Assembly (NCBI GenBank): GCA_947630945.1
Contig: CANRJN010000001.1
Location: 1-57,939, forward strand
Length of the DNA stretch: 57,939 nucleotides
Source of the DNA: an uncultured Bacilli bacterium
GTDB lineage: Bacteria > Bacillota_I > Bacilli_A > RF39 > UBA660
Direction of reading: 5' to 3'
In this document: one piece after another, positions 1-57,939 of the stretch
How positions within the stretch are numbered: position 1 is the first letter of the stretch
How the letters are laid out: the number at the start of each line of letters is the position of its first letter
The notes under the pieces: generated by a model
What the model was told of the DNA's origin: nothing
The model's input: the letters and a program-made list of their open reading frames with translations, nothing else
The model's database searches: none
Made by a program: the position numbers and the translations under genes

Positions 1-25
1 AAAATAAAAATATTGTACAACTATC

Positions 26-68
26 AAAAATGAGCAAGCCTAGTAATTATAAGGCTTTGCTCATTTTT
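26..68. terminator. Hairpin with flanking A/T runs; likely bidirectional rho-independent terminator 3' of the GT4 gene
   Basis: atgagcaagcc (30-40) pairs with ggctttgctcat (53-64, one bulge). A5 precedes and T5 follows. Lies just past the stop of minus-strand CDS 132..1223. Confidence 0.5.
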
Positions 69-131
69 ACTGCAAAATTCAAGATACTATAAAAATATAC
101 CATATAGATATATTAATGTCAAACAACTTTA

Positions 132-1223
132 CTACATAAAAATAATTTCTATAAACCTTTTTGAAACATCTTCAACCATATAATTTTCTTTTATAAATTC
201 TTTTTTAGCATCATATCTTTCCGTTTTACTTTTAACTATAATATTAGCCCAATACTTAGCACTTTTATCTAAACTTAAATATTTTATTTTTTTACTAATA
301 TTTGCTTCATGAGTAATCTTATTAGAAACAAAACATTGTAATCCTGATGCTTGTGCCTCTATAATAACATTTGGCATACCTTCAAAAAATGATGGAAATA
401 TTAAAGCATCCATTGCCATTAAGTATTCGTTTATATTCGATTGTGGTGGTAATATTATAACATTATTTTCTAAATTCAATTTCCTTATTTTATTTTTTAT
501 TTCACTTTCACATTCTCCCTTTCCTATTAAAAGAAGAACTGAATTTTTTTCAATTTTATTTATTTCATAAAAAATATCTAATAAAAAATTATGATTTTTT
601 TGTTTATTAAATCTTCCAATATGACCATAAATTTTTTTATTATCAAGATTTAACTCTTTTCTTATTTTAATTCTAACATTTTCATTAAACTTAAATTGGT
701 TATAATTTAATCCATTATGCAATATTATAACTTTCCCTTTTTTTACTGAATTTTTACCAAAGACAAACTCTGCCGCTTCTGTTGATGGTGCTACTTTAAC
801 ATTTGGAATTGTTTTAGGTAAAAATGAAAAAAAATTATTTATAAATACTTTTAATTTATTTCCAACAATTCCAGCATTACTTGATCTATATATTAATTTA
901 TTAGCACCACCCATTTTTGCTGCTAATAAATCAATAGCAGCAAGAGATTGTTGACTAGTTCTTAACACATATTCATATTTTTCATTTTTCACAATATTTT
1001 TAATATCAATGAAACACTTTATCGGATTTTTAGACTTCATATGAATATTAAATATTTTTCCACCCATTGAAATTATCTCATCATCATAAAAACCTTTATT
1101 ATTATCAGATACACAAAAATCCATTTGATATTTAGTTTTATCTAATTGTCTATAAACTTTCATTAAAAAAGTTTCTGCACCGCCTTGATTCATACTGCTT
1201 ACTATACATAATAATCTTTTCAT
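132..1223 (-). CDS. Glycosyltransferase, family 4-like (GT-B fold)
   Basis: 363 aa. N-terminal SSMNQGGAETF and C-terminal FFEGMPNVIIEAQASG (E-x7-E) motifs typical of GT4. Its ATG shares 1 nt with the stop of the upstream gene. Confidence 0.85.
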   Translation of the reverse strand: MKRLLCIVSSMNQGGAETFLMKVYRQLDKTKYQMDFCVSDNNKGFYDDEIISMGGKIFNIHMKSKNPIKCFIDIKNIVKNEKYEYVLRTSQQSLAAIDLLAAKMGGANKLIYRSSNAGIVGNKLKVFINNFFSFLPKTIPNVKVAPSTEAAEFVFGKNSVKKGKVIILHNGLNYNQFKFNENVRIKIRKELNLDNKKIYGHIGRFNKQKNHNFLLDIFYEINKIEKNSVLLLIGKGECESEIKNKIRKLNLENNVIILPPQSNINEYLMAMDALIFPSFFEGMPNVIIEAQASGLQCFVSNKITHEANISKKIKYLSLDKSAKYWANIIVKSKTERYDAKKEFIKENYMVEDVSKRFIEIIFM

Positions 1224-3076
1224 TATATCATCCTATCTATTAAAGTCTTTATTATAATTTCTGGTAAAAATTCATTATATTTTGATAATGCATTTTTCTT
1301 CATATTAAATAATTTTTCTTGGTTATTTAGTAAATCAACTAATTTATCATAAAAATCATCATTATTTCCAAATTCATAACTAATTCCTGTCATATTATTA
1401 TCAATAATTTCATCAAAATTTTCCCATTTAGCAGCAACGATTGGTAAAGCAGAGGCATAACAATCTAAAATTGTTCCTGGTATTCCCTCTGTTTTAAAAT
1501 GTGTAGGAAATAAAAATACATCATATTTTTTTAAAACACTTACAGTATCATATGGTTCAACTATACCACAATACCTAATTTCATCAGAAAAATTCTTTTT
1601 TAAATTCTCAAAAGTCTCATAATAATTTTTATCTATTGGTCCATAGATATCTAAATATATTTTAAATTTATGGCTTTTTTTATTTATTTTATTAATACAC
1701 CATATTGCATCTTCAATACCTTTTTCAAAAACAATTCTCGATAAAAAACAAGCATTAAATTTATTTTTATTTTTTATTTTTTTTATTTCTTTAATATTTA
1801 TAGGTGTTAAATGTTTAAAATTTTTCATAACTACAACATTTTTTAATCCTAGACTTTCTAATTTATTTTTTAAATTCATATTTTCAGTATAAATATAATT
1901 TAATTCTTTTAAATGTTTTATTAATTTTTTATCATTCTTAGAATTTTCAAATAACCATGATCCAATTAAAATATAATGTAAACATCTATTATATTTTTTA
2001 TTTAATTTATTAAATAATGGAATAAAAACTTTAACACCTTTATGTGCTGTTAGAATTATAATATTTTCGGATTTTTTTATTGCATTTAAACAATTAAAAA
2101 ATAATTTTATAGGATTTTTAATCCAATTATGAGTATCAACAATATTTATATTTTTTTTATCATATATTTTTATTAATTCATTATAAATACTTTCTGTCTT
2201 AATAGTTTGACCTCCAATATTGTTCTTACTTGAACAAAAATGTCCAACTATTGTAGCTTTATAATCAGTTTTATTCATTTTTTTTAATCTTAAAAATCTA
2301 TTAAATCCATAGTTAATAATATTACACATAGTTAAAACTGTTGATATTACTATATTAAAATCATTTACTTCTCTATGCATTTGAAAATGATATTTAATTA
2401 AACCAAACTTACTTCCAGAAGAAATAGAATTTTCATTTTTTCTATAATATGATAAAACATCATTGTATTTATAACCTACTTTTGATTTTTTTAAAAGTCT
2501 ACACCATAATGCATAATCATTTCTTTTTCTTAAATAAGGAATATTTTCTTTTCCTAATTTTTCTTGATTATATATAACTGTTAAACAACCAATAGAATTA
2601 CCAAGTAACATTCTAAAATAGCAAATTTTTTTAGGTGAAACAAACTTTTTATATAATAAATTTCCGTTTTTATCTATATATTCATAATCAGTATAGGAAA
2701 AATAAATTTTATTTTCTTCCATAAAATTAATTTGCTTTTCTAATTTATCTTTTTTCCATAAATCATCACTATCTAAAAAGGCAATATATTTCCCTTTTGA
2801 TTTTTCTATTGCTTTATTTCTAGCAACAGATGCACCACCTTTTTTTTCTAACTTAAAAAATTTAATTCTCTTATCATTTTTTTGATAAGATTTAACAATA
2901 TGTTCTGTTTTATCAGTAGATAAATCATCAACAATAATCATTTCCCAATTTTTATATGTTTGATTTATAACAGATTCTATTGTCTTGCTTATATATTTTT
3001 CACCATTATAAGAAGGTGTTATTATACTTACTAACGGCTTTATATAATCATCTGATGTCATTTTAATCCCTACCAT
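1223..3076 (-). CDS. Two-domain glycosyltransferase: N-terminal GT2 (GT-A) fused to C-terminal GT4-like (GT-B) domain
   Basis: 617 aa. SIITPSYNGEKYI...MIIVDDLSTD and LDSDD motifs (GT2) in the first ~250 aa. C-terminal FPTHFKTEGIPGTILDCYASALPIVA is GT4-like. An alternative ATG at 3061 (MTSDDY) would remove the 14-nt overlap with ugd. Confidence 0.8.
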   Translation of the reverse strand: MVGIKMTSDDYIKPLVSIITPSYNGEKYISKTIESVINQTYKNWEMIIVDDLSTDKTEHIVKSYQKNDKRIKFFKLEKKGGASVARNKAIEKSKGKYIAFLDSDDLWKKDKLEKQINFMEENKIYFSYTDYEYIDKNGNLLYKKFVSPKKICYFRMLLGNSIGCLTVIYNQEKLGKENIPYLRKRNDYALWCRLLKKSKVGYKYNDVLSYYRKNENSISSGSKFGLIKYHFQMHREVNDFNIVISTVLTMCNIINYGFNRFLRLKKMNKTDYKATIVGHFCSSKNNIGGQTIKTESIYNELIKIYDKKNINIVDTHNWIKNPIKLFFNCLNAIKKSENIIILTAHKGVKVFIPLFNKLNKKYNRCLHYILIGSWLFENSKNDKKLIKHLKELNYIYTENMNLKNKLESLGLKNVVVMKNFKHLTPINIKEIKKIKNKNKFNACFLSRIVFEKGIEDAIWCINKINKKSHKFKIYLDIYGPIDKNYYETFENLKKNFSDEIRYCGIVEPYDTVSVLKKYDVFLFPTHFKTEGIPGTILDCYASALPIVAAKWENFDEIIDNNMTGISYEFGNNDDFYDKLVDLLNNQEKLFNMKKNALSKYNEFLPEIIIKTLIDRMI

Positions 3077-4271
3077 ATAAATCTCTTGTATATACTTTTT
3101 CTTTTACATCTTTTAATTCTTCTGTAACTCTATTTGCAATAATTACATTTGAATTTTCCTTAAATTTATCTAAATCATCACATAATTTATAATCATCAAA
3201 ATATTCTTGATTTTTAAGAGTTGGCTCATATATTAAAATTTCAACACCATTATCTTTTAAAATTTTAATAACATCTCTTATGCTACTTGATCTAAAATTA
3301 TCACTTCCAGATTTCATAGTTAATCTATATACACCAACTATGTTTTTACCATTTTGATTTTCATTTAAAATTTTCATAATTCTATCAGCAATAAATTCTT
3401 TTCTAACTGCGTTACTTTCAACAATTGCTGTAATTAATTTTTGTGGAATATCTTTATAATTTGCAAGTAATTGTTTTGTATCTTTTGGTAAACAATATCC
3501 ACCATATCCAAAACTAGGATTGTTATAATACATTCCTATTCTAGGATCTAAGCAAATACCTTCAACAATTTCTTTTGTATTTAATCCGTTTTCCTCTGCA
3601 TAAGAGTCAATTTCATTAAAATACGCTACTCTTAATGCTAAATAAGTATTTGCAAATAATTTAATGCTTTCGGCTGATTTAGTTGTGTCAGTAAATAAAA
3701 CTGGGACATTTTTTTCAATAGCAACATTTTTTAATAATTCTGCAAATACATTAGATGATTTTACTGCTTCTTTACAATTTATATCTCTTCCAACAATAAT
3801 TCTACTTGGATAAAGATTATCATATAATGCTGTTCCTTCTTTACAAAATTCAGGACTAAATATAATATTTTTATAATTATATTTTTTTATTATACTTTCA
3901 GTATATCCAACTGGTATAGTTGACTTTATAACTATTGAAACAGATTGATTAACTTTTAATATATTTTCTATTACACTCTCAATACTACTTGTATCAAAAT
4001 ATCCTTTATTAGCATCATAGTTAGTTGGAGTGGCAATTATTATTAAATCTGCCCATTTATAAACAGGCTCTGCATTTAATGTTGCTTCTAAATCTAAACT
4101 TTCTTCTGCTAAATATCTTTCTACTTCTTTGTCGGCAATAGGAGATTTATGATTATTAATCATATCAACTTTTTCTTTTACTATATCAATTGCTTTAACT
4201 TGATTATCTTTACTCAATAAACAAGCAAGCGATAATCCAACGTATCCTGTTCCTACTATCCCTATTTTCAT
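3063..4271 (-). CDS. ugd: UDP-glucose 6-dehydrogenase
   Basis: 402 aa. MKIGIVGTGYVGLS Rossmann N-terminus and GYGGYCLPKD catalytic-Cys motif, with typical length. Confidence 0.9.
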   Translation of the reverse strand: MKIGIVGTGYVGLSLACLLSKDNQVKAIDIVKEKVDMINNHKSPIADKEVERYLAEESLDLEATLNAEPVYKWADLIIIATPTNYDANKGYFDTSSIESVIENILKVNQSVSIVIKSTIPVGYTESIIKKYNYKNIIFSPEFCKEGTALYDNLYPSRIIVGRDINCKEAVKSSNVFAELLKNVAIEKNVPVLFTDTTKSAESIKLFANTYLALRVAYFNEIDSYAEENGLNTKEIVEGICLDPRIGMYYNNPSFGYGGYCLPKDTKQLLANYKDIPQKLITAIVESNAVRKEFIADRIMKILNENQNGKNIVGVYRLTMKSGSDNFRSSSIRDVIKILKDNGVEILIYEPTLKNQEYFDDYKLCDDLDKFKENSNVIIANRVTEELKDVKEKVYTRDLYGRD

Positions 4272-4412
4272 CTACTACAACACTTCCTTTTGCTTATTGC
4301 TTATATAATTATAACATATTAAAATTAATAATACCATATAAACTATTTTTTTATATTAATCATTTTATTAATTGTTTATTAATTATGATTTTATCATAAC
4401 TTATATTTATAA

Positions 4413-5456
4413 TTAATAATCTGTTTTATATTTATTCAATAAATCATCATAATTTTTATTAGACAATTTCATATAATTTTGTTTAAATCTTTCATATTCT
4501 TGATTCCATGAGTTATATATATATATATTACGATGGTCATCTAAATTATAATTTTCTTTTAAATATTTTGAAAAATATAATGTGTATTTTGTTACGCCAT
4601 TTATATTAAAATGTGCACCATCTTTAAAATCTGTTTGATAATTTATTCCTAACTCTTTGCTATTTTTAAAATTTATGACTTTAAAATTTTTTTCTTTTAA
4701 ATAATTTTCTACATAATTTAATCTTTTTATAGCATAATCATGATAATTTCTTTCAGGAATTACAAACAAAACATTTAATTTTTCTGATTTTATATAATTT
4801 AACAAATCATCTAAAATTTCTTTATTTTCTTTTGGAAGTTCTTCTATTTTGTTATTAGTGTTAGAATTAATATTTACTGTTTTTAACGAATCCTCATTAA
4901 ACCAAAATCCCTTGTAAAAAACTCCTAAATATCTATTAGCAGTACCATCAAAAACATTTTTCCATTTATTATGATACAAAAAATAACTAAAATAATAATC
5001 TAATTTTGATTCGTTAAATTTCTTTTTATAATTTAATGCCACATTTAATAGTTCTAATTTATTTTTTGAAAATTTTAAAGAATCAGTAACTCTTCTTAGA
5101 TTTCCATCACTTTCATCCATAAGATTAATATCATAACCAAATTCAGTTAAAGTTATAACATATAATTTTGGATTTTGATATTTTTGTGCTTCTTTTATTA
5201 AATATTTTAAACAAACAATTGGATGTGAACCAGTAGTTAGAAATGCTGTTGTAAAACCATATTCATTATAAGCTAGTGTAGGATTAAAATGCATAAAAGA
5301 ATTACTTCCACCTAAATATATCACATCAATAGAGTTTTTTGGCTCTTTATAAAAATCGCTTATAGAGGTTTCTTCTAACCATAAAACATTAAAAACTACA
5401 TTAAATAAAATCAAAAAAATAAAAGAAAATAATATAAAATTTATAGCATTTTTCAT
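4413..5456 (-). CDS. Membrane-anchored extracytoplasmic SGNH/DltD-AlgJ-like acyltransferase/esterase, paralog 1 of 5
   Basis: 347 aa with one N-terminal TM helix. YLGGSNS (block-I Ser) and DGAHFN (Asp-x-x-His). Aligns end to end with its four paralogs through shared blocks FYxEPKNSxDVxY, KYQNPKLY, DSxKFSxN, YYFSxxLYHNKWK, LNVLFVIP and NIYIYNSW. Confidence 0.7.
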   Translation of the reverse strand: MKNAINFILFSFIFLILFNVVFNVLWLEETSISDFYKEPKNSIDVIYLGGSNSFMHFNPTLAYNEYGFTTAFLTTGSHPIVCLKYLIKEAQKYQNPKLYVITLTEFGYDINLMDESDGNLRRVTDSLKFSKNKLELLNVALNYKKKFNESKLDYYFSYFLYHNKWKNVFDGTANRYLGVFYKGFWFNEDSLKTVNINSNTNNKIEELPKENKEILDDLLNYIKSEKLNVLFVIPERNYHDYAIKRLNYVENYLKEKNFKVINFKNSKELGINYQTDFKDGAHFNINGVTKYTLYFSKYLKENYNLDDHRNIYIYNSWNQEYERFKQNYMKLSNKNYDDLLNKYKTDY

Positions 5457-5465
5457 TTCTACTCC

Positions 5466-6536
5466 CTAATCAGAAATATTGTTTTTATATTTTAATAAAA
5501 TTGTGTCAAAATCTTTTTTCACATATGAATTGAAATTTTTCTTAAATCTTTCATATTCACTCTTCCATGAATTATATATATATATATTACGACAATCATT
5601 TAAATCATAATTTTCTTTTAAATATTTTCCAAAATAAAGTGTAAATTTTGTTGCTCCATATACATTTAAATGAGCATAATCACATAATTCAGTTTTATAA
5701 TCTATTTTAAAATCTTCTAAATTATTAAAGTTAATAACTTGATAATTTTCTCTTTCAATAAGATTTTTAGCATAATTTAATTTTTTAATACCACCATTAT
5801 CATATGTTCTAGCAGGTATAATAAACAAAACATTTAAATCATTGTCTTTTATATATTTTAATAAATCTAATAAGGCTTTTTCATTAAAATTAGATAATTT
5901 AATAATATCATTATTCCATTCATAGTCATCATATTTTACTATTTTTTCACTAAAACTATATCCTTTATATAAATCATTTCTTTCACGTTTTGCAGTACCT
6001 TTAAATACATCTTTCCATTTATTATGATATAAAACAAAACTAAAATAATAATTTATATAATTTTTATTATTTTCACCATTATTTTCTAACAACTCATTTA
6101 TTAAATTTAACCTATTTAGTGAAAATTTCATTGAATCTACTCCATTTCTAATTCTTCCCTCATCAGGTAAATTATCATTTAATATTTGTCCTAAATCAAT
6201 TACGAAAATTTTTGGATTTTGATATTTTTTTGCTTCTTCTATAAAATATTTAACTGTCAAAAAAGATTGAGAATGGTATGCAAAAAGCCCTGTTGTAAAA
6301 CCATATTCATTATAGGCTAACGTTGGATTAAAATGAGAAATAACATTACTACTTCCAACATAGACTATATCTAATGAATTTTTTGGTTCTTCATAAAAAT
6401 AATTAATAGATGTTTTTTCTAACCATAAGACGTTAAAAACAATTTTAAACAATATTAAAAAAATTGCTACAAAACTAATTATTTTTACTACATTTTTCAT
6501 TACAAACTCCTTTAATCCATTATTTTTTATATTCAT
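5466..6536 (-). CDS. SGNH/DltD-AlgJ-like protein, paralog 2 of 5
   Basis: 356 aa. YVGSSNV and DYAHLN motifs plus an N-terminal TM helix. The real start is probably the internal MKNVVKII (ATG at 6500), which removes the overlap with the upstream paralog. Confidence 0.7.
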   Translation of the reverse strand: MNIKNNGLKEFVMKNVVKIISFVAIFLILFKIVFNVLWLEKTSINYFYEEPKNSLDIVYVGSSNVISHFNPTLAYNEYGFTTGLFAYHSQSFLTVKYFIEEAKKYQNPKIFVIDLGQILNDNLPDEGRIRNGVDSMKFSLNRLNLINELLENNGENNKNYINYYFSFVLYHNKWKDVFKGTAKRERNDLYKGYSFSEKIVKYDDYEWNNDIIKLSNFNEKALLDLLKYIKDNDLNVLFIIPARTYDNGGIKKLNYAKNLIERENYQVINFNNLEDFKIDYKTELCDYAHLNVYGATKFTLYFGKYLKENYDLNDCRNIYIYNSWKSEYERFKKNFNSYVKKDFDTILLKYKNNISD

Positions 6537-7545
6537 TTATTAAATAATCATAATTCTCTTTAAAAATTTTTTTATAATTTTCTTCCAAACGTATATGTTC
6601 TTTTTCCCATGAACTATATATATATATATTACGATGATCACTTAAATTATATTTTTCTTTTAAATATTTTCCAAAATATAAAGTATATTTTGTTGCACCA
6701 AAAATATTTAAATGTCCGCCATCATTAAAATCTTTTAAATAATCTATTTTATAATCTTCTAAATTATTAAAGTTAATAACTGAATAATTTTTATTTTCAA
6801 TTATTTTTGAGGCCTCATTTAATTGTCTTGCAACTGTATTATTAAAAATTCTTGCTGGAATGACAAATAATACATTTAAATCATTCTCTTTTATATATTC
6901 TAATAAATCTAATAATTCTTTATGATTGTATTCTGGTAATTCCCTAGTATCTTCTACCCATTTGTAACTTATTTGTGGTTCAATTTTATCATTAAAAGTA
7001 TATCCCTTATATAAATTTTCATTTTCATTTTTTAAATCGCCACTTAAAATATCTTTCCATCTATTATGATATAAATTAAAACTAAAATAATAATTTATAT
7101 AATCAGTATATGGAACACTATAGTGTGATAATTTTTTATTTATAAGTTTAATACGATTTAAAGAAAATTTCATTGAATCTGCTCCTGTTCTTATTTCACC
7201 TGAATCAATATTTTTATGCTCATTAATAATTTGTGCAATATCAATGATATAAAGTTTTGGATTTTGATATTTTCTTACTTCTTCTATAAAATATTTAATT
7301 GTATCAAATGATTGTGAATAAGTAGCATATATACTAGTAGTAAATCCATATTCTTTATATGCTAATGTTGGAATATAATGTGCTATTACATTACTAGATC
7401 CAATATAAGCAACGTCCATAGAATTTTTTGGTTCCTCATAAAAATAACTAATTGATGTTTTTCTTAACCAAAGAGTATTAAAAACTTCTATAAATAAAAT
7501 AACAAAAATAATTAAAAATAGCGTTGCTTTTATTACTTTTTTCAT
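6520..7545 (-). CDS. SGNH/DltD-AlgJ-like protein, paralog 3 of 5
   Basis: 341 aa. YIGSSNV and DGGHLN motifs, N-terminal TM helix, same conserved blocks as its neighbours. Confidence 0.7.
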   Translation of the reverse strand: MKKVIKATLFLIIFVILFIEVFNTLWLRKTSISYFYEEPKNSMDVAYIGSSNVIAHYIPTLAYKEYGFTTSIYATYSQSFDTIKYFIEEVRKYQNPKLYIIDIAQIINEHKNIDSGEIRTGADSMKFSLNRIKLINKKLSHYSVPYTDYINYYFSFNLYHNRWKDILSGDLKNENENLYKGYTFNDKIEPQISYKWVEDTRELPEYNHKELLDLLEYIKENDLNVLFVIPARIFNNTVARQLNEASKIIENKNYSVINFNNLEDYKIDYLKDFNDGGHLNIFGATKYTLYFGKYLKEKYNLSDHRNIYIYSSWEKEHIRLEENYKKIFKENYDYLINEYKK

Positions 7546-7570
7546 TAATTATTAATTCCTTTCATGTTGT

Positions 7571-8611
7571 TTAATAATTATTTAAATAATAATCAAAATT
7601 TTGTTTAGTCATATTTTCAAAATCTTTTTTAAACCTTTCATATTCTTTATCCCATGAATTATATATATTCGAATTTTCATTTTTAATATTGTATTTTTCA
7701 CTTATATATTTTCCAAAATAAAGTGTAAATTTTGTTGCTCCATATACATTTAAATGTGATGAATCTTTAAAATCTGTACCATAATCTATATTCAAATCTT
7801 CAACTTCGTTAAAATTAATTACATCATAATTATAAGAATTTATAATTTTTGAGGTATTATTTAATTTTTGTTGATATTCTGTTGAATAAAGTCTAGGTGG
7901 TATTATAAATACTACATTTAAATCATTTTCTTTTATATAATTTAATAAATCATATAATATCTCTTTTTCTTCATTATTTATTTCAATTTCTTTTGTACTC
8001 CATTTTTCTTCATTTTGTGGTCTAATTCTTATAGAGCCTTCTTTTTCATCAAATATAAAACCCTTATAAATTGTATCATCTTCTCTTTTTATTGATCCAT
8101 CAAACAAATACTTCCATTTATTATGATATTTTAAAAAACTAAAATAATAATTAATGTAATTTCTATCTTTTTCATCATAATATTTTAATATATTATTAAT
8201 TAAGTTTATTCTGTTTAATGAAAATTTCATTGAATCAGTTATATTTCTAGTTCTTCCTTCATCATAAACTATGTCTTCATTATTAATTTGTACTAAATCG
8301 ATTACATAAAGTTTCGGATTCTGATATTTTTGTGCTTCTTTTATTAAATATTTTATTGCAATAAATGATTGAGAATGCCATGATAAAAGACTAGTAGTAA
8401 ATCCATATTTATTAAATGCAAGAGTTGGATTAAAATGCATAACAACATTACTTGAACCTAAATAAACAACATCTATTGAATTTTTGGGTTCTTCATAAAA
8501 ATAACTTATAGAATTTTTTCTTAACCATAATTTATCAAAAACAAAAGAAAATATTAAAATAAATATAATGCAAAATATAATACTTTTTATAATTTTTTTC
8601 ATATACTTCAC
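7571..8611 (-). CDS. SGNH/DltD-AlgJ-like protein, paralog 4 of 5
   Basis: 346 aa. YLGSSNV and DSSHLN motifs with an N-terminal TM helix. It is the only paralog lacking the IYIY/(TA)n tract (NIYNSW instead). Confidence 0.7.
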   Translation of the reverse strand: MKYMKKIIKSIIFCIIFILIFSFVFDKLWLRKNSISYFYEEPKNSIDVVYLGSSNVVMHFNPTLAFNKYGFTTSLLSWHSQSFIAIKYLIKEAQKYQNPKLYVIDLVQINNEDIVYDEGRTRNITDSMKFSLNRINLINNILKYYDEKDRNYINYYFSFLKYHNKWKYLFDGSIKREDDTIYKGFIFDEKEGSIRIRPQNEEKWSTKEIEINNEEKEILYDLLNYIKENDLNVVFIIPPRLYSTEYQQKLNNTSKIINSYNYDVINFNEVEDLNIDYGTDFKDSSHLNVYGATKFTLYFGKYISEKYNIKNENSNIYNSWDKEYERFKKDFENMTKQNFDYYLNNY

Positions 8612-8620
8612 CTAACAATT

Positions 8621-10147
8621 TTAAAAATTTCTATAAATAAATGTAGTTGGATCATAACCTACACCGTAACAACCAAAAATAATAATAAAGAATATTAGTG
8701 AAAATAATATAATCCATCTAAATACTATATTTTGATTAAATAGTTTTTCTCTGACTGATCCTGTTCTTGATAATAGTTCAACTATAAATAATACTACTAA
8801 TGAAATAATTAAAATTATAAAATCATATCTATCTAAACCAGCAGTATATAGCATATTTAAATTAAAGAAATTTAAAAAGTTGAGAGGAACCATACTTTTA
8901 ATGATTTCTAATCCATTTGTAACACTACTTGCTCTAAAAAATATCATAGAAAATGAGAATAATAAATAAGTTCTCAAAACTTGATATAGCTTATAACTAA
9001 ATACATCTGTTTTTATTCCTATTTTTTTATTTATTTTATCTGATAATGGTCCTAATAAATCTTCAAAGAATATATAAATAAATTGTAATAATCCCGTTGC
9101 AATTATAAATGTGTAAGCACCTCCATGCCATATACCTATAATTATCCACATCACAAACATAGATATAAACATTGGAATTTTTTTGCCAACCTTTTTACCA
9201 AATTTATCTTTACAAATTTTATTTAATTTTTGCATTAAATCTGATTTTAATAATGGATAAAATATATAATCTTTTAACCACGCGCCCAGTGTAATATGCC
9301 AATTTCTCCAAAATTCTGTTATAGTTTTTGAGAAAAATGGAACTTTAAAATTTTCTGGTAATTCAATTCCGATAATCTCACTTACACCCATTATTATGTC
9401 AATTGATCCTGAAAAGTTTGTATAAAGTTGTAATGGAAATAATAAAGCAGCAAAAATTGTGTATAATCCATAAAATTTACTATAATTTCCATAAACTCCA
9501 TTTACAAAATACCCTATTCTAGTAGATATAACTATTATTTTAAATACTCCCCATAATATTCTTACAAGCCCACTACACATTCTATCATAATTGAATTTAT
9601 GACCTTCAAATAATTTTTCTCTCATATCTTCATATCTAATAAAAGGTCCTGAACTTAAAATTGGAAAATATGTCATAAACAAAGCACTTTTAAATATATT
9701 TTTTTCTGCTTTTGAGCCTCTATAAACATCTGTTAAATATCCAATCATAATTAAAGAATAATAACTAAGACCTATTAATGAATTTCTTTCAACTAAATTA
9801 AACTTAAAATTTATATTAAATAAATTACATATATGATGAATAGTTATTAAAAATAAATTTGAATATTTAAAATAAATTAAAACTAATAATATTAATGTAA
9901 TACCTATTAACAGAAACACTTTTGATTTTTTAGTATTTTTATATTTTTCTATTAATCTAGCAAATATATATGCTGATAAAAAAACTATTAATGCTTGTAT
10001 TACCGTTATAACATTAAAATTTTTATAAAATAAGAAAAATAAACTTGATAATAATAACACTATCCATTTTATTTTTTTAGGAATCACAAAATAAATTAAA
10101 ATTGTTATAATGCAAAATACTGCAAAAACTAAACTTGTTAAATTCAT
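8621..10147 (-). CDS. MBOAT-family membrane O-acyltransferase (DltB/AlgI/PatA-like)
   Basis: 508 aa, polytopic. FWRNWHITLGAWLKDYIFYPL and IIGIWHGG (conserved His) are MBOAT signatures. Confidence 0.85.
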   Translation of the reverse strand: MNLTSLVFAVFCIITILIYFVIPKKIKWIVLLLSSLFFLFYKNFNVITVIQALIVFLSAYIFARLIEKYKNTKKSKVFLLIGITLILLVLIYFKYSNLFLITIHHICNLFNINFKFNLVERNSLIGLSYYSLIMIGYLTDVYRGSKAEKNIFKSALFMTYFPILSSGPFIRYEDMREKLFEGHKFNYDRMCSGLVRILWGVFKIIVISTRIGYFVNGVYGNYSKFYGLYTIFAALLFPLQLYTNFSGSIDIIMGVSEIIGIELPENFKVPFFSKTITEFWRNWHITLGAWLKDYIFYPLLKSDLMQKLNKICKDKFGKKVGKKIPMFISMFVMWIIIGIWHGGAYTFIIATGLLQFIYIFFEDLLGPLSDKINKKIGIKTDVFSYKLYQVLRTYLLFSFSMIFFRASSVTNGLEIIKSMVPLNFLNFFNLNMLYTAGLDRYDFIILIISLVVLFIVELLSRTGSVREKLFNQNIVFRWIILFSLIFFIIIFGCYGVGYDPTTFIYRNF

Positions 10148-10162
10148 AATACTCCCTACTTT

Positions 10163-10897
10163 CTACATTATATTACCATTTGTAATGGCAATATTTTGTC
10201 CTGTTATACTTCCAGCTGAATCATGTAATAAAAATTCAATTAATGGAAGTACTTCTTCAACTGTTAAATTTGCTCCTGTTGGACTATTCATAGCATTTTG
10301 CTGTACTAATAATTCTGGAACATTTTGTAAAAATTTTGTTTCTATCATAGTTGGAGATACACCATTTATTCTTATACCTTTATCAGCATATTCAGTTGAC
10401 AATGCTTTTACTAAACCAAGTAAAGCATATTTAGAAGTAACATATGATGATAAATATTTTGGAGGAATATTTGTTGTACAAGAAGTTAACATTACAACAA
10501 TTCTTCCAAATTTATTTTTAGACATTATTGGTAAAAAGCCATTCAATATTATTACTAATGAACGAAGTGCTATATTTATATCTGTTTGGAATTTTTCCCA
10601 AGTAATTTTATTAAATTTAATATTTTCAAATTTTCCTGCTGGAAGATGAACTATATGTGTTGGAACTTTATTCATATTTTTTATTTCTTCTACAAATTTA
10701 TAAGTATCTTCTTCATCTAAAAAGTTTCCCTTTAATAAAATTAATTTATCACCTATTTCATTTTTTAATTCTTGTAATTTACTATCATCACCAACATGAT
10801 GAGCAATAATATAATTATAATCATTGTAAATATTTTTAATTAAATTTGTACCTATATCACTTGATGCACCTGTTACTAATAATATTTTTTCATTCAT
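10163..10897 (-). CDS. Short-chain dehydrogenase/reductase (FabG-like)
   Basis: 244 aa. TGASSDIG cofactor-binding motif and S...YVTSK (YxxxK) catalytic motif. Confidence 0.85.
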   Translation of the reverse strand: MNEKILLVTGASSDIGTNLIKNIYNDYNYIIAHHVGDDSKLQELKNEIGDKLILLKGNFLDEEDTYKFVEEIKNMNKVPTHIVHLPAGKFENIKFNKITWEKFQTDINIALRSLVIILNGFLPIMSKNKFGRIVVMLTSCTTNIPPKYLSSYVTSKYALLGLVKALSTEYADKGIRINGVSPTMIETKFLQNVPELLVQQNAMNSPTGANLTVEEVLPLIEFLLHDSAGSITGQNIAITNGNIM

Positions 10898-11324
10898 CTA
10901 AAACACCTACTTTCATAGTACCTCTTGTTACTTTTTCATTTTTATTATTTAATATTTCATATTTTATTGTAAATTCTTTGAATATTTCATTCTTATCAAT
11001 TACTTTTCCTTTTATTGTAAGTGGACTATCTTTTAAATAAACTGGTTTTTTAAATAAGATTTCAACACTATGAATTAAACTATATTTTCCGGGTAAATAT
11101 ACACCTGCAAGTGTTGATAAAAATGATGAAGTGAGCATTCCATATACTACTCTATCTTCATAACCTTTTGATAATGCAAACTCTTTATCATTATGAAGTG
11201 AATTTATATCTCCTGTAATATTTAAAAAAGCATTCATTTTTTCTTTTGTAATTTCACCAGTAAATTCACACTCAAGTCCTACTTTTATATCTTCAAATTT
11301 ATATTCATTCATTTTTAACCTCAT
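10890..11324 (-). CDS. MaoC-like (R)-hydratase/dehydratase, hot-dog fold
   Basis: 144 aa. GDINSLHNDKEFA matches the MaoC hydratase motif G-D-x-N-x-L-H-x5-A. The start may be the internal MNEYKF. Confidence 0.8.
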   Translation of the reverse strand: MRLKMNEYKFEDIKVGLECEFTGEITKEKMNAFLNITGDINSLHNDKEFALSKGYEDRVVYGMLTSSFLSTLAGVYLPGKYSLIHSVEILFKKPVYLKDSPLTIKGKVIDKNEIFKEFTIKYEILNNKNEKVTRGTMKVGVLDE

Positions 11325-11331
11325 CTTTTAT

Positions 11332-12375
11332 CTAATAAATATCATACTCTTTTATCAATTTTTCAAAATCTTTATTAGTTAATTCTTTAAATTTTTCTTT
11401 AAATTTTATATATTCTCGGTTCCAAGAATTATATATATATATATTGTCACGATGATTTGGTAAATTATAATTTTCTTTTAAATATTTTGAAAAATATAAT
11501 GTATATTTTGTTGAACCATAAATATTTAAATGAGAAGTATTATAAAAATCTGTTTCAAAGTTAATATTTAAATCTTCTAATGTATTAAAATTAACAACAT
11601 TTAAATTATTTTCATTTATTATTTTAATAACTTCATTTAACCTTTTGTCACTATCTTTTGAATATGTTCTAATAGGAACTACAAAAACAACATTAAGGTT
11701 ATTTTGTTTTATATAATCTATCAAATTTTGTAAAACTATTTTATTTTCTTCTTGAAGCGAATTTGACTCAGATGACCAATTATATTTATCCATTTTATAA
11801 GTTTCCACTGTTTTTTCAATTATTTCAAAACCTTTAAACAACTCTCTATTTTCAATTTCTCCGTTTAATAAATCTTTCCATCTATTATGGTATATCAAAA
11901 AACTAAAATAATAATTTATATATTCTTCTTTTGCGGTATCTTTATATGATAATATTTTATTAATTACATCTATTCTATTTTGCGTAAATTTCATTGAATC
12001 AGGAAGTTGTCTAAATTCCCCATCAGTATATGCAGACAAATTATCAGCTGCTTTTGCTAAATCTATTATATATAATTTTGGATTTTGATACTTTTGAGAT
12101 TCTTTAATTAAGTATTCTGTTCCAGCAAAATTTTGAGCATCAGTAGTCATTAGACCTGTTGTAAATCCATATTTTTCAAATGCAAGTGTTGTATTAAAAT
12201 GTTGATATGCATTACTATGTCCTATATAAATAACATCTAAGGAATTTTTAGGTTCTTCATAAAAATAACTTAATGGTGTTTTTTTTATCCATAAATAATT
12301 AAAAATGACATTCCACAAAACAATAAAAATCAAAACAAAAGAAATTATTTTAAAAATAATTACATATTTTTTCAT
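11332..12375 (-). CDS. SGNH/DltD-AlgJ-like protein, paralog 5 of 5 (separated from the tandem four)
   Basis: 347 aa. YIGHSNA and NTSHLN (Asn where the others have Asp), N-terminal TM helix, NIYIYNSW block. Confidence 0.7.
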   Translation of the reverse strand: MKKYVIIFKIISFVLIFIVLWNVIFNYLWIKKTPLSYFYEEPKNSLDVIYIGHSNAYQHFNTTLAFEKYGFTTGLMTTDAQNFAGTEYLIKESQKYQNPKLYIIDLAKAADNLSAYTDGEFRQLPDSMKFTQNRIDVINKILSYKDTAKEEYINYYFSFLIYHNRWKDLLNGEIENRELFKGFEIIEKTVETYKMDKYNWSSESNSLQEENKIVLQNLIDYIKQNNLNVVFVVPIRTYSKDSDKRLNEVIKIINENNLNVVNFNTLEDLNINFETDFYNTSHLNIYGSTKYTLYFSKYLKENYNLPNHRDNIYIYNSWNREYIKFKEKFKELTNKDFEKLIKEYDIY

Positions 12376-12380
12376 AATTT

Positions 12381-12623
12381 CTATTTTACTCTACTTAATA
12401 TAATATCAACCATTTCTCCAACATTTTTCATTGAAGTAACTTCATTCATATTAAATTTCATACCAAATTCTTGTTCAATTGCTACTACTAAATTAATATG
12501 TTCTAAACTATCCCAATCTTCAATATCATTTGAAGTTGTTTCTGGTTTTACAACTATTGAGTCATCATCAAATATGTCTCTAAAAACATTATTTAATCTT
12601 TCATATACTTCTTCTTTTTTCAT
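12381..12623 (-). CDS. Small acyl/peptidyl carrier protein (DltC-sized)
   Basis: 80 aa. IEDWDSLEHINLVVAIEQEFG contains the D-S-L phosphopantetheine attachment motif. Its start abuts the stop of the FkbH-like gene. Confidence 0.85.
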   Translation of the reverse strand: MKKEEVYERLNNVFRDIFDDDSIVVKPETTSNDIEDWDSLEHINLVVAIEQEFGMKFNMNEVTSMKNVGEMVDIILSRVK

Positions 12624-14401
12624 TATTCCTTCACCTCTATTACATTATTTTTATTCTCATAATTATCTAACTCTAATTTATAAGTTTTGTTTCCATCACT
12701 ATCACATGATAATAATTCAAATCCTTGAGTTTCATAAAATTCTTTAACCATTTTATTCTTTTGAGTTGGATAATAATAACCATAAATTGTTTTAATACCT
12801 TTTTCAAGTGATTTTTTAACAAGTTCATCCATCATAGCAAATTCCATATCTCTTTTTAATACTCTACAACTCATTATCCATAAGTCTATATGTAATTCTT
12901 TTTTCTTTTTGATATGTCCTATTACTACTGATATAACACCATTATCTCCAAATATATCTTCAAGTTTTCCATAAATTTTAATATATTCATCACTATTATT
13001 AACTTCTTCTATATCAGCAAGTGAATATCTCTTAGTAGTTAAATTAAATTGATTACTCTTGTTACTAAGTTGTGAAATTCTCTCTAAATATATTGGTTTA
13101 AATGTGGATATTTCTGCTACCATTTTTAATGATTTTAAATAATCATCATAATTATCAAATGTAGCCATCATTTGACTTCTTTTTGCATTATCTTTATAAA
13201 GCTCTGTTTTCTTAATATCTTCTTCACTAAAATTAGTTACTTCAAAATATGCATTTCTATCTATAATTCTTATATAATTTTCTGGTACATCTATTTCAGG
13301 AGTTGCTATACCTTCAATATATGTTTTAACAATATTTCTCTCAGCTGGGTTATCATCTACAAACACAAAACTATCAGCACCTAAATTTAATTCTTCTGCT
13401 ATATCTTTTGTATTCATATTTTTAGGATTCCAGTTTGCTTTAATTATTATAAAGTCTTCTGGTCTTAAAGCCCCTGCTGGATGATTTAATCCTGCTATCG
13501 CATTTTCATAATCATTTTTAGAGTTAACATTTAAGATAATACCTAAGTTTTTATGTTCTTTTAAATATTCTTGGAATTCTAAATAAACTTGGCCTGTTGG
13601 TACTTCTGGACCAATACTTAAATTATCAACTCCATCATCTCCAACTATTCCACCCCATAATGTATTATCTAAATCAAGTACAAATGCTTTTTTATTTTTA
13701 CCATAAATTGATTTAATAATATTTGCTATATTAAATGATAAATAAGGAATTGCTGGTACTTCCATTGCATATTTATACATATGCCAATAGAATTGATTAG
13801 CCCACTTATCTAATCCATAACATGATGATACATAATTAATATCATTTATAAAGAAATTTTTAGTTATATTTGCATAATCATAAAATTTTTGATTTAATCT
13901 TGTAATATAATTAATTTTACCATGAATATCACTAGCATCTTTATTACCCAGTAAACGATAATATGGATATTCAAAATTATTTTGAATAATAGTTGCATTA
14001 AATTTATTTAATAATGAATCCCATACTTTTTCAAATTTATCATATTCTGCTTGTAACATTTCATCAACTGTTTTTTTATCATCAAGCATTGTTGGATAAT
14101 TAGTAATATTTCTATTAGTTGTGTGAATATAGATTATATCTGGATTAAATTCATTTAATTCATCATTTCCAAATACAGCATCTTCATAAAATTTATTATA
14201 CTCAGATTCATAAAAAGTTGGTTTAATTCCATAGTTTAATAAAAATAATTCTAACATATTTTTTATTTCACTAGTCGTTGAACCACCAAGTATTGCTATT
14301 TTCTTTTCAATAAAATTATCTTTTTGTAACAATTCTTTTTTAATTTTCCTTTTGTTTTTGATTAATAAATCCGCATCAAAAGGATATTCTAACTCTTTCA
14401 T
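12623..14401 (-). CDS. FkbH-like HAD-IIIC phosphatase/acyl-loading enzyme
   Basis: 592 aa. FVLDLDNTLWGG (HAD DxDxT), FVDDNPAERN (HAD motif IV) and a C-terminal GNAT-like region with IMSCRVLKRDME, the conserved Cys box of the FkbH family. Confidence 0.8.
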   Translation of the reverse strand: MKELEYPFDADLLIKNKRKIKKELLQKDNFIEKKIAILGGSTTSEIKNMLELFLLNYGIKPTFYESEYNKFYEDAVFGNDELNEFNPDIIYIHTTNRNITNYPTMLDDKKTVDEMLQAEYDKFEKVWDSLLNKFNATIIQNNFEYPYYRLLGNKDASDIHGKINYITRLNQKFYDYANITKNFFINDINYVSSCYGLDKWANQFYWHMYKYAMEVPAIPYLSFNIANIIKSIYGKNKKAFVLDLDNTLWGGIVGDDGVDNLSIGPEVPTGQVYLEFQEYLKEHKNLGIILNVNSKNDYENAIAGLNHPAGALRPEDFIIIKANWNPKNMNTKDIAEELNLGADSFVFVDDNPAERNIVKTYIEGIATPEIDVPENYIRIIDRNAYFEVTNFSEEDIKKTELYKDNAKRSQMMATFDNYDDYLKSLKMVAEISTFKPIYLERISQLSNKSNQFNLTTKRYSLADIEEVNNSDEYIKIYGKLEDIFGDNGVISVVIGHIKKKKELHIDLWIMSCRVLKRDMEFAMMDELVKKSLEKGIKTIYGYYYPTQKNKMVKEFYETQGFELLSCDSDGNKTYKLELDNYENKNNVIEVKE

Positions 14402-14517
14402 TTGTACCTCTTTTCATATAACTCCTAAAAAGTTCATTAATAATATACCATAATAAAGCTCTATCTTCAAGTAAAATAAATAATATAAGGTTAAATAAAA
14501 ATAAAAAATGTTTAAAA

Positions 14518-14805
14518 TCATTTTTTATTTTTTACAATTATTTCATCTTTTTCTACTTCTTTATTCTTATTTTCATCAATTCCTAATTTTTTACTTATTT
14601 TCTTTTTTGCTTTTCTAAAATAAATTCCTAAAAAAGCACCTACTGCAATTACTACTCCAGCAATTGCTTGTATTGCATAAGTCATTACAGATGGATCGAT
14701 ATATGCTTTTGCATTTATTGTGAAAATAAACATAAATCCAAATGCAATAAACATATAAGAAACATATAACATTTTATTTTTCATTTTTATTCTTCCTTTC
14801 TTCAA
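14518..14805 (-). CDS. Small two-TM membrane protein, unknown function
   Basis: 95 aa ORF with two hydrophobic helices and a Lys-rich tail. The real start is probably an internal Met (MKNKMLY or MLYVSYM), which reduces the 32-nt overlap with the upstream gene. Confidence 0.45.
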   Translation of the reverse strand: MKKGRIKMKNKMLYVSYMFIAFGFMFIFTINAKAYIDPSVMTYAIQAIAGVVIAVGAFLGIYFRKAKKKISKKLGIDENKNKEVEKDEIIVKNKK

Positions 14806-16849
14806 CTTTTCTTTGAATTGTATTTATAATATAATTTGCACCAACAACAGAACTTTTACCAATATTATAAACATATTCTTTCACTAAATTTTCTATTTCT
14901 TTCTGATAATCCTTATAATTATTTAATATATTTTCTACTATCTTATCTAAATTATTTATTTCTTTTAAAGAAACAACTTCTCCCATTTTTTCTCTTGCCC
15001 AAATATTAAAAGGTTCAACTTTTATATTTTTATATTCTGGATTCATCACTTTCATAGGAGTGTCTATAAAAATAACAGGTTTATGGGTAGTAAATGAATA
15101 TTCATATGCAATTCCAGACCAATCACTTATAAGAATATCTGCATTAAATACAGTATCATTTTTGGAAAAATCCGTTTCTATTATTATATTTTTTTCATTT
15201 TTATATTTTTGCTTCATATTTAAAAATTTTTGTTTCATTAATTTTACTTGTTGAGGATGTGGTCTAACTATTACTTGATAATTCTTATTTTTTAATTTAT
15301 TTAGTATTTCTTCTAAACATAGATCTATTATATTATCTTTTTGCCAAGATGGCGCAATTAATATTTTTTTTATTTTATTCACTTTCTTTTGAGATTTGTA
15401 ATCATTTATCATATCATCTAAAAGTGAATAACCCCATTTAACAATTTTTCTATCATTTAAATTATAATATTCATTTGTTTTAATAGCCTCTTCATACTGA
15501 TGCTTACCAACAACAAATACTGTGTTAAAAGCATTCATAGAACATGTACGCATAGTTAAATTTAAACTATCCATAGCATGTGGAATATAAATATATTCTA
15601 TATCTTTTCTAACAATACTTTTCTTTATGTGATAATTGTCTAAATCCGGCATAGTCATAACGACTACATCAGCATCTATTTTCATCATTAAAGTAATCAA
15701 TCTTTTTTCATCTATAAAATATGCTTTTATTTGTGAATATTTCTTTTCTAATTCAAATATCTTATCATCATAATCACTAGTTATATAATGAATTATTATA
15801 TTTGTATTTTTTAATAGATATTCTATAATTCCCTTATAATATTTATAAAAACCATTGCTTTCAGAATAAAATACTAAATGCTTATTTACTATATTGAAAA
15901 ATTTTTTATAGTCTTCTTTTGATTTAATTTTTTCATTATGAGTTAATTTTATCTTTTTATTAATTTCATTTAATTTTTTTAACTCATTATTTGTTTGTTC
16001 TAATTCCTCATAATTTATATACTTTTTAGGATTTATAAAAATATTTAAAAACCATTGTTGTATTATTGCAAATAAATTGCTAAATACCCAATATAGTGCT
16101 ACACCTGCTGGTACAAAACTTCCTAAATATAGTGATAAACCTACTGAAAAAAACATCATTCCATATTTATTCCAATTAGACTGCTCCGCTTGTAATACAT
16201 TAATTTTATTTTGAAATATGCATAAAATTAATGCACTCAAACCTGCTATCAAAGGTATTAAAATAGAAATTCCAAGTTCATTGCTTGCAATTAATGTTAA
16301 ATCAAAACCTAAGAAGTTAAGATTTAATTTATTTATTTTTTCTATATATTCTTTTTCATTTAATAATTCTGAATATTCATTTATGTATTTATTACTTTTT
16401 ATATCATTAACAACATTTATTTCTAATGAGGATGATTCAACATCTAAAGAATTGTTTTTTACAGAAATATTAATCATATCTTGTGAAATTTCTTTAGGTA
16501 TATTTAATATATAAGTTAATGGATGATTTATTACATTTACTAATCCAATCAACAATAGAATTTGTATTAATAAAGGAATCAATGATGCAAAAGCATTATA
16601 ATTTTCTTTTTTAAATAACTTTGACTCCTCATCAGCAATTTTATCTTTATCACCAAAATAATTTATTTTAATTTTATTAATGTCTGGCTGAATTTTTACC
16701 ATTTTAATTGAATTTTTTTGCACCCATATTGATAATGGTAATAATATTATTTTACTAATTAATGTAAATAAGATTATTGCAATACCATAATTTTTAAATA
16801 TTTTATAGCAAAAATTCATTATAAAACCCAATATATCTACTAATATCAT
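14774..16849 (-). CDS. Fusion protein: YidC/Oxa1-type membrane insertase domain + CDP-glycerol glycerophosphotransferase (TagB/TagF family) domain
   Basis: 691 aa. The N-terminal ~270 aa carry NYGIAIILFTLISKIILLPLS...MVKIQPDINKIK...PAGVALYWVFSNLFAIIQQ (YidC signature). The C-terminal part carries VRPHPQQ and LISDWSGIAYEYSFTTHKPVIFID (TagF-family signature). Confidence 0.75.
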   Translation of the reverse strand: MILVDILGFIMNFCYKIFKNYGIAIILFTLISKIILLPLSIWVQKNSIKMVKIQPDINKIKINYFGDKDKIADEESKLFKKENYNAFASLIPLLIQILLLIGLVNVINHPLTYILNIPKEISQDMINISVKNNSLDVESSSLEINVVNDIKSNKYINEYSELLNEKEYIEKINKLNLNFLGFDLTLIASNELGISILIPLIAGLSALILCIFQNKINVLQAEQSNWNKYGMMFFSVGLSLYLGSFVPAGVALYWVFSNLFAIIQQWFLNIFINPKKYINYEELEQTNNELKKLNEINKKIKLTHNEKIKSKEDYKKFFNIVNKHLVFYSESNGFYKYYKGIIEYLLKNTNIIIHYITSDYDDKIFELEKKYSQIKAYFIDEKRLITLMMKIDADVVVMTMPDLDNYHIKKSIVRKDIEYIYIPHAMDSLNLTMRTCSMNAFNTVFVVGKHQYEEAIKTNEYYNLNDRKIVKWGYSLLDDMINDYKSQKKVNKIKKILIAPSWQKDNIIDLCLEEILNKLKNKNYQVIVRPHPQQVKLMKQKFLNMKQKYKNEKNIIIETDFSKNDTVFNADILISDWSGIAYEYSFTTHKPVIFIDTPMKVMNPEYKNIKVEPFNIWAREKMGEVVSLKEINNLDKIVENILNNYKDYQKEIENLVKEYVYNIGKSSVVGANYIINTIQRKVEERKNKNEK

Positions 16850-16857
16850 ATTAATCC

Positions 16858-18456
16858 CTACCTATCAAAAATATTTCCTGTTTTTTTAAATTTTGATATA
16901 TCATTTGCTTTACCTTCTGTTTCATATTCAATCATATGATTTGGATTTTTAGCAGAAAGATACAAAAAATTTCTTTTTCTATTATAATCAATATTTTTAA
17001 ATAATTCTGTACTTTTTTTATTTTCTAATAATTCTTTATAAGTTGTAATTAAATCTACATGAGAAATTGGTAAATTTGAAATATTCATTTCATGCTTTTC
17101 ATTAAATCCTTTAATAAATAAAATAGGATTCATTCTTTCAAGTATTGTATTTTCACTATAACCGTGATCTGCTAAAATTATAATTATTGAATTATCATAA
17201 ACATTATTTTCCTTTAATTTATTTAAATAAGATTCTATAATTTTAAAATTTGCTTCTACTTTTTCTTTATAAGTTCCATTACTAATTCTATTTAAATTTT
17301 TATTCAAATCAAATGGAGAATGTGCACCCTCTGTATGTATAAATTTAAATTGTTTATTATTAACTATTTTTAAGTTTTCATTATTAATATTTTTATAATT
17401 ATTATCAATTCTCCAATCATAATTATCTGAACTAAAATTAAAATTTAAGCTTTCTATTTTACTAAAATTTTTCAAAAAATAAGGTAAATATTTATATAAT
17501 ATATATTTTAATTCTTGTTTAAAAAAACTTTTTAATTTTACTTTAGATTCACTAATTGATATAACATTATTAACATTATATTTTCTATTATCATTCCATA
17601 TTAATTCTTGATCGTATAAATTTATTTCATAATCCTTTTCAGTCAATGTTTCAAATAATGGCGATGAATTTAAAGAGTTTGTAGAAAATATATCAAATGG
17701 CTCTTCATTTTTATTTATTTTACCACTTAATAATAATGGTATTGAATCCCTAGTAAAAGGATAAGTACTCATAGTATCAGGGAAAAAAGTAAAATCATTA
17801 AATATTTTTCTATAATCATCATTATTTTCTATAAAATTATAAAATGTATTTGAATCAACTGCATCAACTAAGAGAATAATAAAATTTTTATTATCAGATA
17901 CTTTATTAAAATTATTTTCTGTAAAAAGTATATTATCTTTAGATTTAAGTGCATCTGTAGATAAAAGTGTAGATATTAAAGAAATTGAAAGCATACCAAA
18001 TATTGCAAATGAAATATAAGAACAGTATTTTATTGTCTTATTACTACTTAATTTTTTACTTAAAATAATAGTGGTAAATATCAAAATAGTCCAAATTATT
18101 ATTGTTAATAAATTGTCTATTTTATAATCATTCCAATTAATATCACTTCCATCTATTAATGGCAAATTTCCTATTAAAAAATTTCCTTGTACATATGTAG
18201 CAAAAAATATAACAAATATGCATAGCAATGAAATATTATATATTTTTTCTTTTTTTATTACCTTTTTGCAAATTATAAACCATAAATAACTTAATATAAC
18301 TAATATTAAAAATATAACTAAAAATATTTTAATTGTTGGAAGTAACATAGTGTGAAAGTCAAACCAAAAATCATTTATATTTGTTGAATACATAATTATT
18401 GGTTCATAAATAAAACACATAAAACAAAGAAGAAAACAAACTATAAATATTTCCAT
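16858..18456 (-). CDS. Polytopic membrane protein with extracytoplasmic sulfatase/alkaline-phosphatase-superfamily domain (LtaS-like)
   Basis: 532 aa. About 5 N-terminal TM helices, then FIILLVDAVDS and IIILADHGYS motifs of the LtaS/sulfatase superfamily. Confidence 0.65.
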   Translation of the reverse strand: MEIFIVCFLLCFMCFIYEPIIMYSTNINDFWFDFHTMLLPTIKIFLVIFLILVILSYLWFIICKKVIKKEKIYNISLLCIFVIFFATYVQGNFLIGNLPLIDGSDINWNDYKIDNLLTIIIWTILIFTTIILSKKLSSNKTIKYCSYISFAIFGMLSISLISTLLSTDALKSKDNILFTENNFNKVSDNKNFIILLVDAVDSNTFYNFIENNDDYRKIFNDFTFFPDTMSTYPFTRDSIPLLLSGKINKNEEPFDIFSTNSLNSSPLFETLTEKDYEINLYDQELIWNDNRKYNVNNVISISESKVKLKSFFKQELKYILYKYLPYFLKNFSKIESLNFNFSSDNYDWRIDNNYKNINNENLKIVNNKQFKFIHTEGAHSPFDLNKNLNRISNGTYKEKVEANFKIIESYLNKLKENNVYDNSIIIILADHGYSENTILERMNPILFIKGFNEKHEMNISNLPISHVDLITTYKELLENKKSTELFKNIDYNRKRNFLYLSAKNPNHMIEYETEGKANDISKFKKTGNIFDR

Positions 18457-18466
18457 ACTTTTACCT

Positions 18467-20290
18467 CTAATCTAAATATTTTTTTAATGCATAAATTAAT
18501 TTTTCATTATCCTCATTAGTTCTAATTGCCAAACGAATATAATTTAATCCTTTAAAAGAATTTTTTGTTTTTAAATCTTTTATAAAAATATTTTCATTTA
18601 AAAGTTTTATTGCAAGTTCAGTAGAATCGTAATTTTCCAGGTAACATAACAAGAAATTTGCTTGTGAAGGATAAACCTTTATTCCTTTTATTGTATTTAA
18701 TTTTTTTATAAAATTATTTCTTTCTTCTGAAATTTTATTACAAGAATTTATATATGTTTTTTTATATAAATTTGCTATTTGCAAAAAATATTCTCCATAA
18801 GAATTTATATTCCATATTGAAATAAATTGTTTTATTTTTTGCAATATTGCTTCATTACTCGTTCCTAAAACGCCTAAACGAACTCCTGGTACCCCATAAG
18901 ATTTACTAATACTTTTTATTACAATTAAATTGTTATATTCTTCTAATATTTTATTATCAAATAATGTATATCTGTCTTTTTCATCTGCAAAATCTATAAA
19001 TGATTCATCAAAAATAACTAATTTATTTAATTTCTTACTTTTTTGTAAAATTTTTAAGATATCTTTTTTATTTATAAATGCACCAGATGGATTATCAGGA
19101 TTAACTAAACAAATTATATCATTATTTTCTATTTCTTTAATAATACCTGAACAATTATATTTAAAATCATTTACTTTAAGATCATATAAGTTTAATTCAC
19201 AATTTTCAAAGCATCTAATGTATTCATTGAAAGAAGTTTTAGGAAGATACATTTTTCCTTTTAATATTCTACCTAATTCTTTTATTAATTCAGCAGCACC
19301 ATTACCAACACAAAGATATTTTTCATCGACATCATTTAATAATCTGCTAGCATTTATACATTCAACATATTGACCAGAAGGATATTGTGTTAAAAGTTTT
19401 TCAGAAAACATGTTTATTTTGTCAAACATTTCTTTTGGTGGAAAATAAGGATTAACCAAATAGCAATAATCCAATAAATTTTCAAATCTCCAGTATCCAC
19501 CATATCTTTTTTGAAAGCAAGCCAATTTATCTTTTCCTGTTGAAAAAATACATTTAGCAATATCTAAATCTTGTATATCATCGATTTCATACCATGGGAT
19601 ATCAGAAACATCTAATGCCTTTAAATTACTACGAGATAAATGAGCAATTATTTTTAAAACTAATTCATAATATTCATTTTCTCCATATGCCTTAATATAA
19701 CTATTTAAAAAAGGAATAAAAACTTGATTTATAAATACTTTACTAAATTTATATATATTAACTGTTTTATAGTAATTCTCCACTTCATTATAATTAAAGT
19801 CTTTTTTTTCTATAAATTCAATAACATTGTCATCTTTATCTATTTTAATTACAGTTCCATCCATCCATTGTTGGTATTTTGCCACAGATACAACATTATC
19901 ATATTTTGATTTAATTAATCTTTTTATTAAGCTATAATCATATATTAAATCTGATTCTAATAAAATAGTATCATCTTCCATTAATAAATCTTTTGCTAAA
20001 TATAAAGAATATATATTATTAGTTTTATCATATATTGGATTTTCAACAAATTCAATTTTTATTTTTTTTATTATTGGATTTTTACATTCACGAAGTAAAA
20101 AATTTTTTACATTTTCTCCTTTATATCCTAACACAATTATAAATTTATCTATACATTTTACAGAAACAAGTGCTTCAATAGTTCTCTCTAATAAGGTTTT
20201 ATCAAAAATTTCTAACATACATTTTGTATTACCCTTTGTATATTTTCCTAGTCTTTTTCCCATTCCTGCCGCTAACATTATTGCTTGCAT
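18467..20290 (-). CDS. Fusion: LicC-like sugar/alcohol-phosphate nucleotidyltransferase + class I/II PLP aminotransferase/decarboxylase (HisC/CobD-like)
   Basis: 607 aa. N-terminal MLAAGMGKRLG nucleotidyltransferase motif. C-terminal half has NPDNPSG and KSISKSYGVPGVRLG (PLP-Lys box). GGAGG Shine-Dalgarno upstream. Confidence 0.75.
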   Translation of the reverse strand: MQAIMLAAGMGKRLGKYTKGNTKCMLEIFDKTLLERTIEALVSVKCIDKFIIVLGYKGENVKNFLLRECKNPIIKKIKIEFVENPIYDKTNNIYSLYLAKDLLMEDDTILLESDLIYDYSLIKRLIKSKYDNVVSVAKYQQWMDGTVIKIDKDDNVIEFIEKKDFNYNEVENYYKTVNIYKFSKVFINQVFIPFLNSYIKAYGENEYYELVLKIIAHLSRSNLKALDVSDIPWYEIDDIQDLDIAKCIFSTGKDKLACFQKRYGGYWRFENLLDYCYLVNPYFPPKEMFDKINMFSEKLLTQYPSGQYVECINASRLLNDVDEKYLCVGNGAAELIKELGRILKGKMYLPKTSFNEYIRCFENCELNLYDLKVNDFKYNCSGIIKEIENNDIICLVNPDNPSGAFINKKDILKILQKSKKLNKLVIFDESFIDFADEKDRYTLFDNKILEEYNNLIVIKSISKSYGVPGVRLGVLGTSNEAILQKIKQFISIWNINSYGEYFLQIANLYKKTYINSCNKISEERNNFIKKLNTIKGIKVYPSQANFLLCYLENYDSTELAIKLLNENIFIKDLKTKNSFKGLNYIRLAIRTNEDNEKLIYALKKYLD

Positions 20291-20381
20291 TATACTTCCT
20301 CCAAAATTAAAAATAATTCTAATGATATTTATAAATTGTTATTAAAAAGCATTATATTATTTTATTGTTTTTTGCACTAAT

Positions 20382-20410
20382 ATTATAACTTATATATATA
20401 TATATTGCAA
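20382..20410 (-). promoter_or_regulatory. Near-consensus sigma-A promoter whose 17-nt spacer is mostly a (TA)7 tract
   Basis: Minus strand reads TTGCAA (20410-20405), tatatatatatataagt (17 nt), TATAAT (20387-20382). It lies ~90 nt upstream of the CDS starting at 20290 and just downstream of the LCP terminator. Confidence 0.55.
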
Positions 20411-20458
20411 GACTAAATTAAAAAAACTATTATTCACATTTATCATCGCTAGCCATTA

Positions 20459-20483
20459 AAAAACTATCAAATTGATAGTTTTT
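20459..20483 (-). terminator. Rho-independent terminator of the LCP gene
   Basis: Perfect 12-nt inverted repeat aaaaactatcaa / ttgatagttttt around one central base. On the minus strand it is followed by a T-run, 11 nt past the stop at 20494. Confidence 0.6.
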
Positions 20484-20493
20484 AATTTTTATA

Positions 20494-21942
20494 TTATTTT
20501 TCATTTAAAATTGTATTCATTTTTTCCTTAGCAGTATTAACCATTTTCATATCAGGTTCCATAACATATAATAATCTATTAGAACCTAAACTATATGTAT
20601 AATTATGGCTATCAGAACCACTTACTGAATATGTTTCAATACTCCATCCTGACATTTCATTTATTTGTTGTTTTATAAATGAGGTTATTGTATTTGTTGA
20701 CATATTAGTTTGAAAAGAGCCTTCTAATGATTCTAAAATACTATTATATTTACTTATCAATACTTTTGAACTTGTAACTTTACTAATAATTGCACTAATA
20801 ACTTTTTGTTGATTTTCACCTCTAACACGATCTCCTGTTAAAAAGGCTTTTCTTTCTCTTGCAAATGCTAATGCTTGCTTTCCGTTTAAATGATTTTTTC
20901 CCTTTTTTATATGTACACTTTTATCAGCAGATGCTGTAAATGCTTTATCAGATACCACATCGACACCACCTATTGCATCTACTACTTTTATTACTGTATC
21001 AAAGTTTACTTTTAAATAATAACTAATATCTATATCATAAAAGTTTTCTAAAGTTTCTACACTTTTATCAATTCCATACATTCCAGCATGAGTTAATTTA
21101 TCTTTAAGTCCTCCACTAGTACCAGCAAGTTGTACATAATAATCTCTTGGGGTATTAACTAAAAGTATTTTATGTGTTAATGGGTTTACAACTGCAAGCT
21201 GATTTACATCACTTCTACCTCTTGCCGTTTTTAATTGCCCATATTGGTCAATTCCACTAATATACATTATAAATGGCTTATTTTCAAAAGAGTCATTTAC
21301 TTCTTTATCTTTTTTTAAGGTTACCTCAAATTCATATATTGTTTTAGTTTTATCTCCAAAATTTTCTACCTCTTCTTGTAACATAGCATAATAACTAGTT
21401 TCAACACATAATGCCTCTACTTTCTTTTCAAGTAATTGACTAGACAATTCCCCCATATTATCTGTAACTATTTCATCATATTCTATTTTTTTGTTTAAAT
21501 TACTTTCTATTTCTTTTTCATATTCATCTAATATATACTCTACTTTTTTGTTTTTAAGATCACCTATTTTAGTAAAATTAGAATCTTTTAAAACAACAAC
21601 ATTAAAGATTAATTTTTCTTCTTTTTCTTGAATATTACCTAAAAAATCATTAGTATTTTTAAGAAAAACATATCCAATTAGAAAAATTATAGAAATTATA
21701 AAACTAAATATATAAGATATAATTTTCACAATTTTATTTTTTATTTTAAATGATAATAAATTTAAAATAAAAAATATTACAATTACTATAATAAAATATA
21801 TAATTAAATATTTATTTGGCAAAATATTAGTCTTTAATAATGTTCCACTAAATAGAACTAAGCTAATTAATAACAACAATGAAAATAACATACTTATTAA
21901 TAAAAATTTTTTTAATTTTTTCTTGACAACTCTTTTTTTCAT
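20494..21942 (-). CDS. LytR-CpsA-Psr (LCP) family glycopolymer-to-peptidoglycan ligase
   Basis: 482 aa with N-terminal TM segments. RSDVNQLAVVNPLTHKILLVNTPRDYYV and HLNGKQALAFARER are typical LCP-domain blocks. Confidence 0.85.
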   Translation of the reverse strand: MKKRVVKKKLKKFLLISMLFSLLLLISLVLFSGTLLKTNILPNKYLIIYFIIVIVIFFILNLLSFKIKNKIVKIISYIFSFIISIIFLIGYVFLKNTNDFLGNIQEKEEKLIFNVVVLKDSNFTKIGDLKNKKVEYILDEYEKEIESNLNKKIEYDEIVTDNMGELSSQLLEKKVEALCVETSYYAMLQEEVENFGDKTKTIYEFEVTLKKDKEVNDSFENKPFIMYISGIDQYGQLKTARGRSDVNQLAVVNPLTHKILLVNTPRDYYVQLAGTSGGLKDKLTHAGMYGIDKSVETLENFYDIDISYYLKVNFDTVIKVVDAIGGVDVVSDKAFTASADKSVHIKKGKNHLNGKQALAFARERKAFLTGDRVRGENQQKVISAIISKVTSSKVLISKYNSILESLEGSFQTNMSTNTITSFIKQQINEMSGWSIETYSVSGSDSHNYTYSLGSNRLLYVMEPDMKMVNTAKEKMNTILNEK

Positions 21943-22074
21943 ATTCTACTTCCTTTTTTTAAGCAAATTAATTATAACACACTACTTTAATTGTATCAAG
22001 ATATAATTAGTACACACGTTGATTTACCTTAAAATACTTGATATAATGTATTTACAAATTATTAGGAGATGAAA

Positions 22075-23064
22075 ATGAAAGAAGAATTAAAAAAATTAAA
22101 AATAATGAAACCTATATTAAACAGTAGAAAGAAAAAACAAATAAAAAAAGAATTTTTAAATGAATATAAAGAATTTAATCATTATTATACAAATAGCGAA
22201 AATATATTAAACAAATTAGAATATACAATGCTTCTAAATATTCATGCATTAGAAAAAGGAATGCTTAATGATAATCCAAGACCTTTTGGTAAAGAAAAAA
22301 TTAATACACTTTTAAATTCTTTAAATCAATATTATTTACATTCAAATAACAAAAATATAAATAGTTTTGCAGTTGAATTAACAATAAGTATTCTTAATTC
22401 ATATATAAATTTTTATAAAAAAAATAATTGGGAAAATAAAGAGGAGTATAATCAAGTTTTAAACTTTCTAAAATCTTATAAAAAGAACAATTTATTATCA
22501 GGGGCTCATACTATTGAAAAAGAGAAGTTTATAGACAATACGAAATTTGATTTTTTTAGTTTTTTAAAAAGTAGACATTCAACTAGATCTTTTAAAAATA
22601 TTCCATTAAAAAAAGAAGATATTAAAAAGGCTATTGAAATGGCAATTTTATCTCCCTCTGCTTGTAATAGACAAATGTGTAAAATATTCCATATAAAAAA
22701 TAAAGATTTAATAATAAATTATTTATCAGGAATAGGAAATTTTGATTTAAAAAATAACATTGATTTTTTTCTAGTAACATTTGATATGGATAATTACTTA
22801 TTTTTAAGTGATAGGCATGAAGGTTGGTTTAATGCTGGGCTTATAAGTATGAATTTTGTAAATGCATTGCACTCATTAGGAATAGGTTCTTGTTTTTTAC
22901 AATTTGGAAATTTACTTAAAGAAGAAAAAGAATTAAAAGAAAAATTAAATATACCGCTAAACAATAGAATAGCAATTGTTATCGCAGCAGGATATTATAA
23001 AGATTCTTTCAAAGTTGCTTATAGCACTAGAAAAAATATTAATGATGTGTATTTTGAATTATAA
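22075..23064 (+). CDS. Nitroreductase-family flavoprotein with N-terminal extension
   Basis: SRHSTRSF and SPSACNRQ motifs of the nitroreductase fold in the C-terminal half. AGGAG (22064-22068) is spaced correctly for the ATG at 22075 rather than the ORF-track ATG at 22069. Confidence 0.7.
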   Translation: MKEELKKLKIMKPILNSRKKKQIKKEFLNEYKEFNHYYTNSENILNKLEYTMLLNIHALEKGMLNDNPRPFGKEKINTLLNSLNQYYLHSNNKNINSFAVELTISILNSYINFYKKNNWENKEEYNQVLNFLKSYKKNNLLSGAHTIEKEKFIDNTKFDFFSFLKSRHSTRSFKNIPLKKEDIKKAIEMAILSPSACNRQMCKIFHIKNKDLIINYLSGIGNFDLKNNIDFFLVTFDMDNYLFLSDRHEGWFNAGLISMNFVNALHSLGIGSCFLQFGNLLKEEKELKEKLNIPLNNRIAIVIAAGYYKDSFKVAYSTRKNINDVYFEL

Positions 23065-23088
23065 AAATTAGCATGAAGCTAATTTTTT
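23064..23088. terminator. Bidirectional hairpin terminator between convergent genes
   Basis: aaaattagc / gctaatttt stem around the loop atgaa, followed by T-run. Lies between the nitroreductase stop and the stop of the minus-strand gene at 23090. Confidence 0.55.
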
Positions 23089-23089
23089 A

Positions 23090-23428
23090 TTATATTGCGA
23101 TTAAAAATGCACCAATTATTATAGAAACTATTCCTATAATTTTTTTCTTTGTAATATTCTCATTTAAAAATTTATTAGAAATTATTAAAGTCCAAACATA
23201 AGTTAATGAATTTAATGGCAATACAATAGAATAATTTAAATATTTTAATAAATATATATTAATTAAAGCACCTATTATATATAATAGTCCTCCTACATAT
23301 AAATATTTATTTTTTATTAAATCTTTGAACTTATTATTAGAAGATTTTTTTAAAAAATAAGATGCAATTGAACCAATAAATGTCATAAATAATAATATAA
23401 CATAATACTTAATCATTCTCACCACCAC
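23090..23428 (-). CDS. Small 4-TM EamA/SMR-like transporter subunit (ArnE/ArnF-like)
   Basis: 112 aa, four hydrophobic helices. Overlaps its paralogous partner by 20 nt, giving the paired half-size DMT architecture. Confidence 0.65.
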   Translation of the reverse strand: MVVRMIKYYVILLFMTFIGSIASYFLKKSSNNKFKDLIKNKYLYVGGLLYIIGALINIYLLKYLNYSIVLPLNSLTYVWTLIISNKFLNENITKKKIIGIVSIIIGAFLIAI

Positions 23429-23750
23429 TTATTAAAATAACTCCAATTATTATTATAAATATTCCTATAAAATCCTTTACTAATATTTTTTCATGTAAGA
23501 CAATTGAACCAAAAATAATAGTAAAAATATAATTTGAACTTAATATTGGTTGTAATATTGATAATTCGCCATATTTATAAGCAACAATCATAAATAAAGC
23601 ACCTATTCCATATAATAAAAATCCAATCAATAAATATATTAAATTTTTATCAATTGAAATTTTCCAAAATAATTGTCCAATGCAAACACAAAAAGAAGAA
23701 AAAATCATCAATATAATTCCTTTTTTATTTTTTTTAATAGAATTTAGCAT
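23409..23750 (-). CDS. Small 4-TM EamA/SMR-like transporter subunit (ArnE/ArnF-like)
   Basis: 113 aa. GQLFWKISI...LSILQPILSSNYIFT...GIFIIIIGVILI resembles a single EamA repeat. Confidence 0.65.
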   Translation of the reverse strand: MLNSIKKNKKGIILMIFSSFCVCIGQLFWKISIDKNLIYLLIGFLLYGIGALFMIVAYKYGELSILQPILSSNYIFTIIFGSIVLHEKILVKDFIGIFIIIIGVILISGGEND

Positions 23751-23770
23751 ACATTTTCCTTTCTAATTTT

Positions 23771-25795
23771 TTATATTAAATTAAGTACATTATAATGAGA
23801 TATAGTTTGAATAAAAATAAATATTAATGAAATTGATAATATTGATAGAATACAATAAACTATATATAAGCATAATTTATTATTATCTTTTGAAAATAAT
23901 ATTTTTTTGAAATATTTATAAAACAAATAACAAAATGTATATATTAAAAGAATTATTAATAAAATAGCTATCATTCTATTGGGATTTGAAAAATTACGAT
24001 AATAATTATCTTTATTTGTTAAGGGAGATACTATATATAAAACTTGTTTGAAATTAATTGCATTTTTTATTACTTCAATGATTAAAATTGTAAAGAGTAA
24101 AATATTTATAAACTTTATCTTTTTTATTTCTTCAAAATTTATAATACATAATAAAAATGGTAAAAATATAAAATGACAAGTATATATGAATATTTGGGAA
24201 TTTCCATAAAACATATGTAAAATAAAATTGTAAAAAATAGATAATAATATTGTAACATTTAATATTCTATTCTTTTTAAAATTTTTTATAAAAAAGGCTA
24301 CAATTATTAAATAGAATAAACAAGTAAATATTAGTGATAAAATATCTACGTTTTTGAATGCTATACTCTCTTTTTCATTTAAAATAACAGAAGATGAAAT
24401 TATTGAATTAATATATCCATTTTTAATAAGATTTAAAGTTCTATCTTTATTAATTTCAAAATCAATATAATTTTTTTCACTAATATAATTATCTGTTGAT
24501 AAACCTAATATAGGGGTATTGCGCCATATAAAATTTTGTAAATGAGATAATAAAATAGATGAAATAATAATTGTTATTCCTATTAATATCGCCTTTTTTA
24601 AATTTATTTTCTTTGATATTAAAAGCATAAATAAAATAATTAAAAAGGCTATTACATTAGTTACTGTTATAGATATACTTAAAATTCCCAAAATACATAA
24701 ATAAATTAAATCTAAATTTGTTGCTTTTTCTTTTTTAAATATTAATATTGTTAAAAGCCACAATAATATAAAAAATAATCCAGCAATGTTATAAGTTTCT
24801 GCAACAGATCCAAAAATAATATTTGTAAAGGAAAAACCAAAAATTAAAGAAATTATTATTTTAGAAACATTATTTTTTATAAATATCGTTGTTATTTTAT
24901 ACATTAAACTTATAGTAAAAGCACTAATAAATGCTGAAAAAATTATAGCAGCAATTGTAGCATTATGTGATATTCCTTTTAAAATTAATACAAATGGTGA
25001 TGTAATCAAAACAAACAATGGATGTACTTTTATTCTTTTATGTGGAGCAAATATATCAGTCATATCATCTAAAACTCTACCAATATCCAATCCAAAAATT
25101 ATATCCATTTTTGTCTCAACACTATAAATATAAGTTAAATGTACTCCTAATATCAAATATATTGTAAAAAAGAATAAAAATATTAAAAATGCAATTTTAT
25201 TATCTTTTTTCTTTTTAAATTTTTCATCTGTCCATTCTTCTATTTTACCATTACATACTATATAGGATTTTTTTGATTTTTCTGCTAAAAATCTATCACT
25301 ATAAGAATCTGAATAAAATTTTTCTATTTTTATGTTTTTAGGCAATTGATTTAATTTTTCTATTCCTTTACAATTTTCTCCTTTAATTTTTCCTGTTTTT
25401 TTATCCATATCTGTTGCTATTAATTTAACTTTTTTTAAATTATTAACATATCCTTCTAATAAAAATTTAGGAGAAGCACTTATAATATAAATAGTAGGTC
25501 TTCCTTCTATATCTAATATTTCATTAAAAAAATTATATATTTTATTTTTATTTTTATTCCAAAATAATCTTACCATTTCATCTATATTTTCAAATTCCTT
25601 TAAAAAACTAAAAAAATGTTCTTTGAATTCTTTTGTTGATATAATTTTTAAAGTATGTAAAATAAAATAATAAATAATAGCTGGAATATATTTCAATAAT
25701 TTAAATTTTTTTCTTAAACAAAATAAAAAGAAATTTATTGAACTATCACCATCATAAATTGTTTTATCAAAATCATAAATATATACTTTTTCCAT
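23771..25795 (-). CDS. Fusion: cytoplasmic HAD-type phosphatase domain + large polytopic GT-C-like membrane domain
   Basis: 674 aa. N-terminal YIYDFDKTIYDGDS (HAD DxDxT) within ~195 aa, then more than 10 predicted TM helices with an acidic first loop (GLDIGRVLDDMTDIF). Overlaps the UbiA gene by 23 nt. Confidence 0.55.
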   Translation of the reverse strand: MEKVYIYDFDKTIYDGDSSINFFLFCLRKKFKLLKYIPAIIYYFILHTLKIISTKEFKEHFFSFLKEFENIDEMVRLFWNKNKNKIYNFFNEILDIEGRPTIYIISASPKFLLEGYVNNLKKVKLIATDMDKKTGKIKGENCKGIEKLNQLPKNIKIEKFYSDSYSDRFLAEKSKKSYIVCNGKIEEWTDEKFKKKKDNKIAFLIFLFFFTIYLILGVHLTYIYSVETKMDIIFGLDIGRVLDDMTDIFAPHKRIKVHPLFVLITSPFVLILKGISHNATIAAIIFSAFISAFTISLMYKITTIFIKNNVSKIIISLIFGFSFTNIIFGSVAETYNIAGLFFILLWLLTILIFKKEKATNLDLIYLCILGILSISITVTNVIAFLIILFMLLISKKINLKKAILIGITIIISSILLSHLQNFIWRNTPILGLSTDNYISEKNYIDFEINKDRTLNLIKNGYINSIISSSVILNEKESIAFKNVDILSLIFTCLFYLIIVAFFIKNFKKNRILNVTILLSIFYNFILHMFYGNSQIFIYTCHFIFLPFLLCIINFEEIKKIKFINILLFTILIIEVIKNAINFKQVLYIVSPLTNKDNYYRNFSNPNRMIAILLIILLIYTFCYLFYKYFKKILFSKDNNKLCLYIVYCILSILSISLIFIFIQTISHYNVLNLI

Positions 25796-26642
25796 ATAAT
25801 ACCACTCCTATATAAATAATATAAACAAGTATACTAATCAATAAAATTTTGTCATGCAATAAAGTTTCTACAGGATCAGATAAATATGCATCAGTATTTT
25901 CAATATCTAAACTATATTTCATAACAATAAATATAATTATGAAAATACTATATAATAATAAATCACTTTCAAAATTCATGCACCATAAAGAATAAAAAAC
26001 TAATGTTAAAGCCAAATAAATATGCATAAATTTATCTAAAAATTGAGAATTATAGTATTTTAAAACTTTTCTTGATGTATCTTTGCTTTTTTGAAGTTCA
26101 CCTTTTCTTTTTCCTAAAACTAAATACAATGAAAAACTTAATACTGTTAAATACAACCAATTTGATATTTCAATATTTAAAAAGCTTCCACCAAAATATA
26201 CTCTAAGTATAAAACCCATTGCTAAAATTAAAATATCTAATATAGGAATATGCTTGGCATAAAAACTATAAAATATGTTAATTAATATATATGCAAAAAC
26301 AATAAGTGTTGAATATATAAATGTATTTATTGTCAACATATTAAAATGTAATAATGAACACTGAATTAAAATTATTAGTAGTAATAATACTAATACAAAA
26401 TATTTTGCTTCACTCTTTTTTATTTTTCCTGATGCAATAGGTCTATTTTTTTTAATTGGATGTATCCTATCTTTTTCATAATCTTGTATATCATTAATTA
26501 TATAAATTGTTGAAGCAGCAAAGCAAAAGACAACAAATTCAATTGTTGTTAATAATAACATATTAAAATCAAAAAAATTACCACTAAATATTAATGGTAA
26601 AAAAATTAAAAGATTTTTTATATAATGTTTGACACGTGCCAA
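25773..26642 (-). CDS. UbiA-family prenyltransferase, decaprenyl-phosphate phosphoribosyltransferase (DPPR synthase)-like
   Basis: 289 aa. YIKNLLIFLPLIF N-terminal block and INDIQDYEKDRIHPIKKNRPIASG (NDxxDxxxD) motif. The ORF-track start is a TTG without a Shine-Dalgarno, so the start region is problematic (see findings). Confidence 0.75.
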   Translation of the reverse strand: MARVKHYIKNLLIFLPLIFSGNFFDFNMLLLTTIEFVVFCFAASTIYIINDIQDYEKDRIHPIKKNRPIASGKIKKSEAKYFVLVLLLLIILIQCSLLHFNMLTINTFIYSTLIVFAYILINIFYSFYAKHIPILDILILAMGFILRVYFGGSFLNIEISNWLYLTVLSFSLYLVLGKRKGELQKSKDTSRKVLKYYNSQFLDKFMHIYLALTLVFYSLWCMNFESDLLLYSIFIIIFIVMKYSLDIENTDAYLSDPVETLLHDKILLISILVYIIYIGVVLYGKSIYL

Positions 26643-26645
26643 AGT

Positions 26646-26662
26646 TATATATATATATATAT
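26646..26662. repeat. (TA)8 dinucleotide tract between an SD-ATG and the UbiA reading frame
   Basis: tatatatatatatatat read directly. It lies between ATG 26671-26669 (AGGAG 7 nt upstream) and the TTG at 26642. Confidence 0.9.
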
Positions 26663-26681
26663 GCGATTCATTTTTTTACTC

Positions 26682-27434
26682 CTATTGTATATTTTTAGAA
26701 TTCTTTTTACTTCTCTTTACACTATTTTGCTTTTTTAACTCTTCTATTTCTTCTTTTATACCCATTTTATTAATATATGCATGTTCTCTTTTGAATACTG
26801 TTGCAATTGTTTTGAATATAATTTTTACATCTTGCATTAAAGAATAATTTTTTACATATTCTAAATCATAATTTATTTTTTCAAAAATTGATATACTATT
26901 TCTTCCGTTTACTTGTGCAAGTCCTGTAATTCCAGGTAAAACGCTAACTCTCTTTCTTTGAGTTTTATTCATATTTTCATAATATTCTGGAATCCATGGT
27001 CTAGGTCCAACAAAAGACATTTCACCTTTTAAAATATTAATTAATTGAGGAAGTTCATCTAATGATGTTAATCTTAATAATTTTCCTACTTTTGTAAATT
27101 CATCTTCTTTACTGAAATCTCTTACATCGTTATTTATTTTCATTGATCTAAATTTTATTAAATTAAATGTTTTACCATTCTTTCCTGTTCTTTCTTGTTT
27201 AAAAAATACTGAATCTTTATCACCAGACAATAAAAATGATATTTTAACTATTGCAATTATAGGTATTAAACCAATAACACCTAAAAAAGCAACAAAAACA
27301 TCAAATGTTCTTTTAAAAATACTATATACTATTTTAGATATTTTTGTTTTATTTTTTGTCTTTGCTTTTATATTTTCATTAACAATATCAATATAATTAG
27401 TATCATCCATAAAAACTGCCTCATTATTTTCCAT
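26682..27434 (-). CDS. Initiating polyprenyl-phosphate phosphoglycosyl transferase (bacterial sugar transferase, WbaP/PglC-like)
   Basis: 250 aa with one TM/re-entrant helix. FFKQERTGKNGKTFNLIKFRSM and LDELPQLINILKGEMSFVGPRP are Bac_transf signature blocks. Confidence 0.9.
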   Translation of the reverse strand: MENNEAVFMDDTNYIDIVNENIKAKTKNKTKISKIVYSIFKRTFDVFVAFLGVIGLIPIIAIVKISFLLSGDKDSVFFKQERTGKNGKTFNLIKFRSMKINNDVRDFSKEDEFTKVGKLLRLTSLDELPQLINILKGEMSFVGPRPWIPEYYENMNKTQRKRVSVLPGITGLAQVNGRNSISIFEKINYDLEYVKNYSLMQDVKIIFKTIATVFKREHAYINKMGIKEEIEELKKQNSVKRSKKNSKNIQ

Positions 27435-27464
27435 GATAAACTAACACCCCTTAAATTTTGTTAT

Positions 27465-27493
27465 ATTATATCATACAATTATATTTTTTTCAA
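27465..27493 (-). promoter_or_regulatory. Proximal sigma-A-type promoter of the sugar transferase operon
   Basis: Minus strand reads TTGAAA (27493-27488), 17-nt spacer, TATAAT (27470-27465). A GGGGTG Shine-Dalgarno lies at ~27445 before the ATG at 27434. Confidence 0.5.
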
Positions 27494-27656
27494 CCTATAA
27501 ATTATATCTATAAGTAATTATAATATAACATTTAAATTAATGTTATGTCAATTATATTTTATGGAAAATCAAATTTTAAGTTAAGTATGTGTAAATTAAT
27601 TCTATTTTCACAATAATTTTACATTCAAAATTTAATTTTCTATTTCTATTATATCG

Positions 27657-27671
27657 TATATATATATATAT
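27657..27671. repeat. (TA)7 tract forming the spacer of a distal promoter-like element
   Basis: tatatatatatatat read directly. It is flanked on the minus strand by TTGATA (27674-27669) and TATAAT (27653-27648) with a 15-nt spacer. Confidence 0.85.
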
Positions 27672-27674
27672 CAA

Positions 27675-27691
27675 GGGTAAGTTGTAAACTT
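27675..27691. repeat. Left copy of a 17-bp target-site duplication of the IS
   Basis: gggtaagttgtaaactt is identical to 29209-29225 (18 bp if the preceding a is included). Confidence 0.8.
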
Positions 27692-29208
27692 TGTTAAACC
27701 TTTTTTAAAATGTCAGTATAAGATTTTTTAGAAATGTCAGTATTATTATATGATAGAATATACCTTTGGAAAGGAGGTATATTTTTAATATTATATGAAA
27801 AAAGATAAAGAAAAAGCTCTTAATCTTTTAAAACAAAAAGTAAATGGTGAAATTAAAATTACATATCGTGAAATAACTAAACAAACTGGTTATCAAGAAA
27901 GGCAATTAATAAGATTATCTCAACAAATAGAAAAAAAGGATATTTCTTCTTTATTAGTTCATGGTTTATTAGGTAAACCTTCAAATAACTCTGTTCCCAC
28001 CAAAGAATTAGATTATATTAAGAACTTTAAAAAAAAATATCCGAGTATTACTATATCACAATTTATGGATATTTACCACGAAGATGTTATTTGGAATAAA
28101 AATAAACAAGATGATGTAAAAAACTATAATCTTAAAGTAAGAAGTAAATCTTTCTTTCAACAATTATATAAAAAAGAAGGTTGGAAATCTCCCATAAAAC
28201 ATAAATGTTTTAAAGGTGAAAAACAGGTTCATTCTTTAAGAGATCCATCTCCTAGAAGAGGTATCCTTATTATGGTTGATGGTACTCCTCATGATTGGTT
28301 TGGTAATGGTAAAAAGTTTTCTCTACATATGGCGATTGATGATGCAACAGGTGAAATTCTTGCTGGCTGGTTTATGCCTACTGAATGTTTATTAGGTTAC
28401 TGTCATTTATTTAAAATTTTATTTGAAAAATATGGAATACCTATCTCTATTTATTCCGATAGAACTACTATTTTATGGGACCCAAAAGATGGCGAGCTAA
28501 CCGAAGTCGGAAGAATGTTAGATGAACTTGGCATTGAACTCATTTATGCTAATTCTCCAGAAGCAAAAGGTAAAATTGAAAAAATGAATTTTACAATTCA
28601 AAATAGATTATTAAATGATATTATTAGATTTAATATTAAAACTTATGATGAATTAAACAAATGGTTTAATAATTATTATATTGAATATATAAATAAAAAA
28701 TTTGCTTATAAGCCAAAAGAAGAGGAAACGGAATTTGTACCTTTAGATGGTCAAGATTTATCTAATATATTTTGTATCAAAGCCACAAGAACTATTTTAA
28801 ATGGTAATATGATATCTATTAATAATGAATATTATATTCCTATTGATGAATATGGAAATGATTATGTATTTTACAAAGGTACAAGTGTTGAAGTTTGGCA
28901 AGATGTATTCAATCCTAAATTAGTTAGAATATTTAAAAATAATAAAATTTATGGTACAAGACACATTCAAGGTCATAGAAGTGATCCTGTTAAACGAGAA
29001 CAAAAAAGAATTGATGATCAAAAGATGCTTGAACAAGTTTTAAGAGAAAGAGATGAAAGATTAAAAGCAAGGGCGAGACGAAGTTGAGTTTATCTTGACC
29101 CTTGCTTTTTAGATTTCATTAACTACAATTTTTTATTTCAAACAAAGCTTGCTTTTGTTTGTTACCTATCAATTAATTAAAAACTGACATTTCTAAAAAA
29201 TCTTAACA
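27692..29208 (+). mobile_element. Insertion sequence, IS1202/ISNCY-like, 1517 bp
   Basis: Imperfect 26-bp terminal inverted repeats: tgttaaaccttttttaaaatgtcagt at the left, and the reverse complement of the right end is tgttaagattttttagaaatgtcagt (21/26 match, starts TGT). One DDE transposase gene, flanked by identical 17-bp direct repeats. Confidence 0.8.
27795..29087 (+). CDS. DDE (rve/integrase-core type) transposase with N-terminal HTH
   Basis: 430 aa. Candidate catalytic residues lie in IMVDGTPHDWF, IYSDRTTILW and NSPEAKGKIEKMN. A GCAAGGG...CCCTTGC hairpin plus T-run spans the stop. Confidence 0.8.
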   Translation: MKKDKEKALNLLKQKVNGEIKITYREITKQTGYQERQLIRLSQQIEKKDISSLLVHGLLGKPSNNSVPTKELDYIKNFKKKYPSITISQFMDIYHEDVIWNKNKQDDVKNYNLKVRSKSFFQQLYKKEGWKSPIKHKCFKGEKQVHSLRDPSPRRGILIMVDGTPHDWFGNGKKFSLHMAIDDATGEILAGWFMPTECLLGYCHLFKILFEKYGIPISIYSDRTTILWDPKDGELTEVGRMLDELGIELIYANSPEAKGKIEKMNFTIQNRLLNDIIRFNIKTYDELNKWFNNYYIEYINKKFAYKPKEEETEFVPLDGQDLSNIFCIKATRTILNGNMISINNEYYIPIDEYGNDYVFYKGTSVEVWQDVFNPKLVRIFKNNKIYGTRHIQGHRSDPVKREQKRIDDQKMLEQVLRERDERLKARARRS

Positions 29209-29225
29209 GGGTAAGTTGTAAACTT
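29209..29225. repeat. Right copy of the 17-bp target-site duplication
   Basis: gggtaagttgtaaactt is identical to 27675-27691. Confidence 0.8.
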
Positions 29226-29256
29226 AAAGTCTAAATTATAAAATTTTTACATATCA

Positions 29257-30918
29257 TTACTTTATATATTTGTTTAAATTTTTTATTGCAATATTAAATT
29301 CACTATACATGGCAGGTCTTTTAACAAAATATTTTTCATTAATTTCTTTTAATATTGATTTAACAGTTTCATTAGAATTTTTCATTTGGATTATATGATT
29401 TACATTTCTTGCAAGATTACGATACTCTCTTCTATTATTTGCATACTCTGCATATTTTAAGCAAGAATATTTATAATTATATAATAATTTATTATTATAT
29501 TTTGGAAGTAAATATTTTTCATAATTTATAATATAATTCATACCATGACTATATACATTTAAATATAACTCATCATACATTTTTTCTTCTATAAATATTT
29601 CATTTAATTTCTTTTCACTTGACTCATCTTTTCTTAAATTTTCTATTATTTTATTTCTTTCTATATCCCAATCTTTATTATTATAAAGTTTCTTAATTTT
29701 AAGATATGTATCTATATCATATTTATCAAATTTATAAAAGATTTTATATAATATATCTTTATATTCGTTAATCTGATTATTTGCTAAATATATTTCAGAT
29801 AATTTATTTGCATAAGTTTTACTATCATAATTATTTTCATCTAATCTTTCTTCTAATTTTTTAATTGCATCAAATACTTTATTATTTTTTATTAATTCAT
29901 CAATATATTTTATAAAAACATCTGAATCATATGAATATTTTTCTAAAACTTGAATTATTTTTTCTTTTTCCTCCTTAAACTCATAAATTTTAGTTAAATA
30001 ATTAACATAATTTATTCTCTTATAAAAATATATTTTATCATTAGAACTATCAAGTTTTATTTCTAAAAATTTTTTTATTTCATCTAAATATAATTTATCA
30101 TAAATAAAATATTCTAATATAGGTTCTAAATCTACTCCATAATTATATAAATTATCTGTTTTTAATTCATCTATTACATAATCAAAAATCATTTTTAATA
30201 TATCACTATTTTTATTATCAATCTCATCTAAAATATCAAAAATTATTTCAATAGAATTTTCTGCTATAACTGATGTTGAACCACTCGAATCATCAATATT
30301 AGTATTAGGAATTGAATCTAAAATAGTCATAATAATTATTAATGCAGTTTTATAGTCCTCATTATCTACTAATTTACTTGCTTCATCAATAAATTCATTC
30401 ATAGTATGTTCATATTTAAATGTATTAGTATAATCAATATATCCATCTCTATTACAACATCTATCAATAGCATTATAAATTTTATTTTCATATTCTTCTT
30501 TTGATAATTTTGGAAAATATTTACTAAATTCTATTCTAAATCTATTTAATAATTCACTATCATTTTTTAAATTTTCATAAATAAATTTTTTTATTTCTTT
30601 TTCAGGTACCACATTAACAATATTTTCTAAATTATAATCGTTATTTTCTTTATCTATTCCTTTATCATTTAAATAATATAATAATGCAGCCATATGTTTA
30701 CAATATTCACCAGATTCAAAATAAGGGCAACTACATTCTCCATCAATAAAAATATTATCTATAATTTCAAGTTCAACTTTATAATCATAATTTCCAATTA
30801 CTATTGCACTAACAATATTATCATTTACTACTATATTACTAACTCTATTTTCACAATAATATTCATATCCTCTTTTCAAAATATAATCATTAAAATCATT
30901 TTCAAACTTTATTTTCAT
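29257..30918 (-). CDS. SWIM zinc-finger protein with long alpha-helical repeat C-terminal region
   Basis: 553 aa. CSCPYFESGEYCKHMAALLYYL fits the CxCx(n)CxH SWIM motif. The rest is helical and low in complexity. Confidence 0.7.
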   Translation of the reverse strand: MKIKFENDFNDYILKRGYEYYCENRVSNIVVNDNIVSAIVIGNYDYKVELEIIDNIFIDGECSCPYFESGEYCKHMAALLYYLNDKGIDKENNDYNLENIVNVVPEKEIKKFIYENLKNDSELLNRFRIEFSKYFPKLSKEEYENKIYNAIDRCCNRDGYIDYTNTFKYEHTMNEFIDEASKLVDNEDYKTALIIIMTILDSIPNTNIDDSSGSTSVIAENSIEIIFDILDEIDNKNSDILKMIFDYVIDELKTDNLYNYGVDLEPILEYFIYDKLYLDEIKKFLEIKLDSSNDKIYFYKRINYVNYLTKIYEFKEEKEKIIQVLEKYSYDSDVFIKYIDELIKNNKVFDAIKKLEERLDENNYDSKTYANKLSEIYLANNQINEYKDILYKIFYKFDKYDIDTYLKIKKLYNNKDWDIERNKIIENLRKDESSEKKLNEIFIEEKMYDELYLNVYSHGMNYIINYEKYLLPKYNNKLLYNYKYSCLKYAEYANNRREYRNLARNVNHIIQMKNSNETVKSILKEINEKYFVKRPAMYSEFNIAIKNLNKYIK

Positions 30919-31062
30919 TTACTACTCCTAAATATTTATATAAATATTGTATCATATATAATAGTATTAATAAATTATATTTGATTTTATTAATTTTTTT
31001 GATTTATATTAATTATATAGTATAATGATAGTAGAAATTAACAAATAATGTAGGAGAAGTAT

Positions 31063-31557
31063 ATGATAGATATTAAAGATTTAAAACATTTAGCAAAACA
31101 AAAAGAAAATGAAAATTATAGATTTAGACAATTTTTAAAAATACATGCTGATGAAGAAGAATTAGATAAACAGTTTAAAGAATTGCATAATAAATATTTT
31201 AAAATATATGATTGTAAAAAATGTAGAAATTGTTGTAAAGAAATTGGAATTAGTATGGATGAAAATGAATTAAATAAAATATGCGAATATTTAAAATTAG
31301 ATAAGAATAAATATATTCAAGAACATTTAAATGAAAAATATGGAGAATATACATTTAAAGAAAAAAGATGTAAATTTTTAGATGAAAATAATAATTGTAA
31401 AGTTAAAGAATGTTTACCTAAAAGTTGTAAAGAATATCCATATACTGATAAAGAAGAAAGATTATTTAGTTTATATTCTGTTATTTCAAATGCAAGTGTT
31501 TGTCCTGTTGTATATGAAATATTAGAAGAACTTAAAAAAATATATAATTTTAGGTAA
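31063..31557 (+). CDS. YkgJ-family (UPF0153) cysteine-cluster protein
   Basis: 164 aa. CKKCRNCC plus CKFLDENNNCKVKECLPKSCKEYP cysteine clusters. GGAG Shine-Dalgarno upstream. Confidence 0.7.
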   Translation: MIDIKDLKHLAKQKENENYRFRQFLKIHADEEELDKQFKELHNKYFKIYDCKKCRNCCKEIGISMDENELNKICEYLKLDKNKYIQEHLNEKYGEYTFKEKRCKFLDENNNCKVKECLPKSCKEYPYTDKEERLFSLYSVISNASVCPVVYEILEELKKIYNFR

Positions 31558-31784
31558 TATAATTGTTTTTATAGTGGTTATTTTCATTATTAGTAGTAAA
31601 CAATATTTTTTATAAAATGGTTATTGTGCATTTAGCAAACTTTTTGCTGTGCAAATAACATCTCGTCCTCTAAAGTAATTCATAAATACTTTGACTATAT
31701 TAGTCTAATTAAGTTCTACTAATATTTAGAAAAGTTTATGTTAGTTTAGAAAAATTTCTAATTTTTGAGAATTAAAGTATAACG

Positions 31785-31839
31785 ATTTTAAAGTAAATTA
31801 CCACATACAATCAACTATTGTGGCAATTTACTTTAAAAT
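31785..31839. promoter_or_regulatory. 21-bp inverted repeat (hairpin or operator) immediately upstream of the abiEi remnant
   Basis: attttaaagtaaattaccaca (31785-31805) versus tgtggcaatttactttaaaat (31819-31839). 20/21 complementary, 13-nt loop. Confidence 0.4.
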
Positions 31840-31850
31840 TATATCAATAG

Positions 31851-32015
31851 GTGATTGAATTGATATTACTTTACAAAGAACTTATCAAACAATATAAAAG
31901 TGATTATGAAATTAAAAAGTTAATTAAAATTGGAAAGATATTTAAGATAGAAAAAGGAATTTATAGTGATCAAAAAAATGTAAATTATTTAAAAGTACTT
32001 ACTAAAAAATATCCT
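31851..32015 (+). pseudogene. Truncated abiEi-like (type IV TA antitoxin, N-terminal wHTH) gene fragment
   Basis: The first ~55 codons (…YEIKKLIKIGKIFKIEKGIYSD…LTKKYPN) resemble the AbiEi_4 N-terminal domain. The similarity stops at 32016, where fic-derived sequence begins. The rest of ORF 31851..32204 is read-through of unrelated DNA. Confidence 0.55.
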
Positions 32016-32104
32016 AACCTTTTTAATTATGTAATTGATATTCCTTTATTCCTCTTATATAAAAATCTTTATTTCTATCTTCTATATAAAATGGCTTTAT
32101 ATCA
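32016..32104 (-). pseudogene. 89-bp fic-derived fragment, a direct repeat of 34396-34484
   Basis: About 84/89 nt identical to the intact fic gene. The minus strand translates to DIKPFYIEDRNKDFYIRGIKEYQLHN*, versus Fic residues DIMPFYIEDRNKDFYIRGIKEYQLHNEKG. Confidence 0.85.
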
Positions 32105-32190
32105 ATGGTTTTTATTCTATATAAAAAGAACTGTCCATAATGAACAATTCTTATTTTTATTACATAATTATTTACATAATACAAAGTTAT

Positions 32191-32796
32191 TTATAATTTA
32201 CTAAAATCATCAATTGCATCTAAAATTTTATATATACTTGTATGTGGATTTGATTCTATTAATTCTTCACCACTACTAACAGCTCTTTTCTCTAATAGTT
32301 TTGCAGTTGTTCTAGCTTTATCAGTATTACATTTTATAAATTTATACATATCTATAGTTTCTGTATATGTACCATTTTCTTTTACAATTTCTTTTTTAAC
32401 TTTTTGACTACTATCAAATTTCAATTTATTATCTCTATAGTGTAACAAATACCATATTTCAAATGTTGGAGCCGATGTTATTATTTCTATATTATTTTTT
32501 AAACACTTCTCTTCTATTTCTTTTATCTCATTTATTCTTCTATCATCTAAATCTGTATCTAATACTAAAAATATTCTTACATTATCTTCTGATTTAATAT
32601 CTTCGTTTTGAATATATTTTAATAAATTATCTAACATACCTTTTGGATCTGTAGCATTTCCTGTTGAAAATTGTATTCTTAAATCTCTTGTGCAAAAATG
32701 TCTAAAATAATAATATTCTGATGATTTCATACCACCTTCAGAACATATTATAATTAGTGGCCTTCTTTGCTGAATTTTTATTTGTCTTCTAGCCAC
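32191..32796 (-). CDS. RloB-like Toprim-type protein (AbiLii-like), cassette 1
   Basis: 201 aa. LIIICSEGGMKSSEYYYF, LVLDTDLDD and ITSAPTFEIWYLLHY match the RloB pattern (EG..E..YF, DxD, SxPxFExWxLLH). Overlaps the ATPase gene by 19 nt. Confidence 0.75.
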   Translation of the reverse strand: MARRQIKIQQRRPLIIICSEGGMKSSEYYYFRHFCTRDLRIQFSTGNATDPKGMLDNLLKYIQNEDIKSEDNVRIFLVLDTDLDDRRINEIKEIEEKCLKNNIEIITSAPTFEIWYLLHYRDNKLKFDSSQKVKKEIVKENGTYTETIDMYKFIKCNTDKARTTAKLLEKRAVSSGEELIESNPHTSIYKILDAIDDFSKL

Positions 32797-34046
32797 AAAT
32801 CAATGTCTCTTATAAATGGTATTGCTCCATATCTACCATTTATATAACCTTTCTGAATATTTTCATCTTTTCTTACAGGAAATGAATCAAGTGGATACAA
32901 ATCAGAAACACCTGTTTTTGAATTTTTTTCAGTAAACCAAATTTGATCTCTTCTTAATAAATTAAGATTTAATAGATTTGTTGCATGTGTCATAAATATT
33001 AACTGACTATTAGCTTTATTAATATCTTTATTATTAAATAGTTTTATAAGGAACTCTACTAATACTGGATGCATGCTTTTTTCTAATTCATCAACAACAA
33101 TTATTTTAGTACTTTCAAATGATCTTTTTAAAAATGGTGCTAAAGCAAATAATACATGAGTACCTGAAGATTCATCATTAAAATCTAATTTATAATGATG
33201 TGAATTATTATTTTCATCAACGACTTCATGTTCTAATTCAATTTTTATATCATGCATTTTAAATGTACCAATTGCTTTTAAAAAAGATGGCAGATTCATA
33301 TTTACATCCATACTATCTACTTCTTTTTCTTCATAGTCAACATGCATATCTTTAATTAATATATCTGCTTCTTTCAATAATTTCAAAGTAAATTCTTTTA
33401 AACTACTATTTTCATTACAATATTCTTTTAAATCACGAGATGAAATATTATTAAAAGAATCACATGTTTCTATAGAATTACTAAGCCATAAATATGCATC
33501 TTTTGTTTTTTCATAATTCCAATTTGTTGCTGTTGATAAAAACAATTTATTTTCTGTATTTTTTAATTTCAATGAATCTAATTTATTTTTATCACTATTA
33601 AACTCATATATATTTGTTTTAGTTCTTGTAAAGATATTTGTTGGCTTTTGAGTATAATATGCATCTAATATTTCATCATAAATTTTATTTATATCTGCAC
33701 TAAAATAATATCTATACTTTATGCCATTAGTAATAAAGAAAAACTCAAATTCACTAGGTTTATTTTTTGTTGTTTCATCAAATAAAAATGGTTTCAAAAA
33801 ATTCCATTTTCCCCCTACTGGAATCAAATTAGAATTTCTTATCATAAGTATTGCACACGAAAAAGCCTTAAATAAGTTAGATTTACCAGATGCATTTGCT
33901 CCATATATAGCAGCTGTTTTTAATAAATCTAACCCATTTTTAGCAATTATATTATCTAAATTCTCATCTCCATTGCCTTTTTCCATTGATAAAGTTACTT
34001 TATTTTTAAAAGATAAAAAATTTTTAACACTAAATTCAATAAGCAT
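32778..34046 (-). CDS. ABC/AAA_21-type ATPase (AbiLi/RloA-like), cassette 1
   Basis: 422 aa. Walker A IYGANASGKSNLFK, Walker B IIVVDELEKSMHP, C-terminal RRDQIWFTEKN...GRYGAIPFI. A paralog of 52199..53440. Confidence 0.8.
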   Translation of the reverse strand: MLIEFSVKNFLSFKNKVTLSMEKGNGDENLDNIIAKNGLDLLKTAAIYGANASGKSNLFKAFSCAILMIRNSNLIPVGGKWNFLKPFLFDETTKNKPSEFEFFFITNGIKYRYYFSADINKIYDEILDAYYTQKPTNIFTRTKTNIYEFNSDKNKLDSLKLKNTENKLFLSTATNWNYEKTKDAYLWLSNSIETCDSFNNISSRDLKEYCNENSSLKEFTLKLLKEADILIKDMHVDYEEKEVDSMDVNMNLPSFLKAIGTFKMHDIKIELEHEVVDENNNSHHYKLDFNDESSGTHVLFALAPFLKRSFESTKIIVVDELEKSMHPVLVEFLIKLFNNKDINKANSQLIFMTHATNLLNLNLLRRDQIWFTEKNSKTGVSDLYPLDSFPVRKDENIQKGYINGRYGAIPFIRDIDLWLEDK

Positions 34047-34262
34047 AAACTATCCCCTCCAATATTATTATACTATTATTTATGAAAAAATATAGTTATT
34101 TTTTACTTTTTTGTATTTTTTTCACAAATTCATAAATAATATTATATATTTTAAATAATATTATTGTAATTGTCAATATAAATATTTGAATATCTATAGC
34201 AAAAGTAATTTTTTTGCTATAATTATATGTAATGTGATTCCAACATATTTAGTATATTGGAG

Positions 34263-34289
34263 AAAAAAAGAGCCTTTGCTCTTTTTTTC
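34263..34289 (-). terminator. Weak rho-independent terminator after fic
   Basis: A7-agagc-cttt-gctct-T7, a 5-bp stem. On the minus strand a T7 follows the hairpin, 30 nt past the fic stop. Confidence 0.4.
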
Positions 34290-34318
34290 GTTACTTCAAA
34301 AATTTATACCTATATATC

Positions 34319-35059
34319 TTATTTCTCATCTTCTAAAAAGTAATTAACTAATTTTTCATAATTATCTTGACTATTTAAACAAGTATCAATTAAATAACCT
34401 TTTTCATTATGTAATTGATATTCTTTTATTCCTCTTATATAAAAATCTTTATTTCTATCTTCAATATAGAATGGCATTATATCATTATTTAAACATTCTC
34501 TAAACATTATCATTCTTCCTACTCTACCATTTCCATCTTGAAAAGGATGAATTCGCTCAAATCTAACATGAAATTCTATAATATCTTCAAAACTCTTTTT
34601 AGATATTTTATTATACCAATTTAATAATTCTTTCATATCTTTTGAAACATTTTTTGGAAGAGATGTTGTAATATCCCCTACAAAATTTTTTTTCTTTTTA
34701 TATTCTCCTACATTAAACCATTCTTTTTCACTATCAGTAAGTGTTCCATCTTTTAATATAAAATGAAATTTTTTAATCATATCTTCTGATAATTTTTCAT
34801 CAATAGTATCTAACATATATTTAAATAAAGTAAAATGATTTTTAGTTTCTGTCGCGTCTTTTAAAACAATAACTTTATTACTACTTGTAAGAATAGTTCC
34901 TGTATCATATATACTAGATGTTTCATCTGGAGTTATAGTTGAACCTTCAATGTGATTTGAATTATATGCAAAATCTATCTGTGTTTTATGATAAAGATTT
35001 CCAGATAAATTCATATTTTTTTGTTCAATCAATGCTTTTTTTAATTTACTTATTTCCAT
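34319..35059 (-). CDS. fic: Fic-domain protein (AMPylase-type), class II with N-terminal inhibitory motif
   Basis: 246 aa. The HPFQDGNGRVGR Fic motif is intact. S34-N-H-I-E38-G39 fits the (S/T)xxxE(G/N) inhibitory helix motif. Confidence 0.9.
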   Translation of the reverse strand: MEISKLKKALIEQKNMNLSGNLYHKTQIDFAYNSNHIEGSTITPDETSSIYDTGTILTSSNKVIVLKDATETKNHFTLFKYMLDTIDEKLSEDMIKKFHFILKDGTLTDSEKEWFNVGEYKKKKNFVGDITTSLPKNVSKDMKELLNWYNKISKKSFEDIIEFHVRFERIHPFQDGNGRVGRMIMFRECLNNDIMPFYIEDRNKDFYIRGIKEYQLHNEKGYLIDTCLNSQDNYEKLVNYFLEDEK

Positions 35060-35095
35060 TTTTTTCTCCTATATTTTAACTTTTTCAATACAAAA

Positions 35096-35172
35096 TGGCG
35101 TCCTAGGGCAGAGTCGAACTGCCGACTTACGACTTAGGAGGTCGTTACTCTATCCAACTGAGTTACTAGGAC
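35096..35172 (-). tRNA. tRNA-Arg (anticodon CCT), CCA encoded
   Basis: The minus strand folds by hand into a cloverleaf: GTCCTAG-TA-ACTC-AGTTGGATA-GAGT-A-ACGAC-CTCCTAA-GTCGT-AAGTC-GGCAG-TTCGACT-CTGCC-CTAGGAC-GCCA. That is a 7-bp acceptor stem, 5-bp anticodon stem, loop CT-CCT-AA, T-loop TTCGACT, 77 nt in total. Confidence 0.9.
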
Positions 35173-35186
35173 ATATATAAATGTAT

Positions 35187-35687
35187 TTATTTTAACATTA
35201 AAAACATTAATAATACATTTACTTCTAATTTTAATTCATATCTTAAAAATTCATATACACTTATTAATTTATCACTTATACATACTACTTTTGATTCTTT
35301 ATAATGTGGTTTTCCTTTTACAACAGGAAACATATGTGTAAGTATAATATCTTTTTCTATATCATTTACTTTAAAACATTCTTCTGAATTTTCAAGTGCT
35401 ATTCTTGGATGATTCTTTAAAAATGTATGATAACTCATATTATTTTTACTTAAATCATCTAACGTAAAGAAATCATGCATCATAGCACCTCTTGTACAAG
35501 ATACATAATCAAGTTTTAAAGTTTTAGATATCATAAAACTAAGTTTTGCAACTCTATTTATATGATCTAATCTATTATTACCATGATGCAAAATTGATTT
35601 TAATTCTCTATATTTATTTACATTATTAAATTCACTATATATATCATAATATACTTCTTTATTCTTTTTCATAACCATCATATCCAT
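35187..35687 (-). CDS. HD-domain phosphohydrolase
   Basis: 166 aa. H...RLDHINRV...GAMMHDF (H...HD metal-binding pattern). Confidence 0.65.
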   Translation of the reverse strand: MDMMVMKKNKEVYYDIYSEFNNVNKYRELKSILHHGNNRLDHINRVAKLSFMISKTLKLDYVSCTRGAMMHDFFTLDDLSKNNMSYHTFLKNHPRIALENSEECFKVNDIEKDIILTHMFPVVKGKPHYKESKVVCISDKLISVYEFLRYELKLEVNVLLMFLMLK

Positions 35688-36049
35688 CTAGAAATATATA
35701 AATTTCTTGTATATCCCTCCATATATTTATTATATTCTCTTATTATAGCATTAACGATACATCCTACAACATTAGTTTCACTTTTAGAAACTTTTAATGT
35801 TTTTAATGAATTTATTATTATATTTTTAAATTCTCTATCATCAAAATATCTTGCAACTGCTGTATCTAAATCTACTGCTTTTTTTAATTCTTCTTTAACT
35901 CTTGCATTAATTGTAAATATGTATCCTTGATATATTTGAATAATTTTACCACTCATATAATCAAATTCACTAAATTCTTCATTAATAATTCTATAATAAT
36001 TTTTACAATATTTTACAATTATCTTATTTTCAAGATATCTATTTTCCAT
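35678..36049 (-). CDS. Hypothetical protein
   Basis: 123 aa ORF, in an operon-like position between rseP and the HD gene. No recognisable motif. Confidence 0.5.
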   Translation of the reverse strand: MENRYLENKIIVKYCKNYYRIINEEFSEFDYMSGKIIQIYQGYIFTINARVKEELKKAVDLDTAVARYFDDREFKNIIINSLKTLKVSKSETNVVGCIVNAIIREYNKYMEGYTRNLYISRWI

Positions 36050-36053
36050 TATA

Positions 36054-37106
36054 TCACCAAAGCCTTAAAATGTCATTAAATGTTACATATATCATTAAAA
36101 TAATCATAGCACCAAAACCAACTAGATTTAATATTGCTTCTAATTTTTCTGGTGTTTTCTTACCCATAATCTTCTCTATAATTAATATAAATATTCTACC
36201 ACCATCAAATACAGGAATTGGTATTAAATTAACTATACCTACATTTATACTTAAATATGCTGTTAAATAAAGCAATACTTCTAATCCTTGATATTTAACT
36301 GTATCAACTAATGAATATATTCCAACAGGACCACTTAAACTATTTGCAGATACTTGACCTGTAAATAATGATCCTAATATTTTAAATATTGTTACTGTAT
36401 TATCCCAAGTTCCTACAAATGCATAACTTATCGCGTTTAAGAATCCTTTTTTGTATGTAGCACCACCATATTCAATTCCAAAACTTCTTACTTCTTCGTT
36501 ATCTTTTTCACTTACATCTGGTACTACATTATATTTTTTAACTTGTTTATTTGGTTTTTCTACTGTTATTTCATAATTATCTTTTAATTTTTTAGCAATT
36601 GCTTCTAATATAAAATCATCTAATGTAGAAATCTTTTTACCATTTATTTCAATTATTTTATCTCCACTTTCAAGACCAGCATTGTAAGCAGGACCACCCT
36701 CAACTACTGATTTTATAATTGGTTCTTCAACAGGTTTTCCATATAAAAGTCCACTAATAAAAAATAATACAATTGCTAAAATAAAGTTAAATACAATACC
36801 ATTAATTAATACCCAAAATGTTTTAAAAAATCCTTTGTTTTCTAGTATTCTATCTTTCTTTATTTTTTTATCTGGCATCTCTTTTTCTGCCATAGAAACA
36901 TATCCACCTATTGGTAATAATCTAAGTGAATAAGTAGTTTCACTTTTTTTAGGTTTATGTTTTAAAAGAAGTGGTCCCATACCAAGAGAAAACTCTTCTA
37001 CATATACTCCACTTTTTTTAGCAGCTATAAAGTGTCCAAATTCATGTATAGATATAATTAATCCTAAAATTATAAATAATATAAGTAATGTAATTATAAA
37101 GTTCAT
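36054..37106 (-). CDS. rseP: RIP site-2 metalloprotease RseP/RasP
   Basis: 350 aa. IHEFGHFIAAK (HExxH), central PDZ-like segment, NLIPIPVFDGGR motif. Confidence 0.9.
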   Translation of the reverse strand: MNFIITLLILFIILGLIISIHEFGHFIAAKKSGVYVEEFSLGMGPLLLKHKPKKSETTYSLRLLPIGGYVSMAEKEMPDKKIKKDRILENKGFFKTFWVLINGIVFNFILAIVLFFISGLLYGKPVEEPIIKSVVEGGPAYNAGLESGDKIIEINGKKISTLDDFILEAIAKKLKDNYEITVEKPNKQVKKYNVVPDVSEKDNEEVRSFGIEYGGATYKKGFLNAISYAFVGTWDNTVTIFKILGSLFTGQVSANSLSGPVGIYSLVDTVKYQGLEVLLYLTAYLSINVGIVNLIPIPVFDGGRIFILIIEKIMGKKTPEKLEAILNLVGFGAMIILMIYVTFNDILRLW

Positions 37107-37119
37107 TTATATTTGCCTC

Positions 37120-37914
37120 CTAGAAAAATGATACTAAATAAGAAAATGCAAGTATTGCAAATAACACACTATCAAGTCTATCTAATACTCCACCATGTCC
37201 TGGCATAATATTTCCATAATCTTTAACACCAAAATTTCTTTTAATTGCAGAAAATACTAAATCTCCAAATGCTGATATTAATGATAATGCAAGTGATATT
37301 ACAATTATTAAGAATAAATTTGCATAAGTATTAACAAATGTTACAAAGAATACACTTCCAAAGAATGTTCCAAAGAATAATCCTCCAATTAAACCTTCTA
37401 CTGTTTTATTTGGTGAAACTGATGGACATAATTTTATTTTTCCTATTCTAGTTCCAAAAAAATGTGCAAATGTATCAGACATTATTGTTATTATTACTAC
37501 ATATAATAAATATAATACATTCATATTTCTAATAATAATTAAGAAATTAAATGATGTTGCTAGTAACATAGTTATTGCAATTATAAATACTGCATCATTT
37601 ACACTATAATCTTTTCTCTTCATAACAAGTAATGGTAATAAACATACAAATAAATTTAATATATAAAGTCTATAATCAATATTAAAGTCACTACTATTAC
37701 TACATGATGATAAAACTATACAAAGATAAGATATAAATGTAAGAATTTTAACAAATGGATGTATTTTACTTTCTTTTTCATATACACTTATCATTTCATA
37801 GAATCCAATAATACTTAAAACCCCTACACCAAAATAATATGCATAACCACCTATTATAATTAATGGAATAACTATAATTAATGCTATGATTGCACTTATA
37901 ACTCTTTTTTTCAT
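37120..37914 (-). CDS. cdsA: Phosphatidate cytidylyltransferase
   Basis: 264 aa, polytopic. GDLVFSAIKRNFGVKDYGNIMPGHGGVLDRLDS is the CdsA signature. Confidence 0.9.
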   Translation of the reverse strand: MKKRVISAIIALIIVIPLIIIGGYAYYFGVGVLSIIGFYEMISVYEKESKIHPFVKILTFISYLCIVLSSCSNSSDFNIDYRLYILNLFVCLLPLLVMKRKDYSVNDAVFIIAITMLLATSFNFLIIIRNMNVLYLLYVVIITIMSDTFAHFFGTRIGKIKLCPSVSPNKTVEGLIGGLFFGTFFGSVFFVTFVNTYANLFLIIVISLALSLISAFGDLVFSAIKRNFGVKDYGNIMPGHGGVLDRLDSVLFAILAFSYLVSFF

Positions 37915-37974
37915 TAAATCACCTTTTTAATTATATCACTACATATGCTTTTTAACAAGAAATTATGATAAATG

Positions 37975-38000
37975 AAAAAGAGTATTGCCTACTCTTCGCA
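37975..38000. repeat. Direct repeat B (26 nt) bracketing the ATPase/Toprim cassette; also a terminator hairpin
   Basis: aaaaagagtattgcctactcttcgca versus 40066-40090 aaaaagagtatttctactcttcgca (1 mismatch plus 1 indel). Stem agagta/tactct. Confidence 0.8.
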
Positions 38001-38003
38001 TAA

Positions 38004-38807
38004 TTAATTTGTATTTCTAATAGTTATAATATTTAAATCCAATAATATAATTGATATTAATGATAACAAATTATAATAATTTTTATTATTATAAATATAT
38101 TCTTGTTTTTCAAAAATTTTCAAAGATGTAATTGAAAAATCATCTAAATTATATTCATTAATGCCTAAATTTATTAATGCTTTATTCATCATAGCAGTAG
38201 CTTTTAAAAGTTTATTCTTATCTATATCTTGTATTTTATAATTCTTATCTTTAATATAATTTTTTAAATTTTTTTCTTTTAAAAATAGAGTCTTATTATC
38301 AAAATTAGAAATAATATATGATTCTATGCATGGATAACTTAATAAAAGTAGTCCATTCATTTCTTCATTCTTATTTTCAAGTGAATTTCCAAATTTACTT
38401 AATAATTCTTTTGTAACTCCAACAGGGTTTGACTTATTATCTCTATCCCAAATGAAATACACATGAATATTTTTAATATCTATTCCATACTCAACATATA
38501 AGTATTTAAATAATTCATTAAGATAATCTTTATCTTTTTTTATAGATGATAAATTAGAATTTTTTGAGTTTATTACAATTATACTTGAATTTTCATTTCC
38601 TTTCATCACAAATTTATCATAACTTTTAAATATTTTTTGATTTCGACTTTTTTCAATATATTTATAATGTAAAATATTTACAAATATATGTTTTAATAAA
38701 TCAAACTCAAATTGCCCCTCTACAATTATTAAAACTGAACCAATATTTTTCTTTATATTAATCTTTAAAGATTTTATTGTATTTTGGCATTCCATCAAAT
38801 ACTCCAC
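38004..38807 (-). CDS. Toprim-like effector protein (DUF4435/DUF4276/RloB-like; AriB- or AbiLii-like), cassette 2
   Basis: 267 aa. VLIIVEGQFEFDLLKHIF, YFIWDRDNKSN and LLLSYPCIESYIISNF mirror the E / DxD / S-x-P-x-(F/I)-E pattern of the RloB proteins in this window. Overlaps the ATPase gene by 38-50 nt. Confidence 0.6.
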   Translation of the reverse strand: MEYLMECQNTIKSLKINIKKNIGSVLIIVEGQFEFDLLKHIFVNILHYKYIEKSRNQKIFKSYDKFVMKGNENSSIIVINSKNSNLSSIKKDKDYLNELFKYLYVEYGIDIKNIHVYFIWDRDNKSNPVGVTKELLSKFGNSLENKNEEMNGLLLLSYPCIESYIISNFDNKTLFLKEKNLKNYIKDKNYKIQDIDKNKLLKATAMMNKALINLGINEYNLDDFSITSLKIFEKQEYIYNNKNYYNLLSLISIILLDLNIITIRNTN

Positions 38808-39912
38808 TTAAATACATTTTTTCAGTATTTTGTGATTCTCTTGGCATTTCATCAGAAAATCTTTTTAATACTGAACCTTTTTTAGAATTAAAATAAACTG
38901 AATATATTTGATCCGGTCTTAATAAAGTATTATTTAATAAATTTGTTGAATGTGAAGCAAAAAACAATTGAGAATTTTTTGAATAATGAAAGAAATATTT
39001 AACTATACATTCTTCCAATTCATTATGAAATCCACTACTAAATTCATCTATAATTAACATACATTCATTTTTTATAGCATGTAAAAATGATGGTAATAAT
39101 TCCATTAATGTTATATTTCCAGTAGATTCAAATATTTCAGGAATATATATATTTGTACCTTGTTTATTAAAAGAAATAAATTTATTATTATCACTTGATT
39201 TTACATAAAATTCATCCTCTTTATTAGGAGTTTCTGTTCCATATTCAATTTTTTGCTTATAATTAATTTTATTTAAAAATTGATTTATTTCATCTACTGT
39301 ATTGTTATCTAAATATTCATGTATTAATAAATCATTTCCAGTATAAGTAACTATATCTCTAAAATAACAATTTATAAAAACTGATTTTTTCAAATATTCA
39401 AACCATTTAATTAAAGTTTTATTTTCATAAAAATTAGTATCAAAATATATTCTACGTAAAAACAATAATTTATTTGAAATTTCATTTACTATTTTTTCTT
39501 CATTTAAAGTAAATTTACCAGTATTTCCTAATCTTTCTAATATAATTTCATTATCAAATATTAATTTTTCTGAAATTATTTCTTTAAGACTTAACTCAAT
39601 TGAATATATAATCTCCTTATCTTCTTCAATAAAAGTATATTCAAGTTTGTAATTATCTTTTTTAGTATAAAAACAACTATTAACCATATAATCAATATCA
39701 CTATTTCCAAATAATAAATCTAACAACAATTTAATACTTTCTAATATTTTTGTTTTTCCAGAAGCATTCTCTCCAACAAATAAACAGCCTTTAAGTATTC
39801 TGCTATTTCCAACATTTTCATTTTCTAGAAATTTATAATTTGTAGCTGAAAAATCTATTTCCGTAGGTTGCATAAATGTAGTGTAATTATCTAATTTTAT
39901 TTTTTTTAACAT
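38758..39912 (-). CDS. ABC/AAA_21-type ATPase (AriA/AbiLi-like), cassette 2
   Basis: 384 aa. Walker A FVGENASGKTK, Walker B MLIIDEFSSGFHN, C-terminal LLRPDQIYSVYFN...YLSGVFDGMPK, parallel to the other two ATPases. Confidence 0.75.
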   Translation of the reverse strand: MLKKIKLDNYTTFMQPTEIDFSATNYKFLENENVGNSRILKGCLFVGENASGKTKILESIKLLLDLLFGNSDIDYMVNSCFYTKKDNYKLEYTFIEEDKEIIYSIELSLKEIISEKLIFDNEIILERLGNTGKFTLNEEKIVNEISNKLLFLRRIYFDTNFYENKTLIKWFEYLKKSVFINCYFRDIVTYTGNDLLIHEYLDNNTVDEINQFLNKINYKQKIEYGTETPNKEDEFYVKSSDNNKFISFNKQGTNIYIPEIFESTGNITLMELLPSFLHAIKNECMLIIDEFSSGFHNELEECIVKYFFHYSKNSQLFFASHSTNLLNNTLLRPDQIYSVYFNSKKGSVLKRFSDEMPRESQNTEKMYLSGVFDGMPKYNKIFKD

Positions 39913-40065
39913 ACTATAAATCCTTTCTTATTTTTATTATATGACAAATGTAAAAAAATTACAACTTCTTTTAAATAAATGTATTTTTTTTACATATTAT
40001 ACTATAAATTAATCATTTGTCAATATGATTTAAATATTTAATATAAATAATTAAATAAATTTATT

Positions 40066-40090
40066 AAAAAGAGTATTTCTACTCTTCGCA
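40066..40090. repeat. Direct repeat A (25 nt); overlaps the last codons, stop and terminator of the 236-aa gene
   Basis: aaaaagagtatttctactcttcgca. On the minus strand it reads tgc gaa gag tag (C-E-E-stop) followed by the hairpin and T5. Confidence 0.8.
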
Positions 40091-40789
40091 CAACTCTTCA
40101 ATATTATCTTCATAAGATAGTGTTGAATTTTTATAATTTTCACACCAATTTTTATCCATTTTTATTTGTTCAAATTCCAAACATTCATTTCCATCATATT
40201 TTGCTTTACTAATAGTTCCTTTATTTTTAGAAATACAATAATAATTAGTAGTATCACTTTCATCATACATCCAATCATAATTATCTTCTACTTCTTTAAA
40301 TTCTGGAAATACAACTATTTTATAATCATCTACTTCTAATTCTTTATTATCTTTAACAACTACTTTATATTTATTAATTTCATAGTCATACGCAACATGT
40401 ATAGCATTTTCTAATTGCGTATCACTATTTATATTTTCTACCATTTCACTTGTATAAATTCCTGTATTTGTAAGTAATTGTAAATCTTTCTTAGATATTT
40501 TTATTCCAGCATTATTTGTATAATAACCATCTTTATATTCATAATTTTTATTACATATTGCATCTTTATCACTATAACTACCTACTGTATAAGTTTTATT
40601 AACTTTACAATACCACATTCTATAAAACATACCATTATATACAATTAAATCACTATTTAATTCTTTTTTAAGTGCTATTTTAGGATTAGTATTCTTAGTT
40701 TTAGCAATATAATAATCTATATAACACCCAGCACCTAAAATCACAAATATACCAATTAAAATTAATATAATTTTTACTACTTTTTTCAT
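40079..40789 (-). CDS. Secreted/membrane-anchored Cys-containing protein, unknown function
   Basis: 236 aa. N-terminal hydrophobic signal/anchor (ILILIGIFVILGAGC, imperfect lipobox). No recognisable catalytic motif. Confidence 0.55.
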   Translation of the reverse strand: MKKVVKIILILIGIFVILGAGCYIDYYIAKTKNTNPKIALKKELNSDLIVYNGMFYRMWYCKVNKTYTVGSYSDKDAICNKNYEYKDGYYTNNAGIKISKKDLQLLTNTGIYTSEMVENINSDTQLENAIHVAYDYEINKYKVVVKDNKELEVDDYKIVVFPEFKEVEDNYDWMYDESDTTNYYCISKNKGTISKAKYDGNECLEFEQIKMDKNWCENYKNSTLSYEDNIEELCEE

Positions 40790-40883
40790 ATTTACTACTT
40801 TCTACTATTTAACAAAAATAGTAATTTTATTATATTATTTATTTTAATAAATGTAAACTATCTTTTAAAATATTATGATAACA

Positions 40884-40952
40884 CATTTTACATTTTGAGA
40901 AAAAATCATTTTACATTTTGAGAAAAAATTGTTTTACACTTTGAGAAAATTT
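40884..40952. repeat. Three tandem 23-bp direct repeats in a divergent intergenic region
   Basis: cattttacattttgagaaaaaat occurs twice exactly (40884-40906, 40907-40929), followed by a degenerate third unit tgttttacactttgagaaaattt. Confidence 0.85.
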
Positions 40953-41029
40953 TTTATTACTTTTTTATATAAAAATAATATACTTTTAAAAATATTTTAA
41001 ATGTTTTATAATACATAAGAGGTGTTTTT

Positions 41030-41638
41030 ATGAAAAAGATATTTATAATATTGTTATTAGTATTATCAATAACTAATATTAAAGCATATGAAAATGATTA
41101 TTTTAAGATAGATATTCCAAGTGATTTTAAAAAAGAACAAGTTGAAGATAACATATATAAATGGACAAATAATAACAAATATATTGCTATTACTATTGCA
41201 GATAATTCTAATTTAAAATATGATATATCATCTTATACTGATACTGATATAGAAAAACAAAAAGAATATTTAATGAAAAATTTAAATACAGGACTTGAAG
41301 ACTATAAAGTTAATGTAGAAGTACCATATATTAAAAAAATAGATTTAAATGATAAAACTATTTTAAGATATAGTTTATATTATCCAACAAAAGAATCAAC
41401 AGGATATGATATATATCAAATTGGAAATGTATTTACTACTAAGAATTACATAATTACTATTATTTATAGTAGTGATAATGAAATAAATGATAGTGAATAC
41501 TCATTTATAAATAATTTTGAAATTAAAGATGATAAAGTAATTAGTATTGATAGAATTAAATATATTTATTATATTGTAGCAATTGGAATAATATTAGGTG
41601 TTATTGGATATATTTTATCACTTAAAAAACGCAAATAA
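41030..41638 (+). CDS. Exported protein with C-terminal TM anchor, unknown function
   Basis: 202 aa. Signal peptide MKKIFIILLLVLSITNIKA and C-terminal helix IVAIGIILGVIGYILSLKKRK. GAGGTG Shine-Dalgarno upstream. Confidence 0.6.
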   Translation: MKKIFIILLLVLSITNIKAYENDYFKIDIPSDFKKEQVEDNIYKWTNNNKYIAITIADNSNLKYDISSYTDTDIEKQKEYLMKNLNTGLEDYKVNVEVPYIKKIDLNDKTILRYSLYYPTKESTGYDIYQIGNVFTTKNYIITIIYSSDNEINDSEYSFINNFEIKDDKVISIDRIKYIYYIVAIGIILGVIGYILSLKKRK

Positions 41639-41648
41639 ATTGCGTTTT
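41626..41648. terminator. Bidirectional terminator hairpin between convergent genes
   Basis: aaaacgcaa-ataaa-ttgcgtttt. It spans the stop of 41030..41638 and touches the stop of the sigma gene. Confidence 0.55.
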
Positions 41649-42294
41649 AGTTTGTTATATTATCTTTAATTTTACTTAATATTAATTTTTCTTGTCTTGA
41701 TACTTTTGCTTGTGAAAGTCCCATAACACTAGCAGTCTCCATTTGTGATAATCCTTGATAGTATCTATAATCAATAAGTTTTTGAGACATATTATCTAAC
41801 ATTTCAAGTTCACTTTTTAATAATATTTCATTATCTACATCTTCTCTTTCATCAAAACTAAAATCATTATAAATTGTTTCATCATCATTTATACTTTTAG
41901 CAAATGATACACTTTCTATTATATTTAGCATTGATTTTTCATCTATATCCATATATTTACATACTTCACTAAAAGTTACTTCTCTTTCATATTTAGTATA
42001 TAACATATCTTTTATTTTAGTATATTTTCTATAAATATCATAAACTTCATCACTAACTATAATATTTTTATCTTTTTTTAGAAAATCAATCATTTCACCT
42101 TTTATTGATTTATATGCATAAGTAGAAAATTTACAATTAGACTTACTTTCATCATATAATTCATCTGCTTTTATTACTCCAATACATCCTGCTTGACATA
42201 AATCATCAAAATTAGAATAATTTTTATATTGATTTGCTAATTTATAAATTAAACCTTCACTCTCTAAAATTCTTTGATATTGTAAATTGCTCAT
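41647..42294 (-). CDS. Sigma-70 family alternative sigma factor (group 3, SigF/SigB-like size)
   Basis: 215 aa. Region 2 FDDLCQAGCIGVIKA...FSTYAYKSIKGEMIDFLK and region 4 HTH GLSQMETASVMGLSQAKVSRQEK. ATGA overlap with the STAS gene. Confidence 0.8.
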   Translation of the reverse strand: MSNLQYQRILESEGLIYKLANQYKNYSNFDDLCQAGCIGVIKADELYDESKSNCKFSTYAYKSIKGEMIDFLKKDKNIIVSDEVYDIYRKYTKIKDMLYTKYEREVTFSEVCKYMDIDEKSMLNIIESVSFAKSINDDETIYNDFSFDEREDVDNEILLKSELEMLDNMSQKLIDYRYYQGLSQMETASVMGLSQAKVSRQEKLILSKIKDNITN

Positions 42295-42632
42295 AATTTA
42301 AACACTCCTATACTTGATTTTTCATCTTTTGATTTATAACAATAATCAAATACATCACTATGCTTAAAATTATCTTTTAAATAATTATTAAGTTCACATA
42401 AAACTACTTTTCCTTTAAATCTATTAACTATATTAGATACTTTTATTAAAGAATTAATACCTCTTTTATCTATTAAATCTACATCTTTTAGATTAATAGT
42501 TACATATTTTGCATTTAGTCCTAGTATTATAGGAATAACTTCTGATTCAAATTTTTGTATTTTATTTCCTACTAGAACTCCATTTACTTTAATATAAAGT
42601 ATATCTTTTTTATAATCAATATCTGTTTTCAT
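42291..42632 (-). CDS. STAS-domain protein (anti-sigma-factor antagonist fold) lacking the phosphorylatable Ser
   Basis: 113 aa. INLKDVDLIDKRGINSLI aligns to the SpoIIAA/RsbV D-S-S-G segment, but here it reads D-K-R-G. Confidence 0.65.
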   Translation of the reverse strand: MKTDIDYKKDILYIKVNGVLVGNKIQKFESEVIPIILGLNAKYVTINLKDVDLIDKRGINSLIKVSNIVNRFKGKVVLCELNNYLKDNFKHSDVFDYCYKSKDEKSSIGVFKL

Positions 42633-42662
42633 AAGAGTATATTACAATATTTTTATAAGTTT

Positions 42663-43856
42663 TTAAATCAATTCGACAAAACTAGATTTATTATTCAACT
42701 TTAATTTTATTTTTTTAATATTTTTCTTTATTATTAGAACTATAATTGTAATTAATAATATTATTGATATAGTAAGTAATATAAAATAGTAATAAATATT
42801 ATCTAATGTTTTAGGATTATTTATTTTTTTAGGTACTTCTTTTGGTGTTTCTTCTGGAATTTCTGGCGGAGTATCTTCTGGTGTTTCTGGTGGTGTTTCT
42901 GGTACCTCTTCTTTTTTATATTTTTTAACTATACAATATTTTTTTATACAATAGTGTTCTGGATCTGTAACTATATTACCACTATCATCAAATACTAATT
43001 CATCATTTGTTATGTATCTATAAAATGTCTTTTCACTTGAATCTAATCTAGTATAAGTTTTATCATTATAATCTTTATAATATTTATCAGTTAATTTTCT
43101 TTCTATATTATATGTTTTATATAATTTATCTGTATAAGTATAAAATGTTTGACTTTTAACTAAATTAGGATTTAATTTTGATGGATTAATTTCCATAATA
43201 CAATTTTGTACTTCAAATGAATTATTATATATAGAATATTCATCTTTTGATAAATAATTAAATGTAAATGTATTATCATTTTCACAATTACATTTATAAT
43301 AAAGTTTAACTAACAAATTATTAACATTTTGATTATTTTTAAATTTAATATTAATATTTTCTTTATTTTCTATATATTCATCATAATTTTTATCAACTAA
43401 TTTTGAAAATTTTTCATCAATAATTAATTCTAATTTTTCTTGATTAGTATTATTAATAACTTCTATTTCAGATAATAATACTTTATCTTTAAAATTAATA
43501 TTATTAATTGTTAAACCATAAATATCATTTTCAGTATACTTAGTATTTCTTACTTTTTTATTAATTACTCTATCAATAAAATGTTCTGGCTCTATTAATG
43601 ATTCTTCACTTTCCTTAGTAACTTTAAAATCATTATAATCAACTAATTTATTATTAAAGTCTTCTTTTTTTAAATATTCAATATTAGATTCAATATCTTT
43701 ATACCACAAATATCTTTTTTCACTTTCAATTAAATTACTATCAATTCCTTTTGGATATTCACTTGACCACTCACTATAAGTAAGTTCATAAGCATAAACT
43801 TTAACAATACAAACAAATAAAATTAATGATAATATAACCTTTAAAATATTTTTCAT
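42663..43856 (-). CDS. Cell-wall-sorted surface protein with Pro/Glu/Thr linker and NPKTLD sorting signal
   Basis: Start set to MKNILKV (ATG 43856, GGAGG 6 nt upstream). Signal peptide present. PETPPETPEDTPPEIPEETPKEVP linker. C-terminus is NPKTLD, a hydrophobic helix, then KKNIKK, which is a classic sorting-signal layout. Confidence 0.7.
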   Translation of the reverse strand: MKNILKVILSLILFVCIVKVYAYELTYSEWSSEYPKGIDSNLIESEKRYLWYKDIESNIEYLKKEDFNNKLVDYNDFKVTKESEESLIEPEHFIDRVINKKVRNTKYTENDIYGLTINNINFKDKVLLSEIEVINNTNQEKLELIIDEKFSKLVDKNYDEYIENKENINIKFKNNQNVNNLLVKLYYKCNCENDNTFTFNYLSKDEYSIYNNSFEVQNCIMEINPSKLNPNLVKSQTFYTYTDKLYKTYNIERKLTDKYYKDYNDKTYTRLDSSEKTFYRYITNDELVFDDSGNIVTDPEHYCIKKYCIVKKYKKEEVPETPPETPEDTPPEIPEETPKEVPKKINNPKTLDNIYYYFILLTISIILLITIIVLIIKKNIKKIKLKLNNKSSFVELI

Positions 43857-43931
43857 TTTTACCTCCTCTACTATATAATTAGCCATGAGTGAGGTAAAAC
43901 ACTACTTTTTTTGAAAAATTTTTTAATTTTT

Positions 43932-44690
43932 TTATTTTATTCTTTTTCCAACTATTACAAGTCTTCCATTAGTTTGAGTATAATCACATGTTGAAAGTGT
44001 TATTAATTCATCTGGATAACTTGCAGATTCATCTATTTTATAAAGTGAATTTTCTTTTATAAAATCTATATATTCATTATATTCTTCTTCATTTTTTGCA
44101 TTATAAAATTTATAATATTTATATTCATCATCAATAACAGTATATATTTTTGATAAAAATACCGCGATAATTTGATATTCTTGTTTTTCATCTAATGTAT
44201 AAAAAGTAAATTTACTATGTTCTTTATAATAACTTTCTTTTTTATATCTTGGAAGTAAACCAAACATAGTACCATTTTTCATATTATGTCCATGTATTAT
44301 TAAATTAATATCCCTAGGATTTACTTTATTATTTTTATCTATATATAAAGAACCTGCTTTATAATAATTTTTATAAAAATCTTTATATAAGTAAAAGTCT
44401 TCATTATCTGTATGCATTACAGGATAACTAGTAGCAGTTCCATCTATTGAAAGCCATCCTACTAAATCATTATTTTCTTTATATAAGTTATTTATTTCTA
44501 TTAATTTATTACTTGTATCTACTGTTTCTTTTAAATCTAGTTCTTTTACATTATCTATTATTTTATCTACTTTATTATCAGTTATTAATGGTTGATGATA
44601 GTCTCTTTTATTATATATAATATAAGATATTAATAATATTATAGAAATAATAAATAGTGTAAAAGATATTATAAATTTTTTATTTTTCAT
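43932..44690 (-). CDS. srtB: Class B sortase
   Basis: 252 aa from ATG 44690 (the ORF track uses GTG at 44699). N-terminal anchor, IIHGHNM (His), TLSTCDY (TLxTC Cys) and a C-terminal GRLVIVGKR (Arg) block. Confidence 0.85.
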   Translation of the reverse strand: MKNKKFIISFTLFIISIILLISYIIYNKRDYHQPLITDNKVDKIIDNVKELDLKETVDTSNKLIEINNLYKENNDLVGWLSIDGTATSYPVMHTDNEDFYLYKDFYKNYYKAGSLYIDKNNKVNPRDINLIIHGHNMKNGTMFGLLPRYKKESYYKEHSKFTFYTLDEKQEYQIIAVFLSKIYTVIDDEYKYYKFYNAKNEEEYNEYIDFIKENSLYKIDESASYPDELITLSTCDYTQTNGRLVIVGKRIK

Positions 44691-44753
44691 ACTTATCACC
44701 CTTTTTAATTAATAAAATAGGAATTTATAAAAAACTCCTATTTTATTAAAATA

Positions 44754-45419
44754 TTAATTTTCCTTAGCAAATTTTACTGAGTATGCACCACTACCTACTA
44801 CTAATGATAATATTCCAAGTAAAATTATAGGAAAACTATCAGCAGTTTTAGGTGCTTCTGCTGGTGCATATTTTGCTACATCCTCAGGAGTCCATTCAGT
44901 TTTACCTTCTAAATCATTTAATGTAATTTTAGAAGGTGCAACAACAGCAGTAACTGTTTGATCATAGTCTCCATCGTTATCCCAGTCAAATTCATAAGTA
45001 TATTCTATATTTTTACTATTAGTAACTGCTTGAATTAATTTATCTTTATTAATTCCAAAATAGTAATTACCATCTGTATAGTCTTCTGGATCTCCATTAT
45101 TTACTCTAAACTTAGCATTACCTTCTTTTGGACTAACACTATCTGGTTTAGTAATATTAAATCCAAGCCAAGCATATCCAGCAGGTCTATTACCATTTTG
45201 TGCATCAGTTCCTTCTAGTATTTTTAATGTTGCTGCATCATATGTAATAGTAACATTATCTGTTTCATTTCCATCAATCTTAACTTCACCTGTTAATGTT
45301 GCTGAATCTTCACTAGATATATCTGTTACTTTACCAAAGTTAGCAGCGGCAAAAATACTAGTTGTAAAAAATACACTTACAAAGATAACCATTGCTATTG
45401 TAACAAATGTCTTTTTCAT
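44754..45419 (-). CDS. Cell-wall-sorted surface protein with APKTAD sorting signal
   Basis: Start set to MKKTFVT (ATG 45419, AGGAG 5 nt upstream). Signal peptide ends ...SIFAAA. C-terminus is APKTAD, hydrophobic FPIILLGILSLVVGSGAY, then KFAKEN. Visibly less AT-rich than its surroundings. Confidence 0.7.
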   Translation of the reverse strand: MKKTFVTIAMVIFVSVFFTTSIFAAANFGKVTDISSEDSATLTGEVKIDGNETDNVTITYDAATLKILEGTDAQNGNRPAGYAWLGFNITKPDSVSPKEGNAKFRVNNGDPEDYTDGNYYFGINKDKLIQAVTNSKNIEYTYEFDWDNDGDYDQTVTAVVAPSKITLNDLEGKTEWTPEDVAKYAPAEAPKTADSFPIILLGILSLVVGSGAYSVKFAKEN

Positions 45420-45555
45420 AGCACTCCTTTCATAATTATGAAGCAAGAAAGTAATTTTTGGTATTACCTTTCTTATCTCCTAAAATTATTGTGAGCATAT
45501 ATGAAATTATTAAAATAGTAATTTTTAACAATTAATTTGGAATAATTTGGTAAAT

Positions 45556-45585
45556 ATAAAAAAGTCACACTTTTTTATGTGACTT
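45556..45585 (-). terminator. Rho-independent terminator of the giant surface-protein gene
   Basis: aagtcaca / tgtgactt stem (45562-45585), followed by a T-run on the minus strand. Begins 3 nt after the stop. Confidence 0.6.
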
Positions 45586-45587
45586 TC

Positions 45588-48500
45588 CTATTCTATTACT
45601 TCTTCACTTTGTGTTTCTAATTCTGTATCTTCTTCTTTAACACTTTCTTTTTCATCTATTTCTTTATTTTCAAGAAGTATTTCTTCATTAGTTTGAGGTG
45701 TAACCATTTCTTCTTTCTCTTCTTCTTTATTTGAAGTATTTTCTTCTTCATTAGTTGTATCAGTATTATTTTTAACAGAATTATCTTCTCTAATATTTTC
45801 ATTTATATTTGAATTTTCTTCTGTTTTTTCATCTAAATTAATTTCTTCAATATTTTCTTCTTCATTAGGAACATTATTATTTTCTTTTAATATTTCAGTA
45901 TTAATTTCTTTATTTGTTAATTTGTTAGTATCTTTATTTTCAAATATTAATTTTTGATTAGTTTTTAAATCTAATACTTTATTAGGAATTGAAAGAGAAA
46001 TACCTGTTCCTTTTGGTTTTATTTCTACTGTTATTGCATTATTTTCAGAAACAGAATATGATGTAATATTTACAGTTAAATTAGTTATTTTAATTGTATG
46101 AGTACCTTCAACTAATCCTGTTATAAAGTCTTTTGTTACAAATCCACCTCTTGGATTTGAAATAACTTCATAATCCTTAGGATTATTATCATCTATTGTT
46201 ATTGTCATTTTAGTTGGTATAACTTCACTTCCATCAATTCCAAATGATAATTTTGCTTGATCTCCCTCTACTAATTCTTCAATGTCTTCTCCCTCTTCAT
46301 TAACTAAATCTATGTTATTTAAAGCATGCGTTCCTTGATCATAAAAGAAATGTATAAATGAAACAATATTTATTTCTTTTTTTCTTTCTGGATTTTTATT
46401 TACAATATCTCCATGATAATGATCAAAGTATGCAGAAACATTAAATCTTCTTCCTGAGTCACCAGGCTTTATATTATTAAAAGTAACTGTATAATCTTTA
46501 TTTGCTTCTAATGTATCAACTTTAAATTCTTGCCTATTAGTTGCACCATATTCAATTTTTAAATATACATTATCATTAAATGGTTGTAATATACTTACAT
46601 CATCTAAGAATTTAAATTTAAATACTATTTGCCTATCACTATATTTATTTTCAATAGTATATTCAAATTTTGGATGCCATTTTATAACATCAATTAATTT
46701 TGTACTATCATTTTCTATTTGTGTAGTAATTGGATTTGTATCTTTTGAAGCATCATTATATGTATAAGAAATTGGGTTTACTTTAATAACTGAACTTTGA
46801 TTTACTACTTGATAAGAAATTTGACATTCTGAATCATAAATATCTGTATCTTCTCTTTTTGTAGATTTTTCACATTTTATACTATATTCTTCATCTTTTG
46901 GATCAATACCAAATTGTTCATAATTTTTTCCATCTGTACTTCCATCACTTTGTCCATCAGTATCTTTATCATATTCACTAGTATGCATTTTCATTTTATC
47001 TAATATTTGATTTTCATTTAAATTAACATTTGATTCAAATTTAAATTTTATTCCAAATTCTTTATTATTTGTATGTGAATAAGGAGTTGTAAATGTCATA
47101 CTATTCTTTACATAAGTAATTTGTGCTGGAATAATTATTTTTTCACTAGATGTTGCAAGGACTTGTTCACTATAAGTTTTTCCATCAACTAAATCATAAT
47201 CAGCAATTACTTCAACTTTATAATTAACAGCGCCTTCTAATGATTTAGTAAAAGTAACTTCATCACTTTCTATTTTAATTCTTTCTATTTCTTTATCTGT
47301 GTCTTGTTTTTTAAGAACTGCAAAGTATTTTTCTTTATTTATAGTTGTATCTGTATCTGTTAACTCAATAGTTGCTTTTACTTTATTATCATTAACTACT
47401 TGTGCTGTAACTATTGCACTAGGTTCAGTTTTATTTATTATTACTGTACTCGAAGACTCCATTTTCTTTGTATATTTTGTATTAAATATAATATCAGTTA
47501 TTTTAAGTTCTGTTCTTATTTTAGGATTTGCTATTTCTATTAAATATTCATCCTCTGTATCATCTAATTTTTTAAATGTTGTTACTTCTCCATCATTTAA
47601 TTTAACACTTGTAATTTGACTATCTGTATCATTTGTAATTTTTGCTTTTAATTTAACTGTATCTTCTGTAATTTCAGTTAATTCAAATGATTTAACTTCT
47701 GGATTATAGTTTGTTATTATATTAACATTTTCATAATCATAAGTATTTACTCCAAGTGAGCCATCAAAATTATTACTTTCATCTAAATCATAATTAATTT
47801 CTACTTTAACATTATATTTACCATTCTTTAAAGTATTTATATTTACTTCACTACCATTAACAGTAAATGGTGTAGCAGAATCATCATTTATATTTGTAAA
47901 TGTTATTTTAGTAGAAGTTTTAGATGTATCTGTATCAGTTATATCTAAATTTGCATATAATCCATCTTCTTTATAATTATATGTTATGTCTTTTAATTCT
48001 GGTTTATCTTTTAATACATATACTTGTGTTTCGTTACTAACTGCTATTTCTTTATCACTTTGGTTTATATGATATATTAATGCACTTGTAGTAATTGTAT
48101 GCATACCATAACTTTCATCATTAAGAGAGTATTTTAATACTTTGTATATATCATCAGAACTACTATTATCAACATATTTTTCTTCACCATTTATTTTTAT
48201 TTTATATACTTTATTATTAGTATTATCTTCTATTTTATAAACTAATTCAAAATTACTACTTTTATTAATTACAGATGGTGCAGTTACACTAATAATTTTT
48301 GCTTCTAAATCAATATGTACAGTTGATGTTTTAGCACTAGATTGTATATCTTTTTCACCTAAATTATAATTTACTACTAATGATATAGTATAATCACCCA
48401 TCAAAGATAAATCTAAATCTTCAATTTTAAATGTACCATCTAATAAATATTCTTTTGATATAGTAGTTACATAAGGTTTACTAAAACATGGACCTGTTAT

Positions 48501-51464
48501 AGTAAGTGTACCATTAACAATTGTATCTTCACTTTCATTTTCTTGAACACTAATTTCTCCTGTTAATGTTTTTGATGATTTATCATAACTTGTACTTGAT
48601 AATTCACCAATAGTTGGCTCTGTCTTTAATACAATGACACTACATTTATTACTAAGATTAAATGTTTTATTATCAGCGTAAGTTAGTGTTGTTGCAGTAA
48701 ATTCTTTTAAACCTGATGATTCACTTGAACTAATATTAATACTTACACTATATTTATCATTTCCAAGTGGTGTAACTTCATAATCAGTACCATTAATATT
48801 TATTTTAGAAAGTTCACTATCTGTATTATCTTTTACTGTATAAGTAATTGTAACATTTTCATCTTTTCTAACATATTTAGGGTTAACACTAGCATCAGTA
48901 ATATTAGCATCAACTTCTACAATTACACTCTCTTCTCTACTAATATCTGTCTTTGTTATTCCATTTCCTAAATCATATATTAATGTTAATGTAACTTCAT
49001 AATTTCCTGCTTTTCTAACTTCATTATCTTTAAATTTTAAAGATTTAAATTCATCAGAAGTAATTGTTTTAGTAACTCCATTAATAGTATATTTTGCACC
49101 AACTACTGCACTATCTTCATCATTTAATGTAAATTCTCCATATATTTGTCCACCTAATGCAGATAATGTAAATGAATTAATACTTGGTACTAATTTTAAT
49201 ATATCTACTACTATATCATTATTAACATTAATTTCTTCTTTTGAATAAGATAATTTTGTTACTTTTAAAGTACGAGTAAGTCCACTACCATTTTCTGGAA
49301 CATCTACATTAACTTTATAAGTACCATCTGATTGTTTTTCTACATTATATACTTTATTATCAATTGTAATACTTTGCACATCTTCATCTGTATTAGATTC
49401 AATTGTAAAGTATACATCTGCTTTACTACCACGAGCAACTTTTTCATCTTGTACTTTAATTGATTTAATAGTTGATACTATATTTTGATAAATTTTATCA
49501 GGACTTAATTTTTCTTTATTTAATTCTTTTTCATCACCTAAATCATAATTAACTACAAGAGTTACAGAATAATATCCAGATTTATCTAAACTTAAATCTT
49601 TAACAAAATTACCATTTAATAAATCCTCTTTTGTAAGTTCAACTGTCTTTTTAATAGAACCATTATCAATAATTAATAATCCAGATTTTATAGTATCATC
49701 CGTGTCAGTTAATTTTACATTTCCTGAAATTTTATTATCATTATAAGTAACTGTAAAATCATCTATATTAACTTCATCCTTTAAATAGATATAATCTATT
49801 TTATAATCACATGGTATAGTTTTAATAATTCCACTTTCAGTAGTTACTTTTACATTAGTAATATTTATTTGACATTTACCTTTATTTTTACATTTTTCTA
49901 TATTGTTTACTGAATAAATATTAGTTTCATTATCTTTAATTAAATCATATTCTTTATTATCAATAGTTATTTTTTCTAAATCTTTATATGAATATTCACC
50001 ATTTTTAAATGATAAATTTAAACTATCATCTTTTGTAACTATATCAGTTATTTTTTCATCTATTAATTTAAAATTATATTCTCTTTCAAATGTTTCTTTC
50101 TTTTCTTCTTTTTCTTCAAATGAGTAAGTAGTATCTTTACTATTTTCATTTAAATTATATTCAAGTGTTATTACTAAATCATAACTCATACCTTCTTTTA
50201 ATTTTGGTACTTCAAATGTATTATGACCACTTTTTATAATATCTTCTTCTAATAATATATTAGAATCATTTATATTTGTAATATCATTACTTATTATTTT
50301 TGTAAAAGCACTTATTAGTTGATTATTTATAACTTCACTCATAACTACTTTTCCTGATACAAAAGTATTATCAACATCTTCTATATCAAAACTTAAAACA
50401 GGTATTTCTTGTCTTTTATCAATATTAATATTTTCAATACTTGGAGCAGTTTTTAATACATATATTTCTATATCTTTATTTGTTACTTTAATTTTTTTAC
50501 CATTTTTAAGAATAACATTTGTTATTGTATATTTTTGATTTCCATATTTATTAGGAGTAGATACAATAACTTGATATTTGTTTCCTACTTTTTTAACATT
50601 ATAAGTTTTATTATTTATAACAACAGATTTAATATCTTTATAAGGTGTTACATCAACAGAAAATAATATAATTACTTCATTATTCTTTTCAATAACTTTT
50701 GTATCTGTATCAAAACTTTTAAGATTTACTTTATAAGAAACACTTTTAGTTGTAGTTTCTTTTGTATCTTCAATGACTACATCGTTATTATCATTTTCAT
50801 TATTTTCATTATTTTCATTATTTCCTTCACTATTTTCTGGATTGTTTTCTTCATTATCATCATTATCTTCAATTGTATTATTTTTATCTATTAATAATGT
50901 ATAATTAACTTCATCTTTTTTACCAAAATTAACATTAAGATTGAAAATACATAATATTAAAAATACAATTGCTAATATAGATGTAATTGATATAACAATA
51001 GTTTGTTCTTTTTTAAGTTCTAATTTATTTTTATTATAATAAATAAGTGTAAATATTATTAAACATACAAATATAATTGCATAAATTACCCAAATGTTTG
51101 AACTATATATGTATATATTACGAGAGTAAGTTTGATTTCCATAATTTACTGTAACCTTAGTTATTCCTTTTTTAGCAGTATCTTTTAATTTTAAATTTAT
51201 TTGTACACTACTTTTATCATTTAAATGAAAAGTATTATTTTCAAATGAATTTACTTGTGCATTTTTTAAATTACTTGCATCAATTTCTTCAAATATATTT
51301 TTATCATAAATAATTTCAATATTTCCATCATATGGTTCAATAAAAATATCTAAATTTTCTCCTTTATTAATTTTATTACTACTAACATTAAAATCTAATT
51401 CTTCTGCATTTATAATCATAAATGAACAAAAGAATAATAAAATTCCCATTAATATTTTTTTCAT
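45588..51464 (-). CDS. Giant (1958 aa) membrane-anchored repeat surface protein (adhesin-like)
   Basis: Start set to ATG 51464 (GAGG 9 nt upstream). Signal peptide, ~100-aa domain, two TM helices, Asn/Glu-rich linker, then >12 beta-rich modules. Recurring boundaries are VLKTAPSIENI, ILKLVPSINSF, VLKTEPTIGEL, VLKDKPELKDI and INKTEPSAIVT. Acidic E/N-rich C-terminal tail, no C-terminal sorting signal. Confidence 0.75.
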   Translation of the reverse strand: MKKILMGILLFFCSFMIINAEELDFNVSSNKINKGENLDIFIEPYDGNIEIIYDKNIFEEIDASNLKNAQVNSFENNTFHLNDKSSVQINLKLKDTAKKGITKVTVNYGNQTYSRNIYIYSSNIWVIYAIIFVCLIIFTLIYYNKNKLELKKEQTIVISITSILAIVFLILCIFNLNVNFGKKDEVNYTLLIDKNNTIEDNDDNEENNPENSEGNNENNENNENDNNDVVIEDTKETTTKSVSYKVNLKSFDTDTKVIEKNNEVIILFSVDVTPYKDIKSVVINNKTYNVKKVGNKYQVIVSTPNKYGNQKYTITNVILKNGKKIKVTNKDIEIYVLKTAPSIENINIDKRQEIPVLSFDIEDVDNTFVSGKVVMSEVINNQLISAFTKIISNDITNINDSNILLEEDIIKSGHNTFEVPKLKEGMSYDLVITLEYNLNENSKDTTYSFEEKEEKKETFEREYNFKLIDEKITDIVTKDDSLNLSFKNGEYSYKDLEKITIDNKEYDLIKDNETNIYSVNNIEKCKNKGKCQINITNVKVTTESGIIKTIPCDYKIDYIYLKDEVNIDDFTVTYNDNKISGNVKLTDTDDTIKSGLLIIDNGSIKKTVELTKEDLLNGNFVKDLSLDKSGYYSVTLVVNYDLGDEKELNKEKLSPDKIYQNIVSTIKSIKVQDEKVARGSKADVYFTIESNTDEDVQSITIDNKVYNVEKQSDGTYKVNVDVPENGSGLTRTLKVTKLSYSKEEINVNNDIVVDILKLVPSINSFTLSALGGQIYGEFTLNDEDSAVVGAKYTINGVTKTITSDEFKSLKFKDNEVRKAGNYEVTLTLIYDLGNGITKTDISREESVIVEVDANITDASVNPKYVRKDENVTITYTVKDNTDSELSKININGTDYEVTPLGNDKYSVSINISSSESSGLKEFTATTLTYADNKTFNLSNKCSVIVLKTEPTIGELSSTSYDKSSKTLTGEISVQENESEDTIVNGTLTITGPCFSKPYVTTISKEYLLDGTFKIEDLDLSLMGDYTISLVVNYNLGEKDIQSSAKTSTVHIDLEAKIISVTAPSVINKSSNFELVYKIEDNTNNKVYKIKINGEEKYVDNSSSDDIYKVLKYSLNDESYGMHTITTSALIYHINQSDKEIAVSNETQVYVLKDKPELKDITYNYKEDGLYANLDITDTDTSKTSTKITFTNINDDSATPFTVNGSEVNINTLKNGKYNVKVEINYDLDESNNFDGSLGVNTYDYENVNIITNYNPEVKSFELTEITEDTVKLKAKITNDTDSQITSVKLNDGEVTTFKKLDDTEDEYLIEIANPKIRTELKITDIIFNTKYTKKMESSSTVIINKTEPSAIVTAQVVNDNKVKATIELTDTDTTINKEKYFAVLKKQDTDKEIERIKIESDEVTFTKSLEGAVNYKVEVIADYDLVDGKTYSEQVLATSSEKIIIPAQITYVKNSMTFTTPYSHTNNKEFGIKFKFESNVNLNENQILDKMKMHTSEYDKDTDGQSDGSTDGKNYEQFGIDPKDEEYSIKCEKSTKREDTDIYDSECQISYQVVNQSSVIKVNPISYTYNDASKDTNPITTQIENDSTKLIDVIKWHPKFEYTIENKYSDRQIVFKFKFLDDVSILQPFNDNVYLKIEYGATNRQEFKVDTLEANKDYTVTFNNIKPGDSGRRFNVSAYFDHYHGDIVNKNPERKKEINIVSFIHFFYDQGTHALNNIDLVNEEGEDIEELVEGDQAKLSFGIDGSEVIPTKMTITIDDNNPKDYEVISNPRGGFVTKDFITGLVEGTHTIKITNLTVNITSYSVSENNAITVEIKPKGTGISLSIPNKVLDLKTNQKLIFENKDTNKLTNKEINTEILKENNNVPNEEENIEEINLDEKTEENSNINENIREDNSVKNNTDTTNEEENTSNKEEEKEEMVTPQTNEEILLENKEIDEKESVKEEDTELETQSEEVIE

Positions 51465-51586
51465 AAACACTACCTCTCAAACTCTTTAAATTTACTTTAT
51501 TTTAACATATTTCTTATAGAAAAGATATAGTTAATTTAATTTTATGCAAGAAATAAATGGAAAAAAGAATTAAATTAAAAGTTATT

Positions 51587-52198
51587 TTACTTTTTCTTTA
51601 ATTCTTCTATTAATTTATAAATTTCAGTATAAGGACTTGATTCTAAACTTTGTAGTTTAGTATTATTTTTAATATGCTCTTTTTCTAATTTTTTTGCATT
51701 TTTTATGGCTTCTTCTGTTTTGGACTTAATGTCTTTATAAATATTGTAATTTTTCTTATAATGAGAATTATATCGTTTTAATCTATTTATTACTTCATTA
51801 TTACTCATTTTAGAAGTCGTATATTCATAATGTAATAAAAACCAAACTTCTACACAAGGATTAGAAACAATTGGAATTATATTATTTTCATTAGCAATTT
51901 TAATTGCCTCTTCAATTGATTTTTCTTTATTTTCATCTACATCTGTATCAAAAATACAATATGCTTTATCATAAGTTAAATCTAATCCTGAATCTTTTAC
52001 TTTTTTTATTGTTTGATTTACTAAATTAATTGGATCAGTTTCATTTCCAGGAACTATTTGTATATTATAATTATTATCTCTATCTATATAATTATTTAAG
52101 TAATTGTTTTCTGTTTTATTTTTCCCTTCAAAAGATACTAATATTACTCTTTTTGTTTTACGATTTTGTTTTCCTCTTAATCTATCATTCATAATCAC
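51587..52198 (-). CDS. RloB-like Toprim-type protein (AbiLii-like), cassette 3
   Basis: 203 aa. VILVSFEGKNKTENNYLNNY, CIFDTDVDEN and IVSNPCVEVWFLLHY give a textbook RloB pattern. Its start abuts the ATPase stop. Confidence 0.8.
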   Translation of the reverse strand: MIMNDRLRGKQNRKTKRVILVSFEGKNKTENNYLNNYIDRDNNYNIQIVPGNETDPINLVNQTIKKVKDSGLDLTYDKAYCIFDTDVDENKEKSIEEAIKIANENNIIPIVSNPCVEVWFLLHYEYTTSKMSNNEVINRLKRYNSHYKKNYNIYKDIKSKTEEAIKNAKKLEKEHIKNNTKLQSLESSPYTEIYKLIEELKKK

Positions 52199-53440
52199 TT
52201 ATTCCATAAATTTTTCATAATTAAATGTTAAGAAGGGAATTGCGCCGTATCTACCTAATAAATACCCTCTTTCTATATTTTCTGTATTTCTTACAGAAAA
52301 ATCATCCAAAGGATATATTTCACTAGATCCATCTTTATAATTTTTTTCAGTAAACCATATTTGATCTCTTCTTAATATATCAAGATTAAGTAAATTAGTA
52401 TCATTTGTATTAAATATTAATTGTGCACCTTTTTTATTTATATTTGAATTATTAAAGAAATTAACCAAATATTTCACAATAAATGGATGCAAGCTTCTAT
52501 CAAATTCATCTATTATTAAAACTTTTCCATTATCTAAAACATCTTTTATAACAGGAATAAAAGAAAATATAATTTGTGTACCTAATGATTCTTCTGATAT
52601 ATCAAATTCAAATTCTTTATTTTGAATTATATGTTTAGTATTAACTTTATAAAATTCTGCATTACTAGGAACAAAATTTTTAATTAAATTTGGAAGAGAT
52701 TTATAAGTATCTTCATTTAAATTTTCTTTTACTATACTATAACCTGTAACATTAAAATCTGCTTCTTTTAAAAATTTTAAAGCAAATTTTTCTAAATTTT
52801 TATTTTCATCATCAAAATATCTATTATATGAATAATTTTTTAATTGCTCAAAATTAAGAACTACTCCTAATTTATCAGTTAAAAAATTATATGCAGGTAT
52901 TACTTTATCATAATTCCAATTAGTAGCAGTAGAAAGAAAAAATTTATTATTTGTATTTTTATCTTTTATATCTTTTAGAAATTTTTTATCATTAGCAAAA
53001 GAATATTCATTTATATTACTACGTTTGAATATATTAACTGGTCTTCCATTTGGATAATTAATTAAATATTCTTCATAAATATTATTTTTATCTGCTTTAA
53101 ATCCATATAAATATCTTGTTTTATTTACAATAAATTTGATTTCAAATTCACTTGGTTTATTTGATGATTTTTTATCTAATTTAAATGGTATAATTGGTAG
53201 TACCATATCAGGGGTTAAAAAATTTGAATTTCTTATCATTTGACTTACAAGAGCAAGTATTTTAAATAAATTACTTTTTCCTGATGCATTTGCACCATAT
53301 ATTGCTGTCATTTTTAATATTTTATCATTTTTAATATTTATATAATTATCTTTCAATAAATTATCACTAGATGCTAACATTGAAAATGTATTCTTATTTT
53401 TAAAAGAAAAAAAATTAGCCACACTAAATTCAATTAACAT
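52199..53440 (-). CDS. ABC/AAA_21-type ATPase (AbiLi/RloA-like), cassette 3
   Basis: 413 aa. MLIEFSVANFFSFKNK, IYGANASGKSNLFK, LIIDEFDRSLHP, RRDQIWFTEKN...GRYGAIPFL. Clearly a paralog of 32778..34046. Confidence 0.8.
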   Translation of the reverse strand: MLIEFSVANFFSFKNKNTFSMLASSDNLLKDNYINIKNDKILKMTAIYGANASGKSNLFKILALVSQMIRNSNFLTPDMVLPIIPFKLDKKSSNKPSEFEIKFIVNKTRYLYGFKADKNNIYEEYLINYPNGRPVNIFKRSNINEYSFANDKKFLKDIKDKNTNNKFFLSTATNWNYDKVIPAYNFLTDKLGVVLNFEQLKNYSYNRYFDDENKNLEKFALKFLKEADFNVTGYSIVKENLNEDTYKSLPNLIKNFVPSNAEFYKVNTKHIIQNKEFEFDISEESLGTQIIFSFIPVIKDVLDNGKVLIIDEFDRSLHPFIVKYLVNFFNNSNINKKGAQLIFNTNDTNLLNLDILRRDQIWFTEKNYKDGSSEIYPLDDFSVRNTENIERGYLLGRYGAIPFLTFNYEKFME

Positions 53441-53559
53441 ATAACATCACTCCTTAAAGATATTATATGCATTTTTTAAATCAAAATCAATGATTTTTAA
53501 GAATTATTATTAATTTTTTGCACATTTTCTGCAAATTTTACATTTTAATTTTGAAATTA

Positions 53560-54288
53560 TTACCATTCAATAATTTCTGGATATCCTTCGTAATGTAAGA
53601 AATCTATTGTAGAATTTGATTTTTTACACTCGTTTTCAATATCTTCTTTTAATTCAAAATAACTTTTATATAAATAATAATCATATATAGCATGAACTAT
53701 ATGCATGAACTCTTTTTTTCTTGATTTTTTAGTCATATTAGCATAATCAATTGAAATTATTTCAAACCATTGTGGAATAAAAGTTGATTCTACTATATAA
53801 GAATCTTTTAAACCTCTTTTAACTTTATTAAACTGAATTTCAGTAAGAAAACCTTGTAGTGTTTGTAAAACAATTGAATAAAAATAATTTACCATATTTA
53901 TATAATAGTTATATTCATCTCTATATTTTTTATTTACCTTATTTATAAAATGTTTAATTAAAATCATATCTAAAATTAAATCTGGTAATAAGTAATTAAA
54001 TTTAAAATATAAATTTTTGTTAGTTATATCTTTATGCTTTAATCCATATTCCTTCATCATATAATCATCTAAACTATTATCATTTAACTCGATATCTCTT
54101 TGTCCTTGATAAGCATGTCTTACATCATATAAAAATCCATATAAATGATTTTTCATTATATCTTCTTCTATACTATTTGCATCTCCAATTATTAAATAAT
54201 TTATAGAATCATATAAATAATTTAAATCATCATAATCTCCACTAATTGTAACTCCTGCATAATTTGGTGTTAATTGTACTTTTAACAT
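53560..54288 (-). CDS. Hypothetical protein upstream of cassette 3
   Basis: 242 aa ORF on the same strand, 119 nt upstream of the ATPase. No convincing minus-strand terminator in between and no recognisable motif. Confidence 0.5.
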   Translation of the reverse strand: MLKVQLTPNYAGVTISGDYDDLNYLYDSINYLIIGDANSIEEDIMKNHLYGFLYDVRHAYQGQRDIELNDNSLDDYMMKEYGLKHKDITNKNLYFKFNYLLPDLILDMILIKHFINKVNKKYRDEYNYYINMVNYFYSIVLQTLQGFLTEIQFNKVKRGLKDSYIVESTFIPQWFEIISIDYANMTKKSRKKEFMHIVHAIYDYYLYKSYFELKEDIENECKKSNSTIDFLHYEGYPEIIEW

Positions 54289-54496
54289 AATTTCTACTCC
54301 TCATAATCAATGTATTTTATACAAATCAAGTATTTGAATTGTATTTGTATAAACATACAACGTTTTTTTATTTAATATATTTTAGCATAATTTACATAAA
54401 AATCATATATTTTTTAATTTATATATTAAAAAGTATGATTAAGCAATAAATAAGTATAAGTTTTTTTATAAATCATATATTTTAATGGGTGATTTA

Positions 54497-55765
54497 ATGA
54501 AAAAACTTTTTTTATTTATATTTTCATTTTTATGCTTATTTTTAGTTAATATAAAAGCTCAATATTATACAGGAGATGAAAATACTAGTTTAAAAAATGA
54601 AACTACTATAAACGAAACTACTGTAAAGGAAGAAAATAAAACAGAAAAAGATGCAGAAAATAACAATAGTGAAAATTCGAGTCAAGTAGATCTTGCTAAA
54701 AATGCTAAGTCTGCTATATTAATAGAAGTATCAACAGGAAAAATACTTTATTCAAAAGATAAAGATGCTAAAAGAAGTCCTGCTAGTATGACTAAAATTA
54801 TGACATTATTACTTGCTATGGAGCAAATTGAAAAAGGAAATATAAAACTTGATGATATGGTAAGAATTTCTAAAAATGCTTCTTCCATGGGTGGAACTCA
54901 AATATTTGTAGAAGAAGGAAGTAGTGTAAAAGTTGAAACATTACTTAAAGGTATTGGGATTGCATCTGCTAATGATGCAGCAGTAGCTATGGCAGAATAC
55001 ATAGGTGGAACTGAGGAAAATTTTGTTAAAATGATGAATGATAGAGCAAAAGAATTAGGATGTAAAAATACTAATTTTAAAAATCCACATGGACTTGATG
55101 AAGAAGGACACTATACAACTGCATATGATTTATCATTAATAGCAAAAGAACTTGTAAAATATCCACTTGCCTTAAAAATAACAAGTACATATGAAGATTA
55201 TATAGAAGTTTCAGGAGAAAATCATTGGCTTGTAAATACAAATACATTAGTAAGATTTTATAATGGTATAGACGGACTTAAAACAGGTTATACAGATAAT
55301 GCTAAATATTGCTTAACTGCAACTATGGAAAAAAATAATATGAGACTTCTTAGTATTGTAATGGGTGAAGATGAAAAAGAAAAAAGAAATGAAGATACAA
55401 TATCAATGATGGAATATGGATTTAGTATGTATGGTAGTCAATTAATATTAAGTAAAGATAAATTTAGTGAAACAATGGTTATTGATAATGCTTACAATAG
55501 AGAAGTTAAATATTATTTGGATAAAGATGTAAGTATTATTGCAGATAAAAATGCAAAAGATGTAAAATATGATATTAAAAAAGAATTTTATGATGTAAAA
55601 GCGCCAATTAAAAAGAATGATAAAATTGGAAAACTTACATTAACTTATGATGGGAATACTTATGAATATGATTTAATAGTAAAAGAAGATATTAAAAAAG
55701 CCTCATTTATGAAAGTATTTAGTAATTTATTATCAGATATAATAAGTGGAGTTAAGTTAAAATAG
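54497..55765 (+). CDS. D-alanyl-D-alanine carboxypeptidase (low-MW PBP, PBP5/DacB-like)
   Basis: SPASMTKIMT (SxxK), ASANDAA (SxN), LKTGYT (KTG) and a signal peptide. Start set to MKKLFLF (GGGTGA Shine-Dalgarno) rather than 54485. Confidence 0.9.
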   Translation: MKKLFLFIFSFLCLFLVNIKAQYYTGDENTSLKNETTINETTVKEENKTEKDAENNNSENSSQVDLAKNAKSAILIEVSTGKILYSKDKDAKRSPASMTKIMTLLLAMEQIEKGNIKLDDMVRISKNASSMGGTQIFVEEGSSVKVETLLKGIGIASANDAAVAMAEYIGGTEENFVKMMNDRAKELGCKNTNFKNPHGLDEEGHYTTAYDLSLIAKELVKYPLALKITSTYEDYIEVSGENHWLVNTNTLVRFYNGIDGLKTGYTDNAKYCLTATMEKNNMRLLSIVMGEDEKEKRNEDTISMMEYGFSMYGSQLILSKDKFSETMVIDNAYNREVKYYLDKDVSIIADKNAKDVKYDIKKEFYDVKAPIKKNDKIGKLTLTYDGNTYEYDLIVKEDIKKASFMKVFSNLLSDIISGVKLK

Positions 55766-55785
55766 TATGTTCAATCATACTTTTT
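55763..55785 (+). terminator. Rho-independent terminator of the carboxypeptidase gene
   Basis: agtatg-ttcaat-catact followed by T5, overlapping the stop codon. Confidence 0.55.
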
Positions 55786-55822
55786 TATTGGATTATTTTC
55801 TAAAAAAAATATAATAAGGTAT

Positions 55823-56242
55823 TTATTTATTTAAAGACAAAAATTTTTCATCATTAAATGGAAAAACTATATTTAGATAATTATCTTTATATTGTTTTAA
55901 TAATTTTTCTATTTTTTTATTTTCATTAATTTTAATAAATCCACCAATAAAGAAATAACCTAAATTATAAATATGTGATGGATACCCTTCTTCATAAAAG
56001 AAATTATCATCTTCATTATTATAATAATGAATTCTTTCTATATAATATTTATATAATATATTTTTATTTTTAAATTTATTCAATTCTTTTAAATTATCAA
56101 TTTTAGAATATTTAATTGTATTATTTTCTTCATATTCTACAACTATATAATGATATAAATAATATAATTTCTTATCATCTTGTAAAAAATCTTTAAATAA
56201 TTTTTCATCAATAATATGATAATTTTCATCTTTTAAATTCAT
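55823..56242 (-). CDS. Hypothetical protein
   Basis: 139 aa ORF. No motif recognised and no signal peptide. Confidence 0.45.
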   Translation of the reverse strand: MNLKDENYHIIDEKLFKDFLQDDKKLYYLYHYIVVEYEENNTIKYSKIDNLKELNKFKNKNILYKYYIERIHYYNNEDDNFFYEEGYPSHIYNLGYFFIGGFIKINENKKIEKLLKQYKDNYLNIVFPFNDEKFLSLNK

Positions 56243-56303
56243 TAATTAATCACCTCTTTGCTTTTTAAAGAATCTTCCCAAATTCCTTTTTTGATGCCTA
56301 TTT

Positions 56304-56924
56304 CTAATAAAAATATTGTTCAGTATATGGTTCAAAATTTCTAGCAGAAATATCCACAGGCCATCTAGACATACATATTTGCATTTCATTATCATAAAAA
56401 GTACCCGTTTGTTCATTATAAAGTGCTATCTTAGGTCCATCAATTACATGATCTGCACATCTACATAAATACTCCATTCGATTCTTAAATTCATAAAACA
56501 ACCAATTATCTTGATTTTCTTGTGATAAATGAAAGATTTCATCCTTTGCTTTATAATTTATTATTTTTCTTGAATATGTAAGAAATACTGCTTCATCAAG
56601 TATTACTTGTGTTTCAGATAGCAATAAAGTTTTAGGATTAACATTTTCTGGATCATACATATAATCATTTGGATTTGAAAATATAAATTCATTATTCTTT
56701 TTACCAATAATCCAATGTCTTTCTTTTAAGGGTTTATCATATTTTTCTTTTTTCAAACTTATAATTTCATTTTCAAAATCTATTAACAAGTCCAACATCT
56801 TGATATTAAAACCGCAAAATAGAATTCTTTCTTTTATTTCATTGTAATATTTTTTATCATTAGTTATATCATACAAATATATTAAATCACTAACCATTAA
56901 TTGTTTTAAATTATCAGCCTTCAT
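56304..56924 (-). CDS. Hypothetical protein
   Basis: 206 aa ORF. No motif recognised and no signal peptide. Confidence 0.45.
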   Translation of the reverse strand: MKADNLKQLMVSDLIYLYDITNDKKYYNEIKERILFCGFNIKMLDLLIDFENEIISLKKEKYDKPLKERHWIIGKKNNEFIFSNPNDYMYDPENVNPKTLLLSETQVILDEAVFLTYSRKIINYKAKDEIFHLSQENQDNWLFYEFKNRMEYLCRCADHVIDGPKIALYNEQTGTFYDNEMQICMSRWPVDISARNFEPYTEQYFY

Positions 56925-57012
56925 TATACCTCCAATATTTCTTTAATTTTATTTTACTATAAAAAAAGTTTTTTCATAAACATTATATCTTCGAAAAAAC
57001 TTTTTATTTTTA

Positions 57013-57798
57013 TTATTTTTTAATATTATTTGTTAATTTTTTTACTGCTTCTACTGTACCATTTCCTGCTTTAAATGATTCTAACATTTCAATTGGAATA
57101 CAGAATATTAAAGTATTTGATTGGTCACTACTTACATCATTAATTGTAGATAATGTTCTTAAATGTAGCGCGCCTGGTGTAGTAGCCATAGTTTTTGCTG
57201 CTTCTGCAAGATTTTTAGATGCTTCAACTTCTCCTTGTGCTTTTGTAATAACAGCAGCTTTCTCTCTTTCTGCTTCTGCAACTTTTGCAATAACACGTTT
57301 CATATCTTCTGGAAGTGTTACATCTTTTAATTCAACATTTTCAACTTTAATACCCCATGGGTCTGTTGCTTCATCAATAATCTTACAAATTGATGTTGAT
57401 AATTTTTCTCTTTCTGATAATAATTCATCTAATGATACAGAACCAACTGCATTTCTCATTGTAGTTTGTGCTAGTTGACTTACTGCATAATAGAAATTTT
57501 CAACTTCTAAAATAGCCTTAGATGCATCAAATATTTTATAATAAATAACTGCATTAATTCTTACTGATACATTATCTTTTGTTATTGCATCTTGTTCTGG
57601 TACATCTACTACTTTTGTTCTAATATCAACTTTTTTATATGATTCAACTATTGGAAGAATTACTCTCCATCCTGGTTCTAATACTTTACTAAATTTACCT
57701 TGATAGAATTTAACTCCCCTTTCATATTCATCAATTTGTACAATACTTTTTAGAATTACAATAATTGCAATCACTATTAAAATTACTAATAACCACAT
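57013..57798 (-). CDS. SPFH/band-7 (stomatin/prohibitin-like) membrane protein
   Basis: 261 aa. N-terminal TM helix, then EYERGVKFYQGKF...VDVPEQDAITKDNVSV...GIKVENVELKDVTLPE and an Ala/Glu-rich coiled coil, typical of SPFH proteins. Confidence 0.85.
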   Translation of the reverse strand: MWLLVILIVIAIIVILKSIVQIDEYERGVKFYQGKFSKVLEPGWRVILPIVESYKKVDIRTKVVDVPEQDAITKDNVSVRINAVIYYKIFDASKAILEVENFYYAVSQLAQTTMRNAVGSVSLDELLSEREKLSTSICKIIDEATDPWGIKVENVELKDVTLPEDMKRVIAKVAEAEREKAAVITKAQGEVEASKNLAEAAKTMATTPGALHLRTLSTINDVSSDQSNTLIFCIPIEMLESFKAGNGTVEAVKKLTNNIKK

Positions 57799-57939
57799 AA
57801 TCGTTTACTCCTTTCACTACTAATTATACTATAAATATATAAAAATAAAAGTAAAAATTATATTTAAGTTTCCGTATTTTGTATTTTTTTAATTAAATTT
57901 TATATAAATTTTCTTTACATGTAAAATAATTTATAAAAA

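Follow-up and report, generated by a model that had tools for sequence, protein, structure and literature searches.

Introduction

D-alanylation of teichoic acids by the Dlt system (DltA, DltC, DltB, DltX and DltD) begins with ATP-dependent adenylation by DltA and the loading of a small carrier, DltC, with an acyl thioester, after which the MBOAT DltB passes the acyl group across the membrane to the tyrosine of an FxYxxF motif and DltD, a membrane-anchored SGNH protein, finishes the transfer. The PatA/PatB, AlgI/AlgJ/AlgX, WssH/WssI and PatA1/PatB1 systems have no microprotein and use an MBOAT of about 500 aa, whose extra C-terminal helices end in FxYxxF, together with a separate extracytoplasmic SGNH partner. 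They are reported to draw on acyl-CoA, and a 2025 paper, which also describes the role of FxYxxF in PatA and DltX, states that the non-Dlt MBOAT/SGNH pathways operate without a carrier protein (PMC12148441).

Glyceryl-S-ACP synthases of the FkbH/OzmB/Tmn16 type combine an N-terminal domain, a HAD domain with a DxDxT motif and a C-terminal cysteine domain, and a stand-alone ACP is encoded next door. The FkbH-DH-KR loading modules of trans-AT PKSs (bryostatin BryA, FR901464), in which such a loader is joined by a dehydratase and a ketoreductase that work on the ACP-bound C3 unit, are proposed makers of lactyl-S-ACP. FkbH loading modules have been tabulated as yielding D-lactyl-ACP (PMC7901079). 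Here we describe an operon in which an FkbH-type loader and an ACP stand beside an MBOAT and five DltD-like SGNH proteins.

Results

The window, the whole stretch of 57,939 nucleotides that was analysed, comes from an uncultured, very AT-rich gut bacterium and contains a ten-gene operon on the minus strand (4413-14401) whose ORFs overlap or are separated by 0-25 nt. All ten ORFs were found at the positions, in the order and on the strand given in the preliminary description. Its claim that a DltA-like adenylating enzyme is missing also held, as Pfam and NCBIfam profiles detected no AMP-binding or adenylation domain in the operon, and the same profiles detected there no second acyltransferase besides the MBOAT-SGNH set and no ketosynthase, FabH-like enzyme, PKS/NRPS or thioesterase. 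No PPTase gene adjoins the operon in the window.

The FkbH-like protein (592 aa; 12623..14401, minus strand) matches TIGR01686 at 255.9 bits, above the cut-off of 146.65 bits, in agreement with the loader identity first proposed for it, and is made up of an FkbH_N domain (PF21211), a HAD phosphatase and a C-terminal acyl-transfer domain. The catalytic residues are in place, both those of the HAD domain (DLDNT, D243-x-D245-x-T247, with K295 and D349/D350) and the C-terminal cysteine motif S511-C512-R513, and the DxDxT and SCR residues are 96-99% conserved among 150 diverse cluster representatives. PDB 3slr (BF1531) matches residues 30-393 (E 2e-49), and the FkbH of a Methylosinus tetronate/PKS cluster is 28% identical over residues 29-577. 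From its family membership and intact motifs, the protein is predicted to use 1,3-bisphosphoglycerate for the synthesis of glyceryl-S-ACP.

The start codon of the ACP gene (80 aa; 12381..12623, minus strand) overlaps the FkbH stop codon. Its product is a stand-alone carrier matched by PF00550 and NCBIfam ACP models, with a net charge of -9 and with the phosphopantetheine site, Ser39 in DSL, that had been read from the sequence beforehand. The best PDB match is 2lml, a 'putative ACP' (E 5e-20), and DltC is absent among the PDB matches listed; on this basis the carrier is a FAS/PKS-type ACP and not DltC-like. An ACP gene adjoins FkbH in 36 clade loci, namely those with a full-length ACP match, and lies within 1.5 kb of FkbH in 56 of 80 metagenome loci.

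Two putative tailoring enzymes are catalytically intact. The MaoC-type (R)-specific hydratase/dehydratase (144 aa; 10890..11324, minus strand; PF01575) retains the hydratase-2 motif G-D38-I-N-S-L-H43 and has HTD2 (3ir3) and PhaJ (5cpg/1iq6) as its best PDB matches, and the FabG-like SDR reductase (244 aa; 10163..10897, minus strand; PF13561/PF00106, with FabG/YmfI-like NCBIfam matches) has the motifs TGASSDIG and Y152-x-x-x-K156. These results are consistent with the earlier suggestion that both proteins tailor an ACP-bound C3 unit. The MaoC protein is predicted to dehydrate glyceryl-S-ACP to enol-pyruvoyl/pyruvoyl-S-ACP, which the SDR would reduce to lactyl-S-ACP, and the acyl group in the present genome is probably lactyl, an assignment made by analogy with PKS loading modules only. 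The MaoC and SDR genes directly follow FkbH-ACP in diverse taxa (loci L160, L149, L133 and L165). They are missing from about half of the clade cassettes and from most metagenome cassettes, which have either no tailoring gene whatever or, as in sister genomes, a VOC gene (epimerase-like, resembling methylmalonyl-CoA epimerase) standing in for the pair. The two modules share one slot, with degraded remnants of one adjoining the other.

The MBOAT (508 aa; 8621..10147, minus strand; PF03062) has its catalytic histidines, H284 (WRNWH) and H341 (WHG). Its top NCBIfam match is the DltB model, at 126 bits and so far below the cut-off of 375; DltB structures match it by sequence (E 2e-13) and by fold (E 4.8e-12, TM 0.75), DltB being the best structural match of the AF2 model (pLDDT 89.6). 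The protein ends in a fused FxYxxF acyl-shuttle motif (F503-I-Y505-R-N-F508), which lies at the extreme C-terminus in 77 of 82 related MBOATs. Judged by this feature and by the lack of DltX, the MBOAT is of PatA/AlgI-like architecture and not of the DltB type, so that the initial assignment as DltB/AlgI-like stands for PF03062 membership and for AlgI and fails for DltB, though a helix at the HC position is present.

That helix lies in a 17-residue basic insertion which takes over from the canonical 'PLGGNRKG' turn in FkbH-ACP-linked MBOATs and is lacking in their ACP-less relatives (the 'IPLGGNRKG' type). The helix is Lys-rich and amphipathic (residues 303-316) and forms a separate helix in the AF2 model (pLDDT about 92), and segment 297-323 has a net charge of +7. 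In a sequence alignment the insertion falls on DltB residues 302-317, within a poorly conserved loop as far as residue-level correspondence goes; these residues form helix HC and contact DltC (PMC11035591). We infer that the Lys-rich helix occupies the position of this DltC-docking helix. All insertion-bearing clade MBOATs belong to a single lineage, and the correlation of insertion and ACP within the clade therefore amounts to one evolutionary event. An exception is a Lachnospiraceae locus (L042), where the MBOAT has the insertion, yet neither FkbH nor ACP lies within 10 kb, and several FkbH-adjacent MBOATs of other lineages, with a His-His spacing of 40-43, are without it.

The five SGNH paralogs, all on the minus strand, are protein A (347 aa; 11332..12375), B (346 aa; 7571..8611; GSSN, DSSHLN), which is 50% identical to A, C (341 aa; 6520..7545; GSSN, DGGHLN), D (356 aa; 5466..6536; GSSN, DYAHLN) and E (347 aa; 4413..5456; GGSN, DGAHFN). 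They are mutually 48-58% identical and have no sequence match to any Pfam, NCBIfam or PDB family. The DltD/SGNH-like identity put forward for them found no backing in the profiles and was recovered by structure, the ten best Foldseek PDB matches of the AlphaFold model of protein A (pLDDT 93.3) being DltD (3bma, 6pfx, 7dxm, 6o93), with TesA and PatB ranking after it. The catalytic serine and histidine are kept in all five paralogs; in protein A they are S54 (G-H-S54-N) and H282, both nearly invariant among 60 homologs. Most related genomes have a single SGNH copy, which adjoins the MBOAT and is the ortholog of protein A. The N-terminal signal-anchor helix of protein A recurs in B-E, and a positive-inside analysis gave +2.2 for the N-tail of A and +0.4 past the helix. 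The SGNH proteins are accordingly predicted to be N-in/C-out and extracytoplasmic, as the initial proposal needed, and the model of protein A supports a DltD fold.

Downstream on the minus strand (132..4271), Pfam identifies a GT4 glycosyltransferase, a GT2+GT1 fusion and a UDP-glucose dehydrogenase (Ugd); these neighbors differ between related loci and lie outside the conserved cassette. Upstream (14518..21942, minus strand; Pfam/NCBIfam) are a small 2-TM ORF, a YidC-like protein of 691 aa, a sulfatase-domain (LtaS-like) protein, an NTP-transferase/CobD-like fusion and an LCP ligase. None is conserved with the cassette except, occasionally, LCP, and the YidC-like and 2-TM genes have no homologs in loci L001-L080. 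Among the flanking genes named in the preliminary description, Ugd, the glycosyltransferases and LCP were recovered by Pfam, LtaS has a weak Sulfatase-domain match of 33 bits, and the TagF (Glyphos_transf) family was not found in any ORF scanned. To judge by the genes around the operon, the acceptor would be a glycopolymer of the wall or one linked to the membrane.

A neighborhood survey showed that FkbH-ACP adjoins MBOAT-SGNH in about 40 related gut genomes despite shuffled gene order (L018, L025, L033, L036), with either MaoC and SDR or VOC as the tailoring module, and that the linkage extends to distant phyla. Of 22 metagenome FkbH loci flanked on each side by 6 kb or more, 16 have an MBOAT within 6 kb, and a reverse look-up starting from two FkbH homologs recovered an MBOAT plus a dedicated PPTase. 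Metagenome FkbH-ACP-MBOAT loci range from 27 to 62% GC, some GC-rich FkbH-MBOAT loci are without any ACP, and Sinorhizobium meliloti pSymB has the gene set VOC-MBOAT-DltD-like-ACP-FkbH. MBOATs of three subfamilies or more take part in the linkage, which also extends over several phyla; the system is found widely, as a cassette whose tailoring modules can be exchanged, and is no single-genome curiosity.

Discussion

We think it fairly probable that this operon decorates an envelope polymer outside the cytoplasm with a C3 hydroxy-acyl group derived from glycerate, in an MBOAT-SGNH O-acylation that depends on a carrier protein, and all computational tests were consistent with the original idea of a dlt-like surface O-acylation with FkbH in place of DltA. 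The HAD domain of FkbH would dephosphorylate its substrate, 1,3-bisphosphoglycerate, and the glyceryl group would be held on Cys512 before being loaded onto the phosphopantetheine arm of the ACP. MaoC and the SDR might then carry it to lactyl-S-ACP in the present genome, where in sister genomes VOC would epimerise glyceryl-S-ACP instead. The acidic acyl-ACP could dock at the Lys-rich cytoplasmic helix of the MBOAT, whose His341 and His284 would drive acyl transfer across the membrane to Tyr505 of FIYRNF, as in PatA. From the acyl-tyrosine the group would pass to the catalytic serine of a DltD-like SGNH transferase and on to an ester on the polymer, the five paralogs serving, perhaps, different acceptor positions or polymers.

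The MBOAT could simply use acetyl-CoA, because a fused FxYxxF typifies MBOATs reported as acyl-CoA users. The operon would then house two functions, an ordinary O-acetyltransferase pair comparable to PatA/PatB or AlgI/AlgJ and a separate FkbH-ACP-MaoC-SDR set building a glycerate- or lactate-derived unit for cytoplasmic addition to the polymer by a further enzyme. The closest ACP-less MBOAT relatives are indeed plain MBOAT+SGNH pairs, the canonical PLGG type occurs among the MBOATs next to FkbH, and FkbH-ACP modules occur with other transferases or without an MBOAT (Niveispirillum, with WcbI; Subdoligranulum; 6 of the 22 metagenome loci). However, the operon encodes no alternative acyltransferase, and the two supposed functions are interleaved, since the gene for SGNH protein A lies between those for ACP and MaoC. 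The linkage also survives rearrangement across subfamilies and phyla, VOC still adjoins the MBOAT where FkbH-ACP has moved 5 kb off (L082), and the linked MBOATs bear the basic helix at the DltC-docking position. We regard a division into two functions as unlikely. Far less probable still is that the operon makes a small natural product, secreted or lipid-bound (a tetronate-like or glycerate-containing lipid, for example), and decorates no polymer. Characterised FkbH enzymes do serve polyketide and tetronate pathways, and MBOATs are known in cyanobacterial natural-product clusters too, but the operon has none of the biosynthetic enzymes noted above as missing, its MBOAT bears a polymer-acylation shuttle motif, its partners are five membrane-anchored DltD-fold proteins, and its context is one of glycosyltransferases, Ugd, LCP and a priming transferase.

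Within the carrier-dependent O-acylation that we favor, the nature of the acyl group is a further question. Where a cassette lacks MaoC and SDR, the pathway must be able to accept glyceryl as donor, either untailored or epimerised, and in one locus (L030) the ACP gene directly abuts the MBOAT gene. It is possible, if rather doubtful, that the group here is glyceryl, with MaoC and SDR acting on another substrate, or else pyruvoyl, hydroxypyruvoyl, 3-hydroxypropionyl or another C3 unit. Against this, MaoC and SDR are intact and conserved as a pair after FkbH-ACP, and the simplest chemistry for a 3-hydroxyacyl thioester dehydratase and then a ketoreductase on glyceryl-S-ACP would yield lactyl.

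Our literature search found no description of an FkbH-ACP-MBOAT-SGNH system and no published function for the gene set, in keeping with the preliminary description, which did not recognise it as a described system; it appears to be a carrier-fed relative of the D-alanylation system. The operon resembles Dlt in its small carrier with an acyl thioester, its proposed route over an FxYxxF tyrosine to a membrane-anchored DltD-fold protein, its helix at the HC position, and in having DltB and DltD as the top structural matches of its MBOAT and SGNH paralogs. It differs in that a FkbH/HAD loader predicted to work on a glycolytic acyl-phosphate replaces DltA, the carrier is not DltC, the MBOAT ends in its own shuttle motif in place of DltX, putative on-carrier tailoring enzymes are encoded, and the SGNH paralogs number five where Dlt has one. 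The predicted group is a hydroxy-acid and not an amino acid, and thus would add no positive charge; lactyl is an uncharged isostere of D-alanyl. With PatA/PatB and its kin the operon shares the MBOAT architecture and the separate SGNH partner, but the cassette includes both an ACP and its loader, along with tailoring enzymes and, in many cases, a PPTase, the basic insertion replaces the 'PLGGNRKG' turn, and the SGNH fold is DltD-like, not PatB- or AlgX-like. The loader has the domains and the neighboring ACP of FkbH/OzmB/Tmn16-type synthases, yet no PKS genes are present and its product is proposed to go to an MBOAT rather than to a ketosynthase, a FabH-like enzyme or methoxymalonyl tailoring enzymes. 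Finally, the combination of an FkbH loader with a dehydratase and a ketoreductase recalls the FkbH-DH-KR modules, whereas here these are a free-standing MaoC-fold dehydratase and a FabG-like SDR, unrelated to PKS DH and KR domains, and the product would decorate a polymer instead of priming a polyketide.

Gene content of the operon

Ten ORFs on the minus strand, spaced by 0-25 nt or overlapping, fill positions 4413-14401 of the window, which is very AT-rich (~21% GC). Profile searches identified an FkbH-like protein (12623-14401; TIGR01686 at 255.9 bits against a cut-off of 146.65, with a HAD-IIIC match and FkbH_N), an 80-aa acyl carrier protein (ACP) with a PP-binding domain (12381-12623), a MaoC dehydratase (10890-11324; PF01575, 41.6 bits), a FabG-like SDR (10163-10897) and an MBOAT (8621-10147; PF03062) whose best NCBIfam match is DltB, below its cut-off. 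The other five ORFs encode paralogs of ~345 aa, referred to here as A (11332-12375), B (7571-8611), C (6520-7545), D (5466-6536) and E (4413-5456). The gene list and order of the preliminary description, which had read the operon as a dlt-like acylation pathway with an FkbH-type loader, proved correct by ORF coordinates and profile searches. Its remark that a DltA-like adenylating enzyme is missing was borne out as well, as Pfam and NCBIfam detected no AMP-binding or adenylation domain, the mark of a DltA-type D-Ala-carrier ligase, in any of the ten proteins. A scan of positions 4000-15000 for promoters and terminators was uninformative, with fewer promoter-like sites than in shuffled sequences and no terminators detected.

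Flanking genes had been proposed to supply the acceptor polymer. Ugd, glycosyltransferases and LCP are confirmed by Pfam; the proposed LtaS corresponds to a Sulfatase-domain match, only a weak one, and no TagF-family protein was found among the window ORFs scanned. The neighbours of the cassette vary between genomes. Directly upstream of the operon lies a 691-aa YidC/Oxa1-family insertase (14774-16849), ~400 residues above the usual length, which is not conserved beside the cassette in related loci. Four kb upstream of FkbH is a fused NTP-transferase/CobD-like protein (threonine-phosphate decarboxylase or HisC-type PLP; 18467-20290), and a close homolog (665 bits) directly precedes FkbH-ACP in each of two unrelated loci from metagenomes (L136, from 7365; L137, from 1); the protein may be functionally tied to the cassette, for example via an activated amino-alcohol phosphate substituent. 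Positions 23090-26642 encode a UbiA prenyltransferase similar to decaprenyl-phosphate phosphoribosyltransferase (186 bits), along with a HAD-domain protein of 674 aa and a pair of half-size EamA proteins. With a Bac_transf priming transferase next to it (26682-27434), this group has the look of a pathway to a polyprenyl-phospho-pentose donor, unusual in a Bacillota genome. An ISNCY-family transposase (27795-29087, opposite strand; 246.5 bits, just short of the cut-off of 250) borders the block of glycopolymer genes. Elsewhere in the 58-kb contig, a 1960-aa ORF without a Pfam or NCBIfam match (45588-51470) beside a sortase gene (43932-44699) probably encodes a sortase-anchored surface protein. 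Three separate pairs of RloB-like and AAA_21 ATPase genes (32191-34046, 38004-39912 and 51587-53440), two of which flank the housekeeping genes rseP-cdsA, are candidate OLD/Abi-type defence modules; a Fic protein is encoded at 34319-35059.

The FkbH-like loader, its carrier protein and the tailoring enzymes

The TIGR01686 match of the FkbH-like protein spans profile positions 3-321 of 323, and the protein carries the motifs D243-L-D245-N-T247, K295, D349/D350 and S511-C512-R513. The catalytic Asp and Cys on which the loader assignment had been built are present on alignment, and all of these motif residues are 96-99% conserved over 150 representatives at 32-56% identity (D243 99%, D245 99%, T247 96%, C512 98%). 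The family is large, with 13,609 cluster representatives at E<=1e-3. The crystal structure 3slr matches the N-terminal and HAD domains (E 2e-49), and an FkbH from a tetronate/PKS cluster on a Methylosinus plasmid is 28% identical over the whole window protein. The genomic context of BF1531, the protein of 3slr, was not recovered, the fetched loci all being <=37% identical to it. A 2554-aa FkbH-containing protein, P0478, was considered as a PKS comparator and dropped because Pfam assigns it radical-SAM/SPASM domains.

The ACP gene is translationally coupled to that of FkbH. Its product carries Ser39 within a DSL motif, has a net charge of -9 and matches only generic ACP models in NCBIfam; DltC is absent from the best 60 of its 95 PDB matches, and the matches listed are FAS/PKS-type ACPs. 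Formation of glyceryl-S-ACP from 1,3-bisphosphoglycerate is established for the FkbH family, and we infer that the window enzyme loads its cognate ACP in this way. The putative tailoring enzymes retain their signatures. MaoC keeps the hydratase-2 motif GDINSLH at residues 37-43 (Asp38, His43), with its best PDB matches to PhaJ and HTD2, dehydratases of short-chain (R)-3-hydroxyacyl thioesters, and the SDR retains TGxxxxxG and YxxxK.

The MBOAT and its basic insertion

Although the MBOAT scores far below the cut-off of the DltB equivalog TIGR04091 (126.2 bits against 375), its nearest solved relative is DltB, both by sequence (E 2e-13) and by Foldseek (6bug; E 4.8e-12, TM 0.75). The catalytic residues H284 and H341 do not vary among 43 homologs. 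The protein is ~90 residues longer than DltB and terminates in F503-I-Y505-R-N-F508, the FxYxxF acyl-shuttle motif, an ending found in 77 of 82 related MBOATs from the fetched loci. In the Dlt pathway this motif sits on a separate microprotein, DltX, and it is fused C-terminally in PatA, AlgI and similar proteins, PatA auto-acetylating the Tyr from acetyl-CoA (Anderson et al., PMC12148441). We met no separate DltX here, the motif being fused to the MBOAT and a small upstream 2-TM ORF being unconserved in related loci. By sequence and fold, the MBOAT is a hybrid of a fold nearest to DltB and a fused shuttle of the PatA/AlgI type.

Comparison of FkbH-ACP-adjacent MBOATs with non-adjacent relatives identified a 17-residue Lys-rich insertion, K301-SDLMQKLNKICKDKF-G317, between WRNWH and WHG; segment 297-323 has a net charge of +7. 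ACP-less relatives have the compact turn IPLGGNRKG in its place. The insertion aligns (phmmer and MAFFT) to DltB residues 302-317, and in the AlphaFold model of the MBOAT (pLDDT 89.6) residues 303-316 form a discrete helix with a local pLDDT of ~92. In DltB the horizontal helix HC is contacted by DltC at Met302, Val305, Ile306 and Met309, with salt bridges at Lys312 and Arg317 (Zhang et al., PMC11035591). Among metagenome loci, MBOATs of the window subfamily that lie beside an ACP always show a His-His spacing of 54-57, meaning that the insertion is present; in other FkbH-linked subfamilies the two residues are spaced by 60 or by 40-43. As a strict marker of ACP linkage the insertion had to be rejected: it is absent from other FkbH-linked subfamilies and present in locus L042 with no FkbH or ACP nearby, so the rule is valid only inside the window's own MBOAT subfamily. 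In L042, a Lachnospiraceae MAG, the MBOAT at 10001-11524 has the basic HC-like insertion and is surrounded by PPDK, MurB, WhiA, HPr, DAG kinase, an SGNH-like protein and an LtaS-like sulfatase, with FkbH and ACP absent within 10 kb. Either the carrier is encoded elsewhere in that genome or the insertion serves another role.

The DltD-like SGNH paralogs

Paralogs A-E share 48-58% pairwise identity. Their sequences have no match in Pfam, NCBIfam or the PDB, and the DltD families are likewise absent among the Pfam and NCBIfam matches; fold comparison was informative where these sequence searches gave nothing. For the AlphaFold model of paralog A, built with 60 homologs (pLDDT 93.3), the ten best PDB matches by Foldseek are all DltD (3bma, 6pfx, 7dxm, 6o93), with modest values (E 6e-4 to 2e-2, TM 0.35-0.42), and TesA and PatB come next. 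All five paralogs have a G-x-S-N nucleophile motif after the first strand, a (D/N)-x-x-H-(L/F)-N motif ahead of the last helices and one N-terminal hydrophobic helix as an anchor. The mean net charge of the N-terminal tail is +2.2 compared to +0.4 in the 15 residues past the helix, and the paralogs are therefore predicted to be N-in/C-out, as is DltD. This positive-inside analysis agrees with the preliminary description in placing the SGNH-like proteins outside the cytoplasm, and together the models predict DltD-like proteins that face outward. Their number suggests several acceptor positions or polymers.

The family has 185 matches in a set of 5.8 billion clusters, all of them unnamed and lacking a Pfam domain. 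Right after the membrane anchor, at residues ~36-44, a F-Y-x-E-P motif is nearly invariant in all 60 aligned members (SYFYEEPKNS in the protein of 11332-12375); it might serve to contact the MBOAT or its Tyr shuttle peptide.

Conservation and spread of the cassette

Searching related genomes with the window MBOAT gave ~40 clade loci at 56-80% MBOAT identity, nearly all of them from MAGs of rabbit gut that carry the label 'uncultured Bacilli/Clostridia'; the name Candidatus Onthocola is attached to one homolog. FkbH-ACP accompanies MBOAT-SGNH throughout this clade wherever contig extent allows, with a permuted gene order in four loci (L018, L025, L033, L036), and a search begun from two divergent FkbH homologs recovered the MBOAT again. 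About 11 clade loci, the window not among them, have a PPTase (ACPS) gene that is transcribed divergently. By median identity to the window, FkbH (83%) and ACP (84%) are the most conserved, followed by MaoC/SDR (72%) and MBOAT (66%), with SGNH lowest (45-51%); this gradient is in keeping with a conserved chemistry in the cytoplasm and rapid evolution of the exposed parts. Distant MBOATs (29-38% identity; Lachnospiraceae, Oscillospiraceae) have an SGNH-like partner only, without FkbH or ACP.

The tailoring slot is occupied by MaoC and SDR in about half of the clade loci and by a 127-aa VOC/Glyoxalase_4 protein, whose best NCBIfam similarity is a sub-threshold 32.5 bits to methylmalonyl-CoA epimerase, in the rest; a few loci have both modules, or one plus a decaying remnant of the other. 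The VOC protein (MKFHHIGIAT...) lies between ACP and MBOAT in L002, L005, L009, L011, L015, L024, L026-L028, L031, L034, L043, L081 and L082. A frameshifted VOC beside MaoC/SDR in L025 and an SDR remnant after the VOC in L016 suggest that the modules were recently swapped.

Outside the clade, 80 loci (42-61% identity, 27-62% GC) were retrieved when a diverse set of aligned FkbH sequences was used to scan metagenomes; they come from human gut, rumen, soil and marine samples. An ACP was detectable anywhere in 58 of the 80 and within 1.5 kb of FkbH in 56, and an MBOAT in 41. Where at least 6 kb was available on both sides, 16 of 22 loci had an MBOAT <=6 kb from FkbH. The usual orders are FkbH-ACP-MBOAT, FkbH-ACP-MaoC-SDR-MBOAT and FkbH-ACP-VOC-MBOAT. 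No ACP was detected in some GC-rich metagenome loci. Eight of ~60% GC from human gut metagenomes (L106, L112, L114, L117-L120, L122), in which an FkbH homolog is followed by a 370-aa protein without a family match and then by a canonical PLGG-type MBOAT, gave no ACP, and may represent an ACP-independent variant or have the ACP encoded elsewhere.

In Sinorhizobium meliloti the cassette is found on pSymB (40 records) in the order VOC, MBOAT, 409-aa DltD-like protein, ACP and FkbH-like protein, for example at CP140883.1 1049937-1055816 (L166) and at ~623-633 kb of pSymB of S. meliloti 2011 (L164). The C-terminus of its MBOAT reads FLYQGF. The 409-aa protein is annotated as a 'TonB-dependent receptor', which looks like a misannotation given its N-terminal TM anchor and GGST...DPGH motifs. 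FkbH-ACP also occurs with other partners: in Niveispirillum it accompanies a WcbI-type putative acetyltransferase, and in Subdoligranulum no MBOAT is present within 9 kb and no clear transferase was found among the genes downstream of FkbH-ACP-MaoC-SDR. FkbH-ACP therefore has the appearance of an acyl-donor module of general use, whose commonest partner is an MBOAT.

Proposed mechanism and alternative explanations

In the mechanism that we propose, FkbH would convert 1,3-bisphosphoglycerate to glyceryl-S-ACP. By analogy with FkbH-DH-KR loading modules, for which the bryostatin and FR901464 pathways are precedents, MaoC might then dehydrate this thioester across C2-C3 to enol-pyruvoyl/pyruvoyl-S-ACP, and the SDR might reduce pyruvoyl-S-ACP to lactyl-S-ACP; FkbH loading has been tabulated as yielding D-lactate-ACP (PMC7901079). 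Variants with the VOC protein would deliver an epimerised glyceryl group. Extrapolating from Dlt and PatAB, basic helix 303-316 would receive the acidic acyl-ACP, the MBOAT would move the acyl group onto its own Tyr505, and the Ser of a DltD-like SGNH protein would accept it and esterify the polymer. The mechanism is a computational inference throughout, and as a whole we regard it as reasonably probable. As a separate matter, the acyl group may be lactyl, glyceryl or another C3 unit; lactyl specifically, again from computation, is a plausible candidate that we put at somewhat under even.

The main competing explanation is that the MBOAT and SGNH proteins form an ordinary acetyl-CoA-dependent O-acetyltransferase and that FkbH-ACP serves a separate cytoplasmic step. 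The shuttle motif fused to the MBOAT would be expected of such an enzyme, close MBOAT relatives occur without an ACP, FkbH-ACP modules occur without an MBOAT, and the insertion rule has exceptions, L042 among them. Yet the operon has no other acyltransferase, the ACP and MaoC genes are separated by an SGNH gene, which interleaves the two supposed functions, and the linkage recurs in three MBOAT subfamilies and several phyla. Moreover, the VOC of L082 remains with the MBOAT though FkbH-ACP has been displaced, and a helix occupies the docking position. Co-inheritance of ACP, loader and PPTase with the MBOAT likewise seems to argue, from gene content, against an acyl-CoA donor without a carrier protein, and we consider the acetyl-CoA explanation rather improbable. 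A natural-product function of the cassette is also unlikely, because a KS, a FabH-like enzyme and a PKS are all absent.

More broadly, and at what we judge to be even odds, MBOAT-SGNH cassettes fed by FkbH and ACP may be a third class of machinery for acylating envelope polymers beside Dlt and the acetyl-CoA-dependent systems, one that is widespread but has gone unrecognised. Surface polymers of gut Bacillota, rhizobia (S. meliloti pSymB) and numerous environmental bacteria would then bear glyceryl, epi-glyceryl or lactyl esters. Exchange of the tailoring module (VOC, MaoC and SDR, or no module at all) would vary the acyl group, expansion of the SGNH paralogs would vary the acceptor, and the basic helix inserted after WRNWH would be a transferable carrier docking element that predicts the donor, ACP or CoA, from the MBOAT sequence alone.

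Significance and comparison with known systems

D-alanyl and acetyl esters on bacterial surface polymers govern how well cells withstand antimicrobial peptides and lysozyme, how phages adsorb to them and how the immune system recognises them. If the proposal is true, it adds a second carrier-protein-dependent route, in which a HAD/Cys enzyme captures a glycolytic acyl-phosphate with no ATP-dependent ligase, and it introduces C3 hydroxy-acyl esters as substituents of a new class, among them lactyl, an uncharged isostere of D-alanyl. The donor type of an MBOAT would become readable from a sequence marker, and a large set of unannotated genes of gut and soil bacteria, including the DltD-like partner without a Pfam family, would be accounted for. 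S. meliloti, as a cultured and genetically tractable carrier of the cassette, allows direct testing.

Non-Dlt MBOAT/SGNH pathways have been described as operating without a carrier protein, which leaves Dlt as the sole carrier-protein-dependent one (PMC12148441, 2025), and our literature search found no paper tying FkbH or HAD-IIIC proteins to MBOAT-dependent polymer acylation. The system belongs within MBOAT-SGNH envelope acylation. With the PatAB class it shares the MBOAT fold with its catalytic His, FxYxxF and an adjacent SGNH partner of predicted extracytoplasmic topology. It resembles Dlt in its proposed ACP donor but differs in having no DltA ligase, no DltC-family carrier and no separate DltX, and it resembles PatA and AlgI in the fused C-terminal FxYxxF shuttle. 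The literature searched does not describe this combination, in which a putative ACP donor recalls Dlt and the fused shuttle recalls PatA, and to which an FkbH loader and tailoring on the carrier are added.

Follow-up and report, generated by a model that had tools for sequence, protein, structure and literature searches.

A TA repeat at the start of a UbiA-family gene in an uncultured rabbit-gut bacterium: a probable OFF allele of a frameshift switch

The window, i.e. the whole stretch of 57,939 nucleotides analysed here, comes from an uncultured rabbit-gut bacterium and probably carries a UbiA-family gene in the OFF state of a frameshift switch based on a simple sequence repeat. In the mechanism we propose, a (TA)n run occupies codons 4-8 of the real reading frame and would act as a slipped-strand hotspot. 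With 7 or 10 TA units the frame would be open and a 298-aa enzyme would be made, while 8 units would add 2 nt and lead to a stop after 8 codons. The enzyme would then be absent, or present in traces through re-initiation at a TTG that has no Shine-Dalgarno (SD) sequence. It would be the first enzyme of a module with a phosphoribosyltransferase, a HAD phosphatase, a pair of small membrane proteins and a large polytopic protein, and this module resembles systems by which glycans of the cell surface receive pentofuranose side chains outside the membrane. Given this likeness, the switch would toggle the decoration of a surface glycan. The evidence suggests a slipped-strand on/off switch of the ordinary kind, in a host and a gene that are unusual for it.

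Results

Arrangement of the gene start

The locus lies on the minus strand, which was read by coordinate and compared with the ORF list. The first gene of the operon (26682-27434) encodes a Bac_transf protein, a polyprenyl-phosphate sugar-phosphate transferase (Pfam PF02397, E 7e-61; NCBIfam EPS_sugtrans, E 4e-72, under the curated cut-off). Its stop codon, TAG at 26684-26682, shares bases with the SD sequence AGGAG (26679-26683) of the UbiA-family gene, which is followed by a 7-nt spacer, the ATG at 26669-26671 and then AAT CGC. The (TA)8 tract (26646-26662), which reads (AT)8A on the coding strand, forms codons 4-8 (I-Y-I-Y-I) of the ORF opened by this ATG, and TRF reported it with period 2, 8.5 copies and 100% matches. 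A premature TAA (26645-26647) closes the 8-codon remnant MNRIYIYI. After 2 more nucleotides (CT) comes the TTG at 26640-26642, the earliest codon in the downstream frame that could serve as a start, which corresponds to Leu10 of the intact protein. The frame opened by this TTG encodes 289 aa, ends at 25773 and matches Pfam UbiA (E 2e-22). Counted from the ATG, the gene, frameshifted in the window, extends over 25773-26671 and encodes a relative of the decaprenyl- and polyprenyl-phosphate phosphoribosyltransferases.

The first-pass annotation had described this order of SD, ATG, (TA)8, TAA and TTG, and all its coordinates were confirmed on the minus strand and in the ORF list. It had also stated that the TTG has no SD sequence of its own, and no purine-rich SD was found in the 15 nt upstream, ATATATATATATAACT. 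Its description of the TTG as the annotated start holds for mechanical ORF finding and for the gene calls at ENA (P0001, P0123), but not for the public NCBI annotation of the contig, which uses an internal Met (P0122, 262 aa). The TTG would be at most a weak re-initiation site.

The tract is beyond chance expectation: the (TA)8 16-mer occurs once in the window, compared with 0 of 100 dinucleotide-preserving shuffles, and (TA)6 has 15 matches at 7 loci where 0.35 are expected. A scan of the operon for promoters and terminators gave no enrichment over shuffles, and no intergenic terminator was found in it; this absence is compatible with a single transcript and by itself is no evidence for one.

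Start codon in the orthologs

The four closest homologs of the UbiA-family protein (66-81% identity) are each 298 aa long. The (TA)7 reading can be aligned to their N-termini with no gap, as in MNRIRQYLVLLRVKHYIKNLL and MNRIYIYITLARVKHYIKNLL, and in the DNA alignment to the orthologs (TA)7 is gap-free whereas (TA)8 is a 2-nt insertion. The N-terminus that the first-pass annotation had predicted for the loss of one TA unit is homologous to the 298-aa orthologs residue by residue. The ATG or GTG starts of the orthologs are in frame, and each is preceded by its own SD sequence (AGGAG, GGATGGTG or GAGAGG).

Conserved residues tell the two candidate starts apart. The Arg of R..HYIKN stands at least 7 residues after the Met in all 116 homologs, while the TTG form has 2 residues there. 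Tyr-5, present in 115 of the 116, is retained in the ATG form and missing from the TTG form. Leu-2, again found in 115 of 116 homologs, is also in the ATG form and is lost from the TTG form; the TTG codon encodes this Leu in the ON allele. Judged from these sequence comparisons, the SD-preceded ATG at 26671-26669 is the ancestral and real start of the gene.

None of the aligned orthologs has the leader ORF, the TTG start, the frame break or the TA tract. The conserved out-of-frame layout that would have spoken for a leader is not present, and so the switch reading survives this comparison. Because the tract is missing at 72-88% identity, it must be young, and it is no conserved device.

Tract length in other samples

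When one TA unit was removed in silico, the frame was restored and gave MNRIYIYITLARVKHYIKNLL..., 298 aa. Exactly this in-frame protein is P0124 (MNRIYIYITLARVKHY..., 298 aa), encoded on an independent rabbit-gut ENA contig (L002); the arithmetic of the first-pass annotation, by which loss of one TA opens the frame, was right, and P0124 carries the very N-terminus it implied.

Both alleles occur in nature. A (TA)7 tract was found in L002 and in both runs (X1, X2) of sample S1, whose contigs are 2 bases shorter at 26646 and show no other difference over 1298 nt. A (TA)8 tract was found in the window, in L001, L003 and L012, and in sample S2 (X3/X4). Lengths of 7 and 8 were the only ones seen in about 7 assemblies, some of which may overlap in sample, and each sample showed a single length at about 4.5x word depth in the assembled contigs of its runs. 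The supporting contigs are of low coverage (SPAdes k-mer coverage 1.8-3, with 2.5-3 for the ENA contigs; Logan word depth about 4-5). An allele-centred run search with the window sequence returned the same two samples only. Runs X5-X8 share 4-13% of words, and at 80% likeness they leave the tract uncovered. The pattern of exact flanks with a variable gap had 0 matches among the metagenome contigs of JGI. Neither the SWIM protein nor the 250-aa form of the sugar transferase, looked up for further contigs, was on record.

Tract length does not follow the flanking haplotype. L012 and L002 have one upstream haplotype in common, with no insertion sequence (IS), 3 common SNPs and (TA)5.5 at a second polymorphic TA tract (27657-27671, about 220 nt upstream of the first gene of the operon), which is (TA)7.5 in the window. 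They differ by 4 SNPs in 2981 nt, yet the tract has 8 units in L012 and 7 in L002. The haplotype of the window is distinct, with 3% divergence in the SWIM gene, and it has 8 units as well. Because 7 and 8 units occur on one haplotype and 8 on a second, at least two tract changes, or recombination, are required given an in-frame ancestor.

Several other TA tracts in the window do not vary in this way. Four in-frame (TA)7.5 tracts (4514, 5573, 6615 and 11430) are invariant, with 0 indels in 7.4 kb, and the tract at 20391 has the same length across the runs compared. Over the 13 kb compared there is one further indel, besides two 1-base differences inside a multi-copy insertion sequence.

The phase-OFF slipped-strand allele, the first of three explanations listed in the first-pass annotation, is supported by the (TA)7 counterpart in assembled contigs from other samples of the same habitat. 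Three features of contingency genes were found in these contigs, namely a perfect repeat in the ORF, a switch of frame with repeat number, and polymorphism independent of haplotype. Replication slippage would account for the change in length, and switching may be reversible within a lineage; the polymorphism observed is between samples. From the reading frame, expression of the UbiA-family protein is predicted to be on with 7 units and off with 8.

Enzyme family and neighbouring genes

The UbiA-family protein scores 80 bits against Pfam PF01040 (cut-off 34). Its best NCBIfam matches are three models of decaprenyl-phosphate phosphoribosyltransferase, the best being NF008978 with 187 bits against a cut-off of 207, while NF008977 gives 180 against 234. 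Since these curated scores are not reached, the protein is a relative and no certified equivalog. The best PDB relative is 8j8j, the M. tuberculosis enzyme Rv3806c (E 6e-34, residues 10-290 of the long form). The first Asp-rich motif, NDxxDxxxD, is conserved, with NDIQDYEKD aligned to NDVRDVEAD of 8j8j. In sequence, the gene resembles the polyprenyl-phosphate phosphoribosyltransferase of a pentofuranose side-chain module.

The next gene on the minus strand (23771-25795) overlaps the end of the UbiA-family gene by 23 nt, and the frame break may be polar on the overlapping downstream genes. It encodes a HAD-IB phosphatase (Pfam HAD, E 8e-13) fused to a 480-aa polytopic membrane domain. The HAD portion has 61% identity to a stand-alone HAD gene at an orthologous locus. 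The membrane domain is a candidate, as yet unproven, GT-C transferase: it matches a TMEM260-like model with E 0.013, under the cut-off, has no sequence match in the PDB, and has 4 homologs in 5.8 billion proteins. Its AlphaFold model is of low confidence (pLDDT 52.7), and Foldseek on this model found nothing significant (yeast ALG3, TM 0.30). Further downstream, two small EamA-type membrane proteins (113 and 112 aa; minus strand, 23090-23750; Pfam EamA, E 1e-11 to 1e-13) match ArnE and ArnF weakly, under the cut-off, and are a candidate flippase pair for a lipid-linked sugar.

The gene order UbiA-HAD-EamA-EamA is conserved in the orthologous loci L007 and L008, and the UbiA-family protein and a HAD phosphatase are encoded together as in three-component pentofuranose systems. 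No MATE protein is present and no epimerase was identified for this module. Its biochemical role would be the synthesis and transfer of a lipid-linked pentofuranose.

Discussion

Alternative explanations

The strongest rival to the switch reading is plain loss of function, which we consider rather unlikely. Under this explanation the population can do without the pathway or is selected against having it, a frameshift is simply most likely to fall in the TA tract, and (TA)8 marks a young pseudogene. The OFF allele is indeed the majority, with (TA)8 in the window, L001, L003, L012 and S2 compared with (TA)7 in L002 and S1, and the tract is not conserved in the orthologs. In addition, the module carries independent lesions outside the repeat: the HAD-fusion gene is frameshifted by deletion of AA in L002 and of 1 nt in L003, L010 has a replaced 5' end of the UbiA-family gene, and the sister lineage L013 has a TAG nonsense codon at codon 44. 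Because of these lesions, relaxed or negative selection on the pathway fits as well as adaptive switching. However, at least two events at one 16-nt site, in surroundings where whole kilobases differ by 3-4 SNPs, are not what plain decay would lead one to expect. Moreover, the other 289 codons of the UbiA-family ORF are intact in every OFF allele, with no additional lesion, and in sample S1, which has the ON allele, those parts of the downstream gene that were covered showed no lesion. In the preferred reading, in which the window carries the OFF state of a switch, switching may confer a selective advantage.

An improbable variant is that (TA)8 is leaky, through re-initiation at the UUG or through realignment by +/-2 on (UA)8, such that tract length would work as a graded dial on a surface pentofuranose decoration and not as a binary switch, and that the convergent lesions of the module mark a hotspot of selection driven by phage or antibody. 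Either the transcript or the peptidyl-tRNA would realign on (UA)8, a run similar to itself, and the convergent lesions would comprise the repeat frameshift, the nearby IS, the other indels and the sister-lineage nonsense codon.

It is very unlikely that MNRIYIYI is a regulatory uORF whose termination couples to the 289-aa enzyme, (TA)8 then being the functional wild type. Between the stop and the TTG lie 2 nt, a spacing compatible with bacterial termination-reinitiation. The alignment to 8j8j opens at residue 10 of the long form, and the TTG product would thus retain the aligned core; re-initiation may also give leaky expression from the OFF allele. Against this stand the orthologs, which start in frame at a homologous ATG or GTG and have none of the parts of such a leader, and the 116 homologs, which all have at least 7 residues ahead of the conserved Arg, compared with 2 in the TTG form, which also lacks Tyr-5. 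The in-frame allele occurs naturally (P0124, L002). The predicted RNA fold of the initiation region (-7.6 kcal/mol, z -0.53) is not significant either. The leader-peptide coupling suggested in the first-pass annotation is hence disfavoured as a designed mechanism.

The third suggestion made there, a sequencing or assembly error by which one length is real and the other an artefact of the dinucleotide run, is hardly credible: all supporting contigs are of low coverage and PCR stutter is common in such runs, but (TA)8 recurs in five assemblies, one of them the window, and (TA)7 in three contigs, among them those of both S1 runs; the four (TA)7.5 tracts are constant in the same runs, as is the one at 20391, and 13 kb hold one other indel besides the two differences within the IS.

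Comparison with known systems

When compared with known phase-variable genes, a close likeness to the proposed switch is found in wciZ of S. pneumoniae, the capsule O-acetyltransferase gene of 15B/15C switching, where a TA repeat in the coding region likewise decides the frame and a surface polysaccharide is modified (TA-repeat counting in van Selm et al. 2003, as cited in PMC5266551). Both hosts are Gram-positive with low GC, and both genes serve side-chain decoration and not backbone synthesis. On the other hand, wciZ encodes an acetyltransferase and our gene a UbiA-family phosphoribosyltransferase, the wciZ tract lies outside the first 10 codons, and in pneumococcus switching has been observed in isolates, whereas here the polymorphism is between samples only.

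The position of the repeat is like that in oipA of H. pylori, in which the frame set by a 5' CT repeat turns the gene on or off by slipped-strand mispairing and both states exist in natural strains (PMC10564699). There too a dinucleotide repeat lies a few codons past the start, and both states are found in nature. The differences are that the repeat is CT and not TA, and that it falls in the signal peptide of an outer-membrane protein instead of in a cytoplasmic-membrane enzyme. H. pylori is also a pathogen, has numerous loci of this type and is known to lack mismatch repair.

For the module itself, the relevant systems are the three-component extracytoplasmic pentofuranose glycosylation of Citrobacter youngae O1/O2 (ORF12-15; Kelly et al. 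2024, PMC11127046), for which no repeat-based switching is described in that paper, and the mycobacterial decaprenyl-phospho-arabinose pathway (Rv3806c). As in these, a UbiA-family synthase, a HAD phosphatase, a candidate small transporter and a large polytopic membrane protein adjoin. In C. youngae, however, the HAD phosphatase is fused to the synthase, while here it is fused to the membrane protein. The flippase is of the MATE type in the pentofuranose prototype and of the SMR type in mycobacteria, whereas here the two EamA proteins are the candidates.

Phase variation of a whole side-chain module also has a counterpart. The gtr operons for O-antigen glucosylation in Salmonella were reportedly found by Broadbent et al. 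in 2010 to be phase-variable. They resemble the proposed switch as an on/off side-chain module with a lipid-linked donor, a flippase and a GT-C type transferase, the last two having candidates here, and they differ in that the control is epigenetic, by Dam methylation and OxyR at the promoter, with no repeat in the coding region.

Implications

Repeat-driven switching of the cell surface is textbook knowledge in a handful of cultured pathogens and is sparsely charted in uncultured gut commensals. Here publicly available metagenomes, taken from different animals, show both states of the proposed switch. The gene concerned is predicted to act first in a pathway for a lipid-linked pentofuranose donor, a type of pathway that was extended beyond mycobacteria only in 2024. 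The locus makes it possible to test if pressure from host or phage favours bacteria of the rabbit gut that have lost a sugar decoration of the cell wall.

In annotation pipelines, genes of this kind are given a wrong start or are cut short, as with the 262-aa product here and the 289-aa product from the TTG elsewhere. Repeat-aware annotation would retrieve the 298-aa gene and mark its state.

As for the origin of such tracts, codon usage for I-Y-I-Y-I at 21.5% GC explains it. We rejected codon usage of this peptide as a full account of the tract at the UbiA-family gene, where it leaves the frame break and the length polymorphism unexplained. The in-frame paralog tracts encode NIYIYN.

Start codon and repeat

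On the minus strand, the Bac_transf sugar-phosphate transferase gene (27434..26682) ends with the stop TAG at 26684-26682, which is overlapped by a Shine-Dalgarno (SD) sequence, AGGAG (26683-26679). Seven bases after AGGAG there is an ATG (26671-26669), followed by AAT CGC and a perfect (AT)8A run at 26662-26646 (8.5 copies with 100% matches in TRF). The run ends in a TAA (26647-26645), and after CT a TTG (26642-26640) opens a 289-codon frame with a Pfam UbiA match (E 2e-22). The TTG has no SD-like purine run ahead of it. The first-pass annotation had described this arrangement, and from our minus-strand reading, the ORF list and TRF it was correct in every coordinate. The (TA)8 16-mer occurs once in the window, of which the G+C content is 21.5%, and in none of 100 dinucleotide-preserving shuffles.

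Homologs were searched with the in-frame (TA)7 reading as query. The four closest (66-81% identity) are each exactly 298 aa, which is also the length of the query, and their N-termini align with it without gaps; for example, the N-terminus of the close homolog P0004 is MNRIRQYLVLLRVKHYIKNLL, against MNRIYIYITLARVKHYIKNLL in the (TA)7 reading. The ortholog DNA has an ATG or GTG at the homologous position, each with its own SD upstream, and it aligns to the (TA)7 allele without gaps, while the (TA)8 allele appears as a 2-nt insertion. The R..HYIKN block has its Arg at least 7 residues from the initiator Met in all 116 homologs (mode 8), and the Tyr 5 residues and the Leu 2 residues ahead of this Arg are each present in 115 of the 116. 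The ATG form keeps both residues; in the TTG form the Arg is at position 3, the Tyr is missing and the Leu becomes the initiator. By the homolog lengths, the gap-free N-termini, the ortholog starts and the Tyr/Leu spacing, the ATG is the ancestral start of the gene, and the repeat lies within codons 4-8. The near-invariant Tyr is itself encoded by the TA repeat. The public annotation of the contig sidesteps the frame problem with an internal Met start (P0122, 262 aa), and the ENA gene calls take the TTG as the start.

Both repeat lengths in nature

It had been predicted that one TA unit fewer would give an in-frame N-terminus from the ATG. Exactly this 298-aa protein (P0124, starting MNRIYIYITLARVKHY) was found in the 90% cluster of the TTG-start protein. 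It is encoded by contig L002 (assembly ERZ27249647), which has one TA unit fewer; around the UbiA gene its only other differences from the window are some SNPs, few in number, and another 2-nt deletion downstream. The source of the window is an uncultured rabbit-gut bacterium, and the runs containing the locus are rabbit gut metagenomes. In sample S1, both runs independently gave Logan contigs with two bases missing at 26646; over 1298 nt these contigs match the window at every other position. (TA)8 is present in the contigs of sample S2 and in three further assemblies (contigs L001, L003 and L012). Some assemblies and runs may stem from the same animals, but each length is still found in more than one assembly.

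L012 and L002 have one upstream haplotype in common: both lack the insertion sequence seen in the window, carry the same three SNPs, have (TA)5.5 at a second tract and show about 97% identity with the window in the SWIM-domain gene. Only four SNPs separate the two over 2981 nt, yet the tract is (TA)8 in L012 and (TA)7 in L002. The window and S2 represent the other haplotype, with (TA)8. Since both lengths occur on the first haplotype and (TA)8 also on the other, an in-frame ancestor would imply that the 16-nt tract changed two or more times, or that recombination took place. Over the same period the neighbouring kilobases gained only a handful of substitutions. The two haplotypes are about 3% apart across the SWIM-domain gene region (29224-31646) and about 0.1-0.2% apart across the adjacent operon (24360-27667), and this difference suggests a recombination boundary near the insertion sequence and its TA tract.

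Alternative explanations

Plain loss of a dispensable UbiA gene at its most mutable site is the serious rival. Lesions at other points of the module speak for it: the gene for the downstream HAD fusion is frameshifted in L002 (2-nt deletion, window 25623) and in L003 (1-nt deletion), the 5' end of UbiA in contig L010 is swapped for unrelated sequence (L010:1-225), and the sister lineage L013, in which there is no TA tract, carries TAG, a nonsense codon, as codon 44 of the UbiA ortholog (L013:2671-2802); these four contigs have low coverage, and their lesions may be chimeras or errors. Against simple decay, the tract changes are recurrent, the 289 codons are intact in every OFF allele, and in the ON sample S1 no lesion was detected in those stretches of the downstream gene that its contigs cover. 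In L003 one unit of a 9-bp repeat has also been lost in frame; the lesion sites of this contig correspond to window 24796 and 25181.

Two other readings had been offered in the first-pass annotation. Sequencing error is unlikely: at least two assemblies agree on each length, and in the 13 kb compared there was one other indel besides the tract, plus two 1-base differences within the multi-copy insertion sequence. There were no indels in 7.4 kb with four in-frame (TA)7.5 tracts and none at the intergenic tract at 20391, and these control regions speak against noise as the source of the length difference. A designed leader peptide coupled to the TTG is unlikely because the orthologs show no leader and no break in the frame.

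Proposed mechanism

Slipped-strand mispairing in the (TA)n run, by which units are gained or lost, is the most likely explanation. With 7 or 10 units the frame would be kept, and with 8 or 9 it would be broken, so that a ribosome from the SD-ATG would meet a stop at the end of eight codons. The last 23 nt of the UbiA frame are shared with the next gene, so leaving 870 nt untranslated would probably also reduce downstream-gene expression. Trace re-initiation may occur at the TTG, 2 nt past the stop; the solved M. tuberculosis enzyme aligns from residue 10 of the long form onwards, and therefore this product would retain the aligned core, minus the conserved Tyr. No notable RNA structure was found at the initiation region.

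Judged by its structure, the locus has the features of a repeat-based phase-variable gene and is a candidate for adaptive, within-lineage reversible switching. Its closest known counterparts are pneumococcal wciZ (15B/15C), with a (TA)n tract, and H. pylori oipA, with a 5' CT repeat. The finding is solidly real and documented from public data, and the mechanism itself is unsurprising; the host is an uncultured gut Bacilli bacterium, and the gene encodes a putative first enzyme of a lipid-linked pentofuranose donor pathway.

Gene function and surrounding locus

In NCBIfam, the top matches are three decaprenyl-phosphate phosphoribosyltransferase models, each scoring somewhat under its equivalog cut-off. 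Among solved structures, Rv3806c (8j8j, E 6e-34) is the closest relative, and the NDxxDxxxD motif aligns between the two. The next gene downstream of UbiA encodes an HAD-IB phosphatase domain joined to a polytopic membrane domain of 480 aa; two small EamA proteins come after it. This UbiA-HAD-EamA-EamA order is kept in related loci, where the HAD part is 61% identical. In the three-component pentofuranose side-chain systems reported in Kelly et al. 2024 (PMC11127046), a synthase with an HAD phosphatase is accompanied by a flippase and a GT-C transferase, and by analogy the putative UbiA module matches their logic. A GT-C fold of the 480-aa domain was not demonstrated by sequence, profile or structure-model comparison. 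A search of 5.8 billion proteins gave only four homologs of this domain (23771-25213, in a 674-aa protein), each of them an HAD fusion, and BLASTP gave no relation to the 472-aa membrane protein upstream of UbiA in orthologous loci; the domain appears to be a fast-diversifying, acceptor-specific component. The remainder of the window forms a cell-envelope glycopolymer locus with genes for glycosyltransferases, UDP-glucose dehydrogenase, MBOAT, an LCP protein, a sulfatase-type transferase and others.

Insertion sequence and other repeats

An ISNCY-family insertion sequence (27675-29225; transposase 27795..29087) is bounded by 17-bp direct repeats AAGTTTACAACTTACCC at 29225-29209 and 27691-27675 on the minus strand. 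It lies 3 nt from a (TA)7.5 tract (27657-27671) and is missing in L002, L012 and one contig of run X4. In S1, window 20410-20425 lies between the same element ends with the orientation unchanged, at a distance of 4 nt from the (TA)7.5 tract at 20391-20405. Since both target sites have the common flanks ATTATAnCn-(TA)7.5-CAAGnnTAAnTT, targeted insertion beside a TA-centred motif is suggested. The depth of the element is 50-120 compared with a baseline of about 4.5. The tract at 27657-27671 is intergenic, some 220 nt ahead of the first gene of the operon, and varies in length too: the window and S2 have (TA)7.5, L002 and L012 (TA)5.5.

Five tandem paralogs of about 347 aa, with no Pfam or NCBIfam match, surround an MBOAT gene (4413-8611 and 11332-12375, minus strand). 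Four of them contain an in-frame (TA)7.5 encoding NIYIYN about 100 nt ahead of the stop, invariant in S1 and S2. In the fifth (7571..8611) the motif is NIYN, consistent with three TA units having dropped out in frame. TA tracts of at least 7 units occur at seven places in the window, and the only homopolymer of at least 9 bases in the 58 kb is A9 at 28029-28037, in the transposase gene. The window appears to avoid long mononucleotide runs and to tolerate TA runs. A 23-bp tandem repeat, CATTTTACATTTTGAGAAAAAAT, is found at 40884-40949 (2.9 copies, 93% matches), in the intergenic region ahead of the plus-strand gene at 41030.

What the first reader, a model, noticed from the sequence alone, without database searches (positions are those of the whole stretch)
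31851..34484. ATPase+RloB cassette bracketed by 89-bp direct repeats derived from fic, beside a truncated abiEi: gene-cassette exchange scar
Positions 32016-32104 and 34396-34484 are direct repeats (~84/89 identical).

The right copy is an internal part of the intact fic gene (residues ~192-221). The left copy is an orphan fragment that still translates as DIKPFYIEDRNKDFYIRGIKEYQLHN-stop. It is fused head-on to the first ~55 codons of an abiEi-like gene.

Everything between the repeats is the ATPase/RloB pair plus its 272-bp upstream region.

This pattern suggests the two-gene cassette arrived, or can be excised, by recombination between fic-like sequences. It would have destroyed an earlier fic paralog and an abiE module. 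The region would then be a hotspot where defence/TA modules replace one another. ORF 31851..32204 in the track is a chimera of these remnants.
Basis: seen in the sequence. Interest (0 to 1): 0.65.

Follow-up and report, generated by a model that had tools for sequence, protein, structure and literature searches.

The report
Fic gene relic beside AbiL module
The 90-bp repeat is real: its left copy is the worn-down remnant of a second fic gene in a fast-changing anti-phage gene island next to a tRNA-Arg gene of an uncultured rabbit-gut bacterium, which is an ordinary kind of genomic scar and not evidence that the ATPase/RloB pair moves by recombination between fic sequences.

Summary
Observation confirmed. 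Positions 32015-32104 and 34395-34484 are 85/90 identical. The right copy is codons 192-222 of an intact Fic gene. The left copy is an orphan fic fragment with a premature stop, joined to the first ~52-55 codons of an abiEi gene.

Interpretation partly supported.
- The region next to tRNA-Arg(CCT) is a defence hot spot. Four related genomes carry four different contents there: AbiL; an OLD nuclease; two unknown genes plus two fic copies; AbiD.
- The left copy matches the fic allele of a sister genome (L087) better than its own neighbour, so it is not a copy of that neighbour. In L087 an intact fic sits at the equivalent position.
- The ATPase/RloB pair is an AbiL system and a self-contained 2.0-kb module (34186-32190, own promoter). 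It recurs with the same ends in two unrelated contexts. Its ends lie 209 and 86 nt from the repeats.
- Both edges of the relic are illegitimate joints with at most 3 nt of microhomology.
- The one cassette-less relative (L086) is not the product of repeat-by-repeat deletion.
- fic copies do recombine with each other: the two copies in L087 and L180 evolve in concert.

Verdict: ordinary erosion in a defence island. Interest is low to moderate.

The parts
35096..35172 (-). tRNA-Arg(CCT). It is the conserved anchor of the variable island. The fic start codon lies 36 nt downstream of it.
   Evidence: ARAGORN. The same tRNA follows the same CdsA-RseP-p123-HD gene block in relatives L002-L010 and L043.
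34319..35059 (-). Intact fic gene (246 aa), a class II-type Fic of the PADLOC candidate defence family PDC-S04. It has the active-site motif HPFQDGNGRVGR at residue 171 and the SNHIEG inhibitory-helix-type motif at residue 34.
   Evidence: It is 97% nt identical to the L086 fic and 91% to the L087 fic copies.
34395..34484 (-). Right copy of the repeat, equal to fic nt 576-665 (codons 192-222).
34191..34293 (-). Conserved hairpin-rich segment ('termSeg'), including the terminator-like hairpin AAAAAAAGAGCAAAGGCTCTTTTTTT. In L002 it lies about 110 nt after tRNA-Arg. In L087 it lies just upstream of fic1.
   Evidence: blastn gives 89-91% identity to L002 4410-4517 and 78-88% to L087 6159-6316. Sequences were read.
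32190..34186 (-). AbiL module. It comprises its own promoter-like site (34176..34148, TTGACA-17-TAAAAT), abiLi (AAA_21 ATPase, 34046..32778) and abiLii (RloB/TOPRIM-like, 32796..32191), with the two ORFs overlapping by 19 nt.
   Evidence: PADLOC AbiLi 3.5e-92 and AbiLii 9.7e-15. Pfam AAA_21 and RloB. The same nucleotide boundaries at 84-87% identity occur in L169/L170 and L171-L176. Promoter scan.
32126..32152 (-). Intrinsic-terminator-like hairpin directly after abiLii. It is a shortened version of a hairpin found in L087 (7565-7612), in run X8 (organism A) and in run X5.
32015..32110 (-). fic relic, containing the left copy of the repeat (32015-32104). It is an internal fragment equal to codons ~192-221. 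It has 3 private substitutions, one of which makes an in-frame TAA stop, and it shares the L087-type states at alignment columns 573, 591 and 597.
   Evidence: The best match is L087 fic2 at 86/90, against 85/90 for the neighbouring fic.
31696..32017 (+). abiE relic: the promoter/operator inverted repeat (about 31785-31840) and the first ~52-55 codons of abiEi (GTG at 31851 or TTG at 31860, up to about 32015). It is cut on both sides.
   Evidence: PADLOC AbiEi positions 2-53/180. Alignment with L082-L085. In runs X1-X3, X8, X11 and X12, contigs that match the window from 31696 rightwards carry a different sequence to its left; in X2-X7, X11 and X12, contigs run on past 32017 as intact abiEi.
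29257..31557 (.). CxxCxxCC gene (31063-31557, +) and 553-aa SWIM gene (30918..29257, -; PADLOC PDC-S62). This block is shared with L086 and L087/L180 and forms the left-hand neighbour of the scar.
   Evidence: (93.8-95.7% nt identity).
27795..29087 (+). ISNCY-family transposase gene. It occupies the place where L087 and L180 carry their second fic copy, after SWIM.
   Evidence: NCBIfam NF033594 4.5e-73 (just below the curated cutoff: 246.5 vs 250 bits). Synteny.

Best explanation
The island between tRNA-Arg(CCT) and the polysaccharide genes is a defence-gene hot spot. Self-contained modules are gained and lost there, and dead modules are whittled down by deletions. In this lineage fic occupies more than one position in the island.

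The left repeat is what remains of an inner fic copy, equivalent to fic1 of sister genome L087. That inner copy lost its two ends in two separate illegitimate events.
1. Its first ~190 codons were replaced when the AbiL module, with a terminator, came to lie upstream of it.
2. Its last 25 codons were removed by a deletion that ran from abiEi codon ~55 through the rest of a convergent abiE module into fic codon 221.

The 90-bp direct repeat is therefore a by-product of two fic copies having existed. It is not the site through which AbiL entered.

Shown: the identities of the genes, the module boundaries, the allele series, the allele affinity of the relic, and the lack of homology at its edges.

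Inferred: the order of events, and that each joint arose by illegitimate recombination.
For: 1. Allele series at one locus.
- L002: tRNA, termSeg, AbiD-type gene.
- L086: tRNA, OLD nuclease, fic, CxxC, SWIM.
- L087/L180: tRNA, p220, p159, termSeg, fic1, abiE relics, CxxC, SWIM, fic2.
- Window: tRNA, fic, termSeg, AbiL, fic', abiEi', CxxC, SWIM, IS.

2. In L087 and L180 an intact fic1 lies between termSeg and the abiE-relic/CxxC block, which is the position of fic' in the window.

3. fic' shares the L087-type bases at three sites where the window and L086 fic differ. It has three private changes, one of them a stop codon. It is an old pseudogene of another allele, not a copy of its neighbour.

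4. The AbiL module ends at 34186 and 32190 in three unrelated contexts, so the repeats are not its ends.

5. The joints lack homology. The abiEi'|fic' joint has at most a TAA overlap, and the fic' 5' edge has no homology.

6. The same style of erosion is seen in L087. There an abiEi-abiEii-PrimPol module is reduced to promoter + 72 nt of abiEii + 98 nt of the PrimPol 3' end.

7. The two joints have different distributions. A fic fragment with the same 5' break (within 2 nt) is seen in X5 and X7 from another study; in X5 one contig links it, through 55 extra nt, to the terminator and abiLii. The abiEi'|fic' joint is seen only in window-type runs. This fits two separate events, the AbiL-side one being older.
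Against: - No genome with AbiL next to a full-length inner fic was found, so the intermediate is inferred.
- The abiE relics of L087 and the window point in opposite directions. The two islands are therefore not simply collinear, and abiE may have entered twice.
- The terminator element after abiLii sits on the other side of fic in L087. This hints at rearrangements I could not reconstruct.
- All comparison data are short metagenome contigs or MAGs.
Confidence: 0.68

Rival explanations
1. One reading: AbiL was captured, and can be lost, by homologous recombination between fic-like sequences, so fic acts as the recombination handle of a cassette-exchange site.
For: - fic copies in this island do recombine. 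L087 fic1 and fic2 differ at 20 sites, none of them in nt 194-602. L087 and L180 differ at the same three sites in both copies, which indicates concerted evolution.
- fic brackets cargo (CxxC-SWIM) in L087 and L180.
- fic is very conserved across many genomes, with more than 120 clusters at 84-98% aa identity, so it could offer portable homology.
- A 38-nt perfect block in the window repeat could support rare RecA-mediated deletion.
Against: - The module ends do not coincide with the repeats.
- The relic edges are non-homologous joints.
- The relic belongs to a different fic allele from its neighbour.
- L086 is not the predicted deletion product.
- Of the 83 fetched fic loci (L086-L168), two close fic copies were found only in L087 and on the contig that gave L105 and L110; L180, fetched later, is the same allele as L087. 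None had orphan fragments.
- No joint between the repeats appears in contigs.
Confidence: 0.15
2. A local tandem duplication: the segment carrying fic was duplicated in place, and the downstream copy then decayed to 90 bp.
For: Direct orientation and 94% identity of the two copies. Tandem fic copies exist in L087.
Against: The fragment is closer to L087 fic2 (86/90) and shares L087-type states at three diagnostic sites that the adjacent fic and L086 lack. Nothing else flanking the two copies is duplicated.
Confidence: 0.1
3. An artefact: a metagenome assembler joined contigs wrongly at a shared fic sequence, or the repeat is a dispersed non-coding repeat.
For: fic-like sequence is abundant in these samples, with raised depth over the repeat. 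Several contigs of the same strain stop near this region.
Against: Logan contigs from runs X1, X3 and X4 cross both edges of the fragment (31962-32074, 32053-32437, 32062-32470) at 97% identity or more. The fragment diverges from fic on both sides, which a repeat-induced misjoin would not produce. Every match of the 90 bp lies in a fic ORF.
Confidence: 0.03

Closest known systems
Core defence hot spots, meaning variable anti-phage islands between conserved genes (e.g. cDHS1/cDHS2 of Pseudomonas aeruginosa, PMC10250203)
   Same: A conserved anchor (the CdsA-RseP-p123-HD-tRNA-Arg block) sits next to a stretch whose defence content differs in every close relative: AbiL, OLD, AbiD, Fic/PDC-S04, SWIM/PDC-S62 and abiE relics.
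   Different: The island is much smaller (about 1.5-8 kb) and lies in an uncultured 21%-GC rabbit-gut member of the Bacilli. Only the tRNA side is a stable flank. No integrase is present. It was seen in a handful of MAGs and contigs, not in hundreds of genomes.
Erosion of chromosomal toxin-antitoxin modules (PMC13617665)
   Same: The abiE type IV TA module is lost by deletion, leaving only the promoter and the 5' end of the antitoxin gene. Many differently truncated copies exist in related genomes.
   Different: Here the deletion also cut into a neighbouring fic gene, producing a hybrid ORF. That study describes toxin pseudogenisation and whole-module loss in Photorhabdus.
AbiL (AbiLi/AbiLii) of Lactococcus, with RloAB and PARIS as the same ATPase + TOPRIM/OLD class (PMC13064643)
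   Same: A two-gene operon of an AAA_21/ABC ATPase followed by an RloB/TOPRIM-like protein, with strong PADLOC AbiLi and AbiLii hits.
   Different: No phenotype is known for this homologue. It is chromosomal, in a defence island, and not on a lactococcal plasmid.
Deletion or gene conversion between direct gene repeats (RecA-dependent recombination between paralogues)
   Same: Two fic sequences lie in direct orientation. In L087 and L180 the two full copies show a 409-nt conversion tract.
   Different: In the window only 90 bp at 94% identity remains, and no recombinant was observed. The repeat is a consequence of the island's history and not the demonstrated cause of cassette movement.

Membership tests
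AbiL abortive-infection system | First gene encodes an ABC/AAA_21-type ATPase matching AbiLi | tested here: met
   PADLOC AbiLi 3.5e-92 and Pfam AAA_21 5e-30.
AbiL abortive-infection system | Second, adjacent gene encodes an RloB/TOPRIM-like protein matching AbiLii, in one operon | tested here: met
   PADLOC AbiLii 9.7e-15 and Pfam RloB 1e-22. The ORFs overlap by 19 nt.
AbiL abortive-infection system | Protects against phage infection | not testable with these tools
   The host is uncultured and no phenotype data exist.
AbiE type IV toxin-antitoxin | AbiEi N-terminal DNA-binding part preceded by an inverted-repeat operator | tested here: met
   PADLOC AbiEi PDLC02238 1.7e-15, model positions 2-53/180. 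The inverted repeat at 31785-31840 is conserved in L082-L085.
AbiE type IV toxin-antitoxin | AbiEi C-terminal antitoxin domain and an adjacent AbiEii nucleotidyltransferase | tested here: not met
   The ORF leaves abiEi after codon ~55 and runs into antisense fic. There is no AbiEii in the island. Both parts are present in L084. The window therefore holds a relic and not a working AbiE.
Fic/PDC-S04 (right copy's gene) | Fic motif HxFx(D/E)GNGRxxR and a full-length match to the family model | tested here: met
   HPFQDGNGRVGR at residue 171. PDC-S04 1.2e-103 over residues 3-243.
Fic/PDC-S04 (left copy) | Contains the catalytic motif and an intact reading frame | tested here: not met
   Only codons ~192-221 remain, downstream of the motif, and the fragment ends in TAA.
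Cassette flanked by its own recombination repeats (integron-like, or Campbell-type insertion through fic homology) | Repeats coincide with the ends of the mobile unit, and an empty site equals one repeat copy | tested here: not met
   The module ends at 34186 and 32190 lie 209 nt and 86 nt from the repeats. The L086 empty site keeps the full fic 3' end and lacks abiEi'.
Cassette flanked by its own recombination repeats (integron-like, or Campbell-type insertion through fic homology) | A site-specific recombinase encoded nearby | tested here: not met
   There is no integrase between 29088 and 35096. The only recombinase-like gene nearby is an ISNCY transposase at 27795-29087.
Defence hot spot | Same conserved flank but different defence genes in close relatives | tested here: met
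   Four alleles are found next to the same HD-tRNA-Arg block.

The most novel reading that the evidence does not exclude
In this lineage the compact, highly conserved fic gene may act as portable homology inside the island. It is found at several positions with only about 10-40 nt of recognisable 5' flank (its ribosome-binding site) and about 15 nt of 3' flank. Copies at different positions could recombine and convert one another, as they demonstrably do in L087 and L180. This would delete, duplicate or swap the defence cargo lying between them. The window's 90-bp relic would then be a disabled former handle.
Probability: 0.15. Interest if true: 0.5.

Novelty: new member of a known kind. Interest (0 to 1): 0.3.

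Why it matters
The locus gives a clear, small example of how anti-phage islands turn over in an uncultured, very AT-rich gut bacterium. Whole modules appear with sharp, function-delimited ends, and dead modules are cut down to internal fragments by illegitimate deletions.

For annotation:
- ORF 31851..32204 and ORF 32184..32023 should not be called genes.
- The ATPase/RloB pair should be named AbiL.
- The Fic gene belongs to the PDC-S04 candidate family.

The finding does not open a new mechanism. The only lead beyond the ordinary is the concerted evolution of duplicated fic genes that bracket defence cargo in the sister genome.

Tried and rejected
- Exact-protein look-ups of the window's Fic and CxxCxxCC proteins returned only contigs identical to the window (L001, L177-L179). 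The AbiLi look-up returned nothing. None gave alternative alleles.
- A viral-contig scan with Fic found no relative, so there is no sign that fic rides on a phage.
- The 86 nt between abiLii and the relic has no match in any fetched locus apart from a partial resemblance of its hairpin to L087 7565-7612. I could not establish its origin.
- I considered that weak similarity continues 5' of the relic (GQFFLYRIKTIDI against GRMIMFRECLNNDI). The alignment is about 55% identical in AT-rich sequence, and BLAST stops at 32110, so I do not claim it.
- I considered that L086 arose by fic-by-fic deletion from a window-like ancestor. Its fic carries window-type bases through the repeat region and an intact 3' end, so there is no support.
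- The apparent 43-nt duplication flanking the OLD insertion in L086 shrinks on inspection to about 24 nt of AT-rich similarity.
- Fic is not generally next to a tRNA. Only 1 of 84 fic copies in the 83 fetched fic loci (L086-L168) has a tRNA within 600 nt.
- Logan contigs at 85% likeness gave many spurious joints in this low-complexity DNA. At 97% there were none.
Full report
THE OBSERVATION

The repeat finder reports one outstanding direct repeat in the region: 32015-32104 and 34395-34484, 90 nt, 85/90 identical. The next best 'repeat' is 53 nt at 74%, which is background for DNA of 21% G+C. A 57-nt core occurs exactly twice in the window, against none in 100 shuffles. The longest perfect block is 38 nt.

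The right copy is nt 576-665 (codons 192-222) of an intact 246-aa ORF, 35059..34319 on the minus strand. This ORF is a Fic protein: Pfam Fic 4e-18 and PADLOC PDC-S04 1.2e-103. It carries the motif HPFQDGNGRVGR and an N-terminal SNHIEG motif.

The left copy reads on the minus strand as ...DIKPFYIEDRNKDFYIRGIKEYQLHN-stop.

On the plus strand, the ORF starting at 31851 begins like AbiEi. Pfam is only marginal (E=0.09). PADLOC's AbiEi model PDLC02238 matches at 1.7e-15 over model positions 2-53 of 180. In locus L084 the rest of that model (positions 43-180, 4e-51) is found just before an AbiEii gene (2.8e-95).

The factual part of the finding is therefore correct. Logan contigs from rabbit-gut runs X1, X3 and X4 cross both edges of the fragment at 97% identity or more, so it is not an assembly chimera.

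THE GENES

The ATPase (34046..32778) and RloB (32796..32191) are an AbiL pair: PADLOC AbiLi 3.5e-92 and AbiLii 9.7e-15, Pfam AAA_21 and RloB. AbiL belongs with PARIS and RloAB in the class of ABC-ATPase plus TOPRIM/OLD-nuclease defence systems (PMC13064643).

AbiE is a type IV toxin-antitoxin system. The N-terminal domain of its antitoxin binds inverted repeats in its own promoter (PMC13064643). Such an inverted repeat lies at 31785-31840.

THE ORGANISM AND THE LOCUS

The window comes from an uncultured member of the Bacilli from rabbit gut. The block CdsA-RseP-p123-HD-tRNA-Arg(CCT) is conserved in relatives whose RseP is 53-92% identical. What follows the tRNA differs in each of four close relatives.

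- L002: a conserved hairpin-rich segment ('termSeg', equal to window 34191-34293), then an Abi_2/AbiD gene, then polysaccharide genes.
- L086 (96-97% nt identical to the window): tRNA, a 600-aa OLD-family nuclease, fic, 52 nt, then the CxxCxxCC and SWIM genes. The 2.65 kb between window 34311 and 31655 is absent.
- L087, and L180 from another sample (90-94% identical): tRNA, two unknown genes, termSeg, fic1, abiE relics, CxxCxxCC, SWIM, fic2.
- The window: tRNA, fic, termSeg, AbiL, fic relic, abiEi relic, CxxCxxCC, SWIM, an ISNCY transposase.

This is a defence hot spot of the kind described elsewhere (PMC10250203).

THE CASSETTE AND ITS ENDS

Close AbiLi homologues (83-89% aa) were traced to two other contexts. 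One is after an OLD/UvrD pair (L169, L170). The other is between an HTH/M78-peptidase-Fic pair and ksgA (L171-L176).

In all of them, nucleotide similarity to the window (84-87%) starts at window 34186 and ends at 32190-32194, that is, at the abiLii stop codon. The exceptions are two contigs that end inside the module. The upstream end lies about 10 nt before the best promoter-like site of the region (TTGACA-17-TAAAAT, 34176..34148). A terminator-like hairpin follows abiLii at 32152..32126.

AbiL is thus a self-contained 2.0-kb module. Its ends lie 209 nt and 86 nt away from the two repeat copies.

WHERE THE LEFT COPY COMES FROM

All 79 matches of the fragment among the fetched loci fall inside fic ORFs at the homologous position. 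It is fic sequence, not a dispersed repeat.

Its best match is L087 fic2 (86/90), not its own neighbour (85/90). At three sites where the window and L086 fic differ from the L087 fic, the fragment has the L087 state. It also has three private changes, one of which turns GAA into TAA. It is therefore an old pseudogene of a different fic allele.

In L087 and L180 an intact fic1 lies exactly between termSeg and the abiE-relic/CxxCxxCC block. This is the position the fragment has in the window.

THE JOINTS

At the abiEi side the plus strand reads ...AAAAAATATCCTAA|CCTTTTTAATTATG. Intact abiEi continues TGCAATATTT, and intact fic reads AAATAACCTTTTTC. The overlap is at most TAA.

At the other side similarity to fic stops at 32104-32110, next to the terminator, with no homology. 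Both edges are illegitimate joints.

The two joints have different distributions. In runs X5 and X7 from another study, contigs carry a fic fragment with the same 5' break (within 2 nt), followed by the same non-fic sequence. In X5, one 460-nt contig links that fragment, through 55 extra nt, to a full version of the terminator and to abiLii. The abiEi|fic joint was seen only in window-type runs. This fits two separate events, with the AbiL-side one being older and the window having lost a further 55 nt.

EROSION IS THE LOCAL STYLE

In L087 an abiEi-abiEii-PrimPol module like that of L084 is reduced to its promoter, 72 nt of abiEii and 98 nt of the PrimPol 3' end.

A search with the 56-aa AbiEi fragment returned 18 proteins, none of them full length. 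Several of these have unrelated tails. They lie at unrelated sites: between rplI and dnaB in L082, after recG in L083, and split by an IS in L084. This matches published pictures of TA erosion (PMC13617665).

fic copies do interact. L087 fic1 and fic2 differ at 20 sites, none between nt 194 and 602, although 36 of the 60 window-versus-L087 differences fall in that stretch (P about 1e-8). L087 and L180 differ at the same three sites in both copies. That is gene conversion.

Against the idea:
- Of the 83 fic loci fetched up to that point (L086-L168), two close fic copies were found only in L087 and on the contig that gave L105 and L110. L180, fetched later, is the same allele as L087. None had an orphan fragment.
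- L086 is not the product of a crossover in the repeat.
- No contig joins the repeats.

Recombination across the remaining 90 bp is possible in principle, but it has not been shown. It would leave a truncated fic.

VERDICT

The scar records the decay of an inner fic copy and of an abiE module around an independently bounded AbiL module, in a tRNA-linked defence hot spot. This is a new instance of a known kind of locus.

Noticed in passing
window 38004-39912 (- strand): A second AbiL-like pair: a 384-aa AAA_21 ATPase (PADLOC AbiLi 1e-45) and a 267-aa AbiLii-like protein (5.6e-5). It sits between p236 and CdsA. Relatives L003-L008 have little or nothing there, and L087 has a PDC-S01 (AAA_14/DUF4143) gene instead. 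This is a second small defence hot spot 3 kb from the first.
   Followed up: partly
L087 6326-7057 and 10001-10732; L180, same coordinates: Two intact fic genes in direct orientation bracket abiE relics + CxxCxxCC + SWIM. A 409-nt central tract is identical within each genome but differs between the two genomes at three sites, which indicates concerted evolution by gene conversion.
   Followed up: yes
window 34191-34293; L002 4410-4517; L087 6159-6316: A conserved ~100-nt segment with three hairpins (a terminator-like one, CCAATAT..ATGTTGG, and TATAGCAAAA..TTTTGCTATA). It marks a boundary between modules in all three genomes but lies at different places relative to fic. It may be the native terminator downstream of tRNA-Arg, or a small RNA or recombination site.
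   Followed up: partly
window 32111-32160; L087 7552-7611: The terminator hairpin after abiLii resembles (about 40/46 nt) a ~60-nt insert in the CxxCxxCC 3' flank of L087. That insert is bounded by ATAAAAAA direct repeats and is absent from the window and L086 at that place. It may be a small mobile terminator-like element. Fuller versions follow abiLii in runs X5 and X8.
   Followed up: partly
P0001-P0018; L082 10001-10180; L083 5204-5479; L084 901-1071: The same abiE promoter and abiEi 5' end (69-87% aa identity) turns up at unrelated chromosomal sites in related gut bacteria. Examples are between rplI and dnaB, after recG, and split by an IS3-type element. None of the 18 proteins is full length. 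Some of this reflects contig ends, but several have unrelated tails.
   Followed up: partly
L171 8411-11856; L172-L175: In another rabbit-gut MAG the AbiL module lies directly after a different Fic-domain gene (448 aa, M78 peptidase + Fic, preceded by an HTH gene). AbiL is thus found next to a Fic gene in two independent contexts. This could be coincidence within defence islands or a functional link.
   Followed up: no
window 34319-35059; This small Fic is unusually conserved and widespread. More than 8000 database clusters score E<1e-20, and over 120 are 84-98% aa identical, from rabbit, human, squirrel and other gut metagenomes. Its recognisable flanks are only about 10-40 nt (the ribosome-binding site) on the 5' side and about 15 nt on the 3' side. 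In the window it starts 36 nt after the tRNA and has no promoter-like site of its own in between.
   Followed up: partly
L086 431-2531: An OLD-family nuclease cassette (600 aa) is inserted between tRNA-Arg and fic. It is flanked by an AT-rich direct repeat of about 24 nt (ATTTTATTAA..TATTTAAAAT).
   Followed up: partly
window 27795-29087 (+): An ISNCY-family transposase (NCBIfam 4.5e-73; 246.5 bits, just under the curated cutoff of 250) lies between SWIM and the sugar-transferase genes, where L087 carries fic2. High depth and indel variants at 29078-29136 in several runs suggest a multi-copy element.
   Followed up: no
window 31860: The start codon used by abiEi homologues (ATG) is TTG in the window's relic, and the longer ORF starts at GTG 31851. 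This is consistent with decay of the relic.
   Followed up: no

Follow-up and report, generated by a model that had tools for sequence, protein, structure and literature searches.

The window analysed here is a stretch of 57,939 nt from an uncultured Bacilli bacterium, in which a compact two-gene cassette lies on the minus strand between a conserved gene for a 236-aa protein and the housekeeping genes cdsA and rseP. The cassette codes for an ABC-type ATPase and a Toprim-like partner and is flanked by two short direct repeats. The features of the locus are as follows:

36054-37106, minus strand: rseP (Pfam Peptidase_M50, 1.1e-61), housekeeping flank
37120-37914, minus strand: cdsA (Pfam CTP_transf_1, 1.7e-55), housekeeping flank
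37930..37958, minus strand: cdsA promoter, TTGTTA-17-TATAAT with TG (promoter scan)
37975..38000, minus strand: repeat copy B, AAAAAGAGTATTGCCTACTCTTCGCA; orphan C-E-E-stop codons and hairpin (GGCAA loop, T run)
38004..38795, minus strand: 263-aa Toprim-like partner, 267 aa from the GTG at 38807 (alignments, PADLOC AbiLii)
38016..39994, minus strand: cassette core common to other genomic sites, both genes included (blastn to L019 and L022)
38758..38795, minus strand: 38-nt ORF overlap; a GGAG precedes the downstream ATG by 7 nt (ORFs, homologous cassettes)
38758..39912, minus strand: 384-aa ABC-type ATPase (AAA_21), AbiLi/PDC-M12A-like (Pfam, PADLOC)
39936-39964, minus strand: the cassette's own promoter-like site, TTGTAA-17-TATAAT (promoter scan)
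39996..40023, minus strand: consensus sigma-70-like promoter, TTGACA-16-TATAAT, 12/12, between copy A and the shared core (promoter scan)
40066..40090, minus strand: repeat copy A, AAAAAGAGTATTTCTACTCTTCGCA; C-E-E-stop and terminator hairpin (8-bp stem, GAAA loop, T run)
40079..40789, minus strand: ORF of the conserved 236-aa Cys-rich protein, which has a hydrophobic segment at its N-terminus; the duplicated target comprises the final codons of the gene and its terminator

The 236-aa protein, which matches no Pfam family, has 29 homologues, and its gene adjoins cdsA in about 45 related loci. The only thing a scan of GTDB genomes with this protein picked up was a Prolixibacteraceae MAG, through a spurious match to a signal peptide. 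The two cassette ORFs, situated in different frames, overlap by 38 nt if the downstream one is read from the conserved ATG at 38795 (the start in most aligned homologues) and by 50 nt if it is read from the upstream GTG. Both values had been given in the initial annotation and were reproduced; the 38-nt overlap is kept in the homologous cassettes L019, L022, L080, and L084. The consensus promoter at 39996..40023 falls outside the blastn homology to L019 and L022. As described earlier for this insert of ~2.07 kb, no recombinase is encoded between the repeats (ORFs, Pfam), and no integrase is present among ten neighbouring ORFs of the window.

The direct repeats, 25 and 26 nt long, are present as initially described and bracket exactly the two cassette genes; the 57.9-kb window contains only these two copies. 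Read on the coding (minus) strand, TGC GAA GAG TAG in copy A spells the C-E-E-stop of the 236-aa gene, whose stop codon lies within the 8-bp stem preceding the T run (-8.6 kcal/mol). Copy B starts 4 nt past the stop codon of the 267-aa ORF, folds like copy A (-8.0 kcal/mol), and differs from it in the hairpin loop only, by one substitution and one extra base. In copy B, outside any ORF, the bases TGCGAAGAGTAG that code in the upstream 236-aa gene recur; together with the sequence downstream, the copy matches the single-copy junction of the sites lacking cargo. Copy B now serves as the terminator of the cassette, placed ahead of the cdsA promoter.

Hairpins of this kind are short and able to recur, and both copies fold as terminators; hence, they might be regarded as unrelated copies of a common terminator, arisen by chance or convergence with no insertion event. 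This explanation is refuted and retains practically no probability: apart from the orphan coding bases in copy B, the window has exactly two occurrences of the pattern AAGAGTA-N3-7-TACTCTT (0 expected, 100 shuffles), which in 86 fetched related loci is confined to the junction of the 236-aa gene and cdsA. Moreover, relatives have single-copy junctions, and two loci with other cargo, L011 and L017, show the same pattern, each with the sequence variants of its own lineage. The concern, raised initially, that the repeat is a terminator common to unrelated loci was thus dispelled for the window and the fetched loci.

The junction upstream of cdsA is empty in 34 related loci, 24 of them featuring a single hairpin with a spacer of 59-77 nt and the other 10 having both genes abutting. 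In the empty sites, the -35 element of the cdsA promoter overlaps the T run of the terminator. Throughout the clade, a single-copy junction is what is commonly found, and this state is probably ancestral as well. Since the hairpin is single or the genes abut in these loci, the cassette is a true insertion with the terminator/promoter junction duplicated. The suggestion of a target duplication of the 236-aa gene's 3' end and its terminator around a discrete insert therefore finds support in the empty sites, where the predicted single repeat copy was found at exactly the 236-aa gene/cdsA junction.

Across the lineages, the slot has at least eight distinct occupant states, each of up to 2.2 kb and none encoding a recombinase or integrase; across the ~45 loci, the slot harbours neither an element larger than 2.2 kb nor an integrase-bearing one. 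In the sister lineage L011, an AAA_14/DUF4143 gene (PADLOC PDC-S01, 7e-59) lies between duplicated stretches of 33 nt that are 94% identical, and in L017, 28 nt are duplicated at 100% identity around a gene for a DnaJ-domain protein. The duplicated length is 26 to ~48 nt in the window and L011 and 28-32 nt, reaching the -35 element, in L017. Five occupant states display no duplication, so the latter is not obligatory.

In the tree of cdsA and the 236-aa protein, the window grouped with L011 (100/100) and, with L015 added, retained a support of 89/100. L017 was placed with the empty-site lineages (63/100), and the duplication-bearing lineages were monophyletic in 0/100; the lineage of L017 duplicated the junction independently of that of the window. 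The window and L011 share the differences between copies A and B (TTG vs. TTA, 4-nt vs. 5-nt loop), and two positions co-vary between the copies within each genome (TGC/TGC in the window vs. TGT/TGT in L011; loop AAT vs. GAT). Pairwise identity among the four copies of these two loci is 82-93% for all pairs, a range compatible with one duplication as well as with two. A promoter shared after copy A was considered and set aside, the alignment being ambiguous in the AT-rich sequence.

The same cassette is found at four other genomic sites (L019, L022-29, L080, and L084), and in relatives its surroundings are those of defence islands, with Panacea TA and PDC-S01 genes next to it. By blastn, its core is 82% identical to L019:1012-2989 and 72% identical to L022:230-2191, and the homology among the copies stops short of both hairpins. 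The flanks at L019, L022, L080, and L084 contain no significant repeat and no hairpin duplication. The best candidate, a 13-mer at L019 overlapping the last codons of the upstream gene, was matched in 11/200 shuffles and hence dismissed as not significant; the L080 candidate fared similarly (8/200 shuffles), and L084 and L022 yielded nothing. Because the cassette sits at these four sites without a significant flanking repeat, the hairpin is not its target. Furthermore, unrelated cargo (L011, L017) sits between the same duplicated hairpins; therefore, the duplication goes with the slot rather than with the cassette.

These findings largely refute the initially proposed mode of mobility, in which the ATPase/Toprim cassette itself moves, targeting and duplicating terminator hairpins. 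That model did account for the repeats bracketing exactly two genes and for the single copy in the empty sites, but it is now very improbable, the more so as the cassette possesses neither terminal inverted repeats nor a recombinase. In all nine samples of the window's own species, the cassette is present wherever the contig reaches that far; since exact-protein look-ups found occupied sites only, no presence/absence polymorphism, and no sign of current mobility, is visible in this species.

Direct repeats including the 3' end of a target gene are the classic signature of attL/attR, as borne, for example, by the integrase-driven ICESt1/CIME islands of Streptococcus thermophilus at the fda 3' end. 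By the same token, the duplication could stem from a trans-acting site-specific (tyrosine) recombinase, with the dyad-symmetric terminator and the gene 3' end acting as attB and the occupants, akin to CIMEs or pdif modules, being cis-mobilisable cassettes or remnants that integrated from site-carrying circles. Compatible with this are the ~27-nt direct repeats that carry the 3' end of the target gene and flank a recombinase-less element, the repeated use of one site by different cargo, the hairpin core with 7-8-bp arms, and the gene 3'-part/terminator repeats around other modules of the clade (window 32015-32104 with 34395-34484; L080, 63 nt; L084, terminator present three times). Still, such an origin appears unlikely, given the lack of an integrase in the eight occupant states and in the ten neighbouring ORFs of the window, the size limit of 2.2 kb and the lack of integrase-bearing elements at the slot in ~45 loci, and the variable length and boundaries of the duplication (into the -35 element in L017 vs. 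26 to ~48 nt in the window and L011). It is also at odds with the five occupants devoid of a repeat and with the cassette ending without any hairpin at its other sites.

Features of other mobile elements were also searched for. No transposase was detected, an inverted-repeat scan returned weak AT-rich pairs, none of them at the ends of the insert, and the target-site duplication is not of a fixed length as in transposons or IS (26-48 nt vs. 28-32 nt between events). No integrase gene was found near the cassette (Pfam, ten neighbouring ORFs); besides, the 18-nt hairpin is far shorter than an integron attC. The slot is a minimal-mobile-element-like hotspot between conserved genes, comprising 34 empty loci and eight occupant states with no recombinase domain in any occupant. 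It resembles the minimal mobile elements of Neisseria and core defence hotspots in the fixed site, the different small whole-gene cassettes per lineage, the lack of mobility genes, the predominance of empty lineages, and the partly defence-related cargo. Unlike in the Neisseria elements, a terminator/promoter junction of 26-48 nt is duplicated here, in at least two independent events.

Regarding the cargo, the 384-aa ATPase matched Pfam AAA_21 (1e-13), PADLOC AbiLi (1.2e-45, profile positions 49-290 of 326), and PADLOC PDC-M12A (2.3e-30), the last over its full length (residues 1-373 on profile positions 1-368 of 369). Its similarity to the canonical AbiLi of the window amounts to 35% identity and covers the C-terminal third only. 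Its Walker A motif reads GENASGKT, and the protein is a putative sensor and regulator. In its partner, the motifs VEG..E, D-R-D, and NG.LL.SYP are invariant (alignments A1 and A4); at the residue level, E30 (of VEG), E34, and D121-R122-D123 are invariant in A1, and the E and D.D in the more divergent A4.

The partner itself matched no Pfam family at E<=10 and no PDC-M12B model at E<=1, and its PADLOC AbiLii match was weak (5.6e-5, covering 49 of 170 profile positions). Matches were more frequent among 34 diverse relatives, all drawn from the best 150 matches (E<=6e-34 to the partner family profile): AbiLii was recognized in 19/34, Pfam RloB in 7/34 (best 1.6e-4, below the gathering score), and the PDC-M12B models in 17, 7, and 3 of the 34 members (best 3.7e-12). 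Alignment with the RloB of the window by hhalign (E 0.0029, probability 11%) placed DRD on DTD and SYPCIESY on SAPTFEIW; BLASTP of the same pair gave E=0.036. Compared with the canonical RloB proteins of the window, the partner has ~60 extra residues, and its C-terminal half is helical and conserved. Its AF2 model is confident (pLDDT 84); a Foldseek search of PDB with it yielded neither a Toprim structure nor AriB in the best 50 matches (best TM 0.32), and the partner profile recovered nothing meaningful from PDB sequences. The partner is a putative nuclease effector. Its family includes at least 509 clusters at 50% identity, the listed members bearing no source annotation and no precomputed Pfam domain; viral contigs, phage records, and plasmid records contained no relative of the protein.

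ABC-ATPase + Toprim systems include AbiL, PARIS, and OLD (PMC11464382, PMC10440598). Judging by sequence, the pair should belong, as an AbiL-like member, to the PADLOC candidate family PDC-M12, combining an ABC ATPase with a divergent RloB/OLD-type Toprim protein. PDC-M12 is one of 145 untested 'guilt-by-embedding' PADLOC candidates (10.1101/2024.01.29.577857), and a literature search revealed no experimental validation and no known phage-defence phenotype for it. The assignment relies on the full-length match of the first gene, the PDC-M12B matches of the partner's relatives, and the two-gene operon, although the window's own partner stays below the PDC-M12B threshold. The label 'possibly unclassified', attached to the module at first, was abandoned in view of the PDC-M12A match and of the PDC-M12B and AbiLii matches (17/34 and 19/34, respectively), whereas its description as a split ABC-ATPase/Toprim-type candidate that diverges from both canonical AbiL/RloB pairs of the window held up. 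As in AbiL of Lactococcus lactis (AbiLi + AbiLii/RloB), a split AAA_21-type ABC ATPase is followed by a small Toprim-like (RloB) protein, and the partner's motifs E...DxD and S-x-P-x-x-E align with RloB; the greater length of the partner and the lack of a Pfam RloB match set it apart.

[quoted passage not shown] In OLD and Gabija (classes 1-2), the two parts are fused; in the window, they are two overlapping ORFs in different frames. The pair was initially likened to PARIS, which responds to anti-restriction proteins like Ocr, and the general architecture, i.e., a split ABC ATPase and a Toprim-like protein, is indeed alike, as is the match of the ATPase to the generic AAA_21-derived AriA model (1e-13). 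However, identity with PARIS is extremely unlikely: the specific AriA model matched at 3e-4 only (vs. AbiLi at 1e-45), a search of PDB sequences with the ATPase gave no AriA match and nothing meaningful, and DUF4435 (PF14491) was listed neither for the window partner (E up to 10) nor for 30+34 relatives, in which the recurrent matches were RloB, AbiLii, and PDC-M12B instead. The AriB chain is missing from the best 50 Foldseek matches, no structural match was recovered, and the window proteins are far smaller than AriA (55 kDa) and AriB (35 kDa) (PMC11464382). Of the profile and structure comparisons suggested at the outset, that with RloB thus produced an hhalign alignment, albeit with a probability of 11%, and that with AriB/DUF4435 no match.

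Overall, the locus probably represents an AbiL-like/PDC-M12-type pair in a reused slot, the junction duplication being slot-borne and the cargo being swapped through recombination or repair functions of the host. If the pair works like AbiL, PARIS, and OLD-family systems, its ABC ATPase would hold and regulate the separately encoded RloB/OLD-type Toprim nuclease, which may be released or activated on infection, leading to abortive infection. The promoter-bearing cassette of ~2 kb occupies a very compact junction, in which the 236-aa gene's terminator leads directly into the -35 element of the cdsA-rseP promoter, and insertion of the cassette duplicated this single-copy junction (26 nt clearly, possibly ~48 nt). 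Owing to the duplication, copy A still terminates the upstream gene, and copy B terminates the cargo, with the promoter context of cdsA intact. Likely, the cassette was moved by no enzyme of its own: cargo may arrive or be exchanged in the manner of minimal mobile elements, e.g., via homologous exchange across the conserved flanks, and selection would retain the insertions regenerating both terminator and promoter.

A bolder and rather improbable reading invokes an activity encoded by the host or a helper in this lineage of AT-rich gut/rumen bacteria, inserting promoter-bearing accessory or defence cassettes via wide staggered cuts flanking terminator hairpins. The whole junction of 26-48 nt would then be duplicated, resembling the action of Cas1-Cas2 at the CRISPR repeat or the long target duplications of casposase. 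If so, such sites would be reusable 'expression slots' with cargo swappable between the two hairpin copies, and this process would also have left the repeats at window 32015/34395, L080, and L084 as its footprints. A literature search on terminator duplication flanking cassettes brought up nothing relevant.

Under the preferred reading, i.e., slot-borne duplication with cargo exchanged by the host, the new element here is another member of an already known candidate defence family, residing within a minimal-mobile-element-like hotspot. The locus is a clean natural example of a tiny defence-candidate cassette lodged directly upstream of an essential operon with neither neighbour broken, since the overlapping terminator/promoter junction was duplicated. 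One and the same slot has been reused in sister lineages for different candidate defence genes (PDC-M12-like, PDC-S01-like), and the recurrent duplication of the junction without a recombinase constitutes a small but real mechanistic puzzle. In addition, the AbiL/PDC-M12 group gains a large partner family, whose clear catalytic-type motifs make it a defined target for experimental validation.

The cassette, i.e., the gene pair encoding an ATPase and its Toprim-like partner, lies in a region where every gene is encoded by the minus strand, in the following order of transcription:

40789-40079, minus strand: 236-aa gene
40090-40066, minus strand: repeat copy A
40023-39996, minus strand: perfect sigma-70-type promoter
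39912-38758, minus strand: ATPase gene (384 aa)
38795 or 38807 (alternative starts) to 38004, minus strand: partner gene (263/267 aa)
38000-37975, minus strand: repeat copy B
37958-37930, minus strand: cdsA promoter
37914-37120, minus strand: cdsA
37106-36054, minus strand: rseP

In copy A, TGC GAA GAG TAG constitutes the C-E-E-stop end of the 236-aa gene, the stop codon falling within an 8-bp stem that precedes a T run. The same bases recur in copy B without an attached ORF, and the copies differ solely in the loop (GAAA in A vs. GGCAA in B); both display terminator-like folding (-8.6 and -8.0 kcal/mol, respectively). The window contains exactly two occurrences of the hairpin pattern (0 expected by chance), and, among the 86 related loci fetched, the pattern is confined to the 236-aa gene/cdsA junction. 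Hence, the repeats bracketing the two genes and duplicating a gene 3' end, as described in the initial annotation, are confirmed, and, across the window and these loci, the motif is not a terminator common at unrelated places. A within-species polymorphism was encountered in copy A (L007, 984-1004; T-to-C in the stem/T run, tactctCttt), with copy B unaltered.

Exact-sequence matches to the 236-aa protein and CdsA were found only on same-species contigs from nine samples, and all of these reaching far enough contained the cassette. Homology searches with the 236-aa protein, extended by scanning metagenomes with the alignment of its homologues, yielded about 55 further loci; in each, the gene end of the homologue and the cdsA start were located. 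In 24 loci, a 59-77-nt spacer separated the two genes, typically containing a single terminator hairpin at the gene end, with its T run passing into the -35 element of the cdsA promoter (e.g., ...TGTAAAGAGTAGAAATACTCTTTTTTCTTGTTTAAAA...TATAAT), the hairpin being divergent in a few lineages; in 10 loci, the genes abutted. Based on these 34 loci, the single-copy junction is the common state, and it is taken as ancestral. It corresponds to window copy B with its downstream sequence, and the short-spacer relatives lacking the cassette typically carry the repeat once at this place. Collectively, the cassette is shown to be an insertion accompanied by junction duplication.

The cassette is not the sole occupant of this junction (below referred to as the slot): eight distinct occupied states were recorded among the loci compared.

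Occupied states of the slot (locus, spacer length, occupant)
Window, 2164 nt: ATPase/Toprim-like pair
L011/L012, 1555 nt: AAA_14/DUF4143 gene (PADLOC PDC-S01, 7e-59)
L015, 1516 nt: camelysin-like secreted protein, 472 aa
L017/L035, 1054 nt: protein with DnaJ domain
L043/L044, 729 nt: small gene, degraded
L062, 447 nt: remnant of small gene
L055/L060, 300 nt: L062 remnant, further deleted
L030, 263 nt: non-coding

All occupants are 2.2 kb or smaller, and none of the eight states features a recombinase domain. The duplicated hairpin is present in three of them, i.e., the window (26 nt), L011 (33 nt, 94% identity, AAAAGTT[G/A]TGTGAAGAGTAG[G]TGATACTCTTTT), and L017 (28 nt, 100% identity, TGAAGAGTAGAAATACTCTTTTTTCTTG, extending into the -35 element). 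The remaining five occupants brought their own terminator along or have decayed. Reuse of the slot by different cargo is thereby shown. Two degrees of decay of one small cargo gene are represented by L062 (447 nt) and L055/L060 (300 nt, 5' part deleted), which indicates gain followed by in situ erosion within the slot. In L011 (5020-5110), the promoter of the PDC-S01-like cargo gene is preceded by four copies of RACCGAATA spaced by ~20-25 nt, which may represent an operator array.

In the NJ tree built on CdsA and the 236-aa protein, the window and L011 are sisters (100/100), joined by L015, which is without the duplication (89/100), while L017 groups with empty-site lineages (63/100); monophyly of the duplication-bearing lineages was recovered in 0/100. 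At least two independent duplications represent the most parsimonious reading; possibly, an older duplication was followed by repeated precise loss via recombination between the copies. In both the window and L011, copy A possesses TTG and a 4-nt loop, and copy B has TTA with a loop of 5 nt, suggesting for this pair a single duplication in common and subsequent replacement of the cargo. Still, two other positions, unlike the TTG/TTA pattern, co-vary within each genome, and all pairwise identities of the copies are 82-93%, so gene conversion or separate duplication events are possible as well. Under either the shared or the separate-event reading, the duplicated junction belongs to the slot and not to a particular cargo.

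Among 90%-identity clusters, 135 were close relatives of the partner protein (no Pfam domain or informative name among the matches listed), and the profile search with its family returned at least 509 clusters at 50% identity; no relative was found in viral contigs or in phage and plasmid records. Genomic contexts retrieved for four relatives revealed the pair at four other sites, with a 38-nt overlap in each:

L019: between AP-endonuclease and PBP genes
L022-L029: upstream of an SDR/Met-gamma-lyase operon
L080 and L084: two defence-island-like arrays, beside HTH_3/SocA_Panacea and AAA_14/DUF4143 genes

The nucleotide identity of the window cassette is 82% to the L019 copy and 72% to the L022 copy, and this homology (window 39994-38016) comprises the promoter-like site and both genes, ending before both hairpins; the other sites showed no significant direct repeat around the cassette. 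The hairpin is, hence, derived from the locus, neither carried nor targeted by the cassette, and the suggested new mode of mobility targeting terminator hairpins is left unsupported.

The ATPase matched Pfam AAA_21 (1e-13), PADLOC AbiLi (1.2e-45), and, over its full length, PDC-M12A (2.3e-30). The window's partner lacked Pfam and NCBIfam matches and gave AbiLii at 5.6e-5; 34 diverse members of its family (28-47% identity) matched AbiLii (19/34), PDC-M12B (17/34, best 3.7e-12), and Pfam RloB (7/34). Invariant in 30 partner relatives are V29-E30-G31, E34, D121-R122-D123, and N151-G152..L154-L155..S157-Y158-P159, and the E, D.D, and G are still invariant in the 34-member set; this is the Toprim-type E...DxD pattern. 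The hhalign comparison with the window's canonical RloB paired DRD with DTD and SYPCIESY with SAPTFEIW at low probability (E 0.0029). The AF2 model of the partner is confident (pLDDT 84, pTM 0.87), and its Foldseek search against PDB retrieved neither Toprim nor AriB (best TM 0.32). Judging from these profile matches, the pair is best described as divergent AbiL-like, within the PADLOC PDC-M12 candidate family, so it is not the unclassified module initially proposed. Of the proposed likeness to PARIS, only the split ATPase/Toprim architecture stands: PARIS identity was rejected, with 3e-4 to the specific AriA model vs. 1.2e-45 to AbiLi, no AriB among the top 50 Foldseek matches, and no DUF4435 among the families reported for the 34 members. 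AbiL, PARIS, OLD, Gabija, and MADS3-4 are grouped as systems of an AAA15/21 ABC-ATPase and a Toprim protein (PMC11464382), an AAA protein is described as neutralising an OLD_Toprim toxin (PMC10440598), and the PDC systems comprise 145 untested candidates (10.1101/2024.01.29.577857). By analogy, the ATPase might sense infection and control the Toprim-like nuclease, leading to abortive infection.

Overall, the finding is real and tidy, but the most exciting of the claims attached to it fail: the pair adds a member to an already known family of candidate defence systems, and the slot is a hotspot resembling minimal mobile elements. A feature of note is the recurrent duplication (26-48 nt) of a terminator/promoter junction without a recombinase. 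A promoter-like site belongs to the cassette itself; downstream, the flanks read (L019, L022) showed no terminator hairpin, and copy B is positioned to terminate the cassette and to keep the cdsA promoter context. Since the terminator T run overlaps the cdsA -35 element, insertions duplicating the junction would most likely be those tolerated. Cargo could be delivered and exchanged by host recombination/repair via conserved flanks or hairpin copies. The main rival, a trans-acting site-specific recombinase creating the duplication (a CIME-like model), is weakened by the variable repeat boundaries and the lack of an integrase-bearing element at the slot in the loci compared. One sample of the species to which the window belongs carries, directly upstream of the 236-aa gene but on the other strand, a gene for a 402-aa HTH_38 protein (L002, 413-1621); HTH_38 suggests an IS30-type transposase, in which case insertion sequences may be active near the slot. 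The divergent intergenic region of the 236-aa and 202-aa genes (window 40884-40955) harbors ~3 tandem copies of a ~23-nt unit, cattttacattttgagaaaaaat.

The second, canonical AbiL/RloB pair of the window (32191-34046) is likewise a cassette flanked by a duplicated portion of an adjacent gene: of its 90-nt direct repeat (32015-32104 and 34395-34484, 94% identity), one copy is inside the Fic gene (34319-35059), ~76-165 nt before the stop, and the other, an orphan Fic fragment, closely follows the RloB gene. In five of the six relatives' loci compared, synteny stops at 35087-35096, within a few bases of the 3' end of the tRNA-Arg(CCT) gene (35096-35172, minus strand), so Fic and this pair reside in a variable island directly downstream of the tRNA gene. 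The third pair, a canonical AbiL (51587-53440, minus strand; AbiLi 2e-93, AbiLii 1.6e-25), belongs to a ~10.5-kb segment (~43.9-54.4 kb) with a 1960-aa ORF and a DUF6904 gene, which L017, L031, and L033 lack in their syntenic region. In L080, whose array also contains a Panacea TA pair along with the cassette homologue, a 63-nt direct repeat (6352-6414 and 8074-8136, 98% identity) brackets a 105-aa gene and the ATPase gene: the 3' terminus of an AAA_14/DUF4143 (PDC-S01-type) gene recurs upstream, where it ends a 64-aa ORF. In L084, the terminator hairpin GTTGATAACTTAATTGTTATCAAC with a T run appears three times in direct orientation (5516-5550, 6867-6896, 7930-7964), each copy closing a different small gene group (NUDIX with a 172-aa protein; HTH with glyoxalase) adjoining the cassette homologue, and the locus thus resembles a series of modules with one repeated terminator between them.
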